Positions 1 through 40,000 of a stretch of 40,000 nucleotides of DNA are shown one piece after another (positions within the stretch are counted from its first letter, which is position 1; every line of letters starts with the position of its first letter). Source of the stretch: Photobacterium sagamiensis (GTDB lineage Bacteria > Pseudomonadota > Gammaproteobacteria > Enterobacterales > Vibrionaceae); contig NZ_JAKJSP010000021.1 in assembly GCF_050337085.1 (NCBI RefSeq), forward strand, positions 112,923-152,922. The letters run 5' to 3'. The notes under the pieces are model-generated. The model had not been told where the DNA came from. It did not search any database and was given only the letters and a program-made list of their open reading frames with translations. Made by a program: the position numbers and the translations under genes.

Positions 1-1
1 G

Positions 2-682
2 CCGTTTGCATTCGTTTCTGTACTGATTTTTGCCGATACGTTTGAACCAATGGCTGTTCTTGGCCTGGTGATGGCAACCTGGATCATAGTGATGCACTGC
101 TTTGAGCTTTACCAGCGTGCGACTCACCGCCACAGTTTCATGGCTGGTCTGGGTAAACTTGGCCGTAGTCACTGGGCGATGATGCTGGCTCATATAGGTA
201 TGGCGGTATCTGTTATCGGTATTACGCTGGTATCCAACTATGATCTTGAGCATGATGTACGTCTGGCTCCGGGTGAGACCGTTCAGGTGCAAGGTTATGA
301 CTTTACGTTTGACGGTCTGCGCGATGCTGATGGTCCTAACTATGATGGTTATATTGCCGATTTCAACGTCACTAAAAACGGCAAGTCGGTGACAACCCTG
401 CATGCGGAAAAACGTTTTTACAGCACAACAGGCTCGATGATGACAGAAGCGGCTATCGATAGCGGTGTTACCCGTGATCTGTATGTTGCAATGGGTGAGA
501 GGCTAGGTGATGGCGCTTGGGCTGTGCGTATTTACTACAAACCATTTGTTAACTGGATTTGGTTTGGTGCCGCGTTAATGGCATTAGGTGGTGCATTCGC
601 GATCAGTGATAAACGTTACCGCTTCCGTAGAAAAGCGAAAGTTGACACAGTTGCAGTGGCTAAACAGGCAGAGGTGAACTGA
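2..682 (+). CDS. ccmF: Cytochrome c heme lyase CcmF, C-terminal part (5' end lies outside the window)
   Basis: The frame is open from nt 2 to the TGA at 680-682. The hydrophobic C-terminal sequence is typical of CcmF. ccmG, ccmH and ccmI follow with overlapping stop/start codons. Confidence 0.85.
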   Translation, partial: PFAFVSVLIFADTFEPMAVLGLVMATWIIVMHCFELYQRATHRHSFMAGLGKLGRSHWAMMLAHIGMAVSVIGITLVSNYDLEHDVRLAPGETVQVQGYDFTFDGLRDADGPNYDGYIADFNVTKNGKSVTTLHAEKRFYSTTGSMMTEAAIDSGVTRDLYVAMGERLGDGAWAVRIYYKPFVNWIWFGAALMALGGAFAISDKRYRFRRKAKVDTVAVAKQAEVN

Positions 683-1236
683 TGAATAAGAAATTTTTGT
701 TTGTACCGCTAGTCCTGTTTATGGGGCTGGCGATAGTCTTTACGATCCAGTTGACACGTAATGCCGGCGGTGATGATCCCACCAAGCTGGAGTCAGTCTT
801 GGTCGGTAAGCCGGTACCAGAATTTAAGCTTGAAGATCTGGTGGAAGCGGGCAAGGTGTACCAGCAGGATATCTTCACCGGCGAGCCTTTGCTGCTGAAC
901 GTTTGGGCGACCTGGTGTCCGACTTGTTATGCTGAGCATACTTACCTTAATGAGTTAGCGAGCAAAGGTGTAAAAATCATTGGTCTTAACTATAAAGATG
1001 AACGCCTGAAAGCCGTAAGCTGGCTAAATGAACTGGGAAACCCCTATATCCATAGCCTGTTCGATGGTAACGGTATGCTGGGCATGGATCTGGGCGTTTA
1101 TGGCGCGCCTGAAACATTTCTGATTGATGCTAACGGCATTATCCGTTATCGCCATGTCGGTGATGTGAATGAGCGTAACTGGGCCGGCACATTAGAGCCC
1201 ATGTATAAAGCCCTGCAAGAGGAGGCGAAAGGATGA
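682..1236 (+). CDS. ccmG: Thiol:disulfide interchange protein CcmG/DsbE
   Basis: N-terminal membrane anchor and the thioredoxin-like motif WATWCPTC. The start overlaps the ccmF stop (TGATG). Confidence 0.9.
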   Translation: MNKKFLFVPLVLFMGLAIVFTIQLTRNAGGDDPTKLESVLVGKPVPEFKLEDLVEAGKVYQQDIFTGEPLLLNVWATWCPTCYAEHTYLNELASKGVKIIGLNYKDERLKAVSWLNELGNPYIHSLFDGNGMLGMDLGVYGAPETFLIDANGIIRYRHVGDVNERNWAGTLEPMYKALQEEAKG

Positions 1237-1742
1237 TGAAACGTTTATTCGCCATGCTTGCCGGTGTGGGTTTTATCGTTGCTGCAGCGATGCCGGCACT
1301 AGCGGCTATTGATGTTTATGAGTTTAAGAATGTCAAGCAAGAACAGGCCTTTCAGGAGCTGACGGCAACGTTACGCTGTCCAAAGTGTCAGAACAATACC
1401 ATCGCAGATTCCAATGCCGGTCTTGCTCAAGATATGCGTCAGAAAACCTTCGAATTGTTGAACGAAGGTAAGAGTCAGCAAGATGTGATCGACTACATGG
1501 TTGCACGTTATGGCAACTTTGTTACCTATGATCCTCCACTCATGGCATCGACGTTGATTCTGTGGCTGGGCCCAATTCTGTTCATTATCATCGGTTTTAC
1601 CATCTTGGTTATGCGCTCACGTAAAACGGAAGATGCGAAAAGCCAGGTCAAGCTAGAAGCCGAAGAAGAGCAGCGTTTACAAACGCTATTAGAAGAGATG
1701 GAACAACAAACCCCGAATAAAAACGGTAAGGTGAAGAAATGA
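1233..1742 (+). CDS. ccmH: Cytochrome c-type biogenesis protein CcmH
   Basis: Signal peptide, the LRCPKCQNNTIADSNA motif (CxxC) and a C-terminal TM segment. ATGA overlap with ccmG. Confidence 0.9.
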   Translation: MMKRLFAMLAGVGFIVAAAMPALAAIDVYEFKNVKQEQAFQELTATLRCPKCQNNTIADSNAGLAQDMRQKTFELLNEGKSQQDVIDYMVARYGNFVTYDPPLMASTLILWLGPILFIIIGFTILVMRSRKTEDAKSQVKLEAEEEQRLQTLLEEMEQQTPNKNGKVKK

Positions 1743-2956
1743 CGCTGTTTTGGATACTAACGGTCATTTTGGTTCTGATCGCTGCTGTTGTTTTTGTTGC
1801 TCCTATGTACTTTGGGAAAGAGCAGGATGACGTTGCAAGTCGTGACGAGCTGAATAAAGCGTTCTTTAAAGATCGCATTAACGAATTGAATGAAGAAGAC
1901 AGCGAAGGTTTGGTGGTCAATCAACAAGAGTTGGTTTCTGAGCTGCAACAGTCGCTATTGGATGATGTTCCTGTCAGCTCGAAGCAGCAAGCCGTGACGG
2001 TGAGTCCGTTGATGCTCTTCCCGGGATTAATTCTGCTGGTCGGTATTTGCTATGGCATGTATTTTTCCGTTGGAAATATCAATAAGGTGGAAAGCTGGCA
2101 GCAGACGGCTTCACGTTTGCCAGAACTCTCAAAACGTCTGATGGACGAGCAGGGCGCAGCACCATTAACCGATGAGGAAATGGTGGATCTGACTCTGGCA
2201 CTGCGTACCCGACTGCATAACAACCCGGATGATGCAATGGGGTGGTTGTTGCTGGGACGTATCGGTATGGCTAACCGCGATGCTGAAACGTCACAGGGCG
2301 CGATGAAGCGTGCTTATGCTCTTGCACCTAACGATCTGGAGATTCAATTGGGTTATGCCCAGACTCTGATGTTGATCGGGGATCCGGGGCAAAGTGATTA
2401 CGCCCGCCGGTTATTACGTTCAGTCATTAAGCGTGATCATAACAATATTCGAGCGATGTCTTTGCTGGCATTTGATGCGTTTGAAGCCGGTGACTACCAG
2501 CAGGCGGTCTCTTACTGGACCATGATGAAAAATCTGATTGGTGAGGATGATCCGCGTGCAAATATGCTAAACCGCAGTATTGAACGTGCCCAGTCGCGCT
2601 TAGGCAAAGCTGCCAATACTGCAACCAGCGTAACGGTGAAAGTGAATCTGGATCCGACCGTTTCATTACCAGCACAGGGGCTGGTGATCATTTCGGTACA
2701 CACTGCCGACGGAGCACCTATGCCAGTGGCAGCACGCCGACTTCCATTATCTAGCACGTTCCCGCTGACAGTGACGTTAGACGACAATGACAGCATGATC
2801 CCTGAGCGCAAGTTATCGTCATTGCCAGCGATGATCGTAAAGGCTCGCATTGATGCCGATGGGAATGTAATGACCAAGCAAGGTGATTGGTACGGCCAGA
2901 GTGATGAAACACAATTAGGCGGTTCAACAATTGTGACAATCAATAAACAATATTGA
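1739..2956 (+). CDS. ccmI: Cytochrome c-type biogenesis protein CcmI (TPR-containing)
   Basis: ATGA overlap with ccmH. N-terminal TM segments followed by a TPR-like region. It is the last gene of the ccm operon. Confidence 0.8.
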   Translation: MTLFWILTVILVLIAAVVFVAPMYFGKEQDDVASRDELNKAFFKDRINELNEEDSEGLVVNQQELVSELQQSLLDDVPVSSKQQAVTVSPLMLFPGLILLVGICYGMYFSVGNINKVESWQQTASRLPELSKRLMDEQGAAPLTDEEMVDLTLALRTRLHNNPDDAMGWLLLGRIGMANRDAETSQGAMKRAYALAPNDLEIQLGYAQTLMLIGDPGQSDYARRLLRSVIKRDHNNIRAMSLLAFDAFEAGDYQQAVSYWTMMKNLIGEDDPRANMLNRSIERAQSRLGKAANTATSVTVKVNLDPTVSLPAQGLVIISVHTADGAPMPVAARRLPLSSTFPLTVTLDDNDSMIPERKLSSLPAMIVKARIDADGNVMTKQGDWYGQSDETQLGGSTIVTINKQY

Positions 2957-2976
2957 TTACAACACTGGCACAAATG

Positions 2977-3012
2977 AAGCAGGCTGGATATCATATCCCG
3001 TCTGCTTTTTTA
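2977..3012 (+). terminator. Rho-independent terminator after ccmI
   Basis: Hairpin with AGCAG (2978-2982) pairing CTGCT (3002-3006) and an inner GGATAT/ATATCC stem, followed by a T-run at 3006-3011. Confidence 0.6.
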
Positions 3013-3030
3013 TTGGATGCGAATAACCCC

Positions 3031-3843
3031 TTGAGTAAAAGAATTATTTTTTCTGTTTTTCTGCTGATCACCCTGGCGGGTTGTGCCGGAACCCCCGAGG
3101 ATCAAGAAGCAGAAACGGGTGCTACAAACGTAGCGGATTATATCGAGCTCGAGGAGTCTGGCTCACATAACGATGTCTACGATCCGTTAGAAGGCTTTAA
3201 CCGTGTAATGTGGGATTTGAACTATAACTATCTCGATCCATACATCGCGCGGCCTGTTTCACTGGCTTATGTTGATTATGTCCCTAGCCCTTTACGTACT
3301 GGCCTTTCTAACTTCCTTTCGAACTTAGATGAACCAGCCAGCATGGTGAACAGTCTGATCATGCAGAACCCGAAGGATGCTGTGACTCACTTTAACCGCT
3401 TCTGGATTAACACGGTGTTTGGTCTGGCGGGAGTTATTGATATTGCTACAGCCGCTGATATTACCACGCCTGGCGGTCGCGCTTTCGGTGATTCCCTTGG
3501 TTATTATGGTGTTGGTAACGGTCCTTACTTCATGGTGCCTTTCTACGGGCCTGTCACCTTGCGTGAAGGGGTAGGTGATACCGCAGATGGCCTTTATTTG
3601 CCACTGAGCCTACTCACTTTCTGGCAAAGCTTAGGTAAGTGGGCGCTTGAAGGGATGGAAGATCGCGCAGCATTGGTATCTCAGGAAGCCTTACTGGAAG
3701 ACTCTCCTGATCCGTATGTGTTCACCCGTGATGCTTATATTCAGCATAAAAACTTCAAAGCCAGCGGCGGCGAAATCTCTGATGATGAGCCTGTCGAAGA
3801 AGAGTATCTTGATGACTTCTTAGATGAAATTGATGATTATTGA
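3031..3843 (+). CDS. mlaA: Outer-membrane lipoprotein MlaA/VacJ
   Basis: VacJ-family sequence. A TTG start at 3031 gives MSKRIIFSVFLLITLAGC, a classic lipobox signal. The ORF-track start at 2953 would read through the ccmI terminator hairpin, so I prefer 3031. Confidence 0.8.
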   Translation: MSKRIIFSVFLLITLAGCAGTPEDQEAETGATNVADYIELEESGSHNDVYDPLEGFNRVMWDLNYNYLDPYIARPVSLAYVDYVPSPLRTGLSNFLSNLDEPASMVNSLIMQNPKDAVTHFNRFWINTVFGLAGVIDIATAADITTPGGRAFGDSLGYYGVGNGPYFMVPFYGPVTLREGVGDTADGLYLPLSLLTFWQSLGKWALEGMEDRAALVSQEALLEDSPDPYVFTRDAYIQHKNFKASGGEISDDEPVEEEYLDDFLDEIDDY

Positions 3844-3850
3844 AGTCAGA

Positions 3851-3917
3851 GACTAGAAATTAGATTCGAGAATCGAGAATCGAGAATCGAGACTAGAAAC
3901 TAGAAACTAGAAACTAG
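3851..3917. repeat. Tandem 7-bp repeats: TCGAGAA x3 plus one variant unit (TCGAGAC), then TAGAAAC x3.5
   Basis: Read directly: tcgagaa units at 3866-3886, tcgagac at 3887-3893, tagaaac units at 3894-3914, partial unit at 3915-3917. Intergenic, between mlaA and fadL. Confidence 0.9.
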
Positions 3918-3932
3918 CTTCTGTACAAGCCC

Positions 3933-3970
3933 AAAAAAGAGAGTCGCTGTGTAAGCGACTCTCTTTTTTA
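3933..3970. terminator. Bidirectional rho-independent terminator between convergent mlaA and fadL
   Basis: Perfect 11-bp stem agagagtcgct/agcgactctct (3938-3948 / 3954-3964), flanked by an A-run upstream and a T-run downstream. Confidence 0.8.
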
Positions 3971-4024
3971 ATGATCGAGCAGTGAGAATCGAGTAACTCG
4001 TTTCTCTTCTCTAGCGACTGTTTT

Positions 4025-5254
4025 TTAGAACTGGTAGCTAGCCTGAACACCTACCAGCCAGATGTTACCGGTGGTTTCACCTTCTAAAGCGCCCAAGGTT
4101 TCATCTGTTTCAAGCATTGGCGCATCCTTTATGAAGATGTAAGTAAAGCCTGCATCCAGAGTTAGATTTTCAGACCACGCATAACCCGCGCCTAGGCTTA
4201 GCCATAGGCGATCGGTCTCAGGAATCGTCTGGGTACGGTGTTTATCACTGACGGCGGACGTGTCGTAGGCGATACCGGTACGCAGAGTGAGCGCATTGGT
4301 GTACTGGTATGTTGTACCTACTGCCAAGCGGTAGTTATCTTCCCAATTCTCTTCTTTAATCAAATCTGGCTTAGAAGAAAATGCAGGAATATTAGCTTCA
4401 AGTTTTTCAAAGCTGCTCCAGTCAGTCCAGTTAAAGCTGGCGTGTACAGCTACCTTATCTGTCAGCTGGTGGAAGCTGGCGATTTCCGCGGTTGCTGGTA
4501 ATGTCAGATCCATACTACCAGGTAGAGTATTGCCGCCATAAGCGAGACCAGAAGCCTCACCATCTAAGGTCAGATCAACAGCAGAACGGTAGTTTACCCC
4601 AATACGGTTATTATCATTGATCTGCCAGGCAGTACCCAGCTGCCAGCCCCATGCGGTATCATCGCCTTCCATGTATTTCAGATCAGCACCGCCAGCCGCT
4701 TCTGGCATGGCAGCACCAAAATGCCCTTCGCCCATGACATAGCGCACACCACCACCAAGGCTGAACTGATCATTGATCTTGTATGCCACATTCGGATTAA
4801 TCTCTACCGATTTCACCATCGCCTGGTTGCCAAACTGAGTCGCCAGGTAGCCGCCGTCAAGCTCGGTTTCCATACCGTAGTTTGTTGCGAGGGCAAGGCC
4901 TACGACCCACTGGTTGTTTAGCTGGTGCGACAGATAGAAGTTAGGAATAATGGCTGAATCCGCAATATCTTTCGCTTCGGTAGATACGGCGCCATTGACT
5001 GTACCGTCAACATCAATATTCGGGTCAACGTAAATGGCACCAATCGAAATTTGTGTTCCTTTCAGGTAGGTCATCATCGCCGGGTTACGAAATTGTGCCG
5101 CAGCATTGTCAGCCATAGCAGCTTCACCTGCGAAAGCACGGCCCAGGCCGGTCGCTGAGTATTCTGCGAGTTGAAAGCCTGCTGCAGAGGCATTAGCACT
5201 CATGCCAAGTGTTAACGCTAACGCTAATGCTAATGTGATTTTATTTTTATTCAT
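4025..5254 (-). CDS. fadL: Long-chain fatty acid outer-membrane transporter, FadL family (paralogue 1)
   Basis: Signal peptide, then AAGFQLAEYSATGLGRAFAG, the typical FadL/Toluene_X N-terminus. Beta-barrel-like sequence ending in an aromatic residue (YQF). Confidence 0.85.
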   Translation of the reverse strand: MNKNKITLALALALTLGMSANASAAGFQLAEYSATGLGRAFAGEAAMADNAAAQFRNPAMMTYLKGTQISIGAIYVDPNIDVDGTVNGAVSTEAKDIADSAIIPNFYLSHQLNNQWVVGLALATNYGMETELDGGYLATQFGNQAMVKSVEINPNVAYKINDQFSLGGGVRYVMGEGHFGAAMPEAAGGADLKYMEGDDTAWGWQLGTAWQINDNNRIGVNYRSAVDLTLDGEASGLAYGGNTLPGSMDLTLPATAEIASFHQLTDKVAVHASFNWTDWSSFEKLEANIPAFSSKPDLIKEENWEDNYRLAVGTTYQYTNALTLRTGIAYDTSAVSDKHRTQTIPETDRLWLSLGAGYAWSENLTLDAGFTYIFIKDAPMLETDETLGALEGETTGNIWLVGVQASYQF

Positions 5255-5407
5255 GATCGTGCTTTGTTCGCTGAAATTTTAATAGGCGAATCATACGCTT
5301 TAGAGTAAAAGCTTTAAGTTATTCTTGATCTTGAGTTGCTGTTCAGTGTTTTCTGCTGTGGCTGTTGACTTGCACGGGCTAATAAGTGGTAACTTTTGTT
5401 CTTATTG

Positions 5408-5424
5408 TTCTGGTCAGATCTGTT
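5408..5424. promoter_or_regulatory. Putative FadR operator upstream of fadL paralogue 1
   Basis: TTCTGGTCAGATCTGTT resembles the E. coli FadR consensus as I recall it (approx. ANCTGGTCCGACCTGTT). Confidence 0.5.
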
Positions 5425-5560
5425 TTCAGCGTACACTTGTATCCGAATTGAAGGGTTTCAGCGATCATCTGTTCACTGAAAGTAGGCGATGATAAGGTTT
5501 TGAATAAAGTGAAGCGCTTTGGGTATCAAGCTAATAAAAGCGATTAAAGAGTCAATAAAC

Positions 5561-5582
5561 AAAAAGGGAGCCTGAGGCTCCC
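5561..5582 (-). terminator. Rho-independent terminator after fadL paralogue 2
   Basis: Hairpin gggagcc-tga-ggctccc (5566-5582). The A-run at 5561-5565 is a T-run on the minus strand. Confidence 0.7.
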
Positions 5583-5614
5583 TTAATCATACAGCTAGTG
5601 ATTGTTCGCTGAAA

Positions 5615-6871
5615 TTAGAACGAACGGCTGTACTGAATACCGTATAACCAGGCATTGGCACGCGTTGTCGCTGTAACGCTTGAAAGCTCGGGAAAAATAG
5701 GATTAGTTGCAGGATCTGGATTAGCAGTAGATTCACTTACATTGATATCTTCACCCATTAGGTAAGTCAGGCCAAAGTCGATATTAGACTTCGCATCGAT
5801 GTGGTAAGTGAAACCGGCGGAGAACCACTGTCGGTCTGAATCAGGCACAGAAATAGAGGTGATTTCATCCTGAGCGCTGGTGTCATACATGTAACCGGTA
5901 CGCAGGGTCCAGTCGTTGTTCAGGTAATAAGTACCACCAATCGCATAATGCCAGCCGTCTTGCCACTCGTAAGTGTTTAACGTTGCATTTGCGCTACCTT
6001 CGGTTTCTAGTTTGTCGAAGGCACTCCAGCCAATCCACTGTACGCTGTAGTGTACTGCAAACTTGTCATTCAGTTTGTGGAAACCTGAGAATTCAGCCAT
6101 ATCGGGTAGTGGCATTATTAACTTATCGTTACTAATGTCGTTACCCAAGTAAGTCATATCACCTTCAGTTTCTAGTTCTGGGCTGTAGTGATAAGAGAGG
6201 CCGAAACGGTTGTCTTCATCCAATTCAAACACCGTACCGACATTCCAGCCAAAGCCAACACCATTAGCATCGACATCTAGCAGCTTATCCCCCATGCCTA
6301 AACCTGAGCGCTGAAGTTTACCTTCACCGTAGATAACATCTAAGCCACCACCGACGCTCCACTGCTGGTTGATGCGGTAAGAGGCACTTAGCGCAAAGTT
6401 GACGCTTTTAACGTCGGTCATGCCGCCATATTCATTCGCTGGATAGTCGCTGCTAAATTCGGTTTTGGTACCGAAGTTAGAATAGATACCTGTACCAACC
6501 GTCCACTGCTCGTTGATTGGGTGGATGTAGTAGATGTTTGGTGCGTAAGACGTATCGCCAACTTGCTGGTCATCCAAGGAACTAGTTTGTCCGAATACGT
6601 TCGTATATTTAGCATTTTTCACGGTTACGTCAGTATCAATGGCATTTAAACCCATAGAGATAGCTGGCGCATCGAAAAGAGACATTGCCGCCGCGTTACG
6701 CGACATGGCAGAGGCGTTATCAGCGATAACGGCATCACCTGCAAATGCGCGGCCCAGACCTGTAGCGGATTGTGCATTTAACTGGAAACCTGCAGCAAGT
6801 GCTTGCTGAGATGCTGCGAGAGTAATTGCGGCAGCAACCAGTGATTTTGTAAACAGACGCTTCTTGTTCAT
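5615..6871 (-). CDS. fadL: Long-chain fatty acid outer-membrane transporter, FadL family (paralogue 2)
   Basis: Signal peptide, then AAGFQLNAQSATGLGRAFAG. Collinear with the neighbouring FadL paralogue. C-terminal aromatic residue (RSF). Confidence 0.85.
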   Translation of the reverse strand: MNKKRLFTKSLVAAAITLAASQQALAAGFQLNAQSATGLGRAFAGDAVIADNASAMSRNAAAMSLFDAPAISMGLNAIDTDVTVKNAKYTNVFGQTSSLDDQQVGDTSYAPNIYYIHPINEQWTVGTGIYSNFGTKTEFSSDYPANEYGGMTDVKSVNFALSASYRINQQWSVGGGLDVIYGEGKLQRSGLGMGDKLLDVDANGVGFGWNVGTVFELDEDNRFGLSYHYSPELETEGDMTYLGNDISNDKLIMPLPDMAEFSGFHKLNDKFAVHYSVQWIGWSAFDKLETEGSANATLNTYEWQDGWHYAIGGTYYLNNDWTLRTGYMYDTSAQDEITSISVPDSDRQWFSAGFTYHIDAKSNIDFGLTYLMGEDINVSESTANPDPATNPIFPELSSVTATTRANAWLYGIQYSRSF

Positions 6872-6957
6872 ACTTATTATTATTCCTAATCATTTCGTGC
6901 ATGTGTGCCTGTCTATTTTGACAGATCGCGCAAGATTGTAGGTGTGTAACTTGTTCT

Positions 6958-6974
6958 ATCAAATCTGACCAGTT
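6958..6974. promoter_or_regulatory. Putative FadR operator upstream of fadL paralogue 2
   Basis: The minus strand reads AACTGGTCAGATTTGAT, a close match to the FadR half-sites. It lies ~90 bp upstream of the start codon. Confidence 0.5.
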
Positions 6975-7116
6975 GTTATTTCATTGATTGTTATTGTGAA
7001 GTGAACAATTTCGCGGTGGAGTGTACCGAATTTAAGGTAAGCGGCGGGATAATGAAATCTCAAATATGCAACAGAGGTAGCATAAAAATAAGGGGTATAT
7101 TTCAGGGGTATAAGTA

Positions 7117-7148
7117 AAGCCATTATCATTAGTTTTGATAATGGCTTT
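7117..7148 (-). terminator. Hairpin downstream of the sigma/anti-sigma operon
   Basis: 12-bp perfect stem aaagccattatc/gataatggcttt with short T tracts on both strands. Confidence 0.45.
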
Positions 7149-7167
7149 TGACTGTGGCTTTAAGCTG

Positions 7168-7881
7168 TTAAATTTTCCAGCGCATTTCTGATTTAATGGT
7201 GTTGGCAATAGGGGTGACGTCCTGACCTTTTTCGCCGACAACAATTAAGCTGGTATGTTGAAGCGGTACGACAACGCCTTCCATTTGACTGTCGTTAAAG
7301 TTTGAAGTTGTAGTGCTTTTTTCTGGTACTACAAAGACAGTTACCTTGCCTTCTTCAGTTTCCATCACCATATGCAGCGCATTCTGATCGCCGAAACCGC
7401 AGTGATTAACATAGTATACATGGCCAGGCAGCTCACTCAGGTTGGAGCCAAAAGGTTGCAACTTGGCATTAACTTGTCTGAGGCTTACCGATTCATCTAC
7501 CCCCTCAATAAAAGGGGCTTCAGTGTGTACATGTTGCAAGGCTATCTGCCCAATCCCGGTTGTTTCAGCCGATGACAATATCTGGAGATTGTATTGGCCC
7601 AATAATACCCCGAAGACAAAGGCGACAGACGCTGCGATAGCCAAGTGGAAACGGGCCTTATTCGGCTTGTCGGGTGACTGTCCCGATTGATGAAATAAAA
7701 TGCGGTCGGCAAGATCATCCGGTACATCAACTTTCAGAATATTGTCGATTTGTGCATCTAATTGCTGTAATTCATCAGATAACTTTCGATTGTTCACTGA
7801 AGAATTTCTGGCAGTTGCCATGTCTGGACTGATATCGTTAGGATCAGACAAGATACGGCGACGGAATTCAAGATCGTCCAT
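7168..7881 (-). CDS. Putative anti-sigma factor (DUF3379-like, single TM)
   Basis: Overlaps the upstream ECF sigma gene by 14 nt. One central TM segment (FHLAIAASVAFVFGVLLG). The N-terminus MDDLEFRRRILSDP resembles DUF3379-type partners of ECF sigmas (from memory). Confidence 0.6.
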   Translation of the reverse strand: MDDLEFRRRILSDPNDISPDMATARNSSVNNRKLSDELQQLDAQIDNILKVDVPDDLADRILFHQSGQSPDKPNKARFHLAIAASVAFVFGVLLGQYNLQILSSAETTGIGQIALQHVHTEAPFIEGVDESVSLRQVNAKLQPFGSNLSELPGHVYYVNHCGFGDQNALHMVMETEEGKVTVFVVPEKSTTTSNFNDSQMEGVVVPLQHTSLIVVGEKGQDVTPIANTIKSEMRWKI

Positions 7882-8455
7882 TTTGTTGCCCCCTCCGCTC
7901 GGACTGTTTTTCGATTTGGTCTTTTAACTGATTTCTTGCGCGGAACAAGCGTGTCATTACGGTATTGCGGTTTAACCCCAATATCGTCGCTATCTCATCG
8001 CCATTAAAGCCTGCCATTACCTGCAACACTAAAGGTTCTCGGTACTCAGGGGCTAATTTCATGATTTGTCGGCGCAGCAGTTGCTGTTCAATATCTGTTT
8101 CTGTTCCCTGCTGATGGGTATCGGCAATGGGATAGTCGTCAATATTGACCAAGTCCAGCTGCTTGCGTTCAAAGCGACGCGCATTCTCCCGGCGTAATAT
8201 AGTGATCAGCCATGATTTTGCTGCTTTGTCATCCTGTAAGCTATCAAGAGAGCGCCAGGCGCGCAAACAGGTTTCCTGTACAAGATCCTCAGCAATATGA
8301 GGGTCGTGACATAACCAGTAGGCGTAGCGGTATAAATCTCGATGCCATGCCCTGACAAGGGCTTCATATCGTCTTTGTTTATTCATATCAACAGAGACCG
8401 AGGCATCTGACTTTTTCTTACGAAAAAATTGCTTAATCATAAATTTACCCGTCAA
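7868..8455 (-). CDS. ECF-type RNA polymerase sigma-70 family factor
   Basis: Region 2 (DLVQETCLRAW) and region 4 HTH (GDEIATILGLNRNTVMTRLFRARNQL) motifs. The true start may be internal, e.g. the ATG at 8386. Confidence 0.8.
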   Translation of the reverse strand: MTGKFMIKQFFRKKKSDASVSVDMNKQRRYEALVRAWHRDLYRYAYWLCHDPHIAEDLVQETCLRAWRSLDSLQDDKAAKSWLITILRRENARRFERKQLDLVNIDDYPIADTHQQGTETDIEQQLLRRQIMKLAPEYREPLVLQVMAGFNGDEIATILGLNRNTVMTRLFRARNQLKDQIEKQSERRGQQNGRS

Positions 8456-8814
8456 TAGGGGGTTTAGCCCATTAAGATGGTAACCGCTGTATTGATTTTC
8501 GTTAGTTTTATTCAGCGATCGTGCGATTAATTAGATAATCAGCCCTAAAATTGATCTGGTTCAAATTGTGTATTGGTCGGGAAGCTATAGTAGTGCCTGT
8601 CATCTGATAGTGGTCAGAGAGAGCAAGTTCTGAGGATCAGACATTGTTTTCAATAATTACTATCTGTTGAGCAAGATGACAACTTCCTTTTGAAGGCTGA
8701 CTTTACTTTCTCCTATCAGGTTTATCCTGATTTGCAATTGGCTTTATGTTAATTGACTTACAATCTTACGTAGATGGCTTATTTATTTGGTAAATAGCTT
8801 TCCGCGTAAATTAC

Positions 8815-8845
8815 AACCATACCATATCGGTATGGTTTTTTTTTA
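8815..8845 (+). terminator. Orphan rho-independent terminator in the 630-bp sigma/fadI intergenic region
   Basis: Perfect 9-bp stem aaccatacc/ggtatggtt, 5-nt loop, then a run of 9 T. There is no plus-strand CDS upstream. Confidence 0.6.
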
Positions 8846-9026
8846 TCTAAAGCAAAGTATAGAGCCTCAAATCCTCAGTACCTAACCAACCAGTATAAAA
8901 TTAACTGCATAATACTATGCTTCTATAATATCCCCCGTTCTCCTTACCGCTTTTTACCTTCGTTTCGCGTTATTCGCCACAAAAGCAAAACATTTGTTTG
9001 AAATATATAACAACTTAATTACAATT

Positions 9027-9043
9027 ATTGTGGTCTGACCTCT
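9027..9043. promoter_or_regulatory. Putative FadR operator upstream of fadIJ
   Basis: ATTGTGGTCTGACCTCT contains the TGGTCNGACC FadR core. It lies ~45 bp upstream of the fadI ATG. Confidence 0.5.
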
Positions 9044-9087
9044 AGCGCACATCTCTGTGCCCTACAACCTAACAATAAGGAGTAGCG

Positions 9088-10398
9088 ATGACACGTCTCC
9101 AGAATCTCACCACTCGCCAAGGTGAGCGCATCGCCGTTGTAAGTGGATTACGTACCCCGTTTGCTCGTCAAGCTACCGCCTTCAATGGTGTGCCGGCTCT
9201 GGATATGGGGAAAATGGTGGTCAATGAAATGCTCCAGGAGCTTGATTTTGACCCTAAATTAATTGAACAAGTGGTATTTGGCCAAGTGGTACAAATGCCA
9301 GAAGCCCCTAATATTGCACGTGAAATTGTTCTTGGTACTGGCATGAACATCGGGACGGATGCTTACAGTGTCTCCCGGGCCTGTGCGACCAGCTTTCAAG
9401 CGGCGGCCAATGTTGCGGAAAGCATTATCTCGGGTACCATCGATATTGGTATTGCCGGCGGGGCAGATTCTTCTTCTGTATTGCCTATCGGCGTTTCCAA
9501 GAAATTAGCGGCCACCTTGCTGGCGTTAAGCAAAGCGCGAACCATGGGGAAGCGTTTAAAACTACTTAGTAATTTGAAGGTAAAAGACTTAATGCCGGTG
9601 CCACCGGCGGTTGCCGAATACTCAACGGGGATTAGCATGGGGCAGACGGCCGAGCAGATGGCCAAAACCCATGGGATCAGCCGTCAAGAGCAAGATGCGC
9701 TGGCACACCGCTCCCATACCCTGGCAGCAACAGCCTGGAACGATGGCTTGATTCGCGATGAGGTGATGACCGCTTTCCCTGAACCGTATCGTCAGTGGAT
9801 TGATAGAGATAATAATATTCGTGAAGAATCAACGCTTGAATCCTATGCCAAACTCCGCCCGGCTTTTGACCGTAAATTCGGTTCAGTTACGGCCGCGAAC
9901 AGTACGGCATTGACCGATGGTGCTGCCGCTATTTTATTGATGCGTGAAGGCCGGGCCAAAGAGCTTGGATTAACACCGCTGGGATATATTCGGTCTTATG
10001 CGTTTTCTGCCATTGGCGTAGAAAAAGACATGTTGATGGGGCCGTCATACGCGACACCTATAGCCCTGGATCGTGCCGGGATCACGCTGGCAGATCTTAC
10101 CCTGATTGATATGCACGAAGCGTTTGCGGCTCAAACGCTGGCCAACGTGAAAATGTTTGGTTCGCAGAAATTTGCTGAAGAGAAATTAGGACGCAGTCAG
10201 GCTATCGGCGAGATTGATATGGATAAGTTCAATGTCCTTGGCGGTTCACTGGCTTACGGTCACCCGTTTGCCGCGACAGGGGCTAGGATGATCACCCAAA
10301 CCCTGCGTGAATTGCAGCGTCGGGGTGGCGGCTTAGCACTCAATACGGCCTGTGCCGCAGGTGGACTGGGCGCAGCAATGATCTTGGAGGCAGAATAA
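9088..10398 (+). CDS. fadI: 3-ketoacyl-CoA thiolase FadI
   Basis: Thiolase motifs (SRACATS active-site Cys; C-terminal NTACAAGG). A GGAG RBS sits upstream. fadJ follows directly, as in E. coli fadIJ. Confidence 0.92.
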
Positions 10399-12578
10399 TG
10401 ACACAGCATGAATCCTCAAACGAACAAGTTTCAGCATTATCGTTAGCTTCCGCATTTTCGATCTCTTACAGTGAAAATGGTGTTGCCTGGCTCAAGATTG
10501 ATGTGCCGGACGAGAAGATGAACACCTTACAGTCAGCGTTTGCAGATCAAGTCTCTGACGTGCTGGCTGAGCTGAAAACCAAAAAAGACATCAAAGGCAT
10601 GGTGGTGTATTCCGGCAAGCCGGATAACTTTATCGCCGGTGCCGATATTCGCATGCTTGATGCCTGCACGACGGCTGAAGAGGCCCAGCAACTCGCAACG
10701 AAAGGGCAGGAGCTGTTCGGACAGTTAGAATCACTGCCGTTCCATGTGGTTGCGGCAATTCATGGTCCGTGTCTGGGTGGGGGACTTGAACTGGCACTGG
10801 CCTGTCATAGCCGAGTCTGTAGTGATGATGACAAGACCCGATTAGGCCTGCCTGAAGTACAGCTGGGTTTACTGCCCGGTTCAGGGGGAACCCAACGTTT
10901 GCCTCGCTTGATTGGAGTGGCCAATGCGCTGGATATGATCCTGACCGGTAAGCAGCTTCGTGCAAAAAAAGCGAAGAAGCTTGGCGTGGCTGATGAAGTC
11001 GTACCGCATAGCATTTTGCTAGAGGTCGCCGAGAAGCAAGCTCTGACCGAGAAGCCAAAGCGTAAACATTCGTTTCAGGACTGGGCGATGGGGGGCAATC
11101 CGTTAGGCCGCTCTGTTGTTTTTGATCAGGCTGCGAAAAAGACCCATGAGAAAACCCGTGGCAATTATCCTGCTGCTGACGCTATTCTCGAAGTTATCAA
11201 ATATGGCTTACAGCATGGTGTAATAAAAGGGCTGCAACAAGAAGCCAAACGTTTTGGTGAGCTGGTAATGACGCCTGAATCGGCGGCATTACGTAGTCTT
11301 TTCTTTGCCACGACAGCGATGAAAAAAGAGACGGGTTCAGATGCTCAACCTGCAAAAATCAGCAAAGTTGGGGTGTTGGGCGGTGGCCTGATGGGCGGTG
11401 GGATCAGCCATGTCACTGCAACCAAGGCCGGTTATCCGGTACGAATTAAAGATATTGCCAACGATGGTATTCAGAATGCACTGGCCTATAATTTCAAGTT
11501 ACTGGATAAAAAGTGCAAACGTCGAATTATCAGCAAGTCAGAACTGCAAAGCCAGATGATGCAAATTACCGGTGGAACCAGTTTTAAAGGTTTTGCTAAT
11601 GTTGATGTTGTTGTTGAAGCGGTATTTGAAGATCTGAATCTGAAGCATCAAATGGTGCTAGATGTTGAGCAAAAGACTTCGCCAACAACGATCTTTGCGA
11701 CCAATACGTCGTCATTACCTATCCACCAGATTGCCGCGGCGGCAGAGCGTCCTGAAAATGTGGTCGGCTTACATTACTTCAGCCCGGTAGAAAAAATGCC
11801 GTTGGTAGAGGTGATCCCGCATCAGGGCACTGAAACGGGAGAGGCGACATCTGCAGAAACCATCGCAACCGTGGTGGCGCTGGCGAAAAAACAAGGCAAA
11901 ACACCGATTGTTGTCGCCGATAAAGCGGGCTTCTACGTTAACCGTATTCTTGCGCCTTATATGAATGAAGCGGCATCTGTTTTATTGAGTGGCGAGCCGA
12001 TTGAACATATTGATAGTGCGTTGCTTGACTTTGGCTTCCCGGTCGGTCCCATCACCTTGTTAGATGAAGTCGGGGTGGACATTGGCGCTAAGATCAGCCC
12101 GATCCTGCTTGCTGAACTTGGCGAGCGTTTTAAAGCACCGGATGTGTTTGACTTATTGCTCAATGATGGCCGGAAAGGGCGTAAGAGCGGTAAAGGTTTC
12201 TATCTTTACAATGCGAAGCAGAGCAATGCCAAGAAGAAAGAAGTCGATAAATCCGTTTATAAACTGCTTTCTCTGGAACCGCAGCAAAAGGCGGCTGGGA
12301 TAGACATTGCACTGCGCTGTACGCTGATGATGCTCAATGAAGCGGCACGTTGCCTTGATGAGGGCGTCATCCTATCACCTCGCGACGGTGACATCGGTGC
12401 CATCTTCGGGATTGGCTTCCCGCCTTTTCTCGGCGGCCCGTTCCGCTATATGGATAAACTCGGCGCTAAACGTGTCGTTGAGCTGCTTACGGAGCACGTT
12501 GACAAATATGGCGAGCGCTTTACGCCTTGTGAAAGGCTGGTAGCAATGGCCAACGAAGAACAGTCTTTTTATGGCTAA
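10398..12578 (+). CDS. fadJ: Fatty-acid oxidation complex alpha subunit FadJ (enoyl-CoA hydratase / 3-hydroxyacyl-CoA dehydrogenase)
   Basis: N-terminal crotonase-fold region and a central NAD-binding segment ([11 protein letters not shown]). Start overlaps the fadI stop (TAATG). Confidence 0.92.
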
Positions 12579-12602
12579 CGCTTTTTTTTAACGATCAAAT
12601 TC

Positions 12603-12630
12603 AAGGCCTGCAGATGCAGGCCTTTTTATT
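12603..12630 (+). terminator. Rho-independent terminator after fadJ
   Basis: Hairpin ggcctgc-agat-gcaggcc followed by TTTTTATTTT. Confidence 0.8.
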
Positions 12631-12673
12631 TTGAGACGAGGGAGGGTATGACTTTTGAGAATTGGATTTGGTA

Positions 12674-15439
12674 TTACCTGGCTTGTTGCTGAAACTCGGT
12701 TATCGACTCAATTGGCTGGCCGATATCTAATGGTTCAAGGTTAGCATGCGCTTGGCCCTGACAGTGCATAACCAGACGGTTGGATGTTCGGGGTTTAACG
12801 ATATCGACAATAAAACGCACCATATCAGCACGGTTCAGCGCGGTTAGCTCTTTAACCACTCTTGTTCGCTGGTTAAATTCATTATCTTTATTGCCAATGC
12901 TTACCCAATAGCGTTGAGCACGGGTGCGTAAATTGGTATCCGGCTCCGAAATTTGTGCAATCAGCCCCTGCTTGCTGGCTTGCCATTGCGCTTCATTGAG
13001 CTCCAATAACACCAAAGCAAAGGCATTGGCGAAATCATCAATGGCCTCAGACAAATGCTGCGGCCCGGCGACCGGCGACTGAATATATAAGATCAATCCA
13101 GGGTGGCGGTTTAACGGCAGGTTTGCCGTGCCGACCATATAGCCCAATTGTTGCTTGGTTCGCAATTCATGGAAAAAGGTCGTCGACATCAGGTGGTTGG
13201 CCAGGGTGTAAATGGCAATTTTTCGCGGGGTGGTTTCTCGCGACTGATAGTACATCAAAATCGCAGAATCAGCATGGTTGCAGCTGATTTCATGCGTTCT
13301 GGTGCCTGACTGTGCCAGCTGAACCAGCGGACGCTGCGATTCACCGTAAAGTTGATCGGTCACTCGGAATGCATTTTTCAGTATTTCAGCCAGTGCCAGA
13401 GCATCGTCTTTCAGCCAGTTGCCGTAGATAAAGGTATCAATATGGAGCTCGGCAAACATTGCCTCGACAAAGGCAGGGAGTTCATCGACTTCAATCGACT
13501 CCAGCGCTTCAATCAATACCGGGTAAGGCGGATTATTGGGTTGCAGTAGCCCGGTCAGCTCATTAAAAAGCTGAGAAATTGGTTTATCTTCTGCGGCATT
13601 ACGCCAGTTTCGCAGCATCTGAGCTTTAATATTATCAAATCGCTCCTGATTAAACCTGCGGCTGGCAAAGCGATCGAGAATTAATTTCAACAACAGGGGC
13701 TGTTTTTCACTGAAGCCTGATAGCTGCAGGGTGACACCGCCCTGATGGGCATACAGGTTATACGACATTCCTGCAATTTCTGCCGGATAAGCTTTTTCGT
13801 TGATAGCCTCAAGCAGCATTTCTACACATAAACGGGTTTTCACTATGTTACGTGGAGAGTTGACGGCATGAGGGCTGTCAATCGCGACATAGGCGACCCC
13901 TTTGGGTACCCTGAAATCATGCTCTTGCTTATACCATAAACGGAAACCAGGCAGATCCTGGATCAGCTGTGGTGGCAGTTCAGATCCAGGTGCCAGATCA
14001 TGGGGATCTAATTGATCGCAAATGTAGGGGTTTTCTTCTGGCAGCAATAACTCAGGATCCAGTTTGACCTGCTGCCATTGAGTTAACTGCTCTGCAGTAA
14101 ACGGCGCCACAGAATATGGGGTGTGGTACCACTGCGCGATCTTATCGTAATGTTGCCCTTGCGCGACGAGCACAAGGCGCATGTTATCGGGGCGTAAATA
14201 CCCCAATAGCTTACGCAGTAGCGGTTCATCGTAGCTCGTCATCATATAATCGCCGTAGATGACATCTTCCGGAGCATAGTGGAGCAGGTTCATCACCAGA
14301 TAGCTGACCGTATCAAGCGGTCGGCTTTTCTCCTGATAGCGGAAAGCCAGTTCTAACACCGATTGTTTTTCTTTATAGCGCCATTCTTCCAGGCCTTGCT
14401 GCTCGATCAGGGCGATATACTGGAAAACCGACGTCACAATGGCATCGACGTCATCCAGTCCTTTGGGGGTTAAATTGAGGCTGACAGTATATTCGCGGAA
14501 GTTACTGCCATTAACGCCTCCGCCTGCCGCTAGTGTATTGATAAGCCCCCGGCTTTTAAGCAATGACATCAAGCTGCCCGGCCCTTCATTGCCTAATAAA
14601 TGCGCCAGGTACGAGAGCGGTTTTTGCTGATAAAACTCATCAACGGAAGGCATCGAAAACGACAGCGTCAGTTTGCGCACTTCTTTAATGGGTTCAATCT
14701 GAATAAATTGAGCGCTTTCTTTTTCGGTCACCAGAGGGGCCGCGATGTCAGGTTTAGGCTCGCCTGTATTGGGAATGTGACTGAAGATGGTCTGGGCATA
14801 GTTTTCTAATTGGTCGAGCGATTGTGGTCCTAGCAGTACCAGGCCCATTGAATTGGCCGAGTAGTGGGTATGGTAAAAGTCCAGCAACTCTTCCCTGACA
14901 GAAACATTGTTTCTGTCATCTAATGTGGTTAAGTCCCCCACCGAAAACTTGGTAAAGGGGTGGGCTGGATTAATGGTCTCTTTGTGCACCTGGTAAAGAC
15001 GGCGAACATCATCTTTTAACTTTAGTTTGTATTCTGAATCAACGGCTTGTCGTTCTTTATCGACAGCTTCCTCATTAAATAACGGTGCGGTAAAAAACTG
15101 GCCGAAACGGTCTAACCCTTCCTCAAAAGTATGCGGACTCACTTCAAAGAAGAAGGTGGTGTTTTCTGTGCCCGTCCAGGCATTATTACTTCCGCCGCTG
15201 TGGTTAATGAAAGTCTGGAATTCACCGATCTTCGGATGTTTTTTTGTGCCAAGAAACAGCATATGCTCAAGAAAATGGGCCATACCTTGCCTGTCAGCAG
15301 GGTCATCAAAATGTCCGACTTTGACAGAAAGTGCTGCAGCAGAACGAGGCGCATCGATGTCATGCACCAGAAGTACCTTGAGCTCATTATCTAAGGTCAA
15401 ATAGCGGTACTGCTTGTGATCGTTTGGACTAATGTGCAC
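12674..15439 (-). CDS. M16A (pitrilysin/insulinase-family) zinc metalloprotease
   Basis: Inverted zinc motif HFLEH plus a downstream Glu region. 921 aa with an overall architecture like protease III. The N-terminus has no obvious signal peptide. Confidence 0.85.
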   Translation of the reverse strand: MHISPNDHKQYRYLTLDNELKVLLVHDIDAPRSAAALSVKVGHFDDPADRQGMAHFLEHMLFLGTKKHPKIGEFQTFINHSGGSNNAWTGTENTTFFFEVSPHTFEEGLDRFGQFFTAPLFNEEAVDKERQAVDSEYKLKLKDDVRRLYQVHKETINPAHPFTKFSVGDLTTLDDRNNVSVREELLDFYHTHYSANSMGLVLLGPQSLDQLENYAQTIFSHIPNTGEPKPDIAAPLVTEKESAQFIQIEPIKEVRKLTLSFSMPSVDEFYQQKPLSYLAHLLGNEGPGSLMSLLKSRGLINTLAAGGGVNGSNFREYTVSLNLTPKGLDDVDAIVTSVFQYIALIEQQGLEEWRYKEKQSVLELAFRYQEKSRPLDTVSYLVMNLLHYAPEDVIYGDYMMTSYDEPLLRKLLGYLRPDNMRLVLVAQGQHYDKIAQWYHTPYSVAPFTAEQLTQWQQVKLDPELLLPEENPYICDQLDPHDLAPGSELPPQLIQDLPGFRLWYKQEHDFRVPKGVAYVAIDSPHAVNSPRNIVKTRLCVEMLLEAINEKAYPAEIAGMSYNLYAHQGGVTLQLSGFSEKQPLLLKLILDRFASRRFNQERFDNIKAQMLRNWRNAAEDKPISQLFNELTGLLQPNNPPYPVLIEALESIEVDELPAFVEAMFAELHIDTFIYGNWLKDDALALAEILKNAFRVTDQLYGESQRPLVQLAQSGTRTHEISCNHADSAILMYYQSRETTPRKIAIYTLANHLMSTTFFHELRTKQQLGYMVGTANLPLNRHPGLILYIQSPVAGPQHLSEAIDDFANAFALVLLELNEAQWQASKQGLIAQISEPDTNLRTRAQRYWVSIGNKDNEFNQRTRVVKELTALNRADMVRFIVDIVKPRTSNRLVMHCQGQAHANLEPLDIGQPIESITEFQQQAR

Positions 15440-15783
15440 AGGAAGGGCCTACTTTCAAAGGGAATTAGGCTAAGTATGACGCTCAGAGTGCAGGCTGGCA
15501 AATCCTGAAATTATATATACCCCAATCACCTCAATATGCAAAATTCTGCATATTACACTGGGTTGGGTATAAAATAACCACATTTTCACCGCGTTTAACG
15601 TGAATGGGGGAGGGAGGCTTCAGGCACGATGATCATTTATGTTGAAATTGAGATCTCAACGGCATGCATTCCTTTTTATTAATACGAGGTCACGGAATAG
15701 GAAGAGAAATCGCAGAATGAGTATTCAGCAATAAAAGGAGTTGTTAGCATACCGACAGAAAGATTGATTTTTGGATAAGAGAT

Positions 15784-16257
15784 ATGCGAATTTTTATCAT
15801 GCGTCATGGTGAAGCTCAGAATTTTGCTCCCAGCGATGCTGAACGTCCGTTGACGACCCGTGGCGAACTGGAATCGAAGCAGATGGCTAATCAGCTGGCA
15901 CCCCATCTGGGAGAGAAGCTGGATATAGTATGGGTCAGCCCGTATTTACGTGCTCAGCAAACCTGGCAAGCGATGGCCGATCAGTTACCTGCGGCGAAGG
16001 CGGTACTGAATATTGATGAAATCACGCCATATGGTGCAGCAGAAGAGGTCGCCGCTTACCTTAAAGCAACGATTGCTGTTGAACGGCCTGAAACCGTATT
16101 GCTGGTTTCACATTTACCTCTGGTTGGATACCTGACGGCAGAAGTTGTGTCTGGCATGCAACCGCCAATGTTCCAGACATCGGCGATGGCAGCGATTGAG
16201 TATAACCCCGATACCGAGGCCTCAGAATTTCTATGGCAAGACATCCCTGCGGGATAA
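15784..16257 (+). CDS. sixA: Phosphohistidine phosphatase SixA
   Basis: N-terminal RHG motif (MRIFIMRHGEA), ~157 aa, and it neighbours fadJ as in E. coli. Confidence 0.88.
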   Translation: MRIFIMRHGEAQNFAPSDAERPLTTRGELESKQMANQLAPHLGEKLDIVWVSPYLRAQQTWQAMADQLPAAKAVLNIDEITPYGAAEEVAAYLKATIAVERPETVLLVSHLPLVGYLTAEVVSGMQPPMFQTSAMAAIEYNPDTEASEFLWQDIPAG

Positions 16258-16261
16258 GCGT

Positions 16262-16527
16262 TATACCCAAACCACCTTAAGGTGCAGAGTTCAGCGAGAA
16301 TTCATTAGCTTTTAGTCAAGGCAGCCATTTGAGTGAATAGTGGTTCTATTTAGATAATGGTTAACATAGAATAAAAGCTAATGAAACTCGCCCTTTGGGA
16401 GCTCCTCTGGAAAATCACTTCTTCACAAAATGTGTTTGAAAGGGATCGCCATTCCTACACATATTTCGTTTGAATTGAATTCCCAGAGGAAGCTCTGAAT
16501 CTCGCATCTTGAGGTGGTTTGGGTATA
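16262..16527. repeat. Intergenic element bounded by terminal inverted repeats (MITE-like)
   Basis: 16-bp perfect inverted repeat tatacccaaaccacct (16262-16277) / aggtggtttgggtata (16512-16527), extendable to ~24 bp with 2 mismatches. A nested inverted repeat cattagctttt/aaaagctaatg lies inside. Confidence 0.6.
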
Positions 16528-16666
16528 GAAATAACGGCCGATTAAGCCAATACCTCTATTCATTTCATTAATGGGTACTCTTATGCGGATTATCCAACCT
16601 GACATGGTTTATTCACTTGTCGAGTTTGTTATGATTCACGCATCAAAGACAGAAGAAAGCGTTGCA

Positions 16667-17026
16667 ATGAAAGGTAAATTATTCGTTATTGTCTGCTCAG
16701 CCTTATTAGCAGGTTGTGTGATGGGACCAAAGACAGTCAGCATCAATGCTAATGGTGCTATTAAGTGGGCAAACGGTGTCAGTGAAGAAATGCACATTTC
16801 GACATCGGGCAGTACATTAACTTTTTCCGCGCCTTCCAGCATCTTAAGCCCTGGTGGGATCACTATTTTCTCGCGTATCGACAGTGCCCGCAATGGCTCT
16901 TGTGAGCATTATTACAGCGAGGCTGCGTTGAAGACCCGCATGCAGATTTGTGACAGCGGAGAAGTTACCCTGATTCAGGATGGACGGGTCCTTAACGTTG
17001 GTGCACTTGCGAAATATGTTTATTAG
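16667..17026 (+). CDS. Hypothetical small lipoprotein
   Basis: The ATG at 16667 gives MKGKLFVIVCSALLAGC (lipobox). The longer ORF from 16571 has no signal-like N-terminus. Confidence 0.55.
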   Translation: MKGKLFVIVCSALLAGCVMGPKTVSINANGAIKWANGVSEEMHISTSGSTLTFSAPSSILSPGGITIFSRIDSARNGSCEHYYSEAALKTRMQICDSGEVTLIQDGRVLNVGALAKYVY

Positions 17027-17039
17027 TGACGGAAAGCGA

Positions 17040-17065
17040 GTTTCGAGGGCGTTTGGCCTCGAAAC
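17040..17065. terminator. Hairpin between the convergent lipoprotein gene and smrB
   Basis: 9-bp perfect stem gtttcgagg/cctcgaaac with an 8-nt loop. The flanking T tracts are weak. Confidence 0.35.
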
Positions 17066-17087
17066 CAGTAACTCGCTTCTCGAACCT

Positions 17088-17618
17088 CTATCTCTCCGGT
17101 ATATCAATTAATACCAGCAAAGCACCGTTACCACCAAATTCCAGTGGCGCCTGGTGAAAGGCCATCACATCAGGGTGTTGTGCCAGCCAAAGGGGCGCTT
17201 TCTGTTTCAGAATGTGCTTGCCAATGCCATGCATGACGCAGGCACAAGAAATATTTTCCTTAATACAGGCCGCAATTAAAGCCGCGAGTTCGCGCTTGGC
17301 TTCTTGCTGGGTCATTCCGTGCATATCCAGGAACATATCTGGTACATACACCCCCCGACGCAGTTTTTTTACTTCGTACTTAGAGACACCAGTACGGGCA
17401 TACTGGGTCGGCCCGTGCTCATTAAGGTGCGGTTCAAACTCATCAGAAAAATAAAACTCATGGTTTTGCGTTTCTTTGGCCGAGACTTTCGCTTTATCGA
17501 CTGTTGTGCTCTGTCGACGTGGCGTGATTATGGTATCATGCGTGAACTTTTTTACGCCTTTTACCGCATCTTGGAAGAGTTCAAAATCATCTTCTAAGTC
17601 TGGATTTTTGTTACTCAT
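17088..17618 (-). CDS. smrB: Smr-domain endonuclease SmrB (YfcN)
   Basis: C-terminal Smr domain (LDMHGMTQQEAKREL ... VMHGIGK). Divergent from prmB, as in E. coli. Confidence 0.85.
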   Translation of the reverse strand: MSNKNPDLEDDFELFQDAVKGVKKFTHDTIITPRRQSTTVDKAKVSAKETQNHEFYFSDEFEPHLNEHGPTQYARTGVSKYEVKKLRRGVYVPDMFLDMHGMTQQEAKRELAALIAACIKENISCACVMHGIGKHILKQKAPLWLAQHPDVMAFHQAPLEFGGNGALLVLIDIPER

Positions 17619-17671
17619 AATGAAATTCCAACAACTATATGGCGGTATTGTAGCGTTATTCGGAGGCTATT

Positions 17672-18604
17672 TTGGATAAGATTTTTGTCGACGAAGCCGT
17701 CAACGAACTTCATACTTTGCAGGACATGCTACGTTGGACGGTCAGCCGTTTCAATGCTGCAGGTCTTTTTTATGGTCATGGCACTGATAATGCGTGGGAC
17801 GAAGCAGTACAACTGGTGTTGCCAACCTTGTATTTGCCGATAGATATTCCATCGGAAGTCCGTTTCTCGCGTCTCACTAGCAGCGAGCGCTTACGTGTGG
17901 TGGAGCGTGTGATCCGTCGCATTAACGATCATACACCTGTTGCCTATATGACCAACAAAGCTTGGTTCTGTGGCCTGGAATTTTTCGTCGACGAGCGTGT
18001 TTTGGTTCCTCGTTCCCCGATTGGCGAACTGATTGAAAATCACTTCGAACCATTTTTGAAGCAAGAACCAACGCGTATTATGGATTTGTGCACTGGCAGT
18101 GGTTGTATCGGTATTGCCTGTGCGCATGTTTTCCCTGATGCGGAAGTGGATCTGGTTGATATTTCGACGGATGCTCTGGCTGTTGCTGAGCAGAATATCC
18201 ATGACCACGGTCTGGAACAGCAGGTAACCCCGCTGCGCTCGGATTTATTGCGTGACGTACCAAAAGATAAATACGATCTGATCGTAACCAATCCACCATA
18301 CGTGGATCAGCAAGATATGGAAAGTTTGCCTGAAGAGTTCCGCCACGAGCCTGAACTGGGTCTGGCTGCGGGTACCGATGGCCTGAAACTGATGCGTCGT
18401 ATTGTTGCTAATGCACCAGACTATCTGAAAGACGATGGTGTGCTTATCTGTGAAGTGGGTAACTCCATGGTTCACATGGAAGAGCAATATCCGCATATTC
18501 CGTTTACCTGGATTGAATTTGAAAATGGCGGCCACGGGGTATTTATGATGACCCGTGAACAACTGCTTGAATGTCAGGAAGAGTTCTCTATTTATCGCGA
18601 TTAA
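17672..18604 (+). CDS. prmB: Ribosomal protein L3 glutamine N5-methyltransferase PrmB
   Basis: TTG start 6 nt after a GGAGG RBS. SAM-binding motif [10 protein letters not shown] and the catalytic NPPY motif (TNPPYV). Confidence 0.9.
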
Positions 18605-18623
18605 TTGATAAATGACGGATAAT

Positions 18624-18655
18624 AAAAAACCGGAGTGATCACTCCGGTTTTTTTA
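18624..18655. terminator. Bidirectional terminator between convergent prmB and queC
   Basis: Perfect palindromic stem accggagtgatcactccggt flanked by an A-run and a T-run. Confidence 0.85.
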
Positions 18656-18677
18656 TCTTTCAAATATGACGCTTATA

Positions 18678-19376
18678 TCAGGCGTCGCCTTTTTCCTGTT
18701 TGGCTTTAAGTTCAGCCATAACCGTTTCTTTATGGTTCAGGTAATCTTCCAGGCCGGCACGGCGCAGATCGCAAGAAGGACAGTCACCGCAACCATCGCC
18801 AATCACACCGTTGTAACAGGTCAGGGTTTTCTCACGAACAAAGTCGAGCTTGCCATATTGATCTGCCAGCGCCCAGGTTTCTGCTTTATTAAGCCACATC
18901 AACGGGGTATCGATGTTTAATTGACGATCCATTCCCAATACCAGCGACTGGTTCAATGATTTTACAAACTCGTCACGGCAATCCGGATAACCGGAGAAAT
19001 CGGTTTCACAGACCCCGGTGATCACTGCTTCAGCGCCGATCTGATAAGCATAGATCCCAGCCAGGGTAAGAAACAGAATATTTCGGCCAGGAACAAATGA
19101 ATTCGGTAAGCCATTGGCTTGCAGTTCGTGTGATACTTCAATGTTGTCGCGGGTCAGCGAACTGATTGCCAGCTCATTTAGCAGGCCGACATCCATTACT
19201 TTATGGGCGGTAATACCCAGCTCTTTGGTGATTGACTGCGCGACTTCAATTTCCAGCTTATGGCGTTGGCCATAGTCAAAAGTAATGCAGTGTACTTCAT
19301 CGTAGTTGGCGATTGCTTGAATAAGGCAGGTGGTGGAATCCTGACCGCCACTGAATACTACTACGGCTTTACGCAT
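18678..19376 (-). CDS. queC: 7-cyano-7-deazaguanine synthase QueC
   Basis: PP-loop motif [13 protein letters not shown] and a C-terminal zinc-binding cysteine cluster (CYNG...CGDCPSC). Confidence 0.92.
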
Positions 19377-19532
19377 GGGGAGTGTGTCCTGTGTTATGTA
19401 GCCTTACCGAAAAACAGTCGGTACCGACTCTCTAATTTATATAAATGCCAAACAGAGCGTGATCTGCTGGCGGTTGCCATGCTACCGCAGAGCGGCATGA
19501 GAGAAAAGACTTCGGCAGAATGGAATCGCTAA

Positions 19533-19560
19533 ATAAAAGAAGCCGCAGTCAGGCTGCGGC
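19533..19560 (-). terminator. Rho-independent terminator after the PLP-enzyme gene
   Basis: Hairpin gccgcag-tcagg-ctgcggc. The minus strand follows it with CTTCTTTTATTT. Confidence 0.7.
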
Positions 19561-19599
19561 AAATGGGATGGAAGGATCATTACGGAGATGGTAATGACC

Positions 19600-20685
19600 T
19601 CAAAGTACTCCAGTCTGTTCAAATGCTTCCAGTTGACGGAGATGGGCTGAGATATCGCCAATATTTTCGGCAATCCAGTCAGTATTAAAATAGGTATCCA
19701 GATAGCGCTCACCGCTGTCGCACAATAGCGTCACAATCGATCCTTTCTCGCCACGGGCTTTCATTTCACTTGCCAGCTGCAGTACGCCAAATAAATTGGT
19801 TCCCGTCGATGCACCGGCTTTTCGCCCCAGCAGTTTTTCTAACCAGTGAACTGTTGCAATACTCGCGGCATCTGGAATCGTACGCATTTCATCAACCACA
19901 TCAGGAATAAAGCTTGGCTCGACACGCGGGCGGCCAATACCTTCAATACGGCTACCTGTATTGCTCGTCAGGTTCAGATCGCGGGTTTTATAGTATTCGT
20001 GGAATATGGAGTTCTCGGGATCGACGACACACAGTTTGGTGTCATGCATCTGGTAACGGATATAACGGCCAATCGTTGCCGATGTGCCGCCTGTTCCCGC
20101 GCTCATTACAATCCAGCTGGGGATAGGGTGCTCTTCCAGCTGCATCTGTTCAAAAATGCTGTTGGCGATATTGTTATTACCGCGCCAGTCGGTTGCACGC
20201 TCGGCAAAAGTAAATTGATCCATATAGTGACCGTTTAATGCTTGTGCCTGGCGGCGGGATTCCGCATAGATCTCGCCTGGACTATCGACAAAATGGGCGC
20301 GTCCCCCGTAGAACTCGATCTGCTCAATTTTTTTACTGGCGGTTTTACGCGGAACGACCGCGATAAATGGCAGCCCCAGCAGCCGGGCAAAATACGCTTC
20401 TGACACTGCCGTGCTGCCTGAAGATGATTCGATAATCGTGGTGTCCTTTCCAATCCAGCCATTACATAACGCATACAGAAAGAGAGAGCGAGCCAGGCGG
20501 TGTTTCAGACTGCCGGTCGGATGGGTACTTTCATCTTTAAGGTAAATATCAATGCCAGCCAAACAAGGAATATCCAGCTTAATCAGGTGGGTATCGGCAG
20601 AGCGCTGATAGTCGGCTTCAATTTTGCGGATCGCACTGTTAATCCATTGCGGATCTCGACTCGTCAAGAGTGGGGCACGGTTCAT
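19600..20685 (-). CDS. PLP-dependent cysteine synthase/CBS-family enzyme
   Basis: PLP-lysine motif ([13 protein letters not shown]) and the glycine-rich phosphate loop ([12 protein letters not shown]) of fold-type II PLP enzymes. Confidence 0.75.
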
Positions 20686-20838
20686 ATTGCTTCCTGTTAC
20701 TTTTAGGGTTAACCGCTATCTGGCTAACTATTTGATAATAGTATTACTGCAAATAAAGGAAAAAACTTTGCTTTGTTTGCTGCGGCAAGCTTAGTATGGA
20801 GAATATTTTTCTCCATACTTTTGATTTAAGGGAATCGT

Positions 20839-21300
20839 ATGAGTGGCTTGGATAACATAGACAGAACATTACTACGGCTATTACAGCAAGATGGCACCAC
20901 GGCTTTAGCAGAGCTGGCCGATGCCGTTAACCTGACCACCACGCCATGCTGGAAGCGCTTAAAGCGGTTAGAAGAAAACGGGATATTACGCCAGCGAGTT
21001 GCGCTGCTTGATCCGGTTAAACTGGGATTATCTTTTACGGCTTTTGTGCAGATAAAAACCAGTAACCACTCAAAAGAGTGGTATCACTGCTTTGTCGAAA
21101 CGGTGTCGGAGTTTCCGGAAGTGATGGAATTCTATCGCATGGCCGGGGAATACGATTACATGATGAAAGTACAGGTCGCCGATATGGCGGCGTTTGATCT
21201 GTTCTATAAGAAGCTGGTTAACAGTGTAGAGGGCCTGACCAATGTGACCTCTACCTTTGCCATGGAACCGTTAAAATATACCACTGCGCTACCCCTTTAA
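20839..21300 (+). CDS. decR: Lrp/AsnC-family transcriptional regulator, DecR/YbaO-like
   Basis: Strong collinear resemblance to E. coli YbaO as I recall it ([39 protein letters not shown]). Sits upstream of mdlAB, as in E. coli. Confidence 0.75.
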
Positions 21301-21591
21301 TTTGCAGGATAAAAAAGAATTTATAAAATCAATTATAAGCAAAAGCAGGATTAATAACTGTTTTTTAATTAACCGCTATTTTGCTGTTGAATCAGTCGCT
21401 TAATCTTCGATAATGGACGTCGTTATACAGGTCTCTCATCAGAGTCACTCTCGCGAAATGACCCGTTACTTCATATGATTGATAGAGCTGGGGGATCCAT
21501 TTATGACTCAGCTCTGGTCAAAAGCCTTGTTATTGCCGCGTCTTATTTATTCGCATTATTAGTTAATCAAACTGCCGTCTGTGGAGGGAAC

Positions 21592-23334
21592 ATGCAGATA
21601 TTCTGGCAACTCAGATGGTTTTTTCGTCAGGAATGGCGTCGCTACGGCGGTGCTATTTCTATTCTGTGTGTCGTCGCTGTATTTGAATTGATCCCGCCGC
21701 GTGCCATTGGCTGGATTGTCGATGGCGTCGTCGAGGGCGAAATGTCTCTTGCTACGATGTTGGTGTGGCTGGGCACCATCATAGGGATATGGTTCCTGAT
21801 CTATCTCTTGCGGGTTATCTGGCGGATCTGGTTATTTGGCGCGGCAGCTAAGCTGGGCACGGTACTGCGTAACCGCCTGTACCGCCATTTTTCGTTACAC
21901 CCCCCGGTCTTTTTTGAGCGTTATAAAACCGGCGATTTAATGGCGCGCTCAACCAATGATGTTAACGCTGTTGTGATGACCGCTGGTGAAGGGGTGCTGA
22001 CGGCAGCAGATTCTTTGATCACCGGATTGGCAGTGTTAGTCATCATGACGACTCAGCTCAGCTGGCAGTTGACTCTGCTGGCTTTATTACCTATGCCTGT
22101 CATGACACTGGTTGTATTTCGTTTCGGTCGGCAATTGCATTCCAGGTTTGCAAAATCGCAGGCCGCCTTTTCAAACCTGACAGATAAAACCCAGGAATCG
22201 CTCAATGGGGTACGGATGATCCGCGCCTTTGGGTTGGAGCAGCGTCAGCAAGCTGAATTTGACGAGGTTGTTGATGAGACAGGGCGTAAAAATTTAGCGG
22301 TTGAGAAGATCGATGCCAAGTTTAATCCGGTAATTCAATTAACCGTCGGCATGTCATTTTTTCTCAGTGTGGCCGGTGGAGGTTACCTGATTTCTCTGGG
22401 GCGTTTAACGCTGGGAGATCTCACCGCGTTCACTTTGTACCAGGGATTGATGATATGGCCAATGCTGGCTATGGCATGGCTGTTTAATATTCTGGAGCGG
22501 GGCTCTGCCGCCTGGCAGCGCATTCAGCATATATTTAATGAAACGCCGGATATTATCAGCGGTGACACACCATTGAGTGAAACCCGGCAAACCTTGCATG
22601 TCGATATTGAACAGTTTTGTTGGAACTGGCAGACTCAGCCAGCCCTGCAACAGGTGAATTTCGAACTGGCCGCCGGGCAGATGCTTGGCATTGCCGGGCC
22701 AATCGGTAGCGGTAAATCGACCTTGCTATCATTGTTACTGCGTCAGCAGGAATTGCAACACGGTTCGATTCAATATGGTGATGTCGCGATTGCCGAAGCC
22801 AACCTCAGTCACTGGCGCAGCCGGTTTGCCGTTGTCAGTCAGGCACCTTTTCTCTTTTCCCGCTCAATTGCCGATAACATTGCCCTTGGTTTCCCAGAAG
22901 CAACGCAAAAGCAGATCCGTCAGGCCGCTCAGTTGGCATGTGTTGATGAGGATATCATGCAGTTTCCTGAAGGATACGACACCTTAGTGGGTGAAAAAGG
23001 CATCACCTTATCGGGTGGGCAGAAGCAGCGTATCTCAATTGCCAGGGCGCTGTTACTGGAGGCTGAAATTCTGGTGCTGGATGATTCCCTCTCTGCGGTT
23101 GATGGAAAAACCGAGCATAAAATATTGCAGAACCTGCGTACCCGGCAGAATACGCGGGCAGTGATCGTGATTGCTCACCGACTGACGGCGTTAGAACAAG
23201 CCGATGAGGTTATCGTATTGCAGCATGGTCAGATCGCAGAGCGCGGGAAACATCAGGCATTGATCCAGGAAGATAACTGGTATGCAGAAATGCATCGTTA
23301 TCAGAAGTTAGAACGTGCCATTGAGGAGGCGTAA
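21592..23334 (+). CDS. mdlA: ABC exporter, fused permease/ATPase (MdlA-like)
   Basis: The ATG at 21592 follows a GGAGGG RBS; the longer ORF from 21475 is unlikely. Six-TM domain, Walker A GPIGSGKST, signature LSGGQKQR, Walker B ILVLDD. Confidence 0.8.
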   Translation: MQIFWQLRWFFRQEWRRYGGAISILCVVAVFELIPPRAIGWIVDGVVEGEMSLATMLVWLGTIIGIWFLIYLLRVIWRIWLFGAAAKLGTVLRNRLYRHFSLHPPVFFERYKTGDLMARSTNDVNAVVMTAGEGVLTAADSLITGLAVLVIMTTQLSWQLTLLALLPMPVMTLVVFRFGRQLHSRFAKSQAAFSNLTDKTQESLNGVRMIRAFGLEQRQQAEFDEVVDETGRKNLAVEKIDAKFNPVIQLTVGMSFFLSVAGGGYLISLGRLTLGDLTAFTLYQGLMIWPMLAMAWLFNILERGSAAWQRIQHIFNETPDIISGDTPLSETRQTLHVDIEQFCWNWQTQPALQQVNFELAAGQMLGIAGPIGSGKSTLLSLLLRQQELQHGSIQYGDVAIAEANLSHWRSRFAVVSQAPFLFSRSIADNIALGFPEATQKQIRQAAQLACVDEDIMQFPEGYDTLVGEKGITLSGGQKQRISIARALLLEAEILVLDDSLSAVDGKTEHKILQNLRTRQNTRAVIVIAHRLTALEQADEVIVLQHGQIAERGKHQALIQEDNWYAEMHRYQKLERAIEEA

Positions 23335-25115
23335 TGAGTGAGGGAGCCGTCAGCAAAGCCGTGCTCAAGCGTCTTTTAAGTTATGTCTTGCATGATAAGA
23401 AGAAATTGATGATTGCGGCAATGCTGTTAATTGCCGCTTCGCTGGCAGATGTGTCCGGCCCGTGGTTGATCCAGCACTTTATTGATAACTATATTGCTAA
23501 AGATAACTATCCCATCGAGGGGTTGGCAGGGCTGGCCGCGGCTTATATTGGCCTGATGTGCCTCGCGGCCTGGTTTCAATATGCCCAGTCGATCCGTTTT
23601 AATGAAATAGCGATTGGTGTTGTGCAGACCGTGCGTAAACAGCTGTTTGGCAAAGTACTGAATCAGCCATTATCAGCCTTTGATTACATGCCGGCAGGGA
23701 AACTCATATCCCGGATCACCAACGATACCGAGTCAATCAAAGACTTTTATGTTTTTGTTATTTCAACTGTCTTAAAAAATATCGCCTTGATCAGTGTGAT
23801 GTTGGTTGTGATGACGATGCTGAGTTGGCGTTTAACCATAGTGGTGCTGATTTTATTGCCTGTTGTGGTGTGCATTATGGTGGTTTACCAGCGAAAAAGT
23901 GCTGGAGCCTATCGAAAAATGCGCGACTTACTGACCGACATAAATGCTTCGATGAGCGAGTCGATTCAGGGCATGAGCCTGATCCAGCTGATGCGTCAGG
24001 AGCGAGAGTTCAGCGATCAGTTCTCATCCCTGACAAGCCGCCACTTACAGTCACAGATCGGGGTGATGAAGCTCAATGGGTTGTTATTGCGTCCGTTAAT
24101 CGATTTTCTCTCTGGGGTTGCATTGATTTCGCTGGTTGCCATGTTTGGTGTCAGTGGGGTTGAATTAATTGGTGTCGGTGTGCTGTACGCCTTTATCAGT
24201 TATCTCGGACGGGTGACGGAACCATTAATTGAACTGACCCAGCAGCTGTCTTTATTGCAACAGGCTCTGGTTGCCAGTGAACGGATCTTTGGTTTAATTG
24301 ATGCAAAACAGCAAGCGTATGGCGATGATACCAAGCTATTAGCATTCGGTGATTTGCAGTGCCAACAGGTTAGTTTTAGTTATGACGGTAAACAAAATGT
24401 TCTGAACCAGATAGATGTCAGTTTGAAGCACCGCGGTTTTCTCGCGCTGGTCGGGCATACCGGTAGCGGGAAAAGTACCCTGGCATCGCTGATGATGGGT
24501 TTTTATCCGGTCACACAAGGTCAGGTGCTGGTTGATGGCCGACCGTTGGCAACGCTGAGCCAGCAAGTATTGCGCCAGGGAATTGCCATGGTGCAGCAGG
24601 ATCCCCATGTGCTGAATGATACCGTACGGAATAATATTTGCCTTGGCCGACGTGTGGCTGATGAGGTGATCTGGCATGAACTGGAAAAAATCGGCCTGGC
24701 AGAGCAAATCCATCAGTATCAAGACGGGTTAGACACGCGCCTGGGCGGGGGAGAGGTGAACCTTTCTGCCGGTCAGAAACAGTTGCTGGCGCTGGCTCGC
24801 GTGCTGGTGGCGCAACCTAAAATACTGATCCTTGATGAAGCGACGGCAAATATTGATTCCGGAACTGAGCAAAAGATCCAGCAGGCACTGGATGTGCTGC
24901 GTCAGGACATGAGTATCGTCGTTATTGCCCATCGTTTATCGACCATAATGGCAGCCGATGAAATTATTGTATTGCATCGCGGTAATATCACCGAGCGTGG
25001 TACTCACCGGCAGTTACTGACTCAGCAAGGCCATTACTGGCAAATGTATCAGTTGCAACAGGCGGGTGAGCATTTACACCAGCTGGAAGATGAAACCGGT
25101 GCGGAAGTTGTGTAA
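23334..25115 (+). CDS. mdlB: ABC exporter, fused permease/ATPase (MdlB-like)
   Basis: TAATG overlap with the upstream gene. Walker A GHTGSGKST, signature LSAGQKQL, Walker B ILILDE. Confidence 0.8.
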   Translation: MSEGAVSKAVLKRLLSYVLHDKKKLMIAAMLLIAASLADVSGPWLIQHFIDNYIAKDNYPIEGLAGLAAAYIGLMCLAAWFQYAQSIRFNEIAIGVVQTVRKQLFGKVLNQPLSAFDYMPAGKLISRITNDTESIKDFYVFVISTVLKNIALISVMLVVMTMLSWRLTIVVLILLPVVVCIMVVYQRKSAGAYRKMRDLLTDINASMSESIQGMSLIQLMRQEREFSDQFSSLTSRHLQSQIGVMKLNGLLLRPLIDFLSGVALISLVAMFGVSGVELIGVGVLYAFISYLGRVTEPLIELTQQLSLLQQALVASERIFGLIDAKQQAYGDDTKLLAFGDLQCQQVSFSYDGKQNVLNQIDVSLKHRGFLALVGHTGSGKSTLASLMMGFYPVTQGQVLVDGRPLATLSQQVLRQGIAMVQQDPHVLNDTVRNNICLGRRVADEVIWHELEKIGLAEQIHQYQDGLDTRLGGGEVNLSAGQKQLLALARVLVAQPKILILDEATANIDSGTEQKIQQALDVLRQDMSIVVIAHRLSTIMAADEIIVLHRGNITERGTHRQLLTQQGHYWQMYQLQQAGEHLHQLEDETGAEVV

Positions 25116-25175
25116 GTATTAAGTTTAAATCGATGCGACAGGAGCCGGGATAAGCAGCCCCTGTGGCAGACGCCG

Positions 25176-26039
25176 TTATGGTTGGTGCTGGCGCATCAAC
25201 CCTTCCTGAATAGCGGAAGCAACCAGTTCACCTTTCTGGTTATATATCTCACCACGCACTAAACCACGGGCACCACTGGCCGACGGGCTGTCGATGGCAT
25301 ACAGCAGCCATTCATCGAGGCGGAACGGGCGGTGGAACCACATTGAATGATCGATCGTGGCAACTTGCATCTTAGGTGTCAGCAAGGTGACGCCGTGTGG
25401 TTGTAGTGCCGTCACCAGAAATCCCCAATCAGATGCATAGGCTAACAGATATTGATGGATCCGCGGGTCATCTGGCATTTCGCCATTGGCTTTGATCCAG
25501 AGATACTGCTTTGGCTCTGCGGCTTGTGGTTTCAACGGATTAATGACGGTGACAGGACGAACTTCAATCGGGCGATCGCGGCCGAACGTATCTACGGCTT
25601 GCTGGGGCAGGTGGTGCGCGATTGACTGAACCAGCTCTTTTTCAGAAGCGAGCCCGTCAGGTCCGGCAACATCAGGCATGGTTGATTGGTGATTAAATCC
25701 ATCTTCTTCTGCCTGATAAGATGCGGTGAGATAAAAAATGGGGCGTCCGTTCTGAATCGCTTTCACGCGGCGGGTACTGAAGCTTCTGCCGTCACGTAGT
25801 TTTTCTACATCATAGATGATTGGCTTTTCAGGATCGCCGGGTAATAAGAAATAACTATGGAAAGAGTGAACATGGCGTTGACTGTCGACCGTTTCTTTTG
25901 CGGCAGATAGCGATTGACCGATAACCTGACCACCATACACCTGAGGTAAGCCTAAATGTTCACTCTGGCCACGGAATAACCCTTGCTCCAGACGCTCTAA
26001 GTGTAACAGATTGAGAAGTTCATTCAGTTCTTTGCTCAT
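25176..26039 (-). CDS. tesB: Acyl-CoA thioesterase II
   Basis: Collinear with E. coli TesB ([20 protein letters not shown]..., [20 protein letters not shown]). The start is set at the ATG at 26039 rather than 26057. Confidence 0.92.
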
Positions 26040-26201
26040 TGTGACTCCAATTACCATGCTATTATTACCCCCCCTTCTGAGTGATCACTCAATGACTCAG
26101 GTGGGATAGTGTTATTACGAAACTACAGCACAAAATCAAGTGCTATTAAATAGTAATCATACTTTTATTAAATTGTGTTTTGGTTTTAATCAGGGATCAT
26201 C

Positions 26202-26621
26202 ATGAAACAAATTCTTACGCTAATGTTTGCATTAGTATTCGCTCTTGTTATTACGGCTTGTACTAACCTGGTTAAGACTGACACAGATATGAGCAATGTT
26301 AAGGGTTCACTGGCCTATGCTGAGCTTATTGCCTTACCAGACAATGCACGCATTACCGTGACTTTAGCTGATGTGTCTAAAATGGACGCCGCTGCCGAGG
26401 TGATCAGTAGCCAGTCATTTATTGCTGACGGTAAACAAGTGCCTTTTCACTTCCAGTTGGACTATAAGCTGGATGAAGTTAAGCAAAATCATACCTATGC
26501 AGTAAGCGCACGTATCGAAGTCAATGGCAAGCTGATGTTTATCACTGATACCGCCAACCATGTGATCACCGATCCCGCAGCAACGAACAAGCTAAATTTA
26601 ATGTTAGCTAAAGTAAAGTAA
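26202..26621 (+). CDS. ybaY: YbaY-family lipoprotein
   Basis: Lipobox LVITAC. Positioned between tesB and ybaZ exactly as in E. coli. Confidence 0.7.
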   Translation: MKQILTLMFALVFALVITACTNLVKTDTDMSNVKGSLAYAELIALPDNARITVTLADVSKMDAAAEVISSQSFIADGKQVPFHFQLDYKLDEVKQNHTYAVSARIEVNGKLMFITDTANHVITDPAATNKLNLMLAKVK

Positions 26622-26624
26622 CAC

Positions 26625-26951
26625 TCATTTCTTTTCGTCTGAGACAGGTACGCCATTCCAGCGGTATTTTTGCAGTGATATCTTGCCTGCCTCTGACACT
26701 TCCACCCCTTCGGCCAGCAGGCTCGCTCTCTGACGGAGCAAATCGCTGCCTTTCATCGAGATCATCCCTTTCGCATTAATCACGCGATGCCAGGGTAAAG
26801 TTGAACCTTCTGGCAGGTTAGCCATTAAGCGCCCGACCTGGCGTGCATAACCGGGAAAACCGGAAAATTTAGCAATATCTCCGTAAGTTGTGACTTTGCC
26901 GGAAGGAATTTGGTGAATTTGGGTGTAGATTTGACTTGGAAAGTCGTCCAT
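26625..26951 (-). CDS. atl: Alkyltransferase-like DNA-binding protein (YbaZ/Atl; MGMT DNA-binding domain, no active-site Cys motif seen)
   Basis: From the ATG at 26951: MDDFPSQIYTQIHQIPSGKVTTYGDIA...LPWHRVINAKG, the typical MGMT C-terminal fold. The ORF-track N-terminal extension to 27035 is unlikely. Confidence 0.75.
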   Translation of the reverse strand: MDDFPSQIYTQIHQIPSGKVTTYGDIAKFSGFPGYARQVGRLMANLPEGSTLPWHRVINAKGMISMKGSDLLRQRASLLAEGVEVSEAGKISLQKYRWNGVPVSDEKK

Positions 26952-27047
26952 ATTTAAACCTGAAGCTATAAATAAGATACATACCGATAGTTGCTGATTT
27001 CTATTAGTTCTCCTTCGCACTATCGGATAACGCAAGGAGGTGCTGCC

Positions 27048-27782
27048 ATGTTGTATGCCGCGTTACTCGTTTTGGTCAGCATTGCGCTGACTGTATTAGG
27101 TGTCAGTGCACTAGGTTATAGCCAGGGAGATCTTCCCGCACTGGCCCTTGCTATACCCGCGCTCTGGCTATTGCCCCAAGGTGGCGTTGCAGCCTGGCTG
27201 TTACTGATAGCGCTCGCTTCTTTTGGTATTGTACTGCCAGAACAACCACTCGCACTTTCCATTGGCATCTTTATGATGTTACCTATTTTTTCTGTGACTT
27301 TCTCGCCCAAAAGCAATTGGCAGCTGGGGGCGTTATTAATCTCGGTTGTGCTCGCGATGGATGTCGGGCTGATGGCACTGCAGAGCGAAGGCAAGCTTGC
27401 TGGCAGTGTGTTAGCGACTGTAGTTCAGATTGTTGCTGTTTCCGCGATTTGGTACGCAGCCAGAAACTGGCGTTATGTGGACGGTAATACCTGGTGGCCA
27501 CTGTTTTTGGTGATCCCCCTGTGGGTCGGAGGCATGGAGCATGCCGCGCTGGTGGCGTTATGTATTACCGGCTTGATTGCAGCCCTGCAAGGCATGAAGA
27601 AAGTGAAGCTTGGTGATTGGATCCCACGTTTAGTCTGGATTTTACCTGCGGTTGCTTTTGCAACGCTAGTTGTCACACCGCAATTTGAAGTCCCGAACCC
27701 GGTACTAGTGGCCTGGTTGCTGGTTTTGGGCTCGGCATTACTCGGAGAGTTCCTGCTCGAAGAACCCGAAGAAGAGCTGTAA
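27048..27782 (+). CDS. Hypothetical polytopic inner-membrane protein with an acidic C-terminus
   Basis: The ATG at 27048 follows an AAGGAGG RBS. Multiple hydrophobic helices. Ends in EEPEEEL. Confidence 0.6.
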   Translation: MLYAALLVLVSIALTVLGVSALGYSQGDLPALALAIPALWLLPQGGVAAWLLLIALASFGIVLPEQPLALSIGIFMMLPIFSVTFSPKSNWQLGALLISVVLAMDVGLMALQSEGKLAGSVLATVVQIVAVSAIWYAARNWRYVDGNTWWPLFLVIPLWVGGMEHAALVALCITGLIAALQGMKKVKLGDWIPRLVWILPAVAFATLVVTPQFEVPNPVLVAWLLVLGSALLGEFLLEEPEEEL

Positions 27783-27890
27783 ACCGAGAGTGAACCGCGA
27801 CAGAAAGCGGTTAATTCTTTCATATCAAACAGATTAGCCGTCAGTTTGGGTAATAAATCAGCAGTTGACATCGTGCAGGGCGTTAACGCC

Positions 27891-27919
27891 TTGCATTGTG
27901 TTCTGCCTTGTTGGATAAT
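27891..27919 (+). promoter_or_regulatory. Putative sigma-70 promoter of ffs
   Basis: TTGCAT (27891-27896), 17-bp spacer, GATAAT (27914-27919). This predicts a ~25-nt leader, comparable to the processed 4.5S precursor of E. coli. Confidence 0.4.
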
Positions 27920-27953
27920 CTCTCCCGTTCTCGAACAGAGACAAAGAATCTAT

Positions 27954-28069
27954 GGAGGCCCCCATTGGTCCTCCCGCAACACTAACCTGTGAACTCGGCC
28001 AGGCCCGGAAGGGAGCAACCGCAGCGGGTGACGTGTGTGCCGGGATGTGGCTGGTGGGGGCTTCCACCC
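27954..28069 (+). ncRNA. ffs: 4.5S RNA / signal recognition particle RNA
   Basis: Near-collinear with E. coli 4.5S RNA as I recall it: ...CCUCCCGCAAC...GGCCAGGCCCGGAAGGGAGCAACC...GUGUGCCGGGAUGUGGCUGG.... The terminal helix pairs GGAGGCCCCCA with UGGGGGCUUCC. It sits right after ybaZ, as in E. coli. Confidence 0.9.
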
Positions 28070-28080
28070 ATCTGCTGTTT
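28035..28080. repeat. att direct repeat, copy 1 (3' 35 nt of ffs plus 11 nt downstream)
   Basis: 46/46 identity with 34753-34798: gtgtgccgggatgtggctggtgggggcttccacccatctgctgttt. Confidence 0.9.
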
Positions 28081-28929
28081 GCCAATCTTATCAATAAGTT
28101 ACAGCTAACTCTCTCAAACTTATCCACTCTATGTGGATGACTTCCAATAGCGTTCTTCAAAACTATACACGTAAATCAATGTTTGGTCGATCCTCTCTGA
28201 CTACTGCGCAGAAGATGACAAAAACAGTAGGTTTACTACAGGTTTCACTTGGTTTGTGTATCGGACAAAGTCATCACTAAGATTTGAAGTAAGACTTTTT
28301 TGAACCTTATTCCTGTTATAGTTAAAACGCCATGAACCCAGTTGTGGTAAGGGATTAGAGAGTTTTAATGCCATAGGTTAGATAAAAATTAAGGCTGTCA
28401 GAGAGCTTATTTGATGGCTTAGAATTGCCCTGAAGGTTTGTCACATCTCTTTCGTCGCTATTTTCTGGCGGTGTATTAATAACAATAAAATGAATGCCCT
28501 TAATAGCTTCAAGGAAGCCTTAGATACTGAACCAGTAAGTTTATTCAAAGCTGTATAAGACTCCTCTGAAATCGGTCTTAGGGTTACTCACATGATTACG
28601 AATAATCACCTAGAAGATGATCCAGAAGCGTTCTGCCAACTACTACAGAAAGTTGGTGAAGAACTCACTTTAGCTGTTATGAGAAATCCAACAGAAGTGG
28701 AACTGGACAGCTTGAAGAATAGAAAACTTCATACTTCATTGATGATGTTATCAGTTCTATAACTGGTAGTGTGTCTACCTTGTTAGACATTGCTCAATGG
28801 TGATTTATCAGTCGTGAAACATAAAACACAGTTAAGTTGGTGATGTATCAGTCAAAATAAATTGAGTTCTCTTCAAATGCTTGCTTACTTGAAGTAAGGT
28901 ATTCTAGATACAATTTTTGGGAATCACTA

Positions 28930-30042
28930 ATGAAGTTGCGTTATTTTGCATACACCGTAAGACAACAAGATACACAACAAAAGATCTTGTATAACCTGAA
29001 ATTAGGCTTTGATGCTTTCTGTGAATACGATAACAAGAGTCTTAAAGGTGATTTCAAGAAAGGTGATGAAAAGTTATACCTTATCAAAGTAACCACCCAT
29101 CAAAACTTGTTCTATTTTGTTAGAACGAGTGATGACAGCTTTCTAAAACGTATTGATTTACAGAACATCACAATCGGTGAACTTCAAGATAAATTGAATG
29201 TGCATGAAAAAGTGGTTCATACTTCATACGTCTACATTTGTCCTGAAAGAGAAATTATTGGTTTTGCTAATGGTACGGGTTGTCCTAGACCTGATTCGCT
29301 CCAAGATTACATTAATCTTCTATTTGAGAAAGTTGGTTTAGACAATTTCAAAGTTAAACTAGAAGCCTTGAGTGAAAGTGCTACTAAAGAAGAGCTTATG
29401 AAAATGGATGTCGTTAGTAGTATGTTCATTGATACATCAGCAGATAGAACCCTTGGTAGATTGGTTTCTGGTTGGTTAACTGGTTCAGATGATGAGGATT
29501 TCAAGGGTAAAATTACTATCACGATCAAGCCAGAATCTAATAACATGAAAGATACATTCACAAAGATTCTGAACCGACATTCACTAGAACAGAATGATAG
29601 TGAAATTCTTCAGATTGGTGCTAAAGCTAAACACAATGAGCTTCACGGCCAGCTTGTTGATTACTGGTTAGATCAAAGCAGTAAACTTGCAGACCCTCTA
29701 AACCCTAGAGCAAAGCGTATGAACTTACATGAGCAGATTGAGGATAAAGTTGATAATAATACAAGACTGAAATCTGTATTCAAAAGTCACATTGACAACA
29801 TTCCTAACCTGAATGTGATGAAATCACATCCACAACTTGATGCTTATAAACATGTAGCCACGTATAAGCAACTTCTAAGTGCTATTCAAGATGAAGACAA
29901 ACAAGATGAAAGGGGCGCTAAGGAAATAGTAGCAGCAGCCCTTGGTCAATTAAAAAAGAAGCAAGCTAGAAGTTTATTAGATCGAGCAGACAACGACGAT
30001 AATGTTGCTGGCTTAGATACTAAACAACAAGCAGATCAATGA
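28930..30042 (+). CDS. RexA-like protein (abortive-infection sensor component) with a ~90-aa charged C-terminal extension
   Basis: Collinear motif matches to lambda RexA as I recall it: KLYLIKV..LFYFVRTSDDSFLKRI vs NYLYIHK..FLFTKTNDKSLVQKI; IIGFANGTGCPRPDSLQDY vs TIGFARTVFGPTTSDLTDF; ITITIKPE vs LDIVIKPK; KLADPLN vs HLSAPLN. Translationally coupled (ATGA) to a RexB-like TM protein. Confidence 0.65.
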   Translation: MKLRYFAYTVRQQDTQQKILYNLKLGFDAFCEYDNKSLKGDFKKGDEKLYLIKVTTHQNLFYFVRTSDDSFLKRIDLQNITIGELQDKLNVHEKVVHTSYVYICPEREIIGFANGTGCPRPDSLQDYINLLFEKVGLDNFKVKLEALSESATKEELMKMDVVSSMFIDTSADRTLGRLVSGWLTGSDDEDFKGKITITIKPESNNMKDTFTKILNRHSLEQNDSEILQIGAKAKHNELHGQLVDYWLDQSSKLADPLNPRAKRMNLHEQIEDKVDNNTRLKSVFKSHIDNIPNLNVMKSHPQLDAYKHVATYKQLLSAIQDEDKQDERGAKEIVAAALGQLKKKQARSLLDRADNDDNVAGLDTKQQADQ

Positions 30043-30500
30043 AAAAAACAGAGATAAGGAAGTTAAAGAGATTGATCATCTTCTCACCCATCTTTGGTGT
30101 GGTGATAGGCTTTCTGTACCTGATTCTCAAGCACTTTTCAGGTTGGTCTATAGGCTTCCTTAAAACCGAAACATTAGCGACTGTAGTTGCTGGTTTCAGC
30201 TTTACAATGCTTGGTTTCTTAGCTGCTATTGCTGCATTTATTTTCAGTCTTCAAAAGTACAGGTTTTTTAAACGCTGGATAGAAGATGGCAATGCTGAGG
30301 TGTTTTTTACCTTGTTCAAAACGTCCATAGTGTGCCTGTTTATAACGTTCGGCTTTAGCTTGTTTGTATTCACATCACAAGCCGCTGAATGGGCTTTTAG
30401 ATTCATGATGATGTCAGTCACAAATAACATTTTTCAGATGGCTATCATTTCATTTGTCATCATTGATAAGCTATCAATAGCAAAGCGTGAAGATGGTTAA
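30039..30500 (+). CDS. RexB-like small polytopic membrane protein
   Basis: 153 aa with ~4 TM helices. The size, topology and segment LATVVAGFSFTMLGFLAAIAAFIFSLQKYR resemble lambda RexB (LGATLSSYAGTMIAILIAALTFLIGSRTRR). 4-nt overlap with the upstream gene. Confidence 0.6.
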   Translation: MKKTEIRKLKRLIIFSPIFGVVIGFLYLILKHFSGWSIGFLKTETLATVVAGFSFTMLGFLAAIAAFIFSLQKYRFFKRWIEDGNAEVFFTLFKTSIVCLFITFGFSLFVFTSQAAEWAFRFMMMSVTNNIFQMAIISFVIIDKLSIAKREDG

Positions 30501-30532
30501 TGGCTAAAATAAGGCGAAATTAAGCATTGTAG

Positions 30533-31105
30533 TTATTTATTCCAGTGGCGTTTCACTGTCATAACTGAAACGCCCAGTTTCTCTGCCACCAGCGATTGAG
30601 TTAATCCCTCAGATTTTAGCTTTAATACTTTCTCTGTAGTCTTAACTGCTTTTGGTCTACCTAGTGTTTTTCCTTCTGACTTTGCACGCTCTAATCCCTC
30701 CTTGGTGCGCTCACGAATGCGATTACGCTCAAACTCAGCAAATGACATAAACACTTGCAACATCAATTTACCTTCACTGCTACTAAGGTTTGATACTGGC
30801 AAATCAAGACAAATTACCTCAATACCTTTTTTTATTAGCATGCTGACTGTTTGCTGGACATCAATGTTGTCACGTCCTAATCGGTCAAGTTTTAACACAA
30901 CCAAGGTATCACCAGTTTCCAGTTTGTGTTCAACCATCGTTTTAAACTCGTTACGTGCCATAGCCATTACAGAGCCTGATACAGTTTCAGTAATTACACG
31001 ACTATCAAGAACATCATAACCAGCGTTACGGATAGCTAGTATTTGGTTGTCTGTATTCTGCTCAATTGTTGATACACGGCAGTAAGCAAAGGTACGTTTA
31101 GTCAT
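30533..31105 (-). CDS. Small serine recombinase (resolvase/invertase family)
   Basis: From the ATG at 31105: MTKRTFAYCRVSTIEQ (catalytic Ser motif), LVVLKLDRLGRD, and a C-terminal HTH (LTQSLVAEKLGVSVMTVKRH). 190 aa. Confidence 0.88.
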   Translation of the reverse strand: MTKRTFAYCRVSTIEQNTDNQILAIRNAGYDVLDSRVITETVSGSVMAMARNEFKTMVEHKLETGDTLVVLKLDRLGRDNIDVQQTVSMLIKKGIEVICLDLPVSNLSSSEGKLMLQVFMSFAEFERNRIRERTKEGLERAKSEGKTLGRPKAVKTTEKVLKLKSEGLTQSLVAEKLGVSVMTVKRHWNK

Positions 31106-31122
31106 GGCGAACTTTCCCGATT

Positions 31123-31217
31123 GGTAACATTTAATGTGGTAACACAATAGCAGAGGTAACATAAAAGATAAACCCTATTTTGTTGTTACCTTTCTGATGG
31201 GGCTATTGTTGGTAACA
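31123..31217. promoter_or_regulatory. GGTAACA repeat array upstream of the recombinase (candidate recombinase binding/res-like or operator sites)
   Basis: GGTAACA at 31123, 31138, 31155 and 31211 (direct), and TGTTACC at 31184 (inverted). Inverted caatagc/gctattg at 31144-31150 / 31202-31208. Confidence 0.4.
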
Positions 31218-31510
31218 TTAAACGGTCGTTTATTAAGACTAAAGTTGCTCTACATGTTTAATACAGAAAAGCTGTCCCAATTAGTATGCTTCTTTTGCTG
31301 CTAGAGTTTAAATTGGCGTTTGTTCATCAGGTATGCGGAAATCCTGAGTATTTGTATAAAGGCAGTATAAGGTCACTTGATAGCGAGATTTCTGAAATTG
31401 AAATAGCAAATCTTTATGAACGTTATCTCTCATTAACAGAGTTTATCTATTGCCTGAATTTTTAGAATACTTTGTAATAGAATTACAATTTTATAAGCAG
31501 CAGTGTTCTT

Positions 31511-33001
31511 ATGGGGCGAGAAATTAATAAACATGGATTATCCCGAACTATTCCTCCAGAAGTAAAAGAAGAAATCCGAAAAGACTCTGGTTATGGTTGT
31601 GTTATGTGCGGCTCTTTATTCACTCACTATGAGCACATTGAACCTGAGTTTAAGGATGCAAAGGTTCATGATGCTAATAAGATGACGTTGCTTTGTGGGG
31701 GATGTCACGATCATGTTACTCAGAAGCGTTTCTCGAAGAAGGCAGTATGGAAAGCTCGGGAGTTACCAAAGACTAAAGAGCGCGGTTTTGTAAATCATTG
31801 GTATTCACCTCCTGACAATGAGCAAAAAATAAAACTAGGTTCATCTGTATTCGATCTAACTAGCGTAATTCTGAATGCCTTCGGAAAGCCCTTGATTTGG
31901 TTTGAGCCACCAGAGGAAGAGGATGAACCTGTCAGGTTAAATGCAATCTTCTACGATGCTGAATCGAACCCTATTGCTTACATCAATAGAAACCAATTCA
32001 TTGGCTTGGTCGGCTTTCATGACATCTCAGGTAAGGGGAGTTGTATTACAATACGCCCTAAGAAGAGACACATTGCTTTAGAATTACACGCGGTTGGAGA
32101 CGAACCAATACTAATAACCCGCCTGGTAATGGATTATCTTGGTACAAACTTTGAAGTGGAAAGGTCTGGTAAATTGTCCATAAAGCAAGGCGATTCAGTA
32201 CTCAAGCTCGACAACACCCAAATGAAAGGTTGTGGAACTGCATTTGTTTTTGGAGGTATCCCAAAGACAAGAAAACTATCTGAATCTGAGGTACTAACCC
32301 CCTTAAGTATTGCTATGGCTATACAACAACGTATTTCGAAAGAGATCAGAGCATACGATGGTGTTGTTGTCGGATGGCTTTTAGGCTCATGGATTGTAGA
32401 TAAGAGCTATGCGATTTCTGCGACTGTAAATTCGACATCAGAAACCTTATTAGTACATGGAATTACAGGGGAATACATAGGTGAATTAGTTCAATTCAAC
32501 AACTCTCTATCTATTATCACCTGTCTGGATGAGTATGAAAGTGGTGAGCCTATCTGGGTGAATTTTTTAGATAGGTCATCTCAAAATGTCAGACTACAAA
32601 AAGGGTTTGATGTTTGCTACCGAATTACAGATGAACGTCCTATTTATCAAGGTACTAGAAATCGTCTTTCGAGAAACACACCACCAGCGACAAGTATTGT
32701 TCCACCTAAACAGTGGAGAAAGACTGATGGCCCTATAACTCAAGGGAATCGAGTTACCATTGATTTTGAGGGGTTCATTGATGGAATACCATTTGAGGGG
32801 GGTAAAGCTGATAATTACAATCTTGTTATTGGTAGTAACAGAATGATTCAAGGTTTTGAGGAGAACTTAGTTGGGCACATGGCTGGTGAATGTTTTGAAA
32901 TTCCGTTAGCGTTTCCCGATAGGTATCATGCTGAACAATTGAAAGGTAAGAACGCAGTGTTTAGCGTATACATCCGTAGTGTTGAGAGTATGGACGTTTA
33001 A
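31511..33001 (+). CDS. HNH-nuclease / unknown central region / trigger-factor-like FKBP (PPIase) domain fusion protein
   Basis: aa 30-69: C-VM-C...YEHIEP...N...C-GG-CH (HNH/zinc-finger pattern). aa 400-496 (nt 32708-32998) are collinear with the E. coli trigger factor PPIase domain (RVTIDFEGFIDGIPFEGGKA...GSNRMIQGFEENLVGHMAGE...FPDRYHAEQLKGKNAVF vs [20 protein letters not shown]...[20 protein letters not shown]...FPEEYHAENLKGKAAKF). Confidence 0.7.
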   Translation: MGREINKHGLSRTIPPEVKEEIRKDSGYGCVMCGSLFTHYEHIEPEFKDAKVHDANKMTLLCGGCHDHVTQKRFSKKAVWKARELPKTKERGFVNHWYSPPDNEQKIKLGSSVFDLTSVILNAFGKPLIWFEPPEEEDEPVRLNAIFYDAESNPIAYINRNQFIGLVGFHDISGKGSCITIRPKKRHIALELHAVGDEPILITRLVMDYLGTNFEVERSGKLSIKQGDSVLKLDNTQMKGCGTAFVFGGIPKTRKLSESEVLTPLSIAMAIQQRISKEIRAYDGVVVGWLLGSWIVDKSYAISATVNSTSETLLVHGITGEYIGELVQFNNSLSIITCLDEYESGEPIWVNFLDRSSQNVRLQKGFDVCYRITDERPIYQGTRNRLSRNTPPATSIVPPKQWRKTDGPITQGNRVTIDFEGFIDGIPFEGGKADNYNLVIGSNRMIQGFEENLVGHMAGECFEIPLAFPDRYHAEQLKGKNAVFSVYIRSVESMDV

Positions 33002-33591
33002 GTTGGCCAACATTTAACAAGAGTTAGTGCTGTTAAGGTATGATTAAAATCGACAATCACATTTAATTTTGTATTCTCTAAACGATGGGTCGCTTACTGA
33101 ACATCTTTAAAACCTGTAATTAACATAGTTGTGATTTATCTTTATGTAAGGGTGTTACTGGAGGGAGGGACTGAAACCATTAATAGGTAATTAATAAGTC
33201 TTTATAAAGTCCATTGAAAAACAAAACAAGAAAACGAGATAAGAAGAAAAGTAAAAACTAGACATCTGTTAGTGATTCAAAGAACTTTATAAGTATTAAT
33301 AATACCATACTTTTTCACAAAAGTCAATACCTTAGATTGATGTTAACCTTGTTTTATTTGTATTGTAATAGGAGATTGTTTTATTTTAGTTTCAAATCTT
33401 CCTTGTTGTAAATTTTACTTTTTGTGAATCTAATACGTGTTTAAATTCCAATAAAAGAGCTACTCCACTAATGATGTGAATGATAGTTTAAATGAGCTTG
33501 TAATTCTTTCTATGGGATTCTTAATAAAATAAAATAGACAATTACCTCATCATTGTAAAAGCTGTCAGTAATGTTTACATGACGTTTAAAG

Positions 33592-34635
33592 TTATAATCT
33601 GTTAACAAGGTCAAGTAGTTTATCTGGCGTTATACTCTTTCCGTATCGATCATAGGTAATGCTGCCGTTAGAGTGGCCTAGCAGGGCTGCTGTGTATTGA
33701 AGCGGAATACCATCTACTTTGAGTTTAGTTGCGACATAGTGTCTTATAGAGTGAAACTCAGGTAAGTCGTTATTAGATCTCCAGCGATTGAACCATTTCC
33801 CGAAATAGTGGGCACAATTGCCTTTGTAGGGCTTGAATTCGGGGAAGACTCTAGCATTGGTTGGCTTACTTTTTGCGTACACTACAAAGTATTTTAGTTC
33901 TTTATGAACAGGTATCAAGCGCTTGGTTGACTCATTTTTCACTGATTGCCAATCATAAGAGTCATCGACACTAATGCACCAGATACCATTAACTTTTACA
34001 ACATCACTTTCGCTCAGTTGCACAATCTCATTACAACGCATCCCTGTATAAAGACCTATCTTGATTATCCATTGTTTGTGAAGGTCTAGTGTAGCAAGAT
34101 TTCTAACCAGTTTTTTTACTTGATCTGTGGTGTATGCTTTCCGCTGATCTTTGGCTGATTGCATAACTTTTTCTTTTAACCCATTAAAAGGATTTGTTAT
34201 GTGGATGTCATGATGTTTGTCCATCCAGTAAAAAAAAGCTCCAATCTTCGAAGCATGTTTGTTCTTTGTGGGGACTGATACGTTTAACGTTTTTAGGAAC
34301 TTGAATGCTTGCTGCTTGCTTAATGGATCGCTTGTGTATGCCAAGTACCGAGTGATAAATCTCTCAATTGTAAGTATTTCACGCTCTGCGACTTTTAAAG
34401 ACTTAAAAGATAGGTAAGCCTTCAATTCTGATTGAAAATCAATCACTTCAGGTTCATTTTCTGGTTCTGTTCTCTTAGATACTGCGCATGAAAGTAATGC
34501 ATACACTTTTTGTTGTGCTAGTCGTTTATCCCTTGTTCGAAGTGACCTTTTTACTTCTTTTCTTTTACCGTTTGATTGCGTTGTAATTTTACGGAAGTAC
34601 CAAATACCTTGTTTGGATAACCACAGATTAGACAT
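33592..34635 (-). CDS. int: Tyrosine recombinase/integrase of island 1
   Basis: Start preferred at the ATG at 34635 (MSNLWLSKQGIWYFRK). Catalytic pattern TGMRCNEI ... HSIRHYVAT ... LLGHS ... ITYDRYGK. Its 5' end lies ~120 bp from the att copy. Confidence 0.9.
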   Translation of the reverse strand: MSNLWLSKQGIWYFRKITTQSNGKRKEVKRSLRTRDKRLAQQKVYALLSCAVSKRTEPENEPEVIDFQSELKAYLSFKSLKVAEREILTIERFITRYLAYTSDPLSKQQAFKFLKTLNVSVPTKNKHASKIGAFFYWMDKHHDIHITNPFNGLKEKVMQSAKDQRKAYTTDQVKKLVRNLATLDLHKQWIIKIGLYTGMRCNEIVQLSESDVVKVNGIWCISVDDSYDWQSVKNESTKRLIPVHKELKYFVVYAKSKPTNARVFPEFKPYKGNCAHYFGKWFNRWRSNNDLPEFHSIRHYVATKLKVDGIPLQYTAALLGHSNGSITYDRYGKSITPDKLLDLVNRL

Positions 34636-34752
34636 GACGTATGGCCTTATTTCAAAAATAGAAAAATGGCTATAAGTAGTCATCCACGTTGTATGTATTA
34701 GTTTGTGTTGGTTGCCAGTAACGTATTGATTTTATTCCGCAAAATTTGCGTG

Positions 34753-34798
34753 GTGTGCCGGGATGTGGCTGGTGGGGGCTTCCACCCATCTGCTGTTT
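34753..34798. repeat. att direct repeat, copy 2 (junction between island 1 and island 2)
   Basis: Identical to 28035-28080. Flanked on both sides by outward-reading integrase genes. Confidence 0.9.
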
Positions 34799-34870
34799 AG
34801 TGTTTTCAATCAATACCTTACCTAAAATTGTCTGCTCAGGTGATCCACTTTATGTGTATTACTAGAGGCA

Positions 34871-36004
34871 ATGATGACGACAAATCTATGGTTATCTCCG
34901 CACGGTATCTGGTACTTTCGTAAAGTATATCTCCTGCCTTCGGGTAAACGTAAAGAAACCAGAAAAAGCCTGAGAACGCGGTGTAAGTGCACTGCCAAAG
35001 AGCAGGTGATCAAGCTGCTGGCTTGCGAGCAATCATCACGCAGCCCTTCTCCATCTACATTCCCCAGCCAATGCAACGCTCCCTCGTCACCTGTCACCAT
35101 TACGCCTGACTACTTGTCTGAACACCTTGAGCACTACATTGAGATTAAGGCTCGGCGCTGCTGTGAACGCGAGCTACTGACGATCAGGCGGTTTATTACT
35201 CGGTACATTGCGTATCTGAGGCAGAACGACACCTTTGATGCGATCAGCTCATCAACAGCGGCTAGTTTTCTTGATTCTTTGACTGTCGCCATTCCCACCA
35301 AGAACAAGCATGCGAGCAAAATAGGGGCTTATCTGCATTGGCTGGATAAGCGTGCTGATATCGAGGTGAAAAATCCGTTCTCATTGTTGAAAGAGAAGCA
35401 CACGGTTGCTGTCCAGGAGCAGAGGAAAGCATACAGCCTCGCCCAAGCCCAGCGGTTAATTCAGCACTGCTCAGGTTTTGATGAGTGGAAACGGTGGGTG
35501 GTTTTGCTGGGGCGCTACACAGGGATGCGATGCAACGAAATTTGTCAGCTTCACCGTGACGATATTGTTCAGGTTGAAGGCGTCTGGTGCGTCAGTATCA
35601 ACCAAGTCAAAGACTATCAAATTTTAAAGACAGCCAGCAGCAAAAGGATCATTCCACTCCCTAAACACCTCCCTGACCAGTTCGATCTTGAGGCATTCCT
35701 GGCGTTTGCTATACGCAGGGAAGGGCGGCTGTTTCCTGAAGCAACCATCTACAAGGGTAATTGCGCCCATTACTTTGGCAAGTGGTTTAACCGCTGGCGC
35801 AAGAAGCACAGCCTGCCTGAATTTCATTCCCTGCGTCATTTAGTGGCAACAGAACTGAAACAAGCTGGTATTCCTGAGCAATTTTCTGCCGCAATTCTGG
35901 GACACAGCCATCGAGGAATTACCTATAACCGGTATGGCAAAGCTGTCTCTCCCTTGAGGTTAGTTTTGCCTATGAGGTTCATTTCTTCGGTCAAATCGAA
36001 CTAA
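34871..36004 (+). CDS. int: Tyrosine recombinase/integrase of island 2
   Basis: Homologous to the island 1 integrase at both ends (NLWLSPHGIWYFRK; YKGNCAHYFGKWFNRWR; HSLRHLVAT; LGHS; ITYNRYGK). Confidence 0.9.
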   Translation: MMTTNLWLSPHGIWYFRKVYLLPSGKRKETRKSLRTRCKCTAKEQVIKLLACEQSSRSPSPSTFPSQCNAPSSPVTITPDYLSEHLEHYIEIKARRCCERELLTIRRFITRYIAYLRQNDTFDAISSSTAASFLDSLTVAIPTKNKHASKIGAYLHWLDKRADIEVKNPFSLLKEKHTVAVQEQRKAYSLAQAQRLIQHCSGFDEWKRWVVLLGRYTGMRCNEICQLHRDDIVQVEGVWCVSINQVKDYQILKTASSKRIIPLPKHLPDQFDLEAFLAFAIRREGRLFPEATIYKGNCAHYFGKWFNRWRKKHSLPEFHSLRHLVATELKQAGIPEQFSAAILGHSHRGITYNRYGKAVSPLRLVLPMRFISSVKSN

Positions 36005-36372
36005 TCGTTATTTTTTCGTATTTAAGATGAGTATTACATCACATTTTTTAGAATAAAAAGTGAGGTAAACAAATTGTTAAAACTACATAAATTACTGATA
36101 AGTAACACTTATAATGTTCGAAAGCATGCTGTTGCATCCTTTGTGGTCCGTATGGCTAATGTGTTGATTATTTAGACTAAAAATCTTAAAAAACAATTGT
36201 TGCGCGACTGTTGCGGGTATGTGTATTTTGTTAATTTCGTTTTTATAAGTAACACTTAAGATGTTGATTTATAAGGAAAAACCAAAATGTTGCATTGTCG
36301 TATTTTAATGTGCATTTTATATTGATGCAGCAAGGTGACTGCATAATATTTTTTCTATTAAAAGGAAACATT

Positions 36373-36900
36373 ATGACTCGTGAAAATGTTACCCGCTCGA
36401 CTATCTGGCGCTGGATTCGTGATGGTGCGATGCCACAACAGCACACTATTGGTGGGGAGACTGTTGGGTGTTCTGAAGATGTCATTGAGAAGTGGAGTGC
36501 AGAGCGTCAAGTCAAAAAAACAGGTGTAACGTCTTTTCGCTCTGGTGAGGCATGGCACTTACTCGAACTGTTCTTAACTGGACGTCGTTTAACTCGTGGT
36601 GATATCCAAATGGAATGTGGACACCAGGATGCAAATCAGTTGTTGCATGTTCTCCGCAATGAAATGCTTGTTCCTGTTACTTGCCAAAAGGGGCGTGGAG
36701 GGCTGCCTTCTGTCTGGTATATGAAAAAGGAAGATATCGACATGTACCAGAATCACCGCACCAAGCAGAAAAAATGTCAAAAACGTAAGCTGGCACAGCG
36801 TGATGAAGCAAATTCAATGAAGAAACTTCATCAATGGGTGGAAGAAATCGGGGAAGATGAGTTTATTCAGCTTATTAAAGAGGTAGGCAAAAAAAAGTAG
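36373..36900 (+). CDS. AlpA-like HTH regulator/excisionase with an extended C-terminal domain
   Basis: The ATG at 36373 follows an AAAGGAAA RBS. The N-terminus has STIWRWIRDGAMPQ, the typical AlpA/phage Xis-type HTH. A ~125-aa C-terminal part of unknown function follows. Confidence 0.65.
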   Translation: MTRENVTRSTIWRWIRDGAMPQQHTIGGETVGCSEDVIEKWSAERQVKKTGVTSFRSGEAWHLLELFLTGRRLTRGDIQMECGHQDANQLLHVLRNEMLVPVTCQKGRGGLPSVWYMKKEDIDMYQNHRTKQKKCQKRKLAQRDEANSMKKLHQWVEEIGEDEFIQLIKEVGKKK

Positions 36901-37000
36901 CTACCGAAGTAAAACGGTAGCTATTAGTTAATGTGTATTTAAAGGGTGCTCGTACTCGCAAAAATCCGGGCGCCCTTATTTAAAAGGTAACATTATAACG

Positions 37001-39358
37001 ATGAAATTCAAAATTATCGAAGTCGCTGTAGACTTCCTACAAAATCATTTTTCTGTTATTCCACTGGAAAAGAACGGAAAAAAACCAGCAGTTGCATCTT
37101 GGAAGCAATACCGCGAAAAACCAGCCTCACCAGATCTTTTTAAAGACCACCAAGGCAACCTTGGGCTGATTACGGGGCGCAATGGTGACCTGTGCATCCT
37201 AGTCATCGACATTGACCGAACAGGCGAAGGCATCGAACAGGCAAAGCAGGAGTTCGTGGAAAAATATGGTCCTGTGGATTGGGAGTCAGCCTGTTGTCAG
37301 GGAACCCCCTCAGGTGGTCGTCATTACATCTTCCTGGTTCCTGACGGCATCGAAATCTCTAACCGAGTCGCGATCATCGACGGTGTCGATATCCGTGGTG
37401 AGGGCGGCTATATCGTCATTGATCCATCAGAAGCGCCCAGCAAGCTTACTGGTAAGTTAGAAGCTTATCACTGGTTAAACGATATCCTATTACATGAAAC
37501 GGCTGAGATTAGCGTAGAAGTTGCTACGGCAATTGCCCAATCCGGCAAGGAGAAGCCTAAAGAGAGCAGCAGTCAGGAATCAGTACCTCAGCCGACCTAC
37601 AGCACTGTAAACACCCCTTATGGCGCAAAGGCATTAGACGGGTGCATTGGTGAAGTATTAGCGGCACCAGAGGGTACACGTAACGACACGCTGAATACCC
37701 AGGCTTTTAATGTTGGGCGGCTCATTGGTGGGATGCTTGTCACCCCGAATGATGGTTATTACGGGCTAGTTAATGCAGCAATTAATATTGGTTTGAGTGA
37801 ACAGGAAGCGAAGGCAACCATCGGTAGTGGGATTGAAGCGGGAGTGATGGAACCTCGTGTACTTGATGACCATCCCGACACCGATGAAGTTCCGAATGCG
37901 AACTCTCAAGAGTGGGGTGAGCCGCAAGCATTTACGCCAGAACTAGAGCCTGTTTTACCGTTGTGTAAGGGGATGATCCCTGACGTTTTTTACACCCATG
38001 CGAAAATCGAAGCTCGAAAGATGGACAATACATCTATCGATTATGTTGTCATGGCGATAATTGCCTGTGCTAGCGCTGTCATAGGCACCACTCGTATGAT
38101 TCGCCCCAAAAAGCATGACTTCGGTTGGCTTATTGCCCCTGTTTTATGGTGTATTGCGGTGGGTTCACCATCGACAAAAAAGACACCAGCATTAAAAGTG
38201 GGCACCAAGCTTCTCTCCTTGGCTCAAGGCGTATTTGATGAGGAGTATGCTACAGCAGTTAACGAGGTCGAGGCTGATAAGGCTGTTAATGACTTAATTA
38301 TTCAGAACAAAGAAAAAGATGCAAAAAAAGCCGTCCAAAACGGTGATACTGAAAAAGCTAAAGCATTAATGAACGAGATGCGTGAACTGAAAATAGAGTC
38401 ACTAAACCACCGGATGGTTTTAGTGAACGATGCGACCATAGAAGCTATCGCTATCCGTGCTGAATCGAACCCTGAAGGCTGCTTAGTATTTCGTGATGAA
38501 CTGTCAGGCTTACTTGCCATGATCGACCGAGCAGACAATGCCAATGATCGTGCCTTTTATCTAGAAGGTTTTGGCGGGGATAGTTCATACACTCAAGAAC
38601 GTGTCGGTCGCCCCAACGTCTACATTAAACGCTTAGGCATTTGGCTCTTAGGCGGGATCCAGCCGGATAAGCTGATTCCTTACCTAAGATCCCGTAAGCA
38701 GGGCGAAGATAATGACGGCTTTATCGAACGCATGCAGTATATGGTATTCCCTGACCATCAGGGTTCGGAATATATCGATGAGCCTGCAGACACAATCCCC
38801 AACATGATGGCTGGAGTCCGTTTTATATTCCTAGCAGATCTGAAGTTTGATGAGCATGGAAACCCTGTTGTTTGCACCTTTACCGATGATGCCCAAGTCA
38901 TATGGGACAAATGGGCAAAAGGCATGCATCAGCGTCAAAATGCGGCTTCTCCCGAATGGCAGGCGATCCTTGGTAAGTATCCGGCATTGTGCGCGAAGTT
39001 CGCCCTTGTCTTCCACTTGTGCGAGTCACCCGACACCAAAGTTACCCAAGATGCTCTAGAGATGGCAATACGGTTTATGGGCTATATCGAGAGCCATGCC
39101 CGTCGTATCCATTCTTACTGGCTGCATGAAGATCAGGTAAGTTCAGCCAAGCAGTTGCTTGATAAGCTTGACACCCTCAGCCAGCCATTTTCAAAGAAAT
39201 CGGTTGCTGACAAGAACTGGAAGGGTCTTGGTACTCAGGAACGTGATAAGGCTCTAAAGCAGCTAGAGGAGCATGGCTACATCCGACGCGTTGAGACACC
39301 GAATCCTGCGGGGCGTCCATCCGTATTCTTCTACAAACACCCTGATTACTGCCAGTAA
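37001..39358 (+). CDS. Replication protein: N-terminal bifunctional primase-polymerase (Prim-Pol) domain plus DUF3987/helicase-like C-terminal domain
   Basis: Prim-Pol motifs LVIDIDR, SGGRHYIF and VDIRGEGGYIVIDPS. Linker motif TRNDTLNTQAFNVGRL. P-loop-like GSPSTKKT in the C-terminal half. Confidence 0.8.
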   Translation: MKFKIIEVAVDFLQNHFSVIPLEKNGKKPAVASWKQYREKPASPDLFKDHQGNLGLITGRNGDLCILVIDIDRTGEGIEQAKQEFVEKYGPVDWESACCQGTPSGGRHYIFLVPDGIEISNRVAIIDGVDIRGEGGYIVIDPSEAPSKLTGKLEAYHWLNDILLHETAEISVEVATAIAQSGKEKPKESSSQESVPQPTYSTVNTPYGAKALDGCIGEVLAAPEGTRNDTLNTQAFNVGRLIGGMLVTPNDGYYGLVNAAINIGLSEQEAKATIGSGIEAGVMEPRVLDDHPDTDEVPNANSQEWGEPQAFTPELEPVLPLCKGMIPDVFYTHAKIEARKMDNTSIDYVVMAIIACASAVIGTTRMIRPKKHDFGWLIAPVLWCIAVGSPSTKKTPALKVGTKLLSLAQGVFDEEYATAVNEVEADKAVNDLIIQNKEKDAKKAVQNGDTEKAKALMNEMRELKIESLNHRMVLVNDATIEAIAIRAESNPEGCLVFRDELSGLLAMIDRADNANDRAFYLEGFGGDSSYTQERVGRPNVYIKRLGIWLLGGIQPDKLIPYLRSRKQGEDNDGFIERMQYMVFPDHQGSEYIDEPADTIPNMMAGVRFIFLADLKFDEHGNPVVCTFTDDAQVIWDKWAKGMHQRQNAASPEWQAILGKYPALCAKFALVFHLCESPDTKVTQDALEMAIRFMGYIESHARRIHSYWLHEDQVSSAKQLLDKLDTLSQPFSKKSVADKNWKGLGTQERDKALKQLEEHGYIRRVETPNPAGRPSVFFYKHPDYCQ

Positions 39359-39388
39359 CCAGCAACCATATCTCGGGGATCTCTGATT

Positions 39389-39450
39389 TGTAGGGTTTCT
39401 CGGGTTTCTGGAGGGGGGGGGGACCCTTAGCAAATACCTCCCCCCACCTT
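39389..39450. repeat. Repeat unit 1: GTAGGGTTT/TCGGGTTT iterons plus G10...C-tract hairpin
   Basis: tgtagggtttctcgggtttctggagggggggggggaccc...cctccccccacc. Begins ~30 bp after the replicase stop. Confidence 0.8.
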
Positions 39451-39544
39451 TACCTATGCGACACTGAAATTTATCTGATTTTCAAACAGCCAAACTTTAT
39501 TGGTTTGGTTCAATATCCACGTAACTGAAAAAGGAAATTAAGTT

Positions 39545-39766
39545 ATGACAATGCCTGACCAACTGGCTGAAAAAGTTATCGTTGCAGATAATCACATTGT
39601 TATTCGCGACGGATATTATGAAATCCCACTAGATGACTGTAACACTCCAGAGAAGCTTATAAGCTGGGTTATATATTTGCTTGAAAAAAAATGGATTAAT
39701 CAATCAATCATTTATCGTTTTGTTAAAACCGCATGCAAGGAGAATAACCTTAAGATCCCTTATTAA
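39545..39766 (+). CDS. Hypothetical 73-aa protein
   Basis: An AAAAGGAAA RBS-like sequence precedes the ATG. Lies between repeat units 1 and 2. No recognisable motif. Confidence 0.45.
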   Translation: MTMPDQLAEKVIVADNHIVIRDGYYEIPLDDCNTPEKLISWVIYLLEKKWINQSIIYRFVKTACKENNLKIPY

Positions 39767-39848
39767 ATTACTTGGGGGGCGGGTTGCTTAATCGCGGCTC
39801 CCCCCTTAACACCATACAAACCCGAGAAATTGCCAGATAAATTGAGTT

Positions 39849-39910
39849 TGTAGGGTTTATAGGGTTTGTGGAGGGGGGGGCTGGACCACAGCAAAATACC
39901 CCTCCCCCCC
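39849..39910. repeat. Repeat unit 2 (same architecture as unit 1)
   Basis: tgtagggtttatagggtttgtggaggggggggctggacc...cccctccccccc. A third unit begins at 39979 (gtagggtttgtagggtg) and is cut by the window end. An inverted iteron tacaaacccgagaa lies at 39815-39828. Confidence 0.8.
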
Positions 39911-40000
39911 TTCACATATGCCCATCCAAGATGTGACCGATTTTTCGAAGCCCGAAACTTTGACAAGTAATGCTAATTCGTAGGGTTTGTAGGGTGATTG

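What the first reader, a model, noticed from the sequence alone, without database searches (positions are those of the whole stretch)
27954..34798. The SRP (4.5S) RNA gene ffs is used as an integration site, with a 46-bp att repeat and two tandem islands
The sequence gtgtgccgggatgtggctggtgggggcttccacccatctgctgttt occurs twice, perfectly: at 28035-28080 and at 34753-34798. Copy 1 is the 3' 35 nt of ffs plus 11 nt downstream. An integrase gene sits next to copy 2 on each side. This is the classical signature of integration into the 3' end of a small RNA gene. However, the target is ffs rather than the usual tRNA or tmRNA gene. The site appears to be occupied by two different elements in tandem, making it a hotspot for accessory and defence cargo.
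Basis: partly seen in the sequence, partly recalled or inferred. Interest (0 to 1): 0.7.

Follow-up and report, generated by a model that had tools for sequence, protein, structure and literature searches.

The report
Integrase islands inserted in ffs gene
Two mobile DNA islands, one carrying a RexAB-like anti-phage system and one a small self-replicating satellite-like element, sit one after the other in the 3' end of the essential SRP RNA gene (ffs) of Photobacterium sagamiensis; they were put there by a dedicated family of tyrosine integrases that also targets ffs in E. coli, Klebsiella, Aeromonas and Pseudoalteromonas, so this is a well-supported but fairly ordinary new example of a known integration strategy.

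Summary
The 46-mer occurs exactly twice, with none expected by chance. ffs is a full-length Rfam SRP RNA hit. Copy 1 is the last 35 nt of ffs plus 11 nt downstream. Two tyrosine integrase genes, 49% identical, flank copy 2.

Relatives of these integrases (35-76% identity) lie about 100 bp downstream of ffs in E. coli, Klebsiella, Aeromonas, Pseudaeromonas, Pseudoalteromonas and two other Photobacterium species. In E. coli, removing the island between its 22-bp repeats restores the ffs-ybaA junction seen in 5358 of 5426 complete genomes.

Island A (28081-34752, low GC) carries RexA/RexB, a serine recombinase, an HNH-PPIase fusion and int1. Island B (34799 onward) carries int2, AlpA and a PrimPol-helicase. 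Its far end lies beyond the window, so a third att copy is unverified.

Using ffs as an attachment site is not new. It is reported for Firmicute prophages, as a Vibrio cholerae hotspot and for type I-F3b CRISPR transposons, which occupy the same site in Photobacterium relatives. I found no description of this gammaproteobacterial integrase family.

One oddity remains: island A is flipped relative to all canonical relatives.

Verdict: real, a new member of a known kind, moderate interest.

The parts
27954..28069 (+). ffs (4.5S / small SRP RNA gene), intact; its last 35 nt are part of the att repeat
   Evidence: Rfam RF00169 at 27963-28059, 73.5 bits, full length. Ends were set by alignment to E. 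coli and Photobacterium ffs. The sequence is identical across the repeat to ffs at an unoccupied P. profundum-group site, L026.
28035..28080 (+). att copy 1 (attL of island A): ffs 3' 35 nt plus 11 nt downstream; contains the dyad GGTGG..CCACC and a terminator-like hairpin with a T-tract
   Evidence: Exact 46-bp repeat. Terminator-like site at 28053-28072. The minimal core shared with relatives is GCTGGTGGGGGCTTCCACC.
28090..28151 (+). Left arm of island A: IHF-like site ATCAATAAGTTAC (28090-28102) and palindrome ATCCAC-N5-GTGGAT (28122-28138); resembles a canonical int-proximal (P') arm but no int follows
   Evidence: Inverted repeat I1 with 34669-34730, 62 nt, 73% complementary. Aligns with int-proximal arms of relatives.
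28930..30042 (+). RexA-like abortive-infection sensor (island A cargo)
   Evidence: Pfam PF15969 RexA 2.6e-34, above cut-off. PADLOC RexA 3.3e-31.
30039..30500 (+). RexB-like membrane protein, overlapping the rexA stop
   Evidence: PADLOC RexB 8.1e-10 over 123 of 141 profile positions. No Pfam hit.
30533..31162 (-). Small serine recombinase (resolvase/invertase type)
   Evidence: PF00239 2.1e-36 and HTH_7. The best NCBIfam hit is the Mpi invertase family, below cut-off. Serine recombinases also occur in the ffs islands of E. coli, P. damselae and Pseudoalteromonas, and in the element upstream of the ffs fragment in Photobacterium L001.
31511..33001 (+). HNH-nuclease-like N-terminus fused to a trigger-factor-type FKBP PPIase domain (cargo, function unknown)
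   Evidence: PF00254 1e-12. TIGR00115 positions 140-233, 7.9e-31, below cut-off. phrog_6544 1.3e-47 and several HNH phrogs.
33592..34683 (-). int1, tyrosine integrase of island A (NCBI start gives 33592-34635)
   Evidence: PF00589 1.2e-18. Catalytic R-K-H-R-H-Y invariant in the family alignment. Identical to P0006, P. sagamiensis. The closest relative looked up, P0007 (57% identical), is next to ffs in P. damselae.
34669..34730 (-). Right arm of island A (int1-proximal): palindrome-like site 34680-34700 and inverted IHF-like site GTAACGTATTGAT (34718-34730)
   Evidence: Inverted repeat I1. Alignment A2.
34753..34798 (+). att copy 2: ffs 3' fragment only; shared junction (attR of island A and attL of island B)
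   Evidence: Exact repeat. The sequence to its left is not ffs.
34799..34870 (+). int2-proximal (P') arm of island B: IHF-like site ATCAATACCTTAC (34809-34821) and palindrome ATCCAC-N5-GTGTAT (34843-34859)
   Evidence: Conserved in Photobacterium, Aeromonas and Pseudaeromonas loci.
34871..36004 (+). int2, tyrosine integrase of island B
   Evidence: PF00589 1.4e-16. 100% identical to P0001, P. sagamiensis. 76% identical to the ffs-adjacent integrase of P. atrarenae.
36295..36900 (+). AlpA-type excisionase/regulator candidate (likely start at 36373)
   Evidence: PF05930 Phage_AlpA 1.2e-4, above cut-off. phrog_66 excisionase/regulator 6.4e-7.
37001..39358 (+). PrimPol-DUF3987 primase/helicase (replication module of island B)
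   Evidence: PF09250 1.5e-19 and PF13148 3.1e-66. Helicase and primase phrogs. 80% nucleotide identity to the element in Photobacterium sp. L001.
39387..39995 (+). Repeated GTAGGGTTT / G-run-C-run units flanking a small gene (39545-39766); possible origin region of island B. The window ends inside island B.
   Evidence: Direct repeat families D1, D5 and D9. GTAGGGTTT occurs 3 times against 0.29 expected. The sequence was read.

Best explanation
Two integrative elements of one lineage have inserted by tyrosine-integrase site-specific recombination into the 3' end of ffs. Each element carries in its attP a copy of the end of ffs. Here that copy is 35 nt of the gene plus 11 nt downstream, including a terminator-like hairpin. 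Recombination with the chromosomal ffs therefore replaces the gene's 3' end with an identical element-borne copy, so the essential gene stays intact at attL. The displaced copy is left at the far end.

A second element using the same core then recombined with one of these copies. This gave ffs/att - island A - att - island B. Island A is a 6.7-kb low-GC defence island carrying RexAB, an HNH-PPIase fusion, a serine recombinase and int1. Island B is a satellite-like replicon carrying int2, an AlpA-type excisionase candidate, a PrimPol-helicase and repeat-rich putative origin DNA.

Shown: the repeats, the intact ffs, the integrases with a complete catalytic set, and the family-wide association with ffs including precise empty sites. 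Inferred: the crossover lies in the dyad GGTGG-N6-CCACC; the IHF-like sites and palindromes in both arms act as accessory sites; AlpA acts as the directionality factor; the order of the two insertions; and that both elements are still mobile.
For: - Exact 46-bp direct repeat, 0 expected by chance.
- Full-length ffs at attL, identical in the repeat to ffs of relatives that lack an island.
- Two integrases with invariant R-K-H-R-H-Y.
- GC drop across island A.
- The integrase family lies about 100 bp downstream of ffs in E. coli, Klebsiella, Aeromonas, Pseudaeromonas, Pseudoalteromonas, P. atrarenae and P. damselae. All 6 look-ups were positive.
- The E. coli island is bounded by a 22-bp repeat covering the last 17 nt of ffs plus 5 nt. 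Homology with empty-site genomes stops exactly at the end of that repeat. The reconstructed empty site is contiguous in 5358 of 5426 genomes, and 51 genomes carry the integrase.
- Tandem arrays with internal ffs fragments recur in P. atrarenae, P. damselae, Photobacterium sp. L001 and Aeromonas L036.
- An island B-like element (int plus PrimPol, 77-80% nucleotide identity) sits next to an ffs fragment in another species.
- Upstream flank conserved, islands absent, in all Photobacterium relatives fetched.
Against: - No circular attP junction or restored attB for these particular elements was seen. The 26-nt core gave no hit in viral contigs and one uninformative hit in metagenomes.
- No strain-level relative of P. 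sagamiensis with an empty site was available, and the window's own proteins are not in the contig index.
- The right end of island B and a third att copy lie outside the window.
- Island A has no recognisable excisionase.
- Island A is inverted relative to canonical relatives, so its present mobility is uncertain.
Confidence: 0.85

Rival explanations
1. This is one composite, largely fossil island rather than two independently mobile elements. The internal 46-mer would be a relic junction. Island A, whose body is inverted and which lacks an excisionase, would no longer excise on its own. Only the outer boundaries, or nothing, would still be active.
For: - Island A is flipped relative to all canonical relatives, with int1 at the distal end.
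- Its left end is an int-proximal-type arm with no int.
- No AlpA/Xis-type gene was found in island A.
- Integrase remnants and decayed junctions are common at this locus in relatives: L008, L009, L010, L012 and the second copy in L020.
Against: - Both 46-bp copies are perfect.
- int1 is full length with all catalytic residues.
- Both arms retain the IHF-like site and the palindrome.
- The same divergent int-att-int geometry occurs independently in Aeromonas finlandensis, which suggests a viable arrangement rather than random decay.
Confidence: 0.25
2. The insertion was made by a Tn7-like or type I-F3b CRISPR-associated transposon, the class of element already known to home downstream of ffs, and not by the integrases.
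For: - ffs is a documented I-F3b CAST attachment site (PMC11406308).
- Such elements (TnsA/B/C, TniQ, Cas) occupy the site in Photobacterium relatives L024 and L033, and Tn7-type end repeats occur next to ffs in L022 and L026.
Against: - The window has no tnsABC, tniQ or cas genes between 28 and 40 kb.
- It has no Tn7-type end repeats after ffs.
- The duplication is 46 bp of ffs itself, not a 5-bp target duplication about 10 nt downstream of ffs.
Confidence: 0.02
3. The repeat is a chance match or a local duplication of the ffs 3' end unrelated to mobile DNA.
For: None beyond the bare possibility.
Against: - 0 matches in 100 shuffles.
- Integrase genes lie on both sides of copy 2, and GC composition shifts.
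- The same architecture occurs in many genera.
Confidence: 0.01

Closest known systems
Genomic islands and satellites integrated in the 3' end of tRNA/tmRNA genes by tyrosine integrases (P4 at leuX, CP4-57 at ssrA; Williams 2002 and the Islander/TIGER framework, cited in PMC12884075)
   Same: A direct repeat made of the RNA gene's 3' end, the gene regenerated at attL, the integrase next to the att site, tandem arrays at one site, and accessory or defence cargo.
   Different: The target is ffs, not a tRNA or tmRNA gene. These integrases lack the P4-type N-terminal domains in Pfam: they hit only PF00589, plus a weak DUF6538 match. The att arms are quasi-symmetric, and the int gene can lie on either side of the core.
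Firmicute prophages that integrate into ffs: S. pneumoniae PPH015 group (PMC8637289) and E. faecalis phiEf11 (PMC12540744)
   Same: The attB site lies inside ffs, a tyrosine integrase is used, and short identical cores are present (about 21-27 nt).
   Different: Those are complete temperate phages of Gram-positive hosts. phiEf11 is reported to alter the 3' end of the 4.5S RNA, whereas here ffs is restored exactly. No sequenced phage carries a close relative of int2: there are only partial matches of 28-36% identity.
Type I-F3b CRISPR-associated Tn7-like transposons that home to ffs (PMC11406308); ffs listed as a mobile-element and defence hotspot in V. cholerae (PMC12082036)
   Same: The same chromosomal locus serves as a safe harbour for mobile and defence cargo. 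These elements are found at the same site in Photobacterium relatives.
   Different: The mechanism is different: guide-RNA-directed transposition a few nucleotides downstream of ffs, with Tn7 ends, rather than conservative recombination inside ffs. No Tns or Cas genes are present in the window.
P4-like satellites / PICI-type elements (int - alpA - primase/helicase)
   Same: Island B has int, an AlpA-type regulator, a primase-helicase and repeat-rich DNA after it. Aeromonas relatives at ffs carry int plus a P4-alpha-like Toprim/D5_N primase.
   Different: The primase is of PrimPol-DUF3987 type. No capsid-remodelling or packaging genes are seen in the 5.2 kb available. No helper phage is known.
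Lambda RexAB abortive-infection system
   Same: An adjacent, overlapping rexA-rexB gene pair with RexA above the Pfam cut-off.
   Different: It is carried by a non-phage island instead of a prophage immunity region. The RexB match is weak. Function was not tested.

Membership tests
Bacterial small SRP RNA (ffs, Rfam RF00169) | Covariance-model score above the gathering threshold over the full model | tested here: met
   73.5 bits against 40, model positions 1-97 of 97, not truncated.
Tyrosine recombinase / phage integrase family | Catalytic domain PF00589 with the conserved R, K, H-x-x-R, H and Y residues | tested here: met
   PF00589 above cut-off for both proteins. R200, K233, H295, R298, H321 and Y331 are invariant in 11 family members. 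The closest solved structures are the Tn1549 Int and XerA catalytic domains, at weak E-values of about 1e-3.
Site-specific integrative island in a stable-RNA gene | Direct repeats consisting of the 3' end of the RNA gene, one of them completing an intact gene | tested here: met
   46-bp exact repeat. Copy 1 completes ffs and copy 2 is a bare 3' fragment.
Site-specific integrative island in a stable-RNA gene | Integrase gene adjacent to an att site, with relatives of the integrase showing the same target | tested here: met
   int1 and int2 lie 70 and 72 bp from copy 2. Relatives in 7 other genomes or genera are next to ffs.
Site-specific integrative island in a stable-RNA gene | Unoccupied site in related genomes with the breakpoint at the repeat | tested here: met
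   Met for the family in E. coli: 5358 of 5426 genomes are contiguous across the reconstructed site, and homology ends at the repeat. For Photobacterium, other species lack both islands while the upstream flank is conserved. No same-species comparison was possible.
Site-specific integrative island in a stable-RNA gene | Excision to a circle with attP and restoration of attB | not testable with these tools
   No read data are available. The core pattern is absent from viral contigs and gave one uninformative metagenome hit.
Tandem array of two complete elements | A third att copy bounding island B | not testable with these tools
   The window ends at 40000 inside island B. The P. sagamiensis contig could not be fetched. 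Tandem arrays are seen in relatives.
Tn7-like / type I-F3b CAST at ffs | tnsA/B/C, tniQ and cas genes, with Tn7-type terminal repeats starting a few nt after ffs | tested here: not met
   None are present in 28-40 kb. The sequence after ffs lacks the end repeats seen in L022, L024 and L033.
Prophage | Capsid, tail, terminase and lysis genes | tested here: not met
   All sizeable ORFs of island A and of the visible part of island B are assigned otherwise. There are no close integrase or primase relatives in 50,697 phage records.
RexAB defence system | Adjacent RexA and RexB homologues | tested here: met
   RexA: PF15969 2.6e-34 and PADLOC 3.3e-31. RexB: PADLOC 8.1e-10. The genes overlap by 4 nt. 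Anti-phage activity was not tested.
P4-like satellite / PICI | int, alpA and a primase-helicase, plus genes that hijack helper-phage capsids or packaging | tested here: inconclusive
   The first three are present. Hijacking genes are not seen, but the element is cut by the window end.

The most novel reading that the evidence does not exclude
The ffs islands may form a distinct, undescribed lineage of gammaproteobacterial elements with three linked properties. First, a dedicated integrase family with strict ffs specificity from Enterobacterales to Vibrionaceae and Alteromonadales. Second, a quasi-palindromic attP, with an IHF-like site plus a palindrome on both arms around a dyad-symmetric core. 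Third, orientation relative to ffs that can switch by inversion, either of the island body between its arms or of an int cassette bracketed by inverted att sites as in the E. coli island, possibly helped by the co-occurring serine recombinase. On this reading the divergent int-att-int arrangement seen here and in Aeromonas is a regulated or functional state rather than decay.
Probability: 0.2. Interest if true: 0.55.

Novelty: new member of a known kind. Interest (0 to 1): 0.4.

Why it matters
It adds ffs, an essential single-copy RNA gene, to the stable-RNA genes used as safe integration sites in Gammaproteobacteria. It also identifies the integrase family responsible, including in E. coli and Klebsiella.

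Island-finding tools that look only at tRNA and tmRNA genes (the Islander algorithm) would not search ffs, and pipelines that do not annotate ffs might record such islands as intergenic. The conserved core and arms give a ready-made search pattern.

The locus shows two mechanistically unrelated kinds of mobile element, integrase islands and CRISPR-guided Tn7-like transposons, competing for the same few nucleotides. This makes it a compact place to look for new defence cargo. An ffs-specific integrase could also serve as a genome-engineering tool, because the site is present in nearly all these bacteria.

Tried and rejected
- Exact-protein look-ups of window proteins (lipoprotein, RexA, MdlB, int2) to fetch the rest of the P. 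sagamiensis contig or sister strains all failed. The third att copy and a same-species empty site therefore could not be examined.

- Scans of viral contigs with the integrase alignment and with the 26-nt core gave one distant hit and nothing, respectively. The single metagenome scan gave one short, uninformative locus.

- I considered reverse-orientation integration through a palindromic overlap to explain the flipped island A. I rejected it because it would leave a palindromic junction and a changed ffs 3' end, which is not observed.

- I looked for an E. coli-type inverted att copy in the window and found none, allowing up to 3 substitutions in the core.

- The repeats TATGTCAnCTTATGG upstream of some integrase remnants first looked like integrase arm sites. 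They match the Tn7-type end repeats seen beside ffs in the CAST-occupied loci. In L011 they bound a cargo of RND-efflux and fatty-acid-type genes lying between ffs and the integrase remnant. They are better read as transposon ends.

- Literature searches for a named ffs-specific integrase or ffs island in Enterobacteria or Vibrionaceae found none. The TIGER/Islander papers held in the library do not mention ffs.

Full report
OBSERVATION

The 46-mer GTGTGCCGGGATGTGGCTGGTGGGGGCTTCCACCCATCTGCTGTTT occurs exactly twice, at 28035-28080 and 34753-34798. No further copy appears with up to three mismatches, and none appeared in 100 shuffles. Rfam places a full-length bacterial small SRP RNA at 27963-28059, scoring 73.5 bits against a gathering score of 40. 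There is no tRNA or tmRNA gene in the window. Alignment with E. coli and other Photobacterium ffs genes puts the gene at about 27954-28069. Copy 2 has unrelated sequence on its left and is a bare 3' fragment. GC content drops from 0.47-0.51 to 0.33-0.40 between the two copies.

GENE CONTENT

Island A (28081-34752) encodes:
- a RexA homologue above the Pfam cut-off, with an overlapping RexB-like membrane protein;
- a small serine recombinase;
- a 496-aa fusion of an HNH-nuclease-like domain with a trigger-factor-type PPIase domain;
- tyrosine integrase int1 on the minus strand, with its 5' end 70 bp from copy 2.

Island B begins at 34799 and encodes:
- int2 on the plus strand, 72 bp from copy 2;
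- an AlpA-type excisionase/regulator candidate;
- a PrimPol-DUF3987 primase-helicase;
- repeat-rich DNA around a small phage-type gene.

The window ends inside island B. int1 and int2 are 49% identical. Within their family, the residues R, K, H-x-x-R, H and Y are invariant.

ORGANISM AND COMPARATIVE TEST

int2 and int1 are identical to two Photobacterium sagamiensis proteins on one 153-kb contig. The same search shows a family of 35-76% identical integrases in Photobacterium, Enterobacterales, Aeromonas, Pseudoalteromonas and a few others.

Every relative whose genomic context I could fetch lies next to ffs:
- E. coli and Klebsiella, in the conserved mdlAB-(glnK-amtB)-tesB-ybaY-atl-ffs neighbourhood;
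- Aeromonas;
- Pseudaeromonas;
- Pseudoalteromonas;
- P. atrarenae;
- P. damselae.

In E. coli the island is bounded by a 22-bp repeat made of the last 17 nt of ffs plus 5 nt. 51 of 5426 complete genomes carry the integrase. In the others, homology stops exactly at the end of that repeat. An empty site reconstructed by deleting the island is contiguous in 5358 genomes. This is the classical proof of precise site-specific insertion, obtained for the family rather than for this strain.

Among Photobacterium relatives, the 8 kb upstream of ffs is conserved at 72-74% identity right up to ffs. Island A is absent everywhere. Island B has a counterpart only in another ffs-associated element, the int plus PrimPol element of L001 at 77-80% identity.

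THE ATT SITE

The core shared by all loci is the end of ffs. It contains the dyad GGTGG-N6-CCACC and, in this window, a terminator-like hairpin with a T-tract. The elements carry different lengths of ffs: 17+5 nt in E. coli, 35+11 nt here, about 60 nt or more in P. atrarenae, and about 95 nt in Aeromonas. The crossover most likely lies in the shared terminal segment; this is an inference.

Between the core and the int start codon, Photobacterium, Aeromonas and Pseudaeromonas elements share an IHF-consensus-like site (WATCAANNNNTTR) and a palindrome, ATCCAC-N5-GTGGAT. The opposite arm carries the same two motifs in mirror image in P. atrarenae. Both ends of island A carry them too, as a 62-nt, 73% inverted repeat just inside the direct repeats.

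MECHANISM

The best explanation is conservative recombination by the element-encoded tyrosine integrase between attP and the ffs 3' end. The element supplies an identical replacement for the displaced gene end, so the essential RNA is unchanged. Relatives with the same core then insert serially and build tandem arrays.

Such arrays, with internal ffs fragments and often with decayed integrase genes, also occur in P. atrarenae, P. damselae, Photobacterium sp. L001 and Aeromonas. The order in which A and B arrived cannot be told, because the two copies are identical. AlpA in island B is the likely directionality factor. Island A has none that I can recognise.

AN UNEXPLAINED FEATURE

All canonical relatives read ffs - core - arm - int(+), often followed by a serine recombinase on the same strand. 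This includes P. damselae, whose integrase (57% identical) is the closest relative of int1 that could be looked up. In the window, int1 and the serine recombinase are both on the minus strand and int1 abuts the distal repeat. As a result int1 and int2 diverge from the shared internal att. The left end of island A looks like an int-proximal arm with no int. The same divergent geometry occurs in Aeromonas finlandensis.

The simplest reading is an inversion of the island body between its inverted-repeat arms, which is equivalent to a flip of the core within a quasi-symmetric attP. This was not tested. Reverse integration through a palindromic overlap is excluded, because it would alter the ffs end.

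A related curiosity appears in the E. coli island. It has a complete attP, together with the first 30 nt of int, in inverted orientation directly after int. The int gene is therefore bracketed by inverted att cores.

OTHER USERS OF THE SITE

In P. profundum-group and P. swingsii-group genomes, the same site holds type I-F3 CRISPR-associated Tn7-like transposons (TnsA/B/C, TniQ, Cas) or their remnants. These begin about 10 nt after ffs. In several loci, DNA bounded by such transposon ends lies between ffs and an older integrase remnant. The window itself has no such element.

WHAT IS KNOWN

- ffs has been reported as attB for S. pneumoniae PPH015-group prophages (PMC8637289) and for E. faecalis phiEf11, which was presented as novel in 2025 (PMC12540744).
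- It is listed among mobile-element and defence hotspots in V. cholerae (PMC12082036).
- It is one of four attachment sites of type I-F3 CASTs (PMC11406308).

I found no paper describing the gammaproteobacterial ffs-specific tyrosine integrase family or the E. coli ffs island. No sequenced phage carries a close relative of the integrase or the primase.

The finding is therefore a new member of a known kind: an integrase island in the 3' end of a stable RNA gene. Its modest extra features are family-wide ffs specificity, symmetric arms, variable orientation and coexistence with CASTs.

VERDICT

- Observation: confirmed.
- Interpretation: supported, with the third att copy unverified.
- Confidence in the mechanism: about 0.85.
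- Interest: 0.4.

Noticed in passing
window 31511-33001 (+): A 496-aa protein fuses an HNH-nuclease-like N-terminal region (phrog_6544 1.3e-47, several HNH phrogs) to a trigger-factor-type FKBP PPIase domain (TIGR00115 positions 140-233, PF00254). It lies between RexAB and int1 and is a candidate defence gene of an unusual architecture.
   Followed up: partly
window 28090-28151 and 34669-34730; int1 33592-34683 (-): Island A is inverted relative to all canonical ffs islands, with int and the serine recombinase on the minus strand and int at the distal end. It has 62-nt, 73% inverted-repeat arms just inside the direct repeats, and int1 and int2 diverge from the shared att. The cause is unexplained.
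   Followed up: partly
L004 (Aeromonas finlandensis) 3160-4205: The same divergent arrangement occurs here: an integrase N-terminal fragment on one strand and an integrase on the other, either side of an ffs 3' core with mirrored IHF-like sites and palindromes.
   Followed up: partly
L014 (E. coli) 11100-11420; also L015-L018, L021: Directly after the integrase stop codon lies a complete attP (distal arm, 22-bp core, int-proximal arm and the first 30 nt of int) in inverted orientation. It is identical to the island's two ends, so int is bracketed by inverted att cores. It is absent in Klebsiella L044. It could be an invertible cassette or a rearrangement scar.
   Followed up: partly
L024, L033 (full); L022, L023, L025, L026 (remnants); L002, L008, L011, L012: Type I-F3 CAST / Tn7-like elements (TnsA/B/C, TniQ, Cas; cargo includes KAP NTPase, TIR and RND efflux genes) sit about 10 nt after ffs in Photobacterium relatives. 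Their end repeats (TATGTCAnCTTATGG) separate ffs from older integrase remnants in several loci. Two unrelated mobile-element types therefore compete for the same site.
   Followed up: partly
window 30533-31162 (-); L021 20600-21232; L050 11502-12380; L048 8709-9350; L001 9273-9782: A small serine recombinase accompanies the ffs-type tyrosine integrase in about half of the islands examined (29-35% identity where measured by tblastn). Its role is unknown; it could act in multimer resolution, inversion or neither.
   Followed up: partly
window 39387-39450, 39847-39910, 39948-39995: Repeated units with GTAGGGTTT (3 occurrences against 0.29 expected) and G-run/C-run inverted repeats flank a small phage-type gene (39545-39766, phrog_12459) just after the PrimPol-helicase gene. 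They may be the origin or iterons of island B. An 84-nt piece recurs in P. atrarenae L020 at 11578-11660.
   Followed up: partly
window 28053-28072 and 34771-34790: A terminator-like hairpin (GGTGGG..CCCATC) followed by a T-rich tail lies wholly inside the 46-bp repeat. The element therefore also supplies the probable ffs 3' end/termination signal.
   Followed up: no
L036, L039, L042 (Aeromonas) 2169-5920: An internal att copy carries about 95 nt of ffs and still scores 54 bits as an SRP RNA. It is preceded by another island with a shorter integrase-family gene and a DUF4145 protein. This is a tandem array in which the element-borne fragment is almost a whole ffs.
   Followed up: partly
window 21475-28069: The mdlA-mdlB-tesB-ybaY-atl-(membrane protein)-ffs neighbourhood is syntenic from E. 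coli and Klebsiella to Photobacterium. This makes the ffs site easy to locate across these orders.
   Followed up: partly

Follow-up and report, generated by a model that had tools for sequence, protein, structure and literature searches.

An island-borne Photobacterium gene joins an HNH module to a trigger-factor-type PPIase head: a candidate conflict nuclease

The window, by which we mean the whole stretch of 40,000 nucleotides of Photobacterium sagamiensis DNA that was analysed, contains two perfect 46-nt direct repeats which lie 6718 nt apart and delimit a 6.7-kb island (family D1). The left copy overlaps ffs, the gene of the SRP RNA at 27963-28059, and the island is an instance of ffs as an integration hotspot with defence cargo. 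The following features were assigned to the island:

28035-28080, no strand: att direct repeat, left copy, 46 nt, overlapping the 3' end of ffs (repeat search, 100% identity)
28930-30500, plus strand: pair of a RexA-like gene (28930-30042) and a RexB-like gene (30039-30500) (PADLOC, Pfam)
30533-31162, minus strand: DNA invertase (serine recombinase) in divergent orientation to the HNH gene (Mpi-family E 6e-23; phrog_125 E 7.7e-57)
31461-31489, plus strand: candidate sigma-70-like promoter, TTTAGA-17-TACAAT (consensus scan of the 348-nt divergent intergenic region)
31511-33001, plus strand: whole ORF of the protein with HNH, beta-A, beta-B and trigger-factor PPIase parts (translation, 18 homologues, AlphaFold2)
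31511-31786, plus strand: HNH module, aa 1-92 (invariant residues, PHROG HNH, PDB profile matches, charge)
31787-32260, plus strand: beta-A, aa 93-250 (phrog_6544 match, extent of the family profile, AlphaFold2 model)
32261-32635, plus strand: beta-B, aa 251-375, beta-flower-like (PF21784 below threshold here; matches in homologues)
32636-32707, plus strand: flexible linker, aa 376-399 (low pLDDT, composition in 19 proteins)
32708-32998, plus strand: trigger-factor-type FKBP/PPIase head, aa 400-496 (TIGR00115, 1l1p, Foldseek against 1t11)
33592-34683, minus strand: tyrosine integrase of island 1 (NCBIfam tyrosine recombinase models)
34753-34798, no strand: att direct repeat, right copy, 46 nt; here island 1 ends and a second island follows in tandem (repeat search)

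The setting described in an earlier note on this DNA, i.e. a divergent serine recombinase, low GC content, RexAB neighbours and an integrase, was found again in full, and the perfect repeats enclose all of it. The GC content is 0.33-0.40 within the island compared to approximately 0.47 outside. The RexA-like protein was recognized by PADLOC (E 3.3e-31) and Pfam (E 2.6e-34), the RexB-like protein by PADLOC (E 8.1e-10), and the integrase of island 1 shares 49% identity with that of the following island. The promoter call is weak, with nine sigma-70-like sites in the 348-nt region compared to 8.8 expected in shuffled sequence. An inversion of the HNH gene driven by the invertase was considered and rejected: the sole flanking inverted repeat (I10) is 14 nt long with one mismatch, has one arm inside the integrase ORF and probably arose by chance.

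The ORF on the plus strand begins with ATG and encodes a protein of 496 amino acids (ORF list and translation), in agreement with the position and length given earlier. The existence of 18 full-length homologues with 36-46% identity indicates that it is a real gene. The protein, WP_428440906.1 of Photobacterium sagamiensis by exact sequence, bears the NCBI name "FKBP-type peptidyl-prolyl cis-trans isomerase", and this public name is misleading. The AlphaFold2 model (pLDDT 93.8, pTM 0.76) and the sequence comparisons resolve an HNH module, two acidic all-beta domains, a disordered linker and a trigger-factor head, and the fusion of these parts is genuine. The linker varies in sequence and length among the 19 proteins; in the present protein it is rich in Pro, Ser and Thr (TPPATSIVPP), and pLDDT falls below 50 at aa 383-397.

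Judged by its sequence, the N-terminal part (aa 1-92) is an HNH (His-Me finger) module that is basic and stabilised by zinc and in which the catalytic His and the presumed zinc and metal ligands are intact. The key residues are C30, C33, E41-H42, P45, H53, C62, C65 and H66, and the zinc site has the form CxxC...CxxC. The general-base His is present in its (D/E)-H-x-x-P strand, where E41-H42 and P45 do not vary. From the HNH/zinc pattern proposed in the earlier note the residues C30, C33, H42, C62, C65 and H66 stood, being invariant in the alignment of all 19 fusion proteins. N56 had to be dropped: the canonical HNH Asn is not conserved, with Asn at position 56 in one of the 19 proteins, and H53 is invariant nearby instead. 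At position 57, to which the Asn in IscB and ZRANB3 aligns, the residue is Lys, His, Cys or Ser. HNH superfamily variants without the Asn exist, and its loss therefore does not exclude membership. Across phyla (35 loci, 90 proteins) C30, C33, H42 and C62 are invariant and C65 and H66 occur in at least 90% of the members; the mean column identity of the module is 55%.

Profile searches, suggested earlier as a check, are consistent with this assignment. PHROG HNH families match the 496-aa protein (phrog_589, E 9.6e-8), and the N-terminal profile finds as its best PDB matches the HNH domains of IscB (E 0.0036) and ZRANB3 (E 0.0084). The Pfam HNH model yields 14.9 bits for the protein itself, below the cutoff of 21.4, and is passed by three homologues (L015, 25.2 bits; L016, 26.2 bits; P0186, 25.0 bits). 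When the full-length model was compared to the PDB by Foldseek the small HNH domain remained invisible among the best 50 matches, all of which are FKBP or trigger-factor structures. The layout CxxC...(D/E)H..P...LC..CH is common to this module and the CCCC-zinc HNH nucleases (PF01844; HNH of IscB and Cas9, ZRANB3, phage GVE2 HNH, Cap5 SAVED-HNH), and both the catalytic and the final His are kept. The present family differs from these nucleases, however, by a highly conserved NKHGLxRxIP segment before the zinc site, by the lack of conservation of the canonical Asn, with the invariant H53 close by, and by the N-terminal location of the HNH domain, which is always followed by the beta-A domain, for which the PDB holds no structural counterpart.

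The C-terminal domain is of the trigger-factor type and not a generic FKBP, as had been claimed. The NCBIfam model TIGR00115 (tig) matches aa 401-493 with E 7.9e-31 at profile positions 140-233 of 410, whereas the generic Pfam FKBP_C reaches only 48.6 bits (E 1e-12). The PPIase domain of E. coli trigger factor (1l1p) aligns to aa 400-496 without a gap (E 8.9e-27), so that these residues equal trigger-factor residues 149-245 and trigger-factor numbers are obtained by subtracting 251 from the query numbers. A PDB sequence search with the PPIase domain returned trigger-factor chains only, and Foldseek placed trigger-factor chains on top with an rmsd of 0.8-1.1 Å (1t11: 0.8 Å over 95 columns). In trigger factor the residues F168, F177, F185, I195, F198, Y221 and F233 form the hydrophobic peptide/PPIase pocket and are functionally important. 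Equivalents of F168, F198 (F449 in the present protein), Y221 and F233 are found in 19 of the 19 fusion proteins and those of F177 and I195 in 18; the F185 equivalent is Phe in 16 and Tyr in the 496-aa protein, and the equivalent of H222 is also retained. The hydrophobic peptide pocket of the head is on these grounds predicted to be intact.

Compared to Tig as a whole (its PPIase head comprises E. coli residues 150-245; PDB 1l1p, 1w26, 1t11), the ribosome-binding N-terminus and the C-terminal chaperone arms are missing. PF05697 and PF05698 had no matches in the 496-aa protein, and with 107.3 bits over the whole protein versus a cutoff of 180.2 (TIGR00115) it does not qualify as a full tig product. 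The head is located C-terminal to the nuclease module behind a disordered linker, and the gene is an accessory gene of a mobile island in contrast to the housekeeping gene tig. The proposal of a captured piece of tig holds in that the segment is exactly the trigger-factor head domain, at whose boundary the protein also stops. The capture is an old one, since identity amounts to 48-50% to the trigger factors of E. coli and Vibrio and to 60% for the closest trigger factor found. We also considered a remnant of an interrupted tig and rejected it, as exactly one domain is present with the ORF stopping at the domain boundary, 18 homologues carry the same fusion, and trigger-factor identity is only about 50%.

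Between these two ends lie the beta domains. In the AlphaFold2 model beta-A is an acidic all-beta domain rich in beta-hairpins with pLDDT above 90, and phrog_6544 matches aa 4-249 with E 1.3e-47. The predicted secondary structure of beta-B, one helix and about seven strands, is compatible with a beta-flower. The Pfam model Bflower (PF21784, clan CL0395) aligns to aa 278-310 with 16.6 bits, below its cutoff of 25; it passes the cutoff in one homologue (L008, 26.9 bits), and precomputed PF21784/PF21785 matches exist in several homologues. Beta-B occurs only in the branches of the family with proteins of approximately 370 and 500 amino acids. The middle region had been described as having no recognised motif, and it indeed gave nothing significant in Pfam, PDB and BFVD beyond the sub-threshold beta-flower match; the best structural matches of the beta region in the PDB and BFVD had E 0.014 and 0.036 with TM around 0.1. 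The beta region vaguely resembles repeat proteins built of beta-hairpins (MORN, choline-binding, BamB).

The nature of these domains bears on the possibility that the gene encodes a restriction-type nuclease (modification-dependent Type IV or solitary Type II-like), in which the beta domains would read DNA, possibly modified DNA of phages, the HNH domain would cut it and the PPIase domain would just ride along. In the McrA-like Type IV layout an HNH domain is combined with a separate recognition domain, and the protein resembles this layout. Further, no methyltransferase is consistently adjacent, as Type IV enzymes would have it, one homologue adjoins an HNH/Mrr_cat protein, and genes of Type I R-M systems and methyltransferases occur in the vicinity of distant homologues. 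The charge distribution points in the other direction: with a pI of 9.1 for the HNH module, beta-A, beta-B and the FKBP domain of the 496-aa protein lie at 4.9-5.5, and over the family the means of these three domains are 4.9-6.8 and those of the beta domains 5.7-6.8. The beta domains match no DNA-recognition fold in the PDB, the PADLOC restriction-enzyme models gave no match, and the lineage-specific tails (TPR, SEC-C, FKBP) are of protein-interaction types and not DNA readers. We consider a restriction-type nuclease quite improbable.

An exhaustive profile search placed the protein in a family of at least 1,234 cluster representatives (50% identity clusters, profile E <= 1e-30) from many phyla. 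Most of them match profile positions of about 1-250 alone, their lengths ranging from 221 to 609 aa, and the profile matches show that the constant core of the family is HNH plus beta-A (approximately 160 aa), the part covered by phrog_6544. This phage/prophage family of approximately 248 aa spans aa 4-249 here and the whole of a 261-aa Klebsiella prophage homologue (E 4.6e-100); it differs from the present protein in that the beta-flower-like and PPIase domains are absent. The C-terminal tails change with the lineage and may be missing altogether or consist of SEC-C, TPR, CxxCxxCC, a beta-flower, or a beta-flower with the PPIase head. The FKBP-bearing variant accounts for 6 of the 1,234 representatives and is found in Vibrionaceae/Shewanella. 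A search of E. coli genomes with the DNA of the Klebsiella short form gave no match.

Most relatives, close ones included, have no PPIase domain, and in the tree the short and the fused forms are intermingled. This argues that the PPIase domain is an accessory and not the core sensor. It is dispensable in the family, and its role may be a minor one such as help with folding in cis. We also considered that FKBP exists as a separate gene 3' of the short forms, and rejected this because tblastn found no remnant of it in the short-form loci. The family context is relevant to the reading of the protein as a cytoplasmic PPIase or chaperone whose N-terminal Cys and His residues form a structural zinc finger only. 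While the NCBI name and the kept pocket residues speak in its favor, the PPIase domain comprises only 97 of the 496 residues and is missing in most of the family, the gene occurs patchily and in association with mobile elements, and conservation is strongest at the HNH catalytic residues. A plain PPIase or chaperone is in our view barely credible.

We then consider the neighbourhoods of the homologues. The gene had been described as standing alone, and this extends to its relatives: no family recurs among the 105 neighbour proteins of 36 homologue loci, and no conserved partner gene emerges. It had also been stated that a defence role would lose ground if the homologues were mainly phage homing endonucleases or housekeeping genes outside defence islands. 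They are neither: relatives of the nuclease part occur in only 1 of 50,697 phage records, and by raw count 5 of 10 FKBP-bearing loci have a known or candidate defence gene according to PADLOC within about three genes. One of them (L049) adjoins a CBASS cyclase (E 4e-88) and a 4TM effector (E 3e-68); further known or candidate defence neighbours are PDC-S33 (L001), PDC-M36A (L041) and DolB/PDC-M37B (L006). In a further locus (L043) the gene is terminal in an integrase island. Of the short forms, one is found where a P2/HP1-like prophage ends, and another in an integrase island together with a KAP NTPase and HipAB. A further short form (P0033) adjoins a DUF3709 gene on a 1.8-kb contig of V. cholerae.

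More distant members adjoin Type I HsdR, an LmuB-like ATPase and a GajB-like helicase; 3 of 10 proteins among their large neighbours are of the defence type, and many of their neighbours are ordinary metabolic genes. Several close homologues are lone genes among housekeeping genes. An exact dif1 site lies 0.6-2.9 kb from the gene in two loci (L040, L002); a second, degenerate dif flanking the gene was rejected, as none with eight or fewer mismatches was present. Filamentous prophages adjoin the gene in two loci (L001, L050).

This association with mobile elements leads to the idea that the nuclease is selfish or serves its element by excluding competitors, degrading host or rival DNA or aiding propagation, any benefit for the cell being incidental. 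The existence of a separate PHROG for the core family is in agreement with it, as are the presence of this family in 22 IMG/VR viral contigs and the location of the Klebsiella homologue, the nin region of a prophage of the lambdoid type, together with the copy at the P2/HP1-like prophage end, the FKBP-bearing copies beside filamentous prophages or dif, and the integrase island that carries the copy in the window. One must keep in mind, however, that prophage-encoded defence genes occupy the same accessory positions, so that context does not tell the two readings apart. Unlike homing endonucleases the genes do not interrupt conserved phage genes and are not part of introns or inteins; they are free-standing in islands or variable regions and rarely phage-borne, as the single phage record indicates, and some copies stand by themselves in the chromosome, away from any element. 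We regard an element-serving nuclease as possible but rather unlikely.

A comparison with known defence systems was made in addition. PADLOC-DB v2.0.0 has no model for the 496-aa protein, the one match being a weak one to the zinc-finger region of Csf1 (E 0.0012, aa 22-83). The searchable literature on FKBP, trigger factor or SEC-C in combination with HNH or defence does not describe the architecture, and the DefensePredictor paper contains nothing relevant to an HNH/trigger-factor PPIase protein. The earlier assertion of an undescribed architecture is to this extent upheld, with the restriction that the protein belongs, as a rare variant, to a family of at least 1,234 representatives.

Two kinds of known systems show partial likeness. 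Cernunnos, a beta-flower defence cassette compared here by its description, shares the domain type through the PF21784/PF21785 matches of beta-B homologues and likewise belongs to the mobile gene pool of Vibrionaceae; the difference is that PF21784 stays below threshold in the 496-aa protein. The Cernunnos paper groups it with systems that have no homology to known defence domains and mentions no nuclease. Single-protein sensor-effectors (Cap5-type HNH effectors; Rugutis) are similar in combining a conserved effector with variable recognition modules in one polypeptide and in being encoded by island-borne genes. In contrast to these, sequence or structural homology does not extend beyond the HNH motif, and a SAVED/CARF nucleotide-sensing domain is absent. 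SEC-C, which was found in distant relatives of the present protein, also occurs in the lactococcal Rugutis, a validated single-gene anti-phage protein (PMC11381338).

We favor the interpretation, to which we give an approximately even chance, that the gene, cargo of a mobile element, codes for a conflict nuclease which acts on its own as a single polypeptide, most likely for defence against phages or other mobile elements. In favor of such a defence nuclease are the HNH residues that are invariant in all 19 fusion proteins, the combination of one constant core with tails of the protein-interaction type (TPR, SEC-C, beta-flower, PPIase), and the acidic pI of beta-A, beta-B and the FKBP domain, which indicates a non-DNA-binding character. 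The kept PPIase pocket residues, the lack of a recurrent partner gene and the mobile, partly defence-associated surroundings also speak for it. Against it stand the missing PADLOC model, the non-conserved Asn, the lone copies among housekeeping genes, the ordinary metabolic neighbours of distant members and the dispensable PPIase domain. In the proposed mechanism the HNH domain would be the effector that cuts DNA, and the acidic beta domains might restrain it, sense the trigger, or both. The PPIase head on its flexible linker could be an added peptide-binding module that tunes activation by capturing, from an abundant protein of the invader, a segment that is unfolded or contains proline. As an alternative to such capture, the head could be a prolyl switch acting on its own linker. 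The activated nuclease would then cleave the DNA of the invader and possibly that of the host, and the infection would be stopped.

A more specific version of the conflict nuclease is that the trigger-factor head was exapted as an immune pattern-recognition module on an auto-inhibited HNH nuclease. We offer this version tentatively, as the less probable case. The head might bind unfolded or proline-containing segments of a phage protein made in large amounts, for example a capsid, scaffold or tail protein, or alternatively might be a decoy that attracts a phage factor aimed at the host trigger factor, and either event would lead to DNA cleavage. TPR, SEC-C and the beta-flower would then represent other protein sensors mounted on one common effector. 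If true, this would be the first instance in which a bacterial immune nuclease consisting of one protein uses a housekeeping chaperone domain as its sensor.

If the gene is a defence gene, it would define a large family, not yet named, of HNH nucleases that are encoded by single genes and have interchangeable protein-binding tails, and the Vibrionaceae/Shewanella branch of this family would show how a piece of a core chaperone was recruited into immunity.

The ORF at 31511..33001 on the forward strand appears in the ORF list and its translation as the earlier note had described it. Its 496-aa product was identified by exact-sequence look-up as WP_428440906.1 of Photobacterium sagamiensis, a protein publicly annotated solely as ‘FKBP-type peptidyl-prolyl cis-trans isomerase’. 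Since 18 full-length homologues with 36-46% identity exist (Vibrio harveyi, V. natriegens, V. owensii, V. barjaei, Shewanella aquimarina, metagenomes), we regard the gene as real and under selection. An AlphaFold2 model of the whole protein, calculated from an input alignment of 90 sequences, is confident (mean pLDDT 93.8, pTM 0.76) and contains the following parts:

aa 1-92: helix / zinc-finger module
aa 93-375: all-beta region
aa 383-397: disordered segment (pLDDT < 50)
aa 400-496: compact beta-rich domain

The N-terminal module is basic (pI 9.1 in this protein). The two halves of the beta region, beta-A and beta-B, and the C-terminal domain are acidic, with pI values of 4.9-5.5 in this protein and family means of 4.9-6.8.

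To the Pfam HNH model the protein scores 14.9 bits, under the threshold of 21.4, and homologues exceed this threshold with 25.2, 26.2 and 25.0 bits; among the PHROG HNH families phrog_589 is hit (E 9.6e-8). If a profile of the first 95 residues, built from 35 loci, is searched against the PDB, the top matches are IscB (E 0.0036) and ZRANB3 (E 0.0084), in each case with the HNH domain, and the alignment includes both CxxC pairs as well as H42 and the ‘LC..CH’ segment. The residues C30, C33, E41, H42, P45, H53, C62, C65 and H66 are invariant in all 19 fusion proteins; across phyla they are either invariant or reach a conservation of at least 90%, with a mean column identity of 55%. The Cys and His residues of the pattern proposed in the earlier note (C30, C33, H42, C62, C65, H66) are therefore confirmed, while its N56 is an Asn in one of the 19 proteins. 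Apart from the conserved Asn the protein shows what is expected of the HNH superfamily, and the family is a predicted HNH variant without the canonical Asn.

The C-terminal domain is derived from trigger factor (TF, the tig product), as had been suspected. NCBIfam TIGR00115 (tig) matches aa 401-493 (E 7.9e-31, profile positions 140-233), aa 401-494 align without gaps to the E. coli TF PPIase domain 1l1p (E 8.9e-27), and Foldseek superposition on Vibrio and E. coli TF yields an rmsd of 0.8-1.1 A. Generic FKBP models are much weaker (Pfam FKBP_C 48.6 bits), with SlyD and FKBP12 as weak structural matches only. As the alignment is ungapped and the TF residue number equals that of the query minus 251, the fused segment is TF 149-245; this is the exact ‘head’ domain, the end of which coincides with the protein's C-terminus. 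The aromatic pocket of TF comprises F168, F177, F185, I195, F198, Y221, H222 and F233, and F198A is a PPIase-dead mutant. This pocket is retained in the head domain studied here, with Y in place of F185 (F in 16 of the 19 fusion proteins); the equivalents of F168, F198, Y221 and F233 are kept in 19 out of 19 fusion proteins and those of F177 and I195 in 18. The identity of approximately 50% to E. coli or Vibrio TF, and of 60% to the best TF found, argues for an old capture of tig. Among the homology-search matches, HNH fusions are the only non-TF proteins bearing a TF-type head. The domain has the TF-type FKBP fold and the protein is not a trigger factor proper; that it is a plain PPIase, as annotated, we consider most improbable.

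In the middle region no motif had been recognised previously, and our searches agree. Modelling aa 89-383 separately also gave a confident structure (pLDDT 93.4, pTM 0.89), and its Foldseek searches yielded nothing significant against the PDB (best E 0.014, TM ~0.1) or against BFVD, a set of viral structures (best E 0.036), the sole likeness being a vague one to beta-hairpin repeat proteins. Within aa 251-375 there is a sub-threshold match to the 4-fold beta-flower family PF21784; this family is above threshold in one homologue and a precomputed match in several others. For a description of the beta-flower fold, see PMC10584680.

When 1.84 billion cluster representatives were searched exhaustively with a profile, 1,234 proteins reached E <= 1e-30 and 2,459 reached E <= 1e-10. 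Most representatives have 245-330 aa and match profile positions ~1-250 only, which indicates that the conserved unit is the HNH module plus the first beta domain; this unit is the function-unknown family phrog_6544 (aa 4-249, E 1.3e-47). Genome matches come from Gammaproteobacteria, Flavobacteriaceae, Verrucomicrobiota, Nitrospiraceae, Myxococcota and one archaeon. Relatives of the nuclease part occur in one of 50,697 phage records and on 22 IMG/VR contigs. By lineage, the C-terminal extension is absent, a SEC-C zinc motif, TPR repeats, a CxxCxxCC domain, unassigned, beta-flower-like, or beta-flower-like followed by the TF head. Six among the best 150 representatives listed carry the PPIase domain, and these have 487-508 aa. 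Distant members end in SEC-C, others in TPR or CxxCxxCC (C-termini at loci L015, L016, L017 and L012; proteins P0135 and P0147). SEC-C serves in SecA to bind SecB and the ribosome. A single nuclease core bearing tails of a protein-binding or chaperone-related kind is a recurring theme.

In a neighbour-joining tree of the common region, the fused proteins (~490-547 aa) do not separate from the unfused ones (~370 aa) but intermingle with them, and no FKBP remnant was found downstream of unfused genes, so that the head domain was lost or gained repeatedly. It would be dispensable for the core function. A Type IV-like restriction enzyme whose beta domains read DNA appears unlikely to us, as these domains are acidic, the tails are of the protein-binding type and PADLOC gives no restriction-enzyme match.

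The integrase-bounded, defence-type island proposed for the gene is borne out and can now be delimited. Within the window the following features were located:

27963-28059: ffs, SRP 4.5S RNA gene (Rfam RF00169, 73.5 bits)
28035-28080 and 34753-34798: perfect 46-nt direct repeat (att), spacing 6,718 nt
28930-30500: RexA-like (370 aa) and RexB-like (153 aa) pair (PADLOC E 3e-31 and 8e-10)
34871-36004: tyrosine integrase of a second element, 49% identical to that of island 1
36295-36900: AlpA-like regulator, second element
37001-39358: PrimPol-DUF3987 replicase, second element

The left repeat overlaps the 3' end of ffs, which is the integration site of island 1; tRNA or tmRNA genes were not found within the window. 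Between the repeats lie 6.7 kb of AT-rich DNA (GC 0.33-0.40 vs ~0.47), which carry the RexA/RexB-like pair, a serine invertase, the HNH gene and a tyrosine integrase. The RexA-like stop codon overlaps the RexB-like start codon, and the public record of the RexA-like protein reads ‘hypothetical protein’. The start region of the invertase (31150-31225) contains short inverted GGTAACA/TGTTACC copies, and a direct repeat TTGGTAACATT(T/A)AA lies at 31121-31134 and 31209-31222; the recombinase may bind at these sequences. The search for an invertible segment gave no convincing candidate. The second, tandem element begins directly past the right att copy (34799-40000) and runs off the window; its integrase sits at the opposite end compared to that of island 1, and its layout is reminiscent of a P4/PICI-like phage satellite. 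Downstream of the PrimPol gene (39387-39420, 39847-39880) the motif ‘GTAGGGTTT..GGGTTT..GGAGGGGGGGG’ is repeated, followed by a C-rich inverted partner, and a further GTAGGGTTTGTAGGGT stands at the window end (39980-40000). In the satellite-like element these repeats may serve as iterons or as an origin.

The 105 flanking proteins of 36 loci contain no recurrent neighbour family, from which we conclude that the gene works alone, in line with its earlier description as solitary. Ten FKBP-bearing loci were examined (window, L001, L002, L005, L006, L040, L041, L043, L049, L050), with these neighbours:

window locus: RexAB
L049: CBASS cyclase and 4TM effector
L001: RelA/SpoT-type candidate PDC-S33; filamentous prophage alongside
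L041: HNH/Mrr candidate PDC-M36A
L006: DolB/PDC-M37B-like ATPase
L043: terminal gene of an integrase island, adjoining ssb
L040, L002: exact 28-nt dif1 site at 0.6 and 2.9 kb
L050: filamentous prophage alongside

A known or candidate defence gene according to PADLOC thus lies within ~3 genes at five of the ten (window, L049, L001, L041, L006). The CBASS pair (L049 5301-6926; cyclase E 4e-88, cut by the contig end; effector E 3e-68) is ~1 kb from the homologue, with a DUF3653 gene between. The dif1 site AGTGCGCATTATGTATATTATGTTAAAT is found downstream of the homologue in V. owensii (L040 12076-12103) and V. natriegens (L002 14392-14419), and a CTX-like filamentous prophage adjoins the gene in V. 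harveyi (L001) and on the IMG/VR contig L050. Because of this proximity, one subclade appears to move along with dif-integrated elements.

Of the short forms lacking the head, one sits at the end of a P2/HP1-like prophage of Klebsiella, another belongs to a Shewanella integrase island that also has a KAP NTPase and HipAB, and a third lies in a lambdoid prophage, again of Klebsiella, within the nin region. A 392-aa short form (L044) shares the 1.8-kb V. cholerae contig AAXOOB010000045.1 (1-1800) with a DUF3709 gene; the arrangement has the appearance of a superintegron cassette, which suggests that the family also circulates as integron cassettes. The copy on the Photobacterium damselae virulence plasmid pPHDD1 (L046 6001-7179, NC_014653.1 145418-146596) matches in two pieces without an annotated CDS, adjoins a RelE/ParE toxin-antitoxin pair and is probably a pseudogene. 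Further close homologues stand singly amid housekeeping genes, and distant members neighbour Type I HsdR, LmuB-like ATPase and GajB-like helicase genes plus many ordinary ones. The family is accessory, mobile and often near defence genes, and an enrichment there is indicated. That the protein is an element-serving or exclusion nuclease is conceivable and rather doubtful.

A defence or conflict nuclease is a reading which we regard as evenly balanced. From the intact HNH catalytic/zinc site, the constant HNH and beta-A core, the variable interaction-type tails, the intact TF-head pocket, the flexible linker and the solitary mobile genes we infer an auto-inhibited single-polypeptide DNase. An invader protein cue would be sensed or relayed by the acidic beta domains, together in this branch with the TF head, and activation would lead to DNA cutting and halt the infection. 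The TF head might bind an abundant phage protein through its unfolded or prolyl segments, or alternatively act on the protein's own linker, which is proline-rich here (TPPATSIVPP) and shows no sequence conservation among the fusion proteins. A sensor role of the head is a tentative proposal at best.

The earlier note knew of no defence family with this architecture; PADLOC-DB v2 likewise contains no model for the protein, and full-text literature searches gave no publication in which FKBP or trigger factor is connected with HNH or phage defence. The closest validated systems, Cernunnos (a V. cholerae beta-flower cassette protein, bioRxiv 10.1101/2024.07.02.601686, compared by its description) and Rugutis (a lactococcal single-gene system with SEC-C, PMC11381338), have the domain type alone in common with it. 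The protein fits no named defence system and is a single-gene nuclease candidate with a putatively unprecedented chaperone-derived module, and the large uncharacterised family around it merits testing in its own right.
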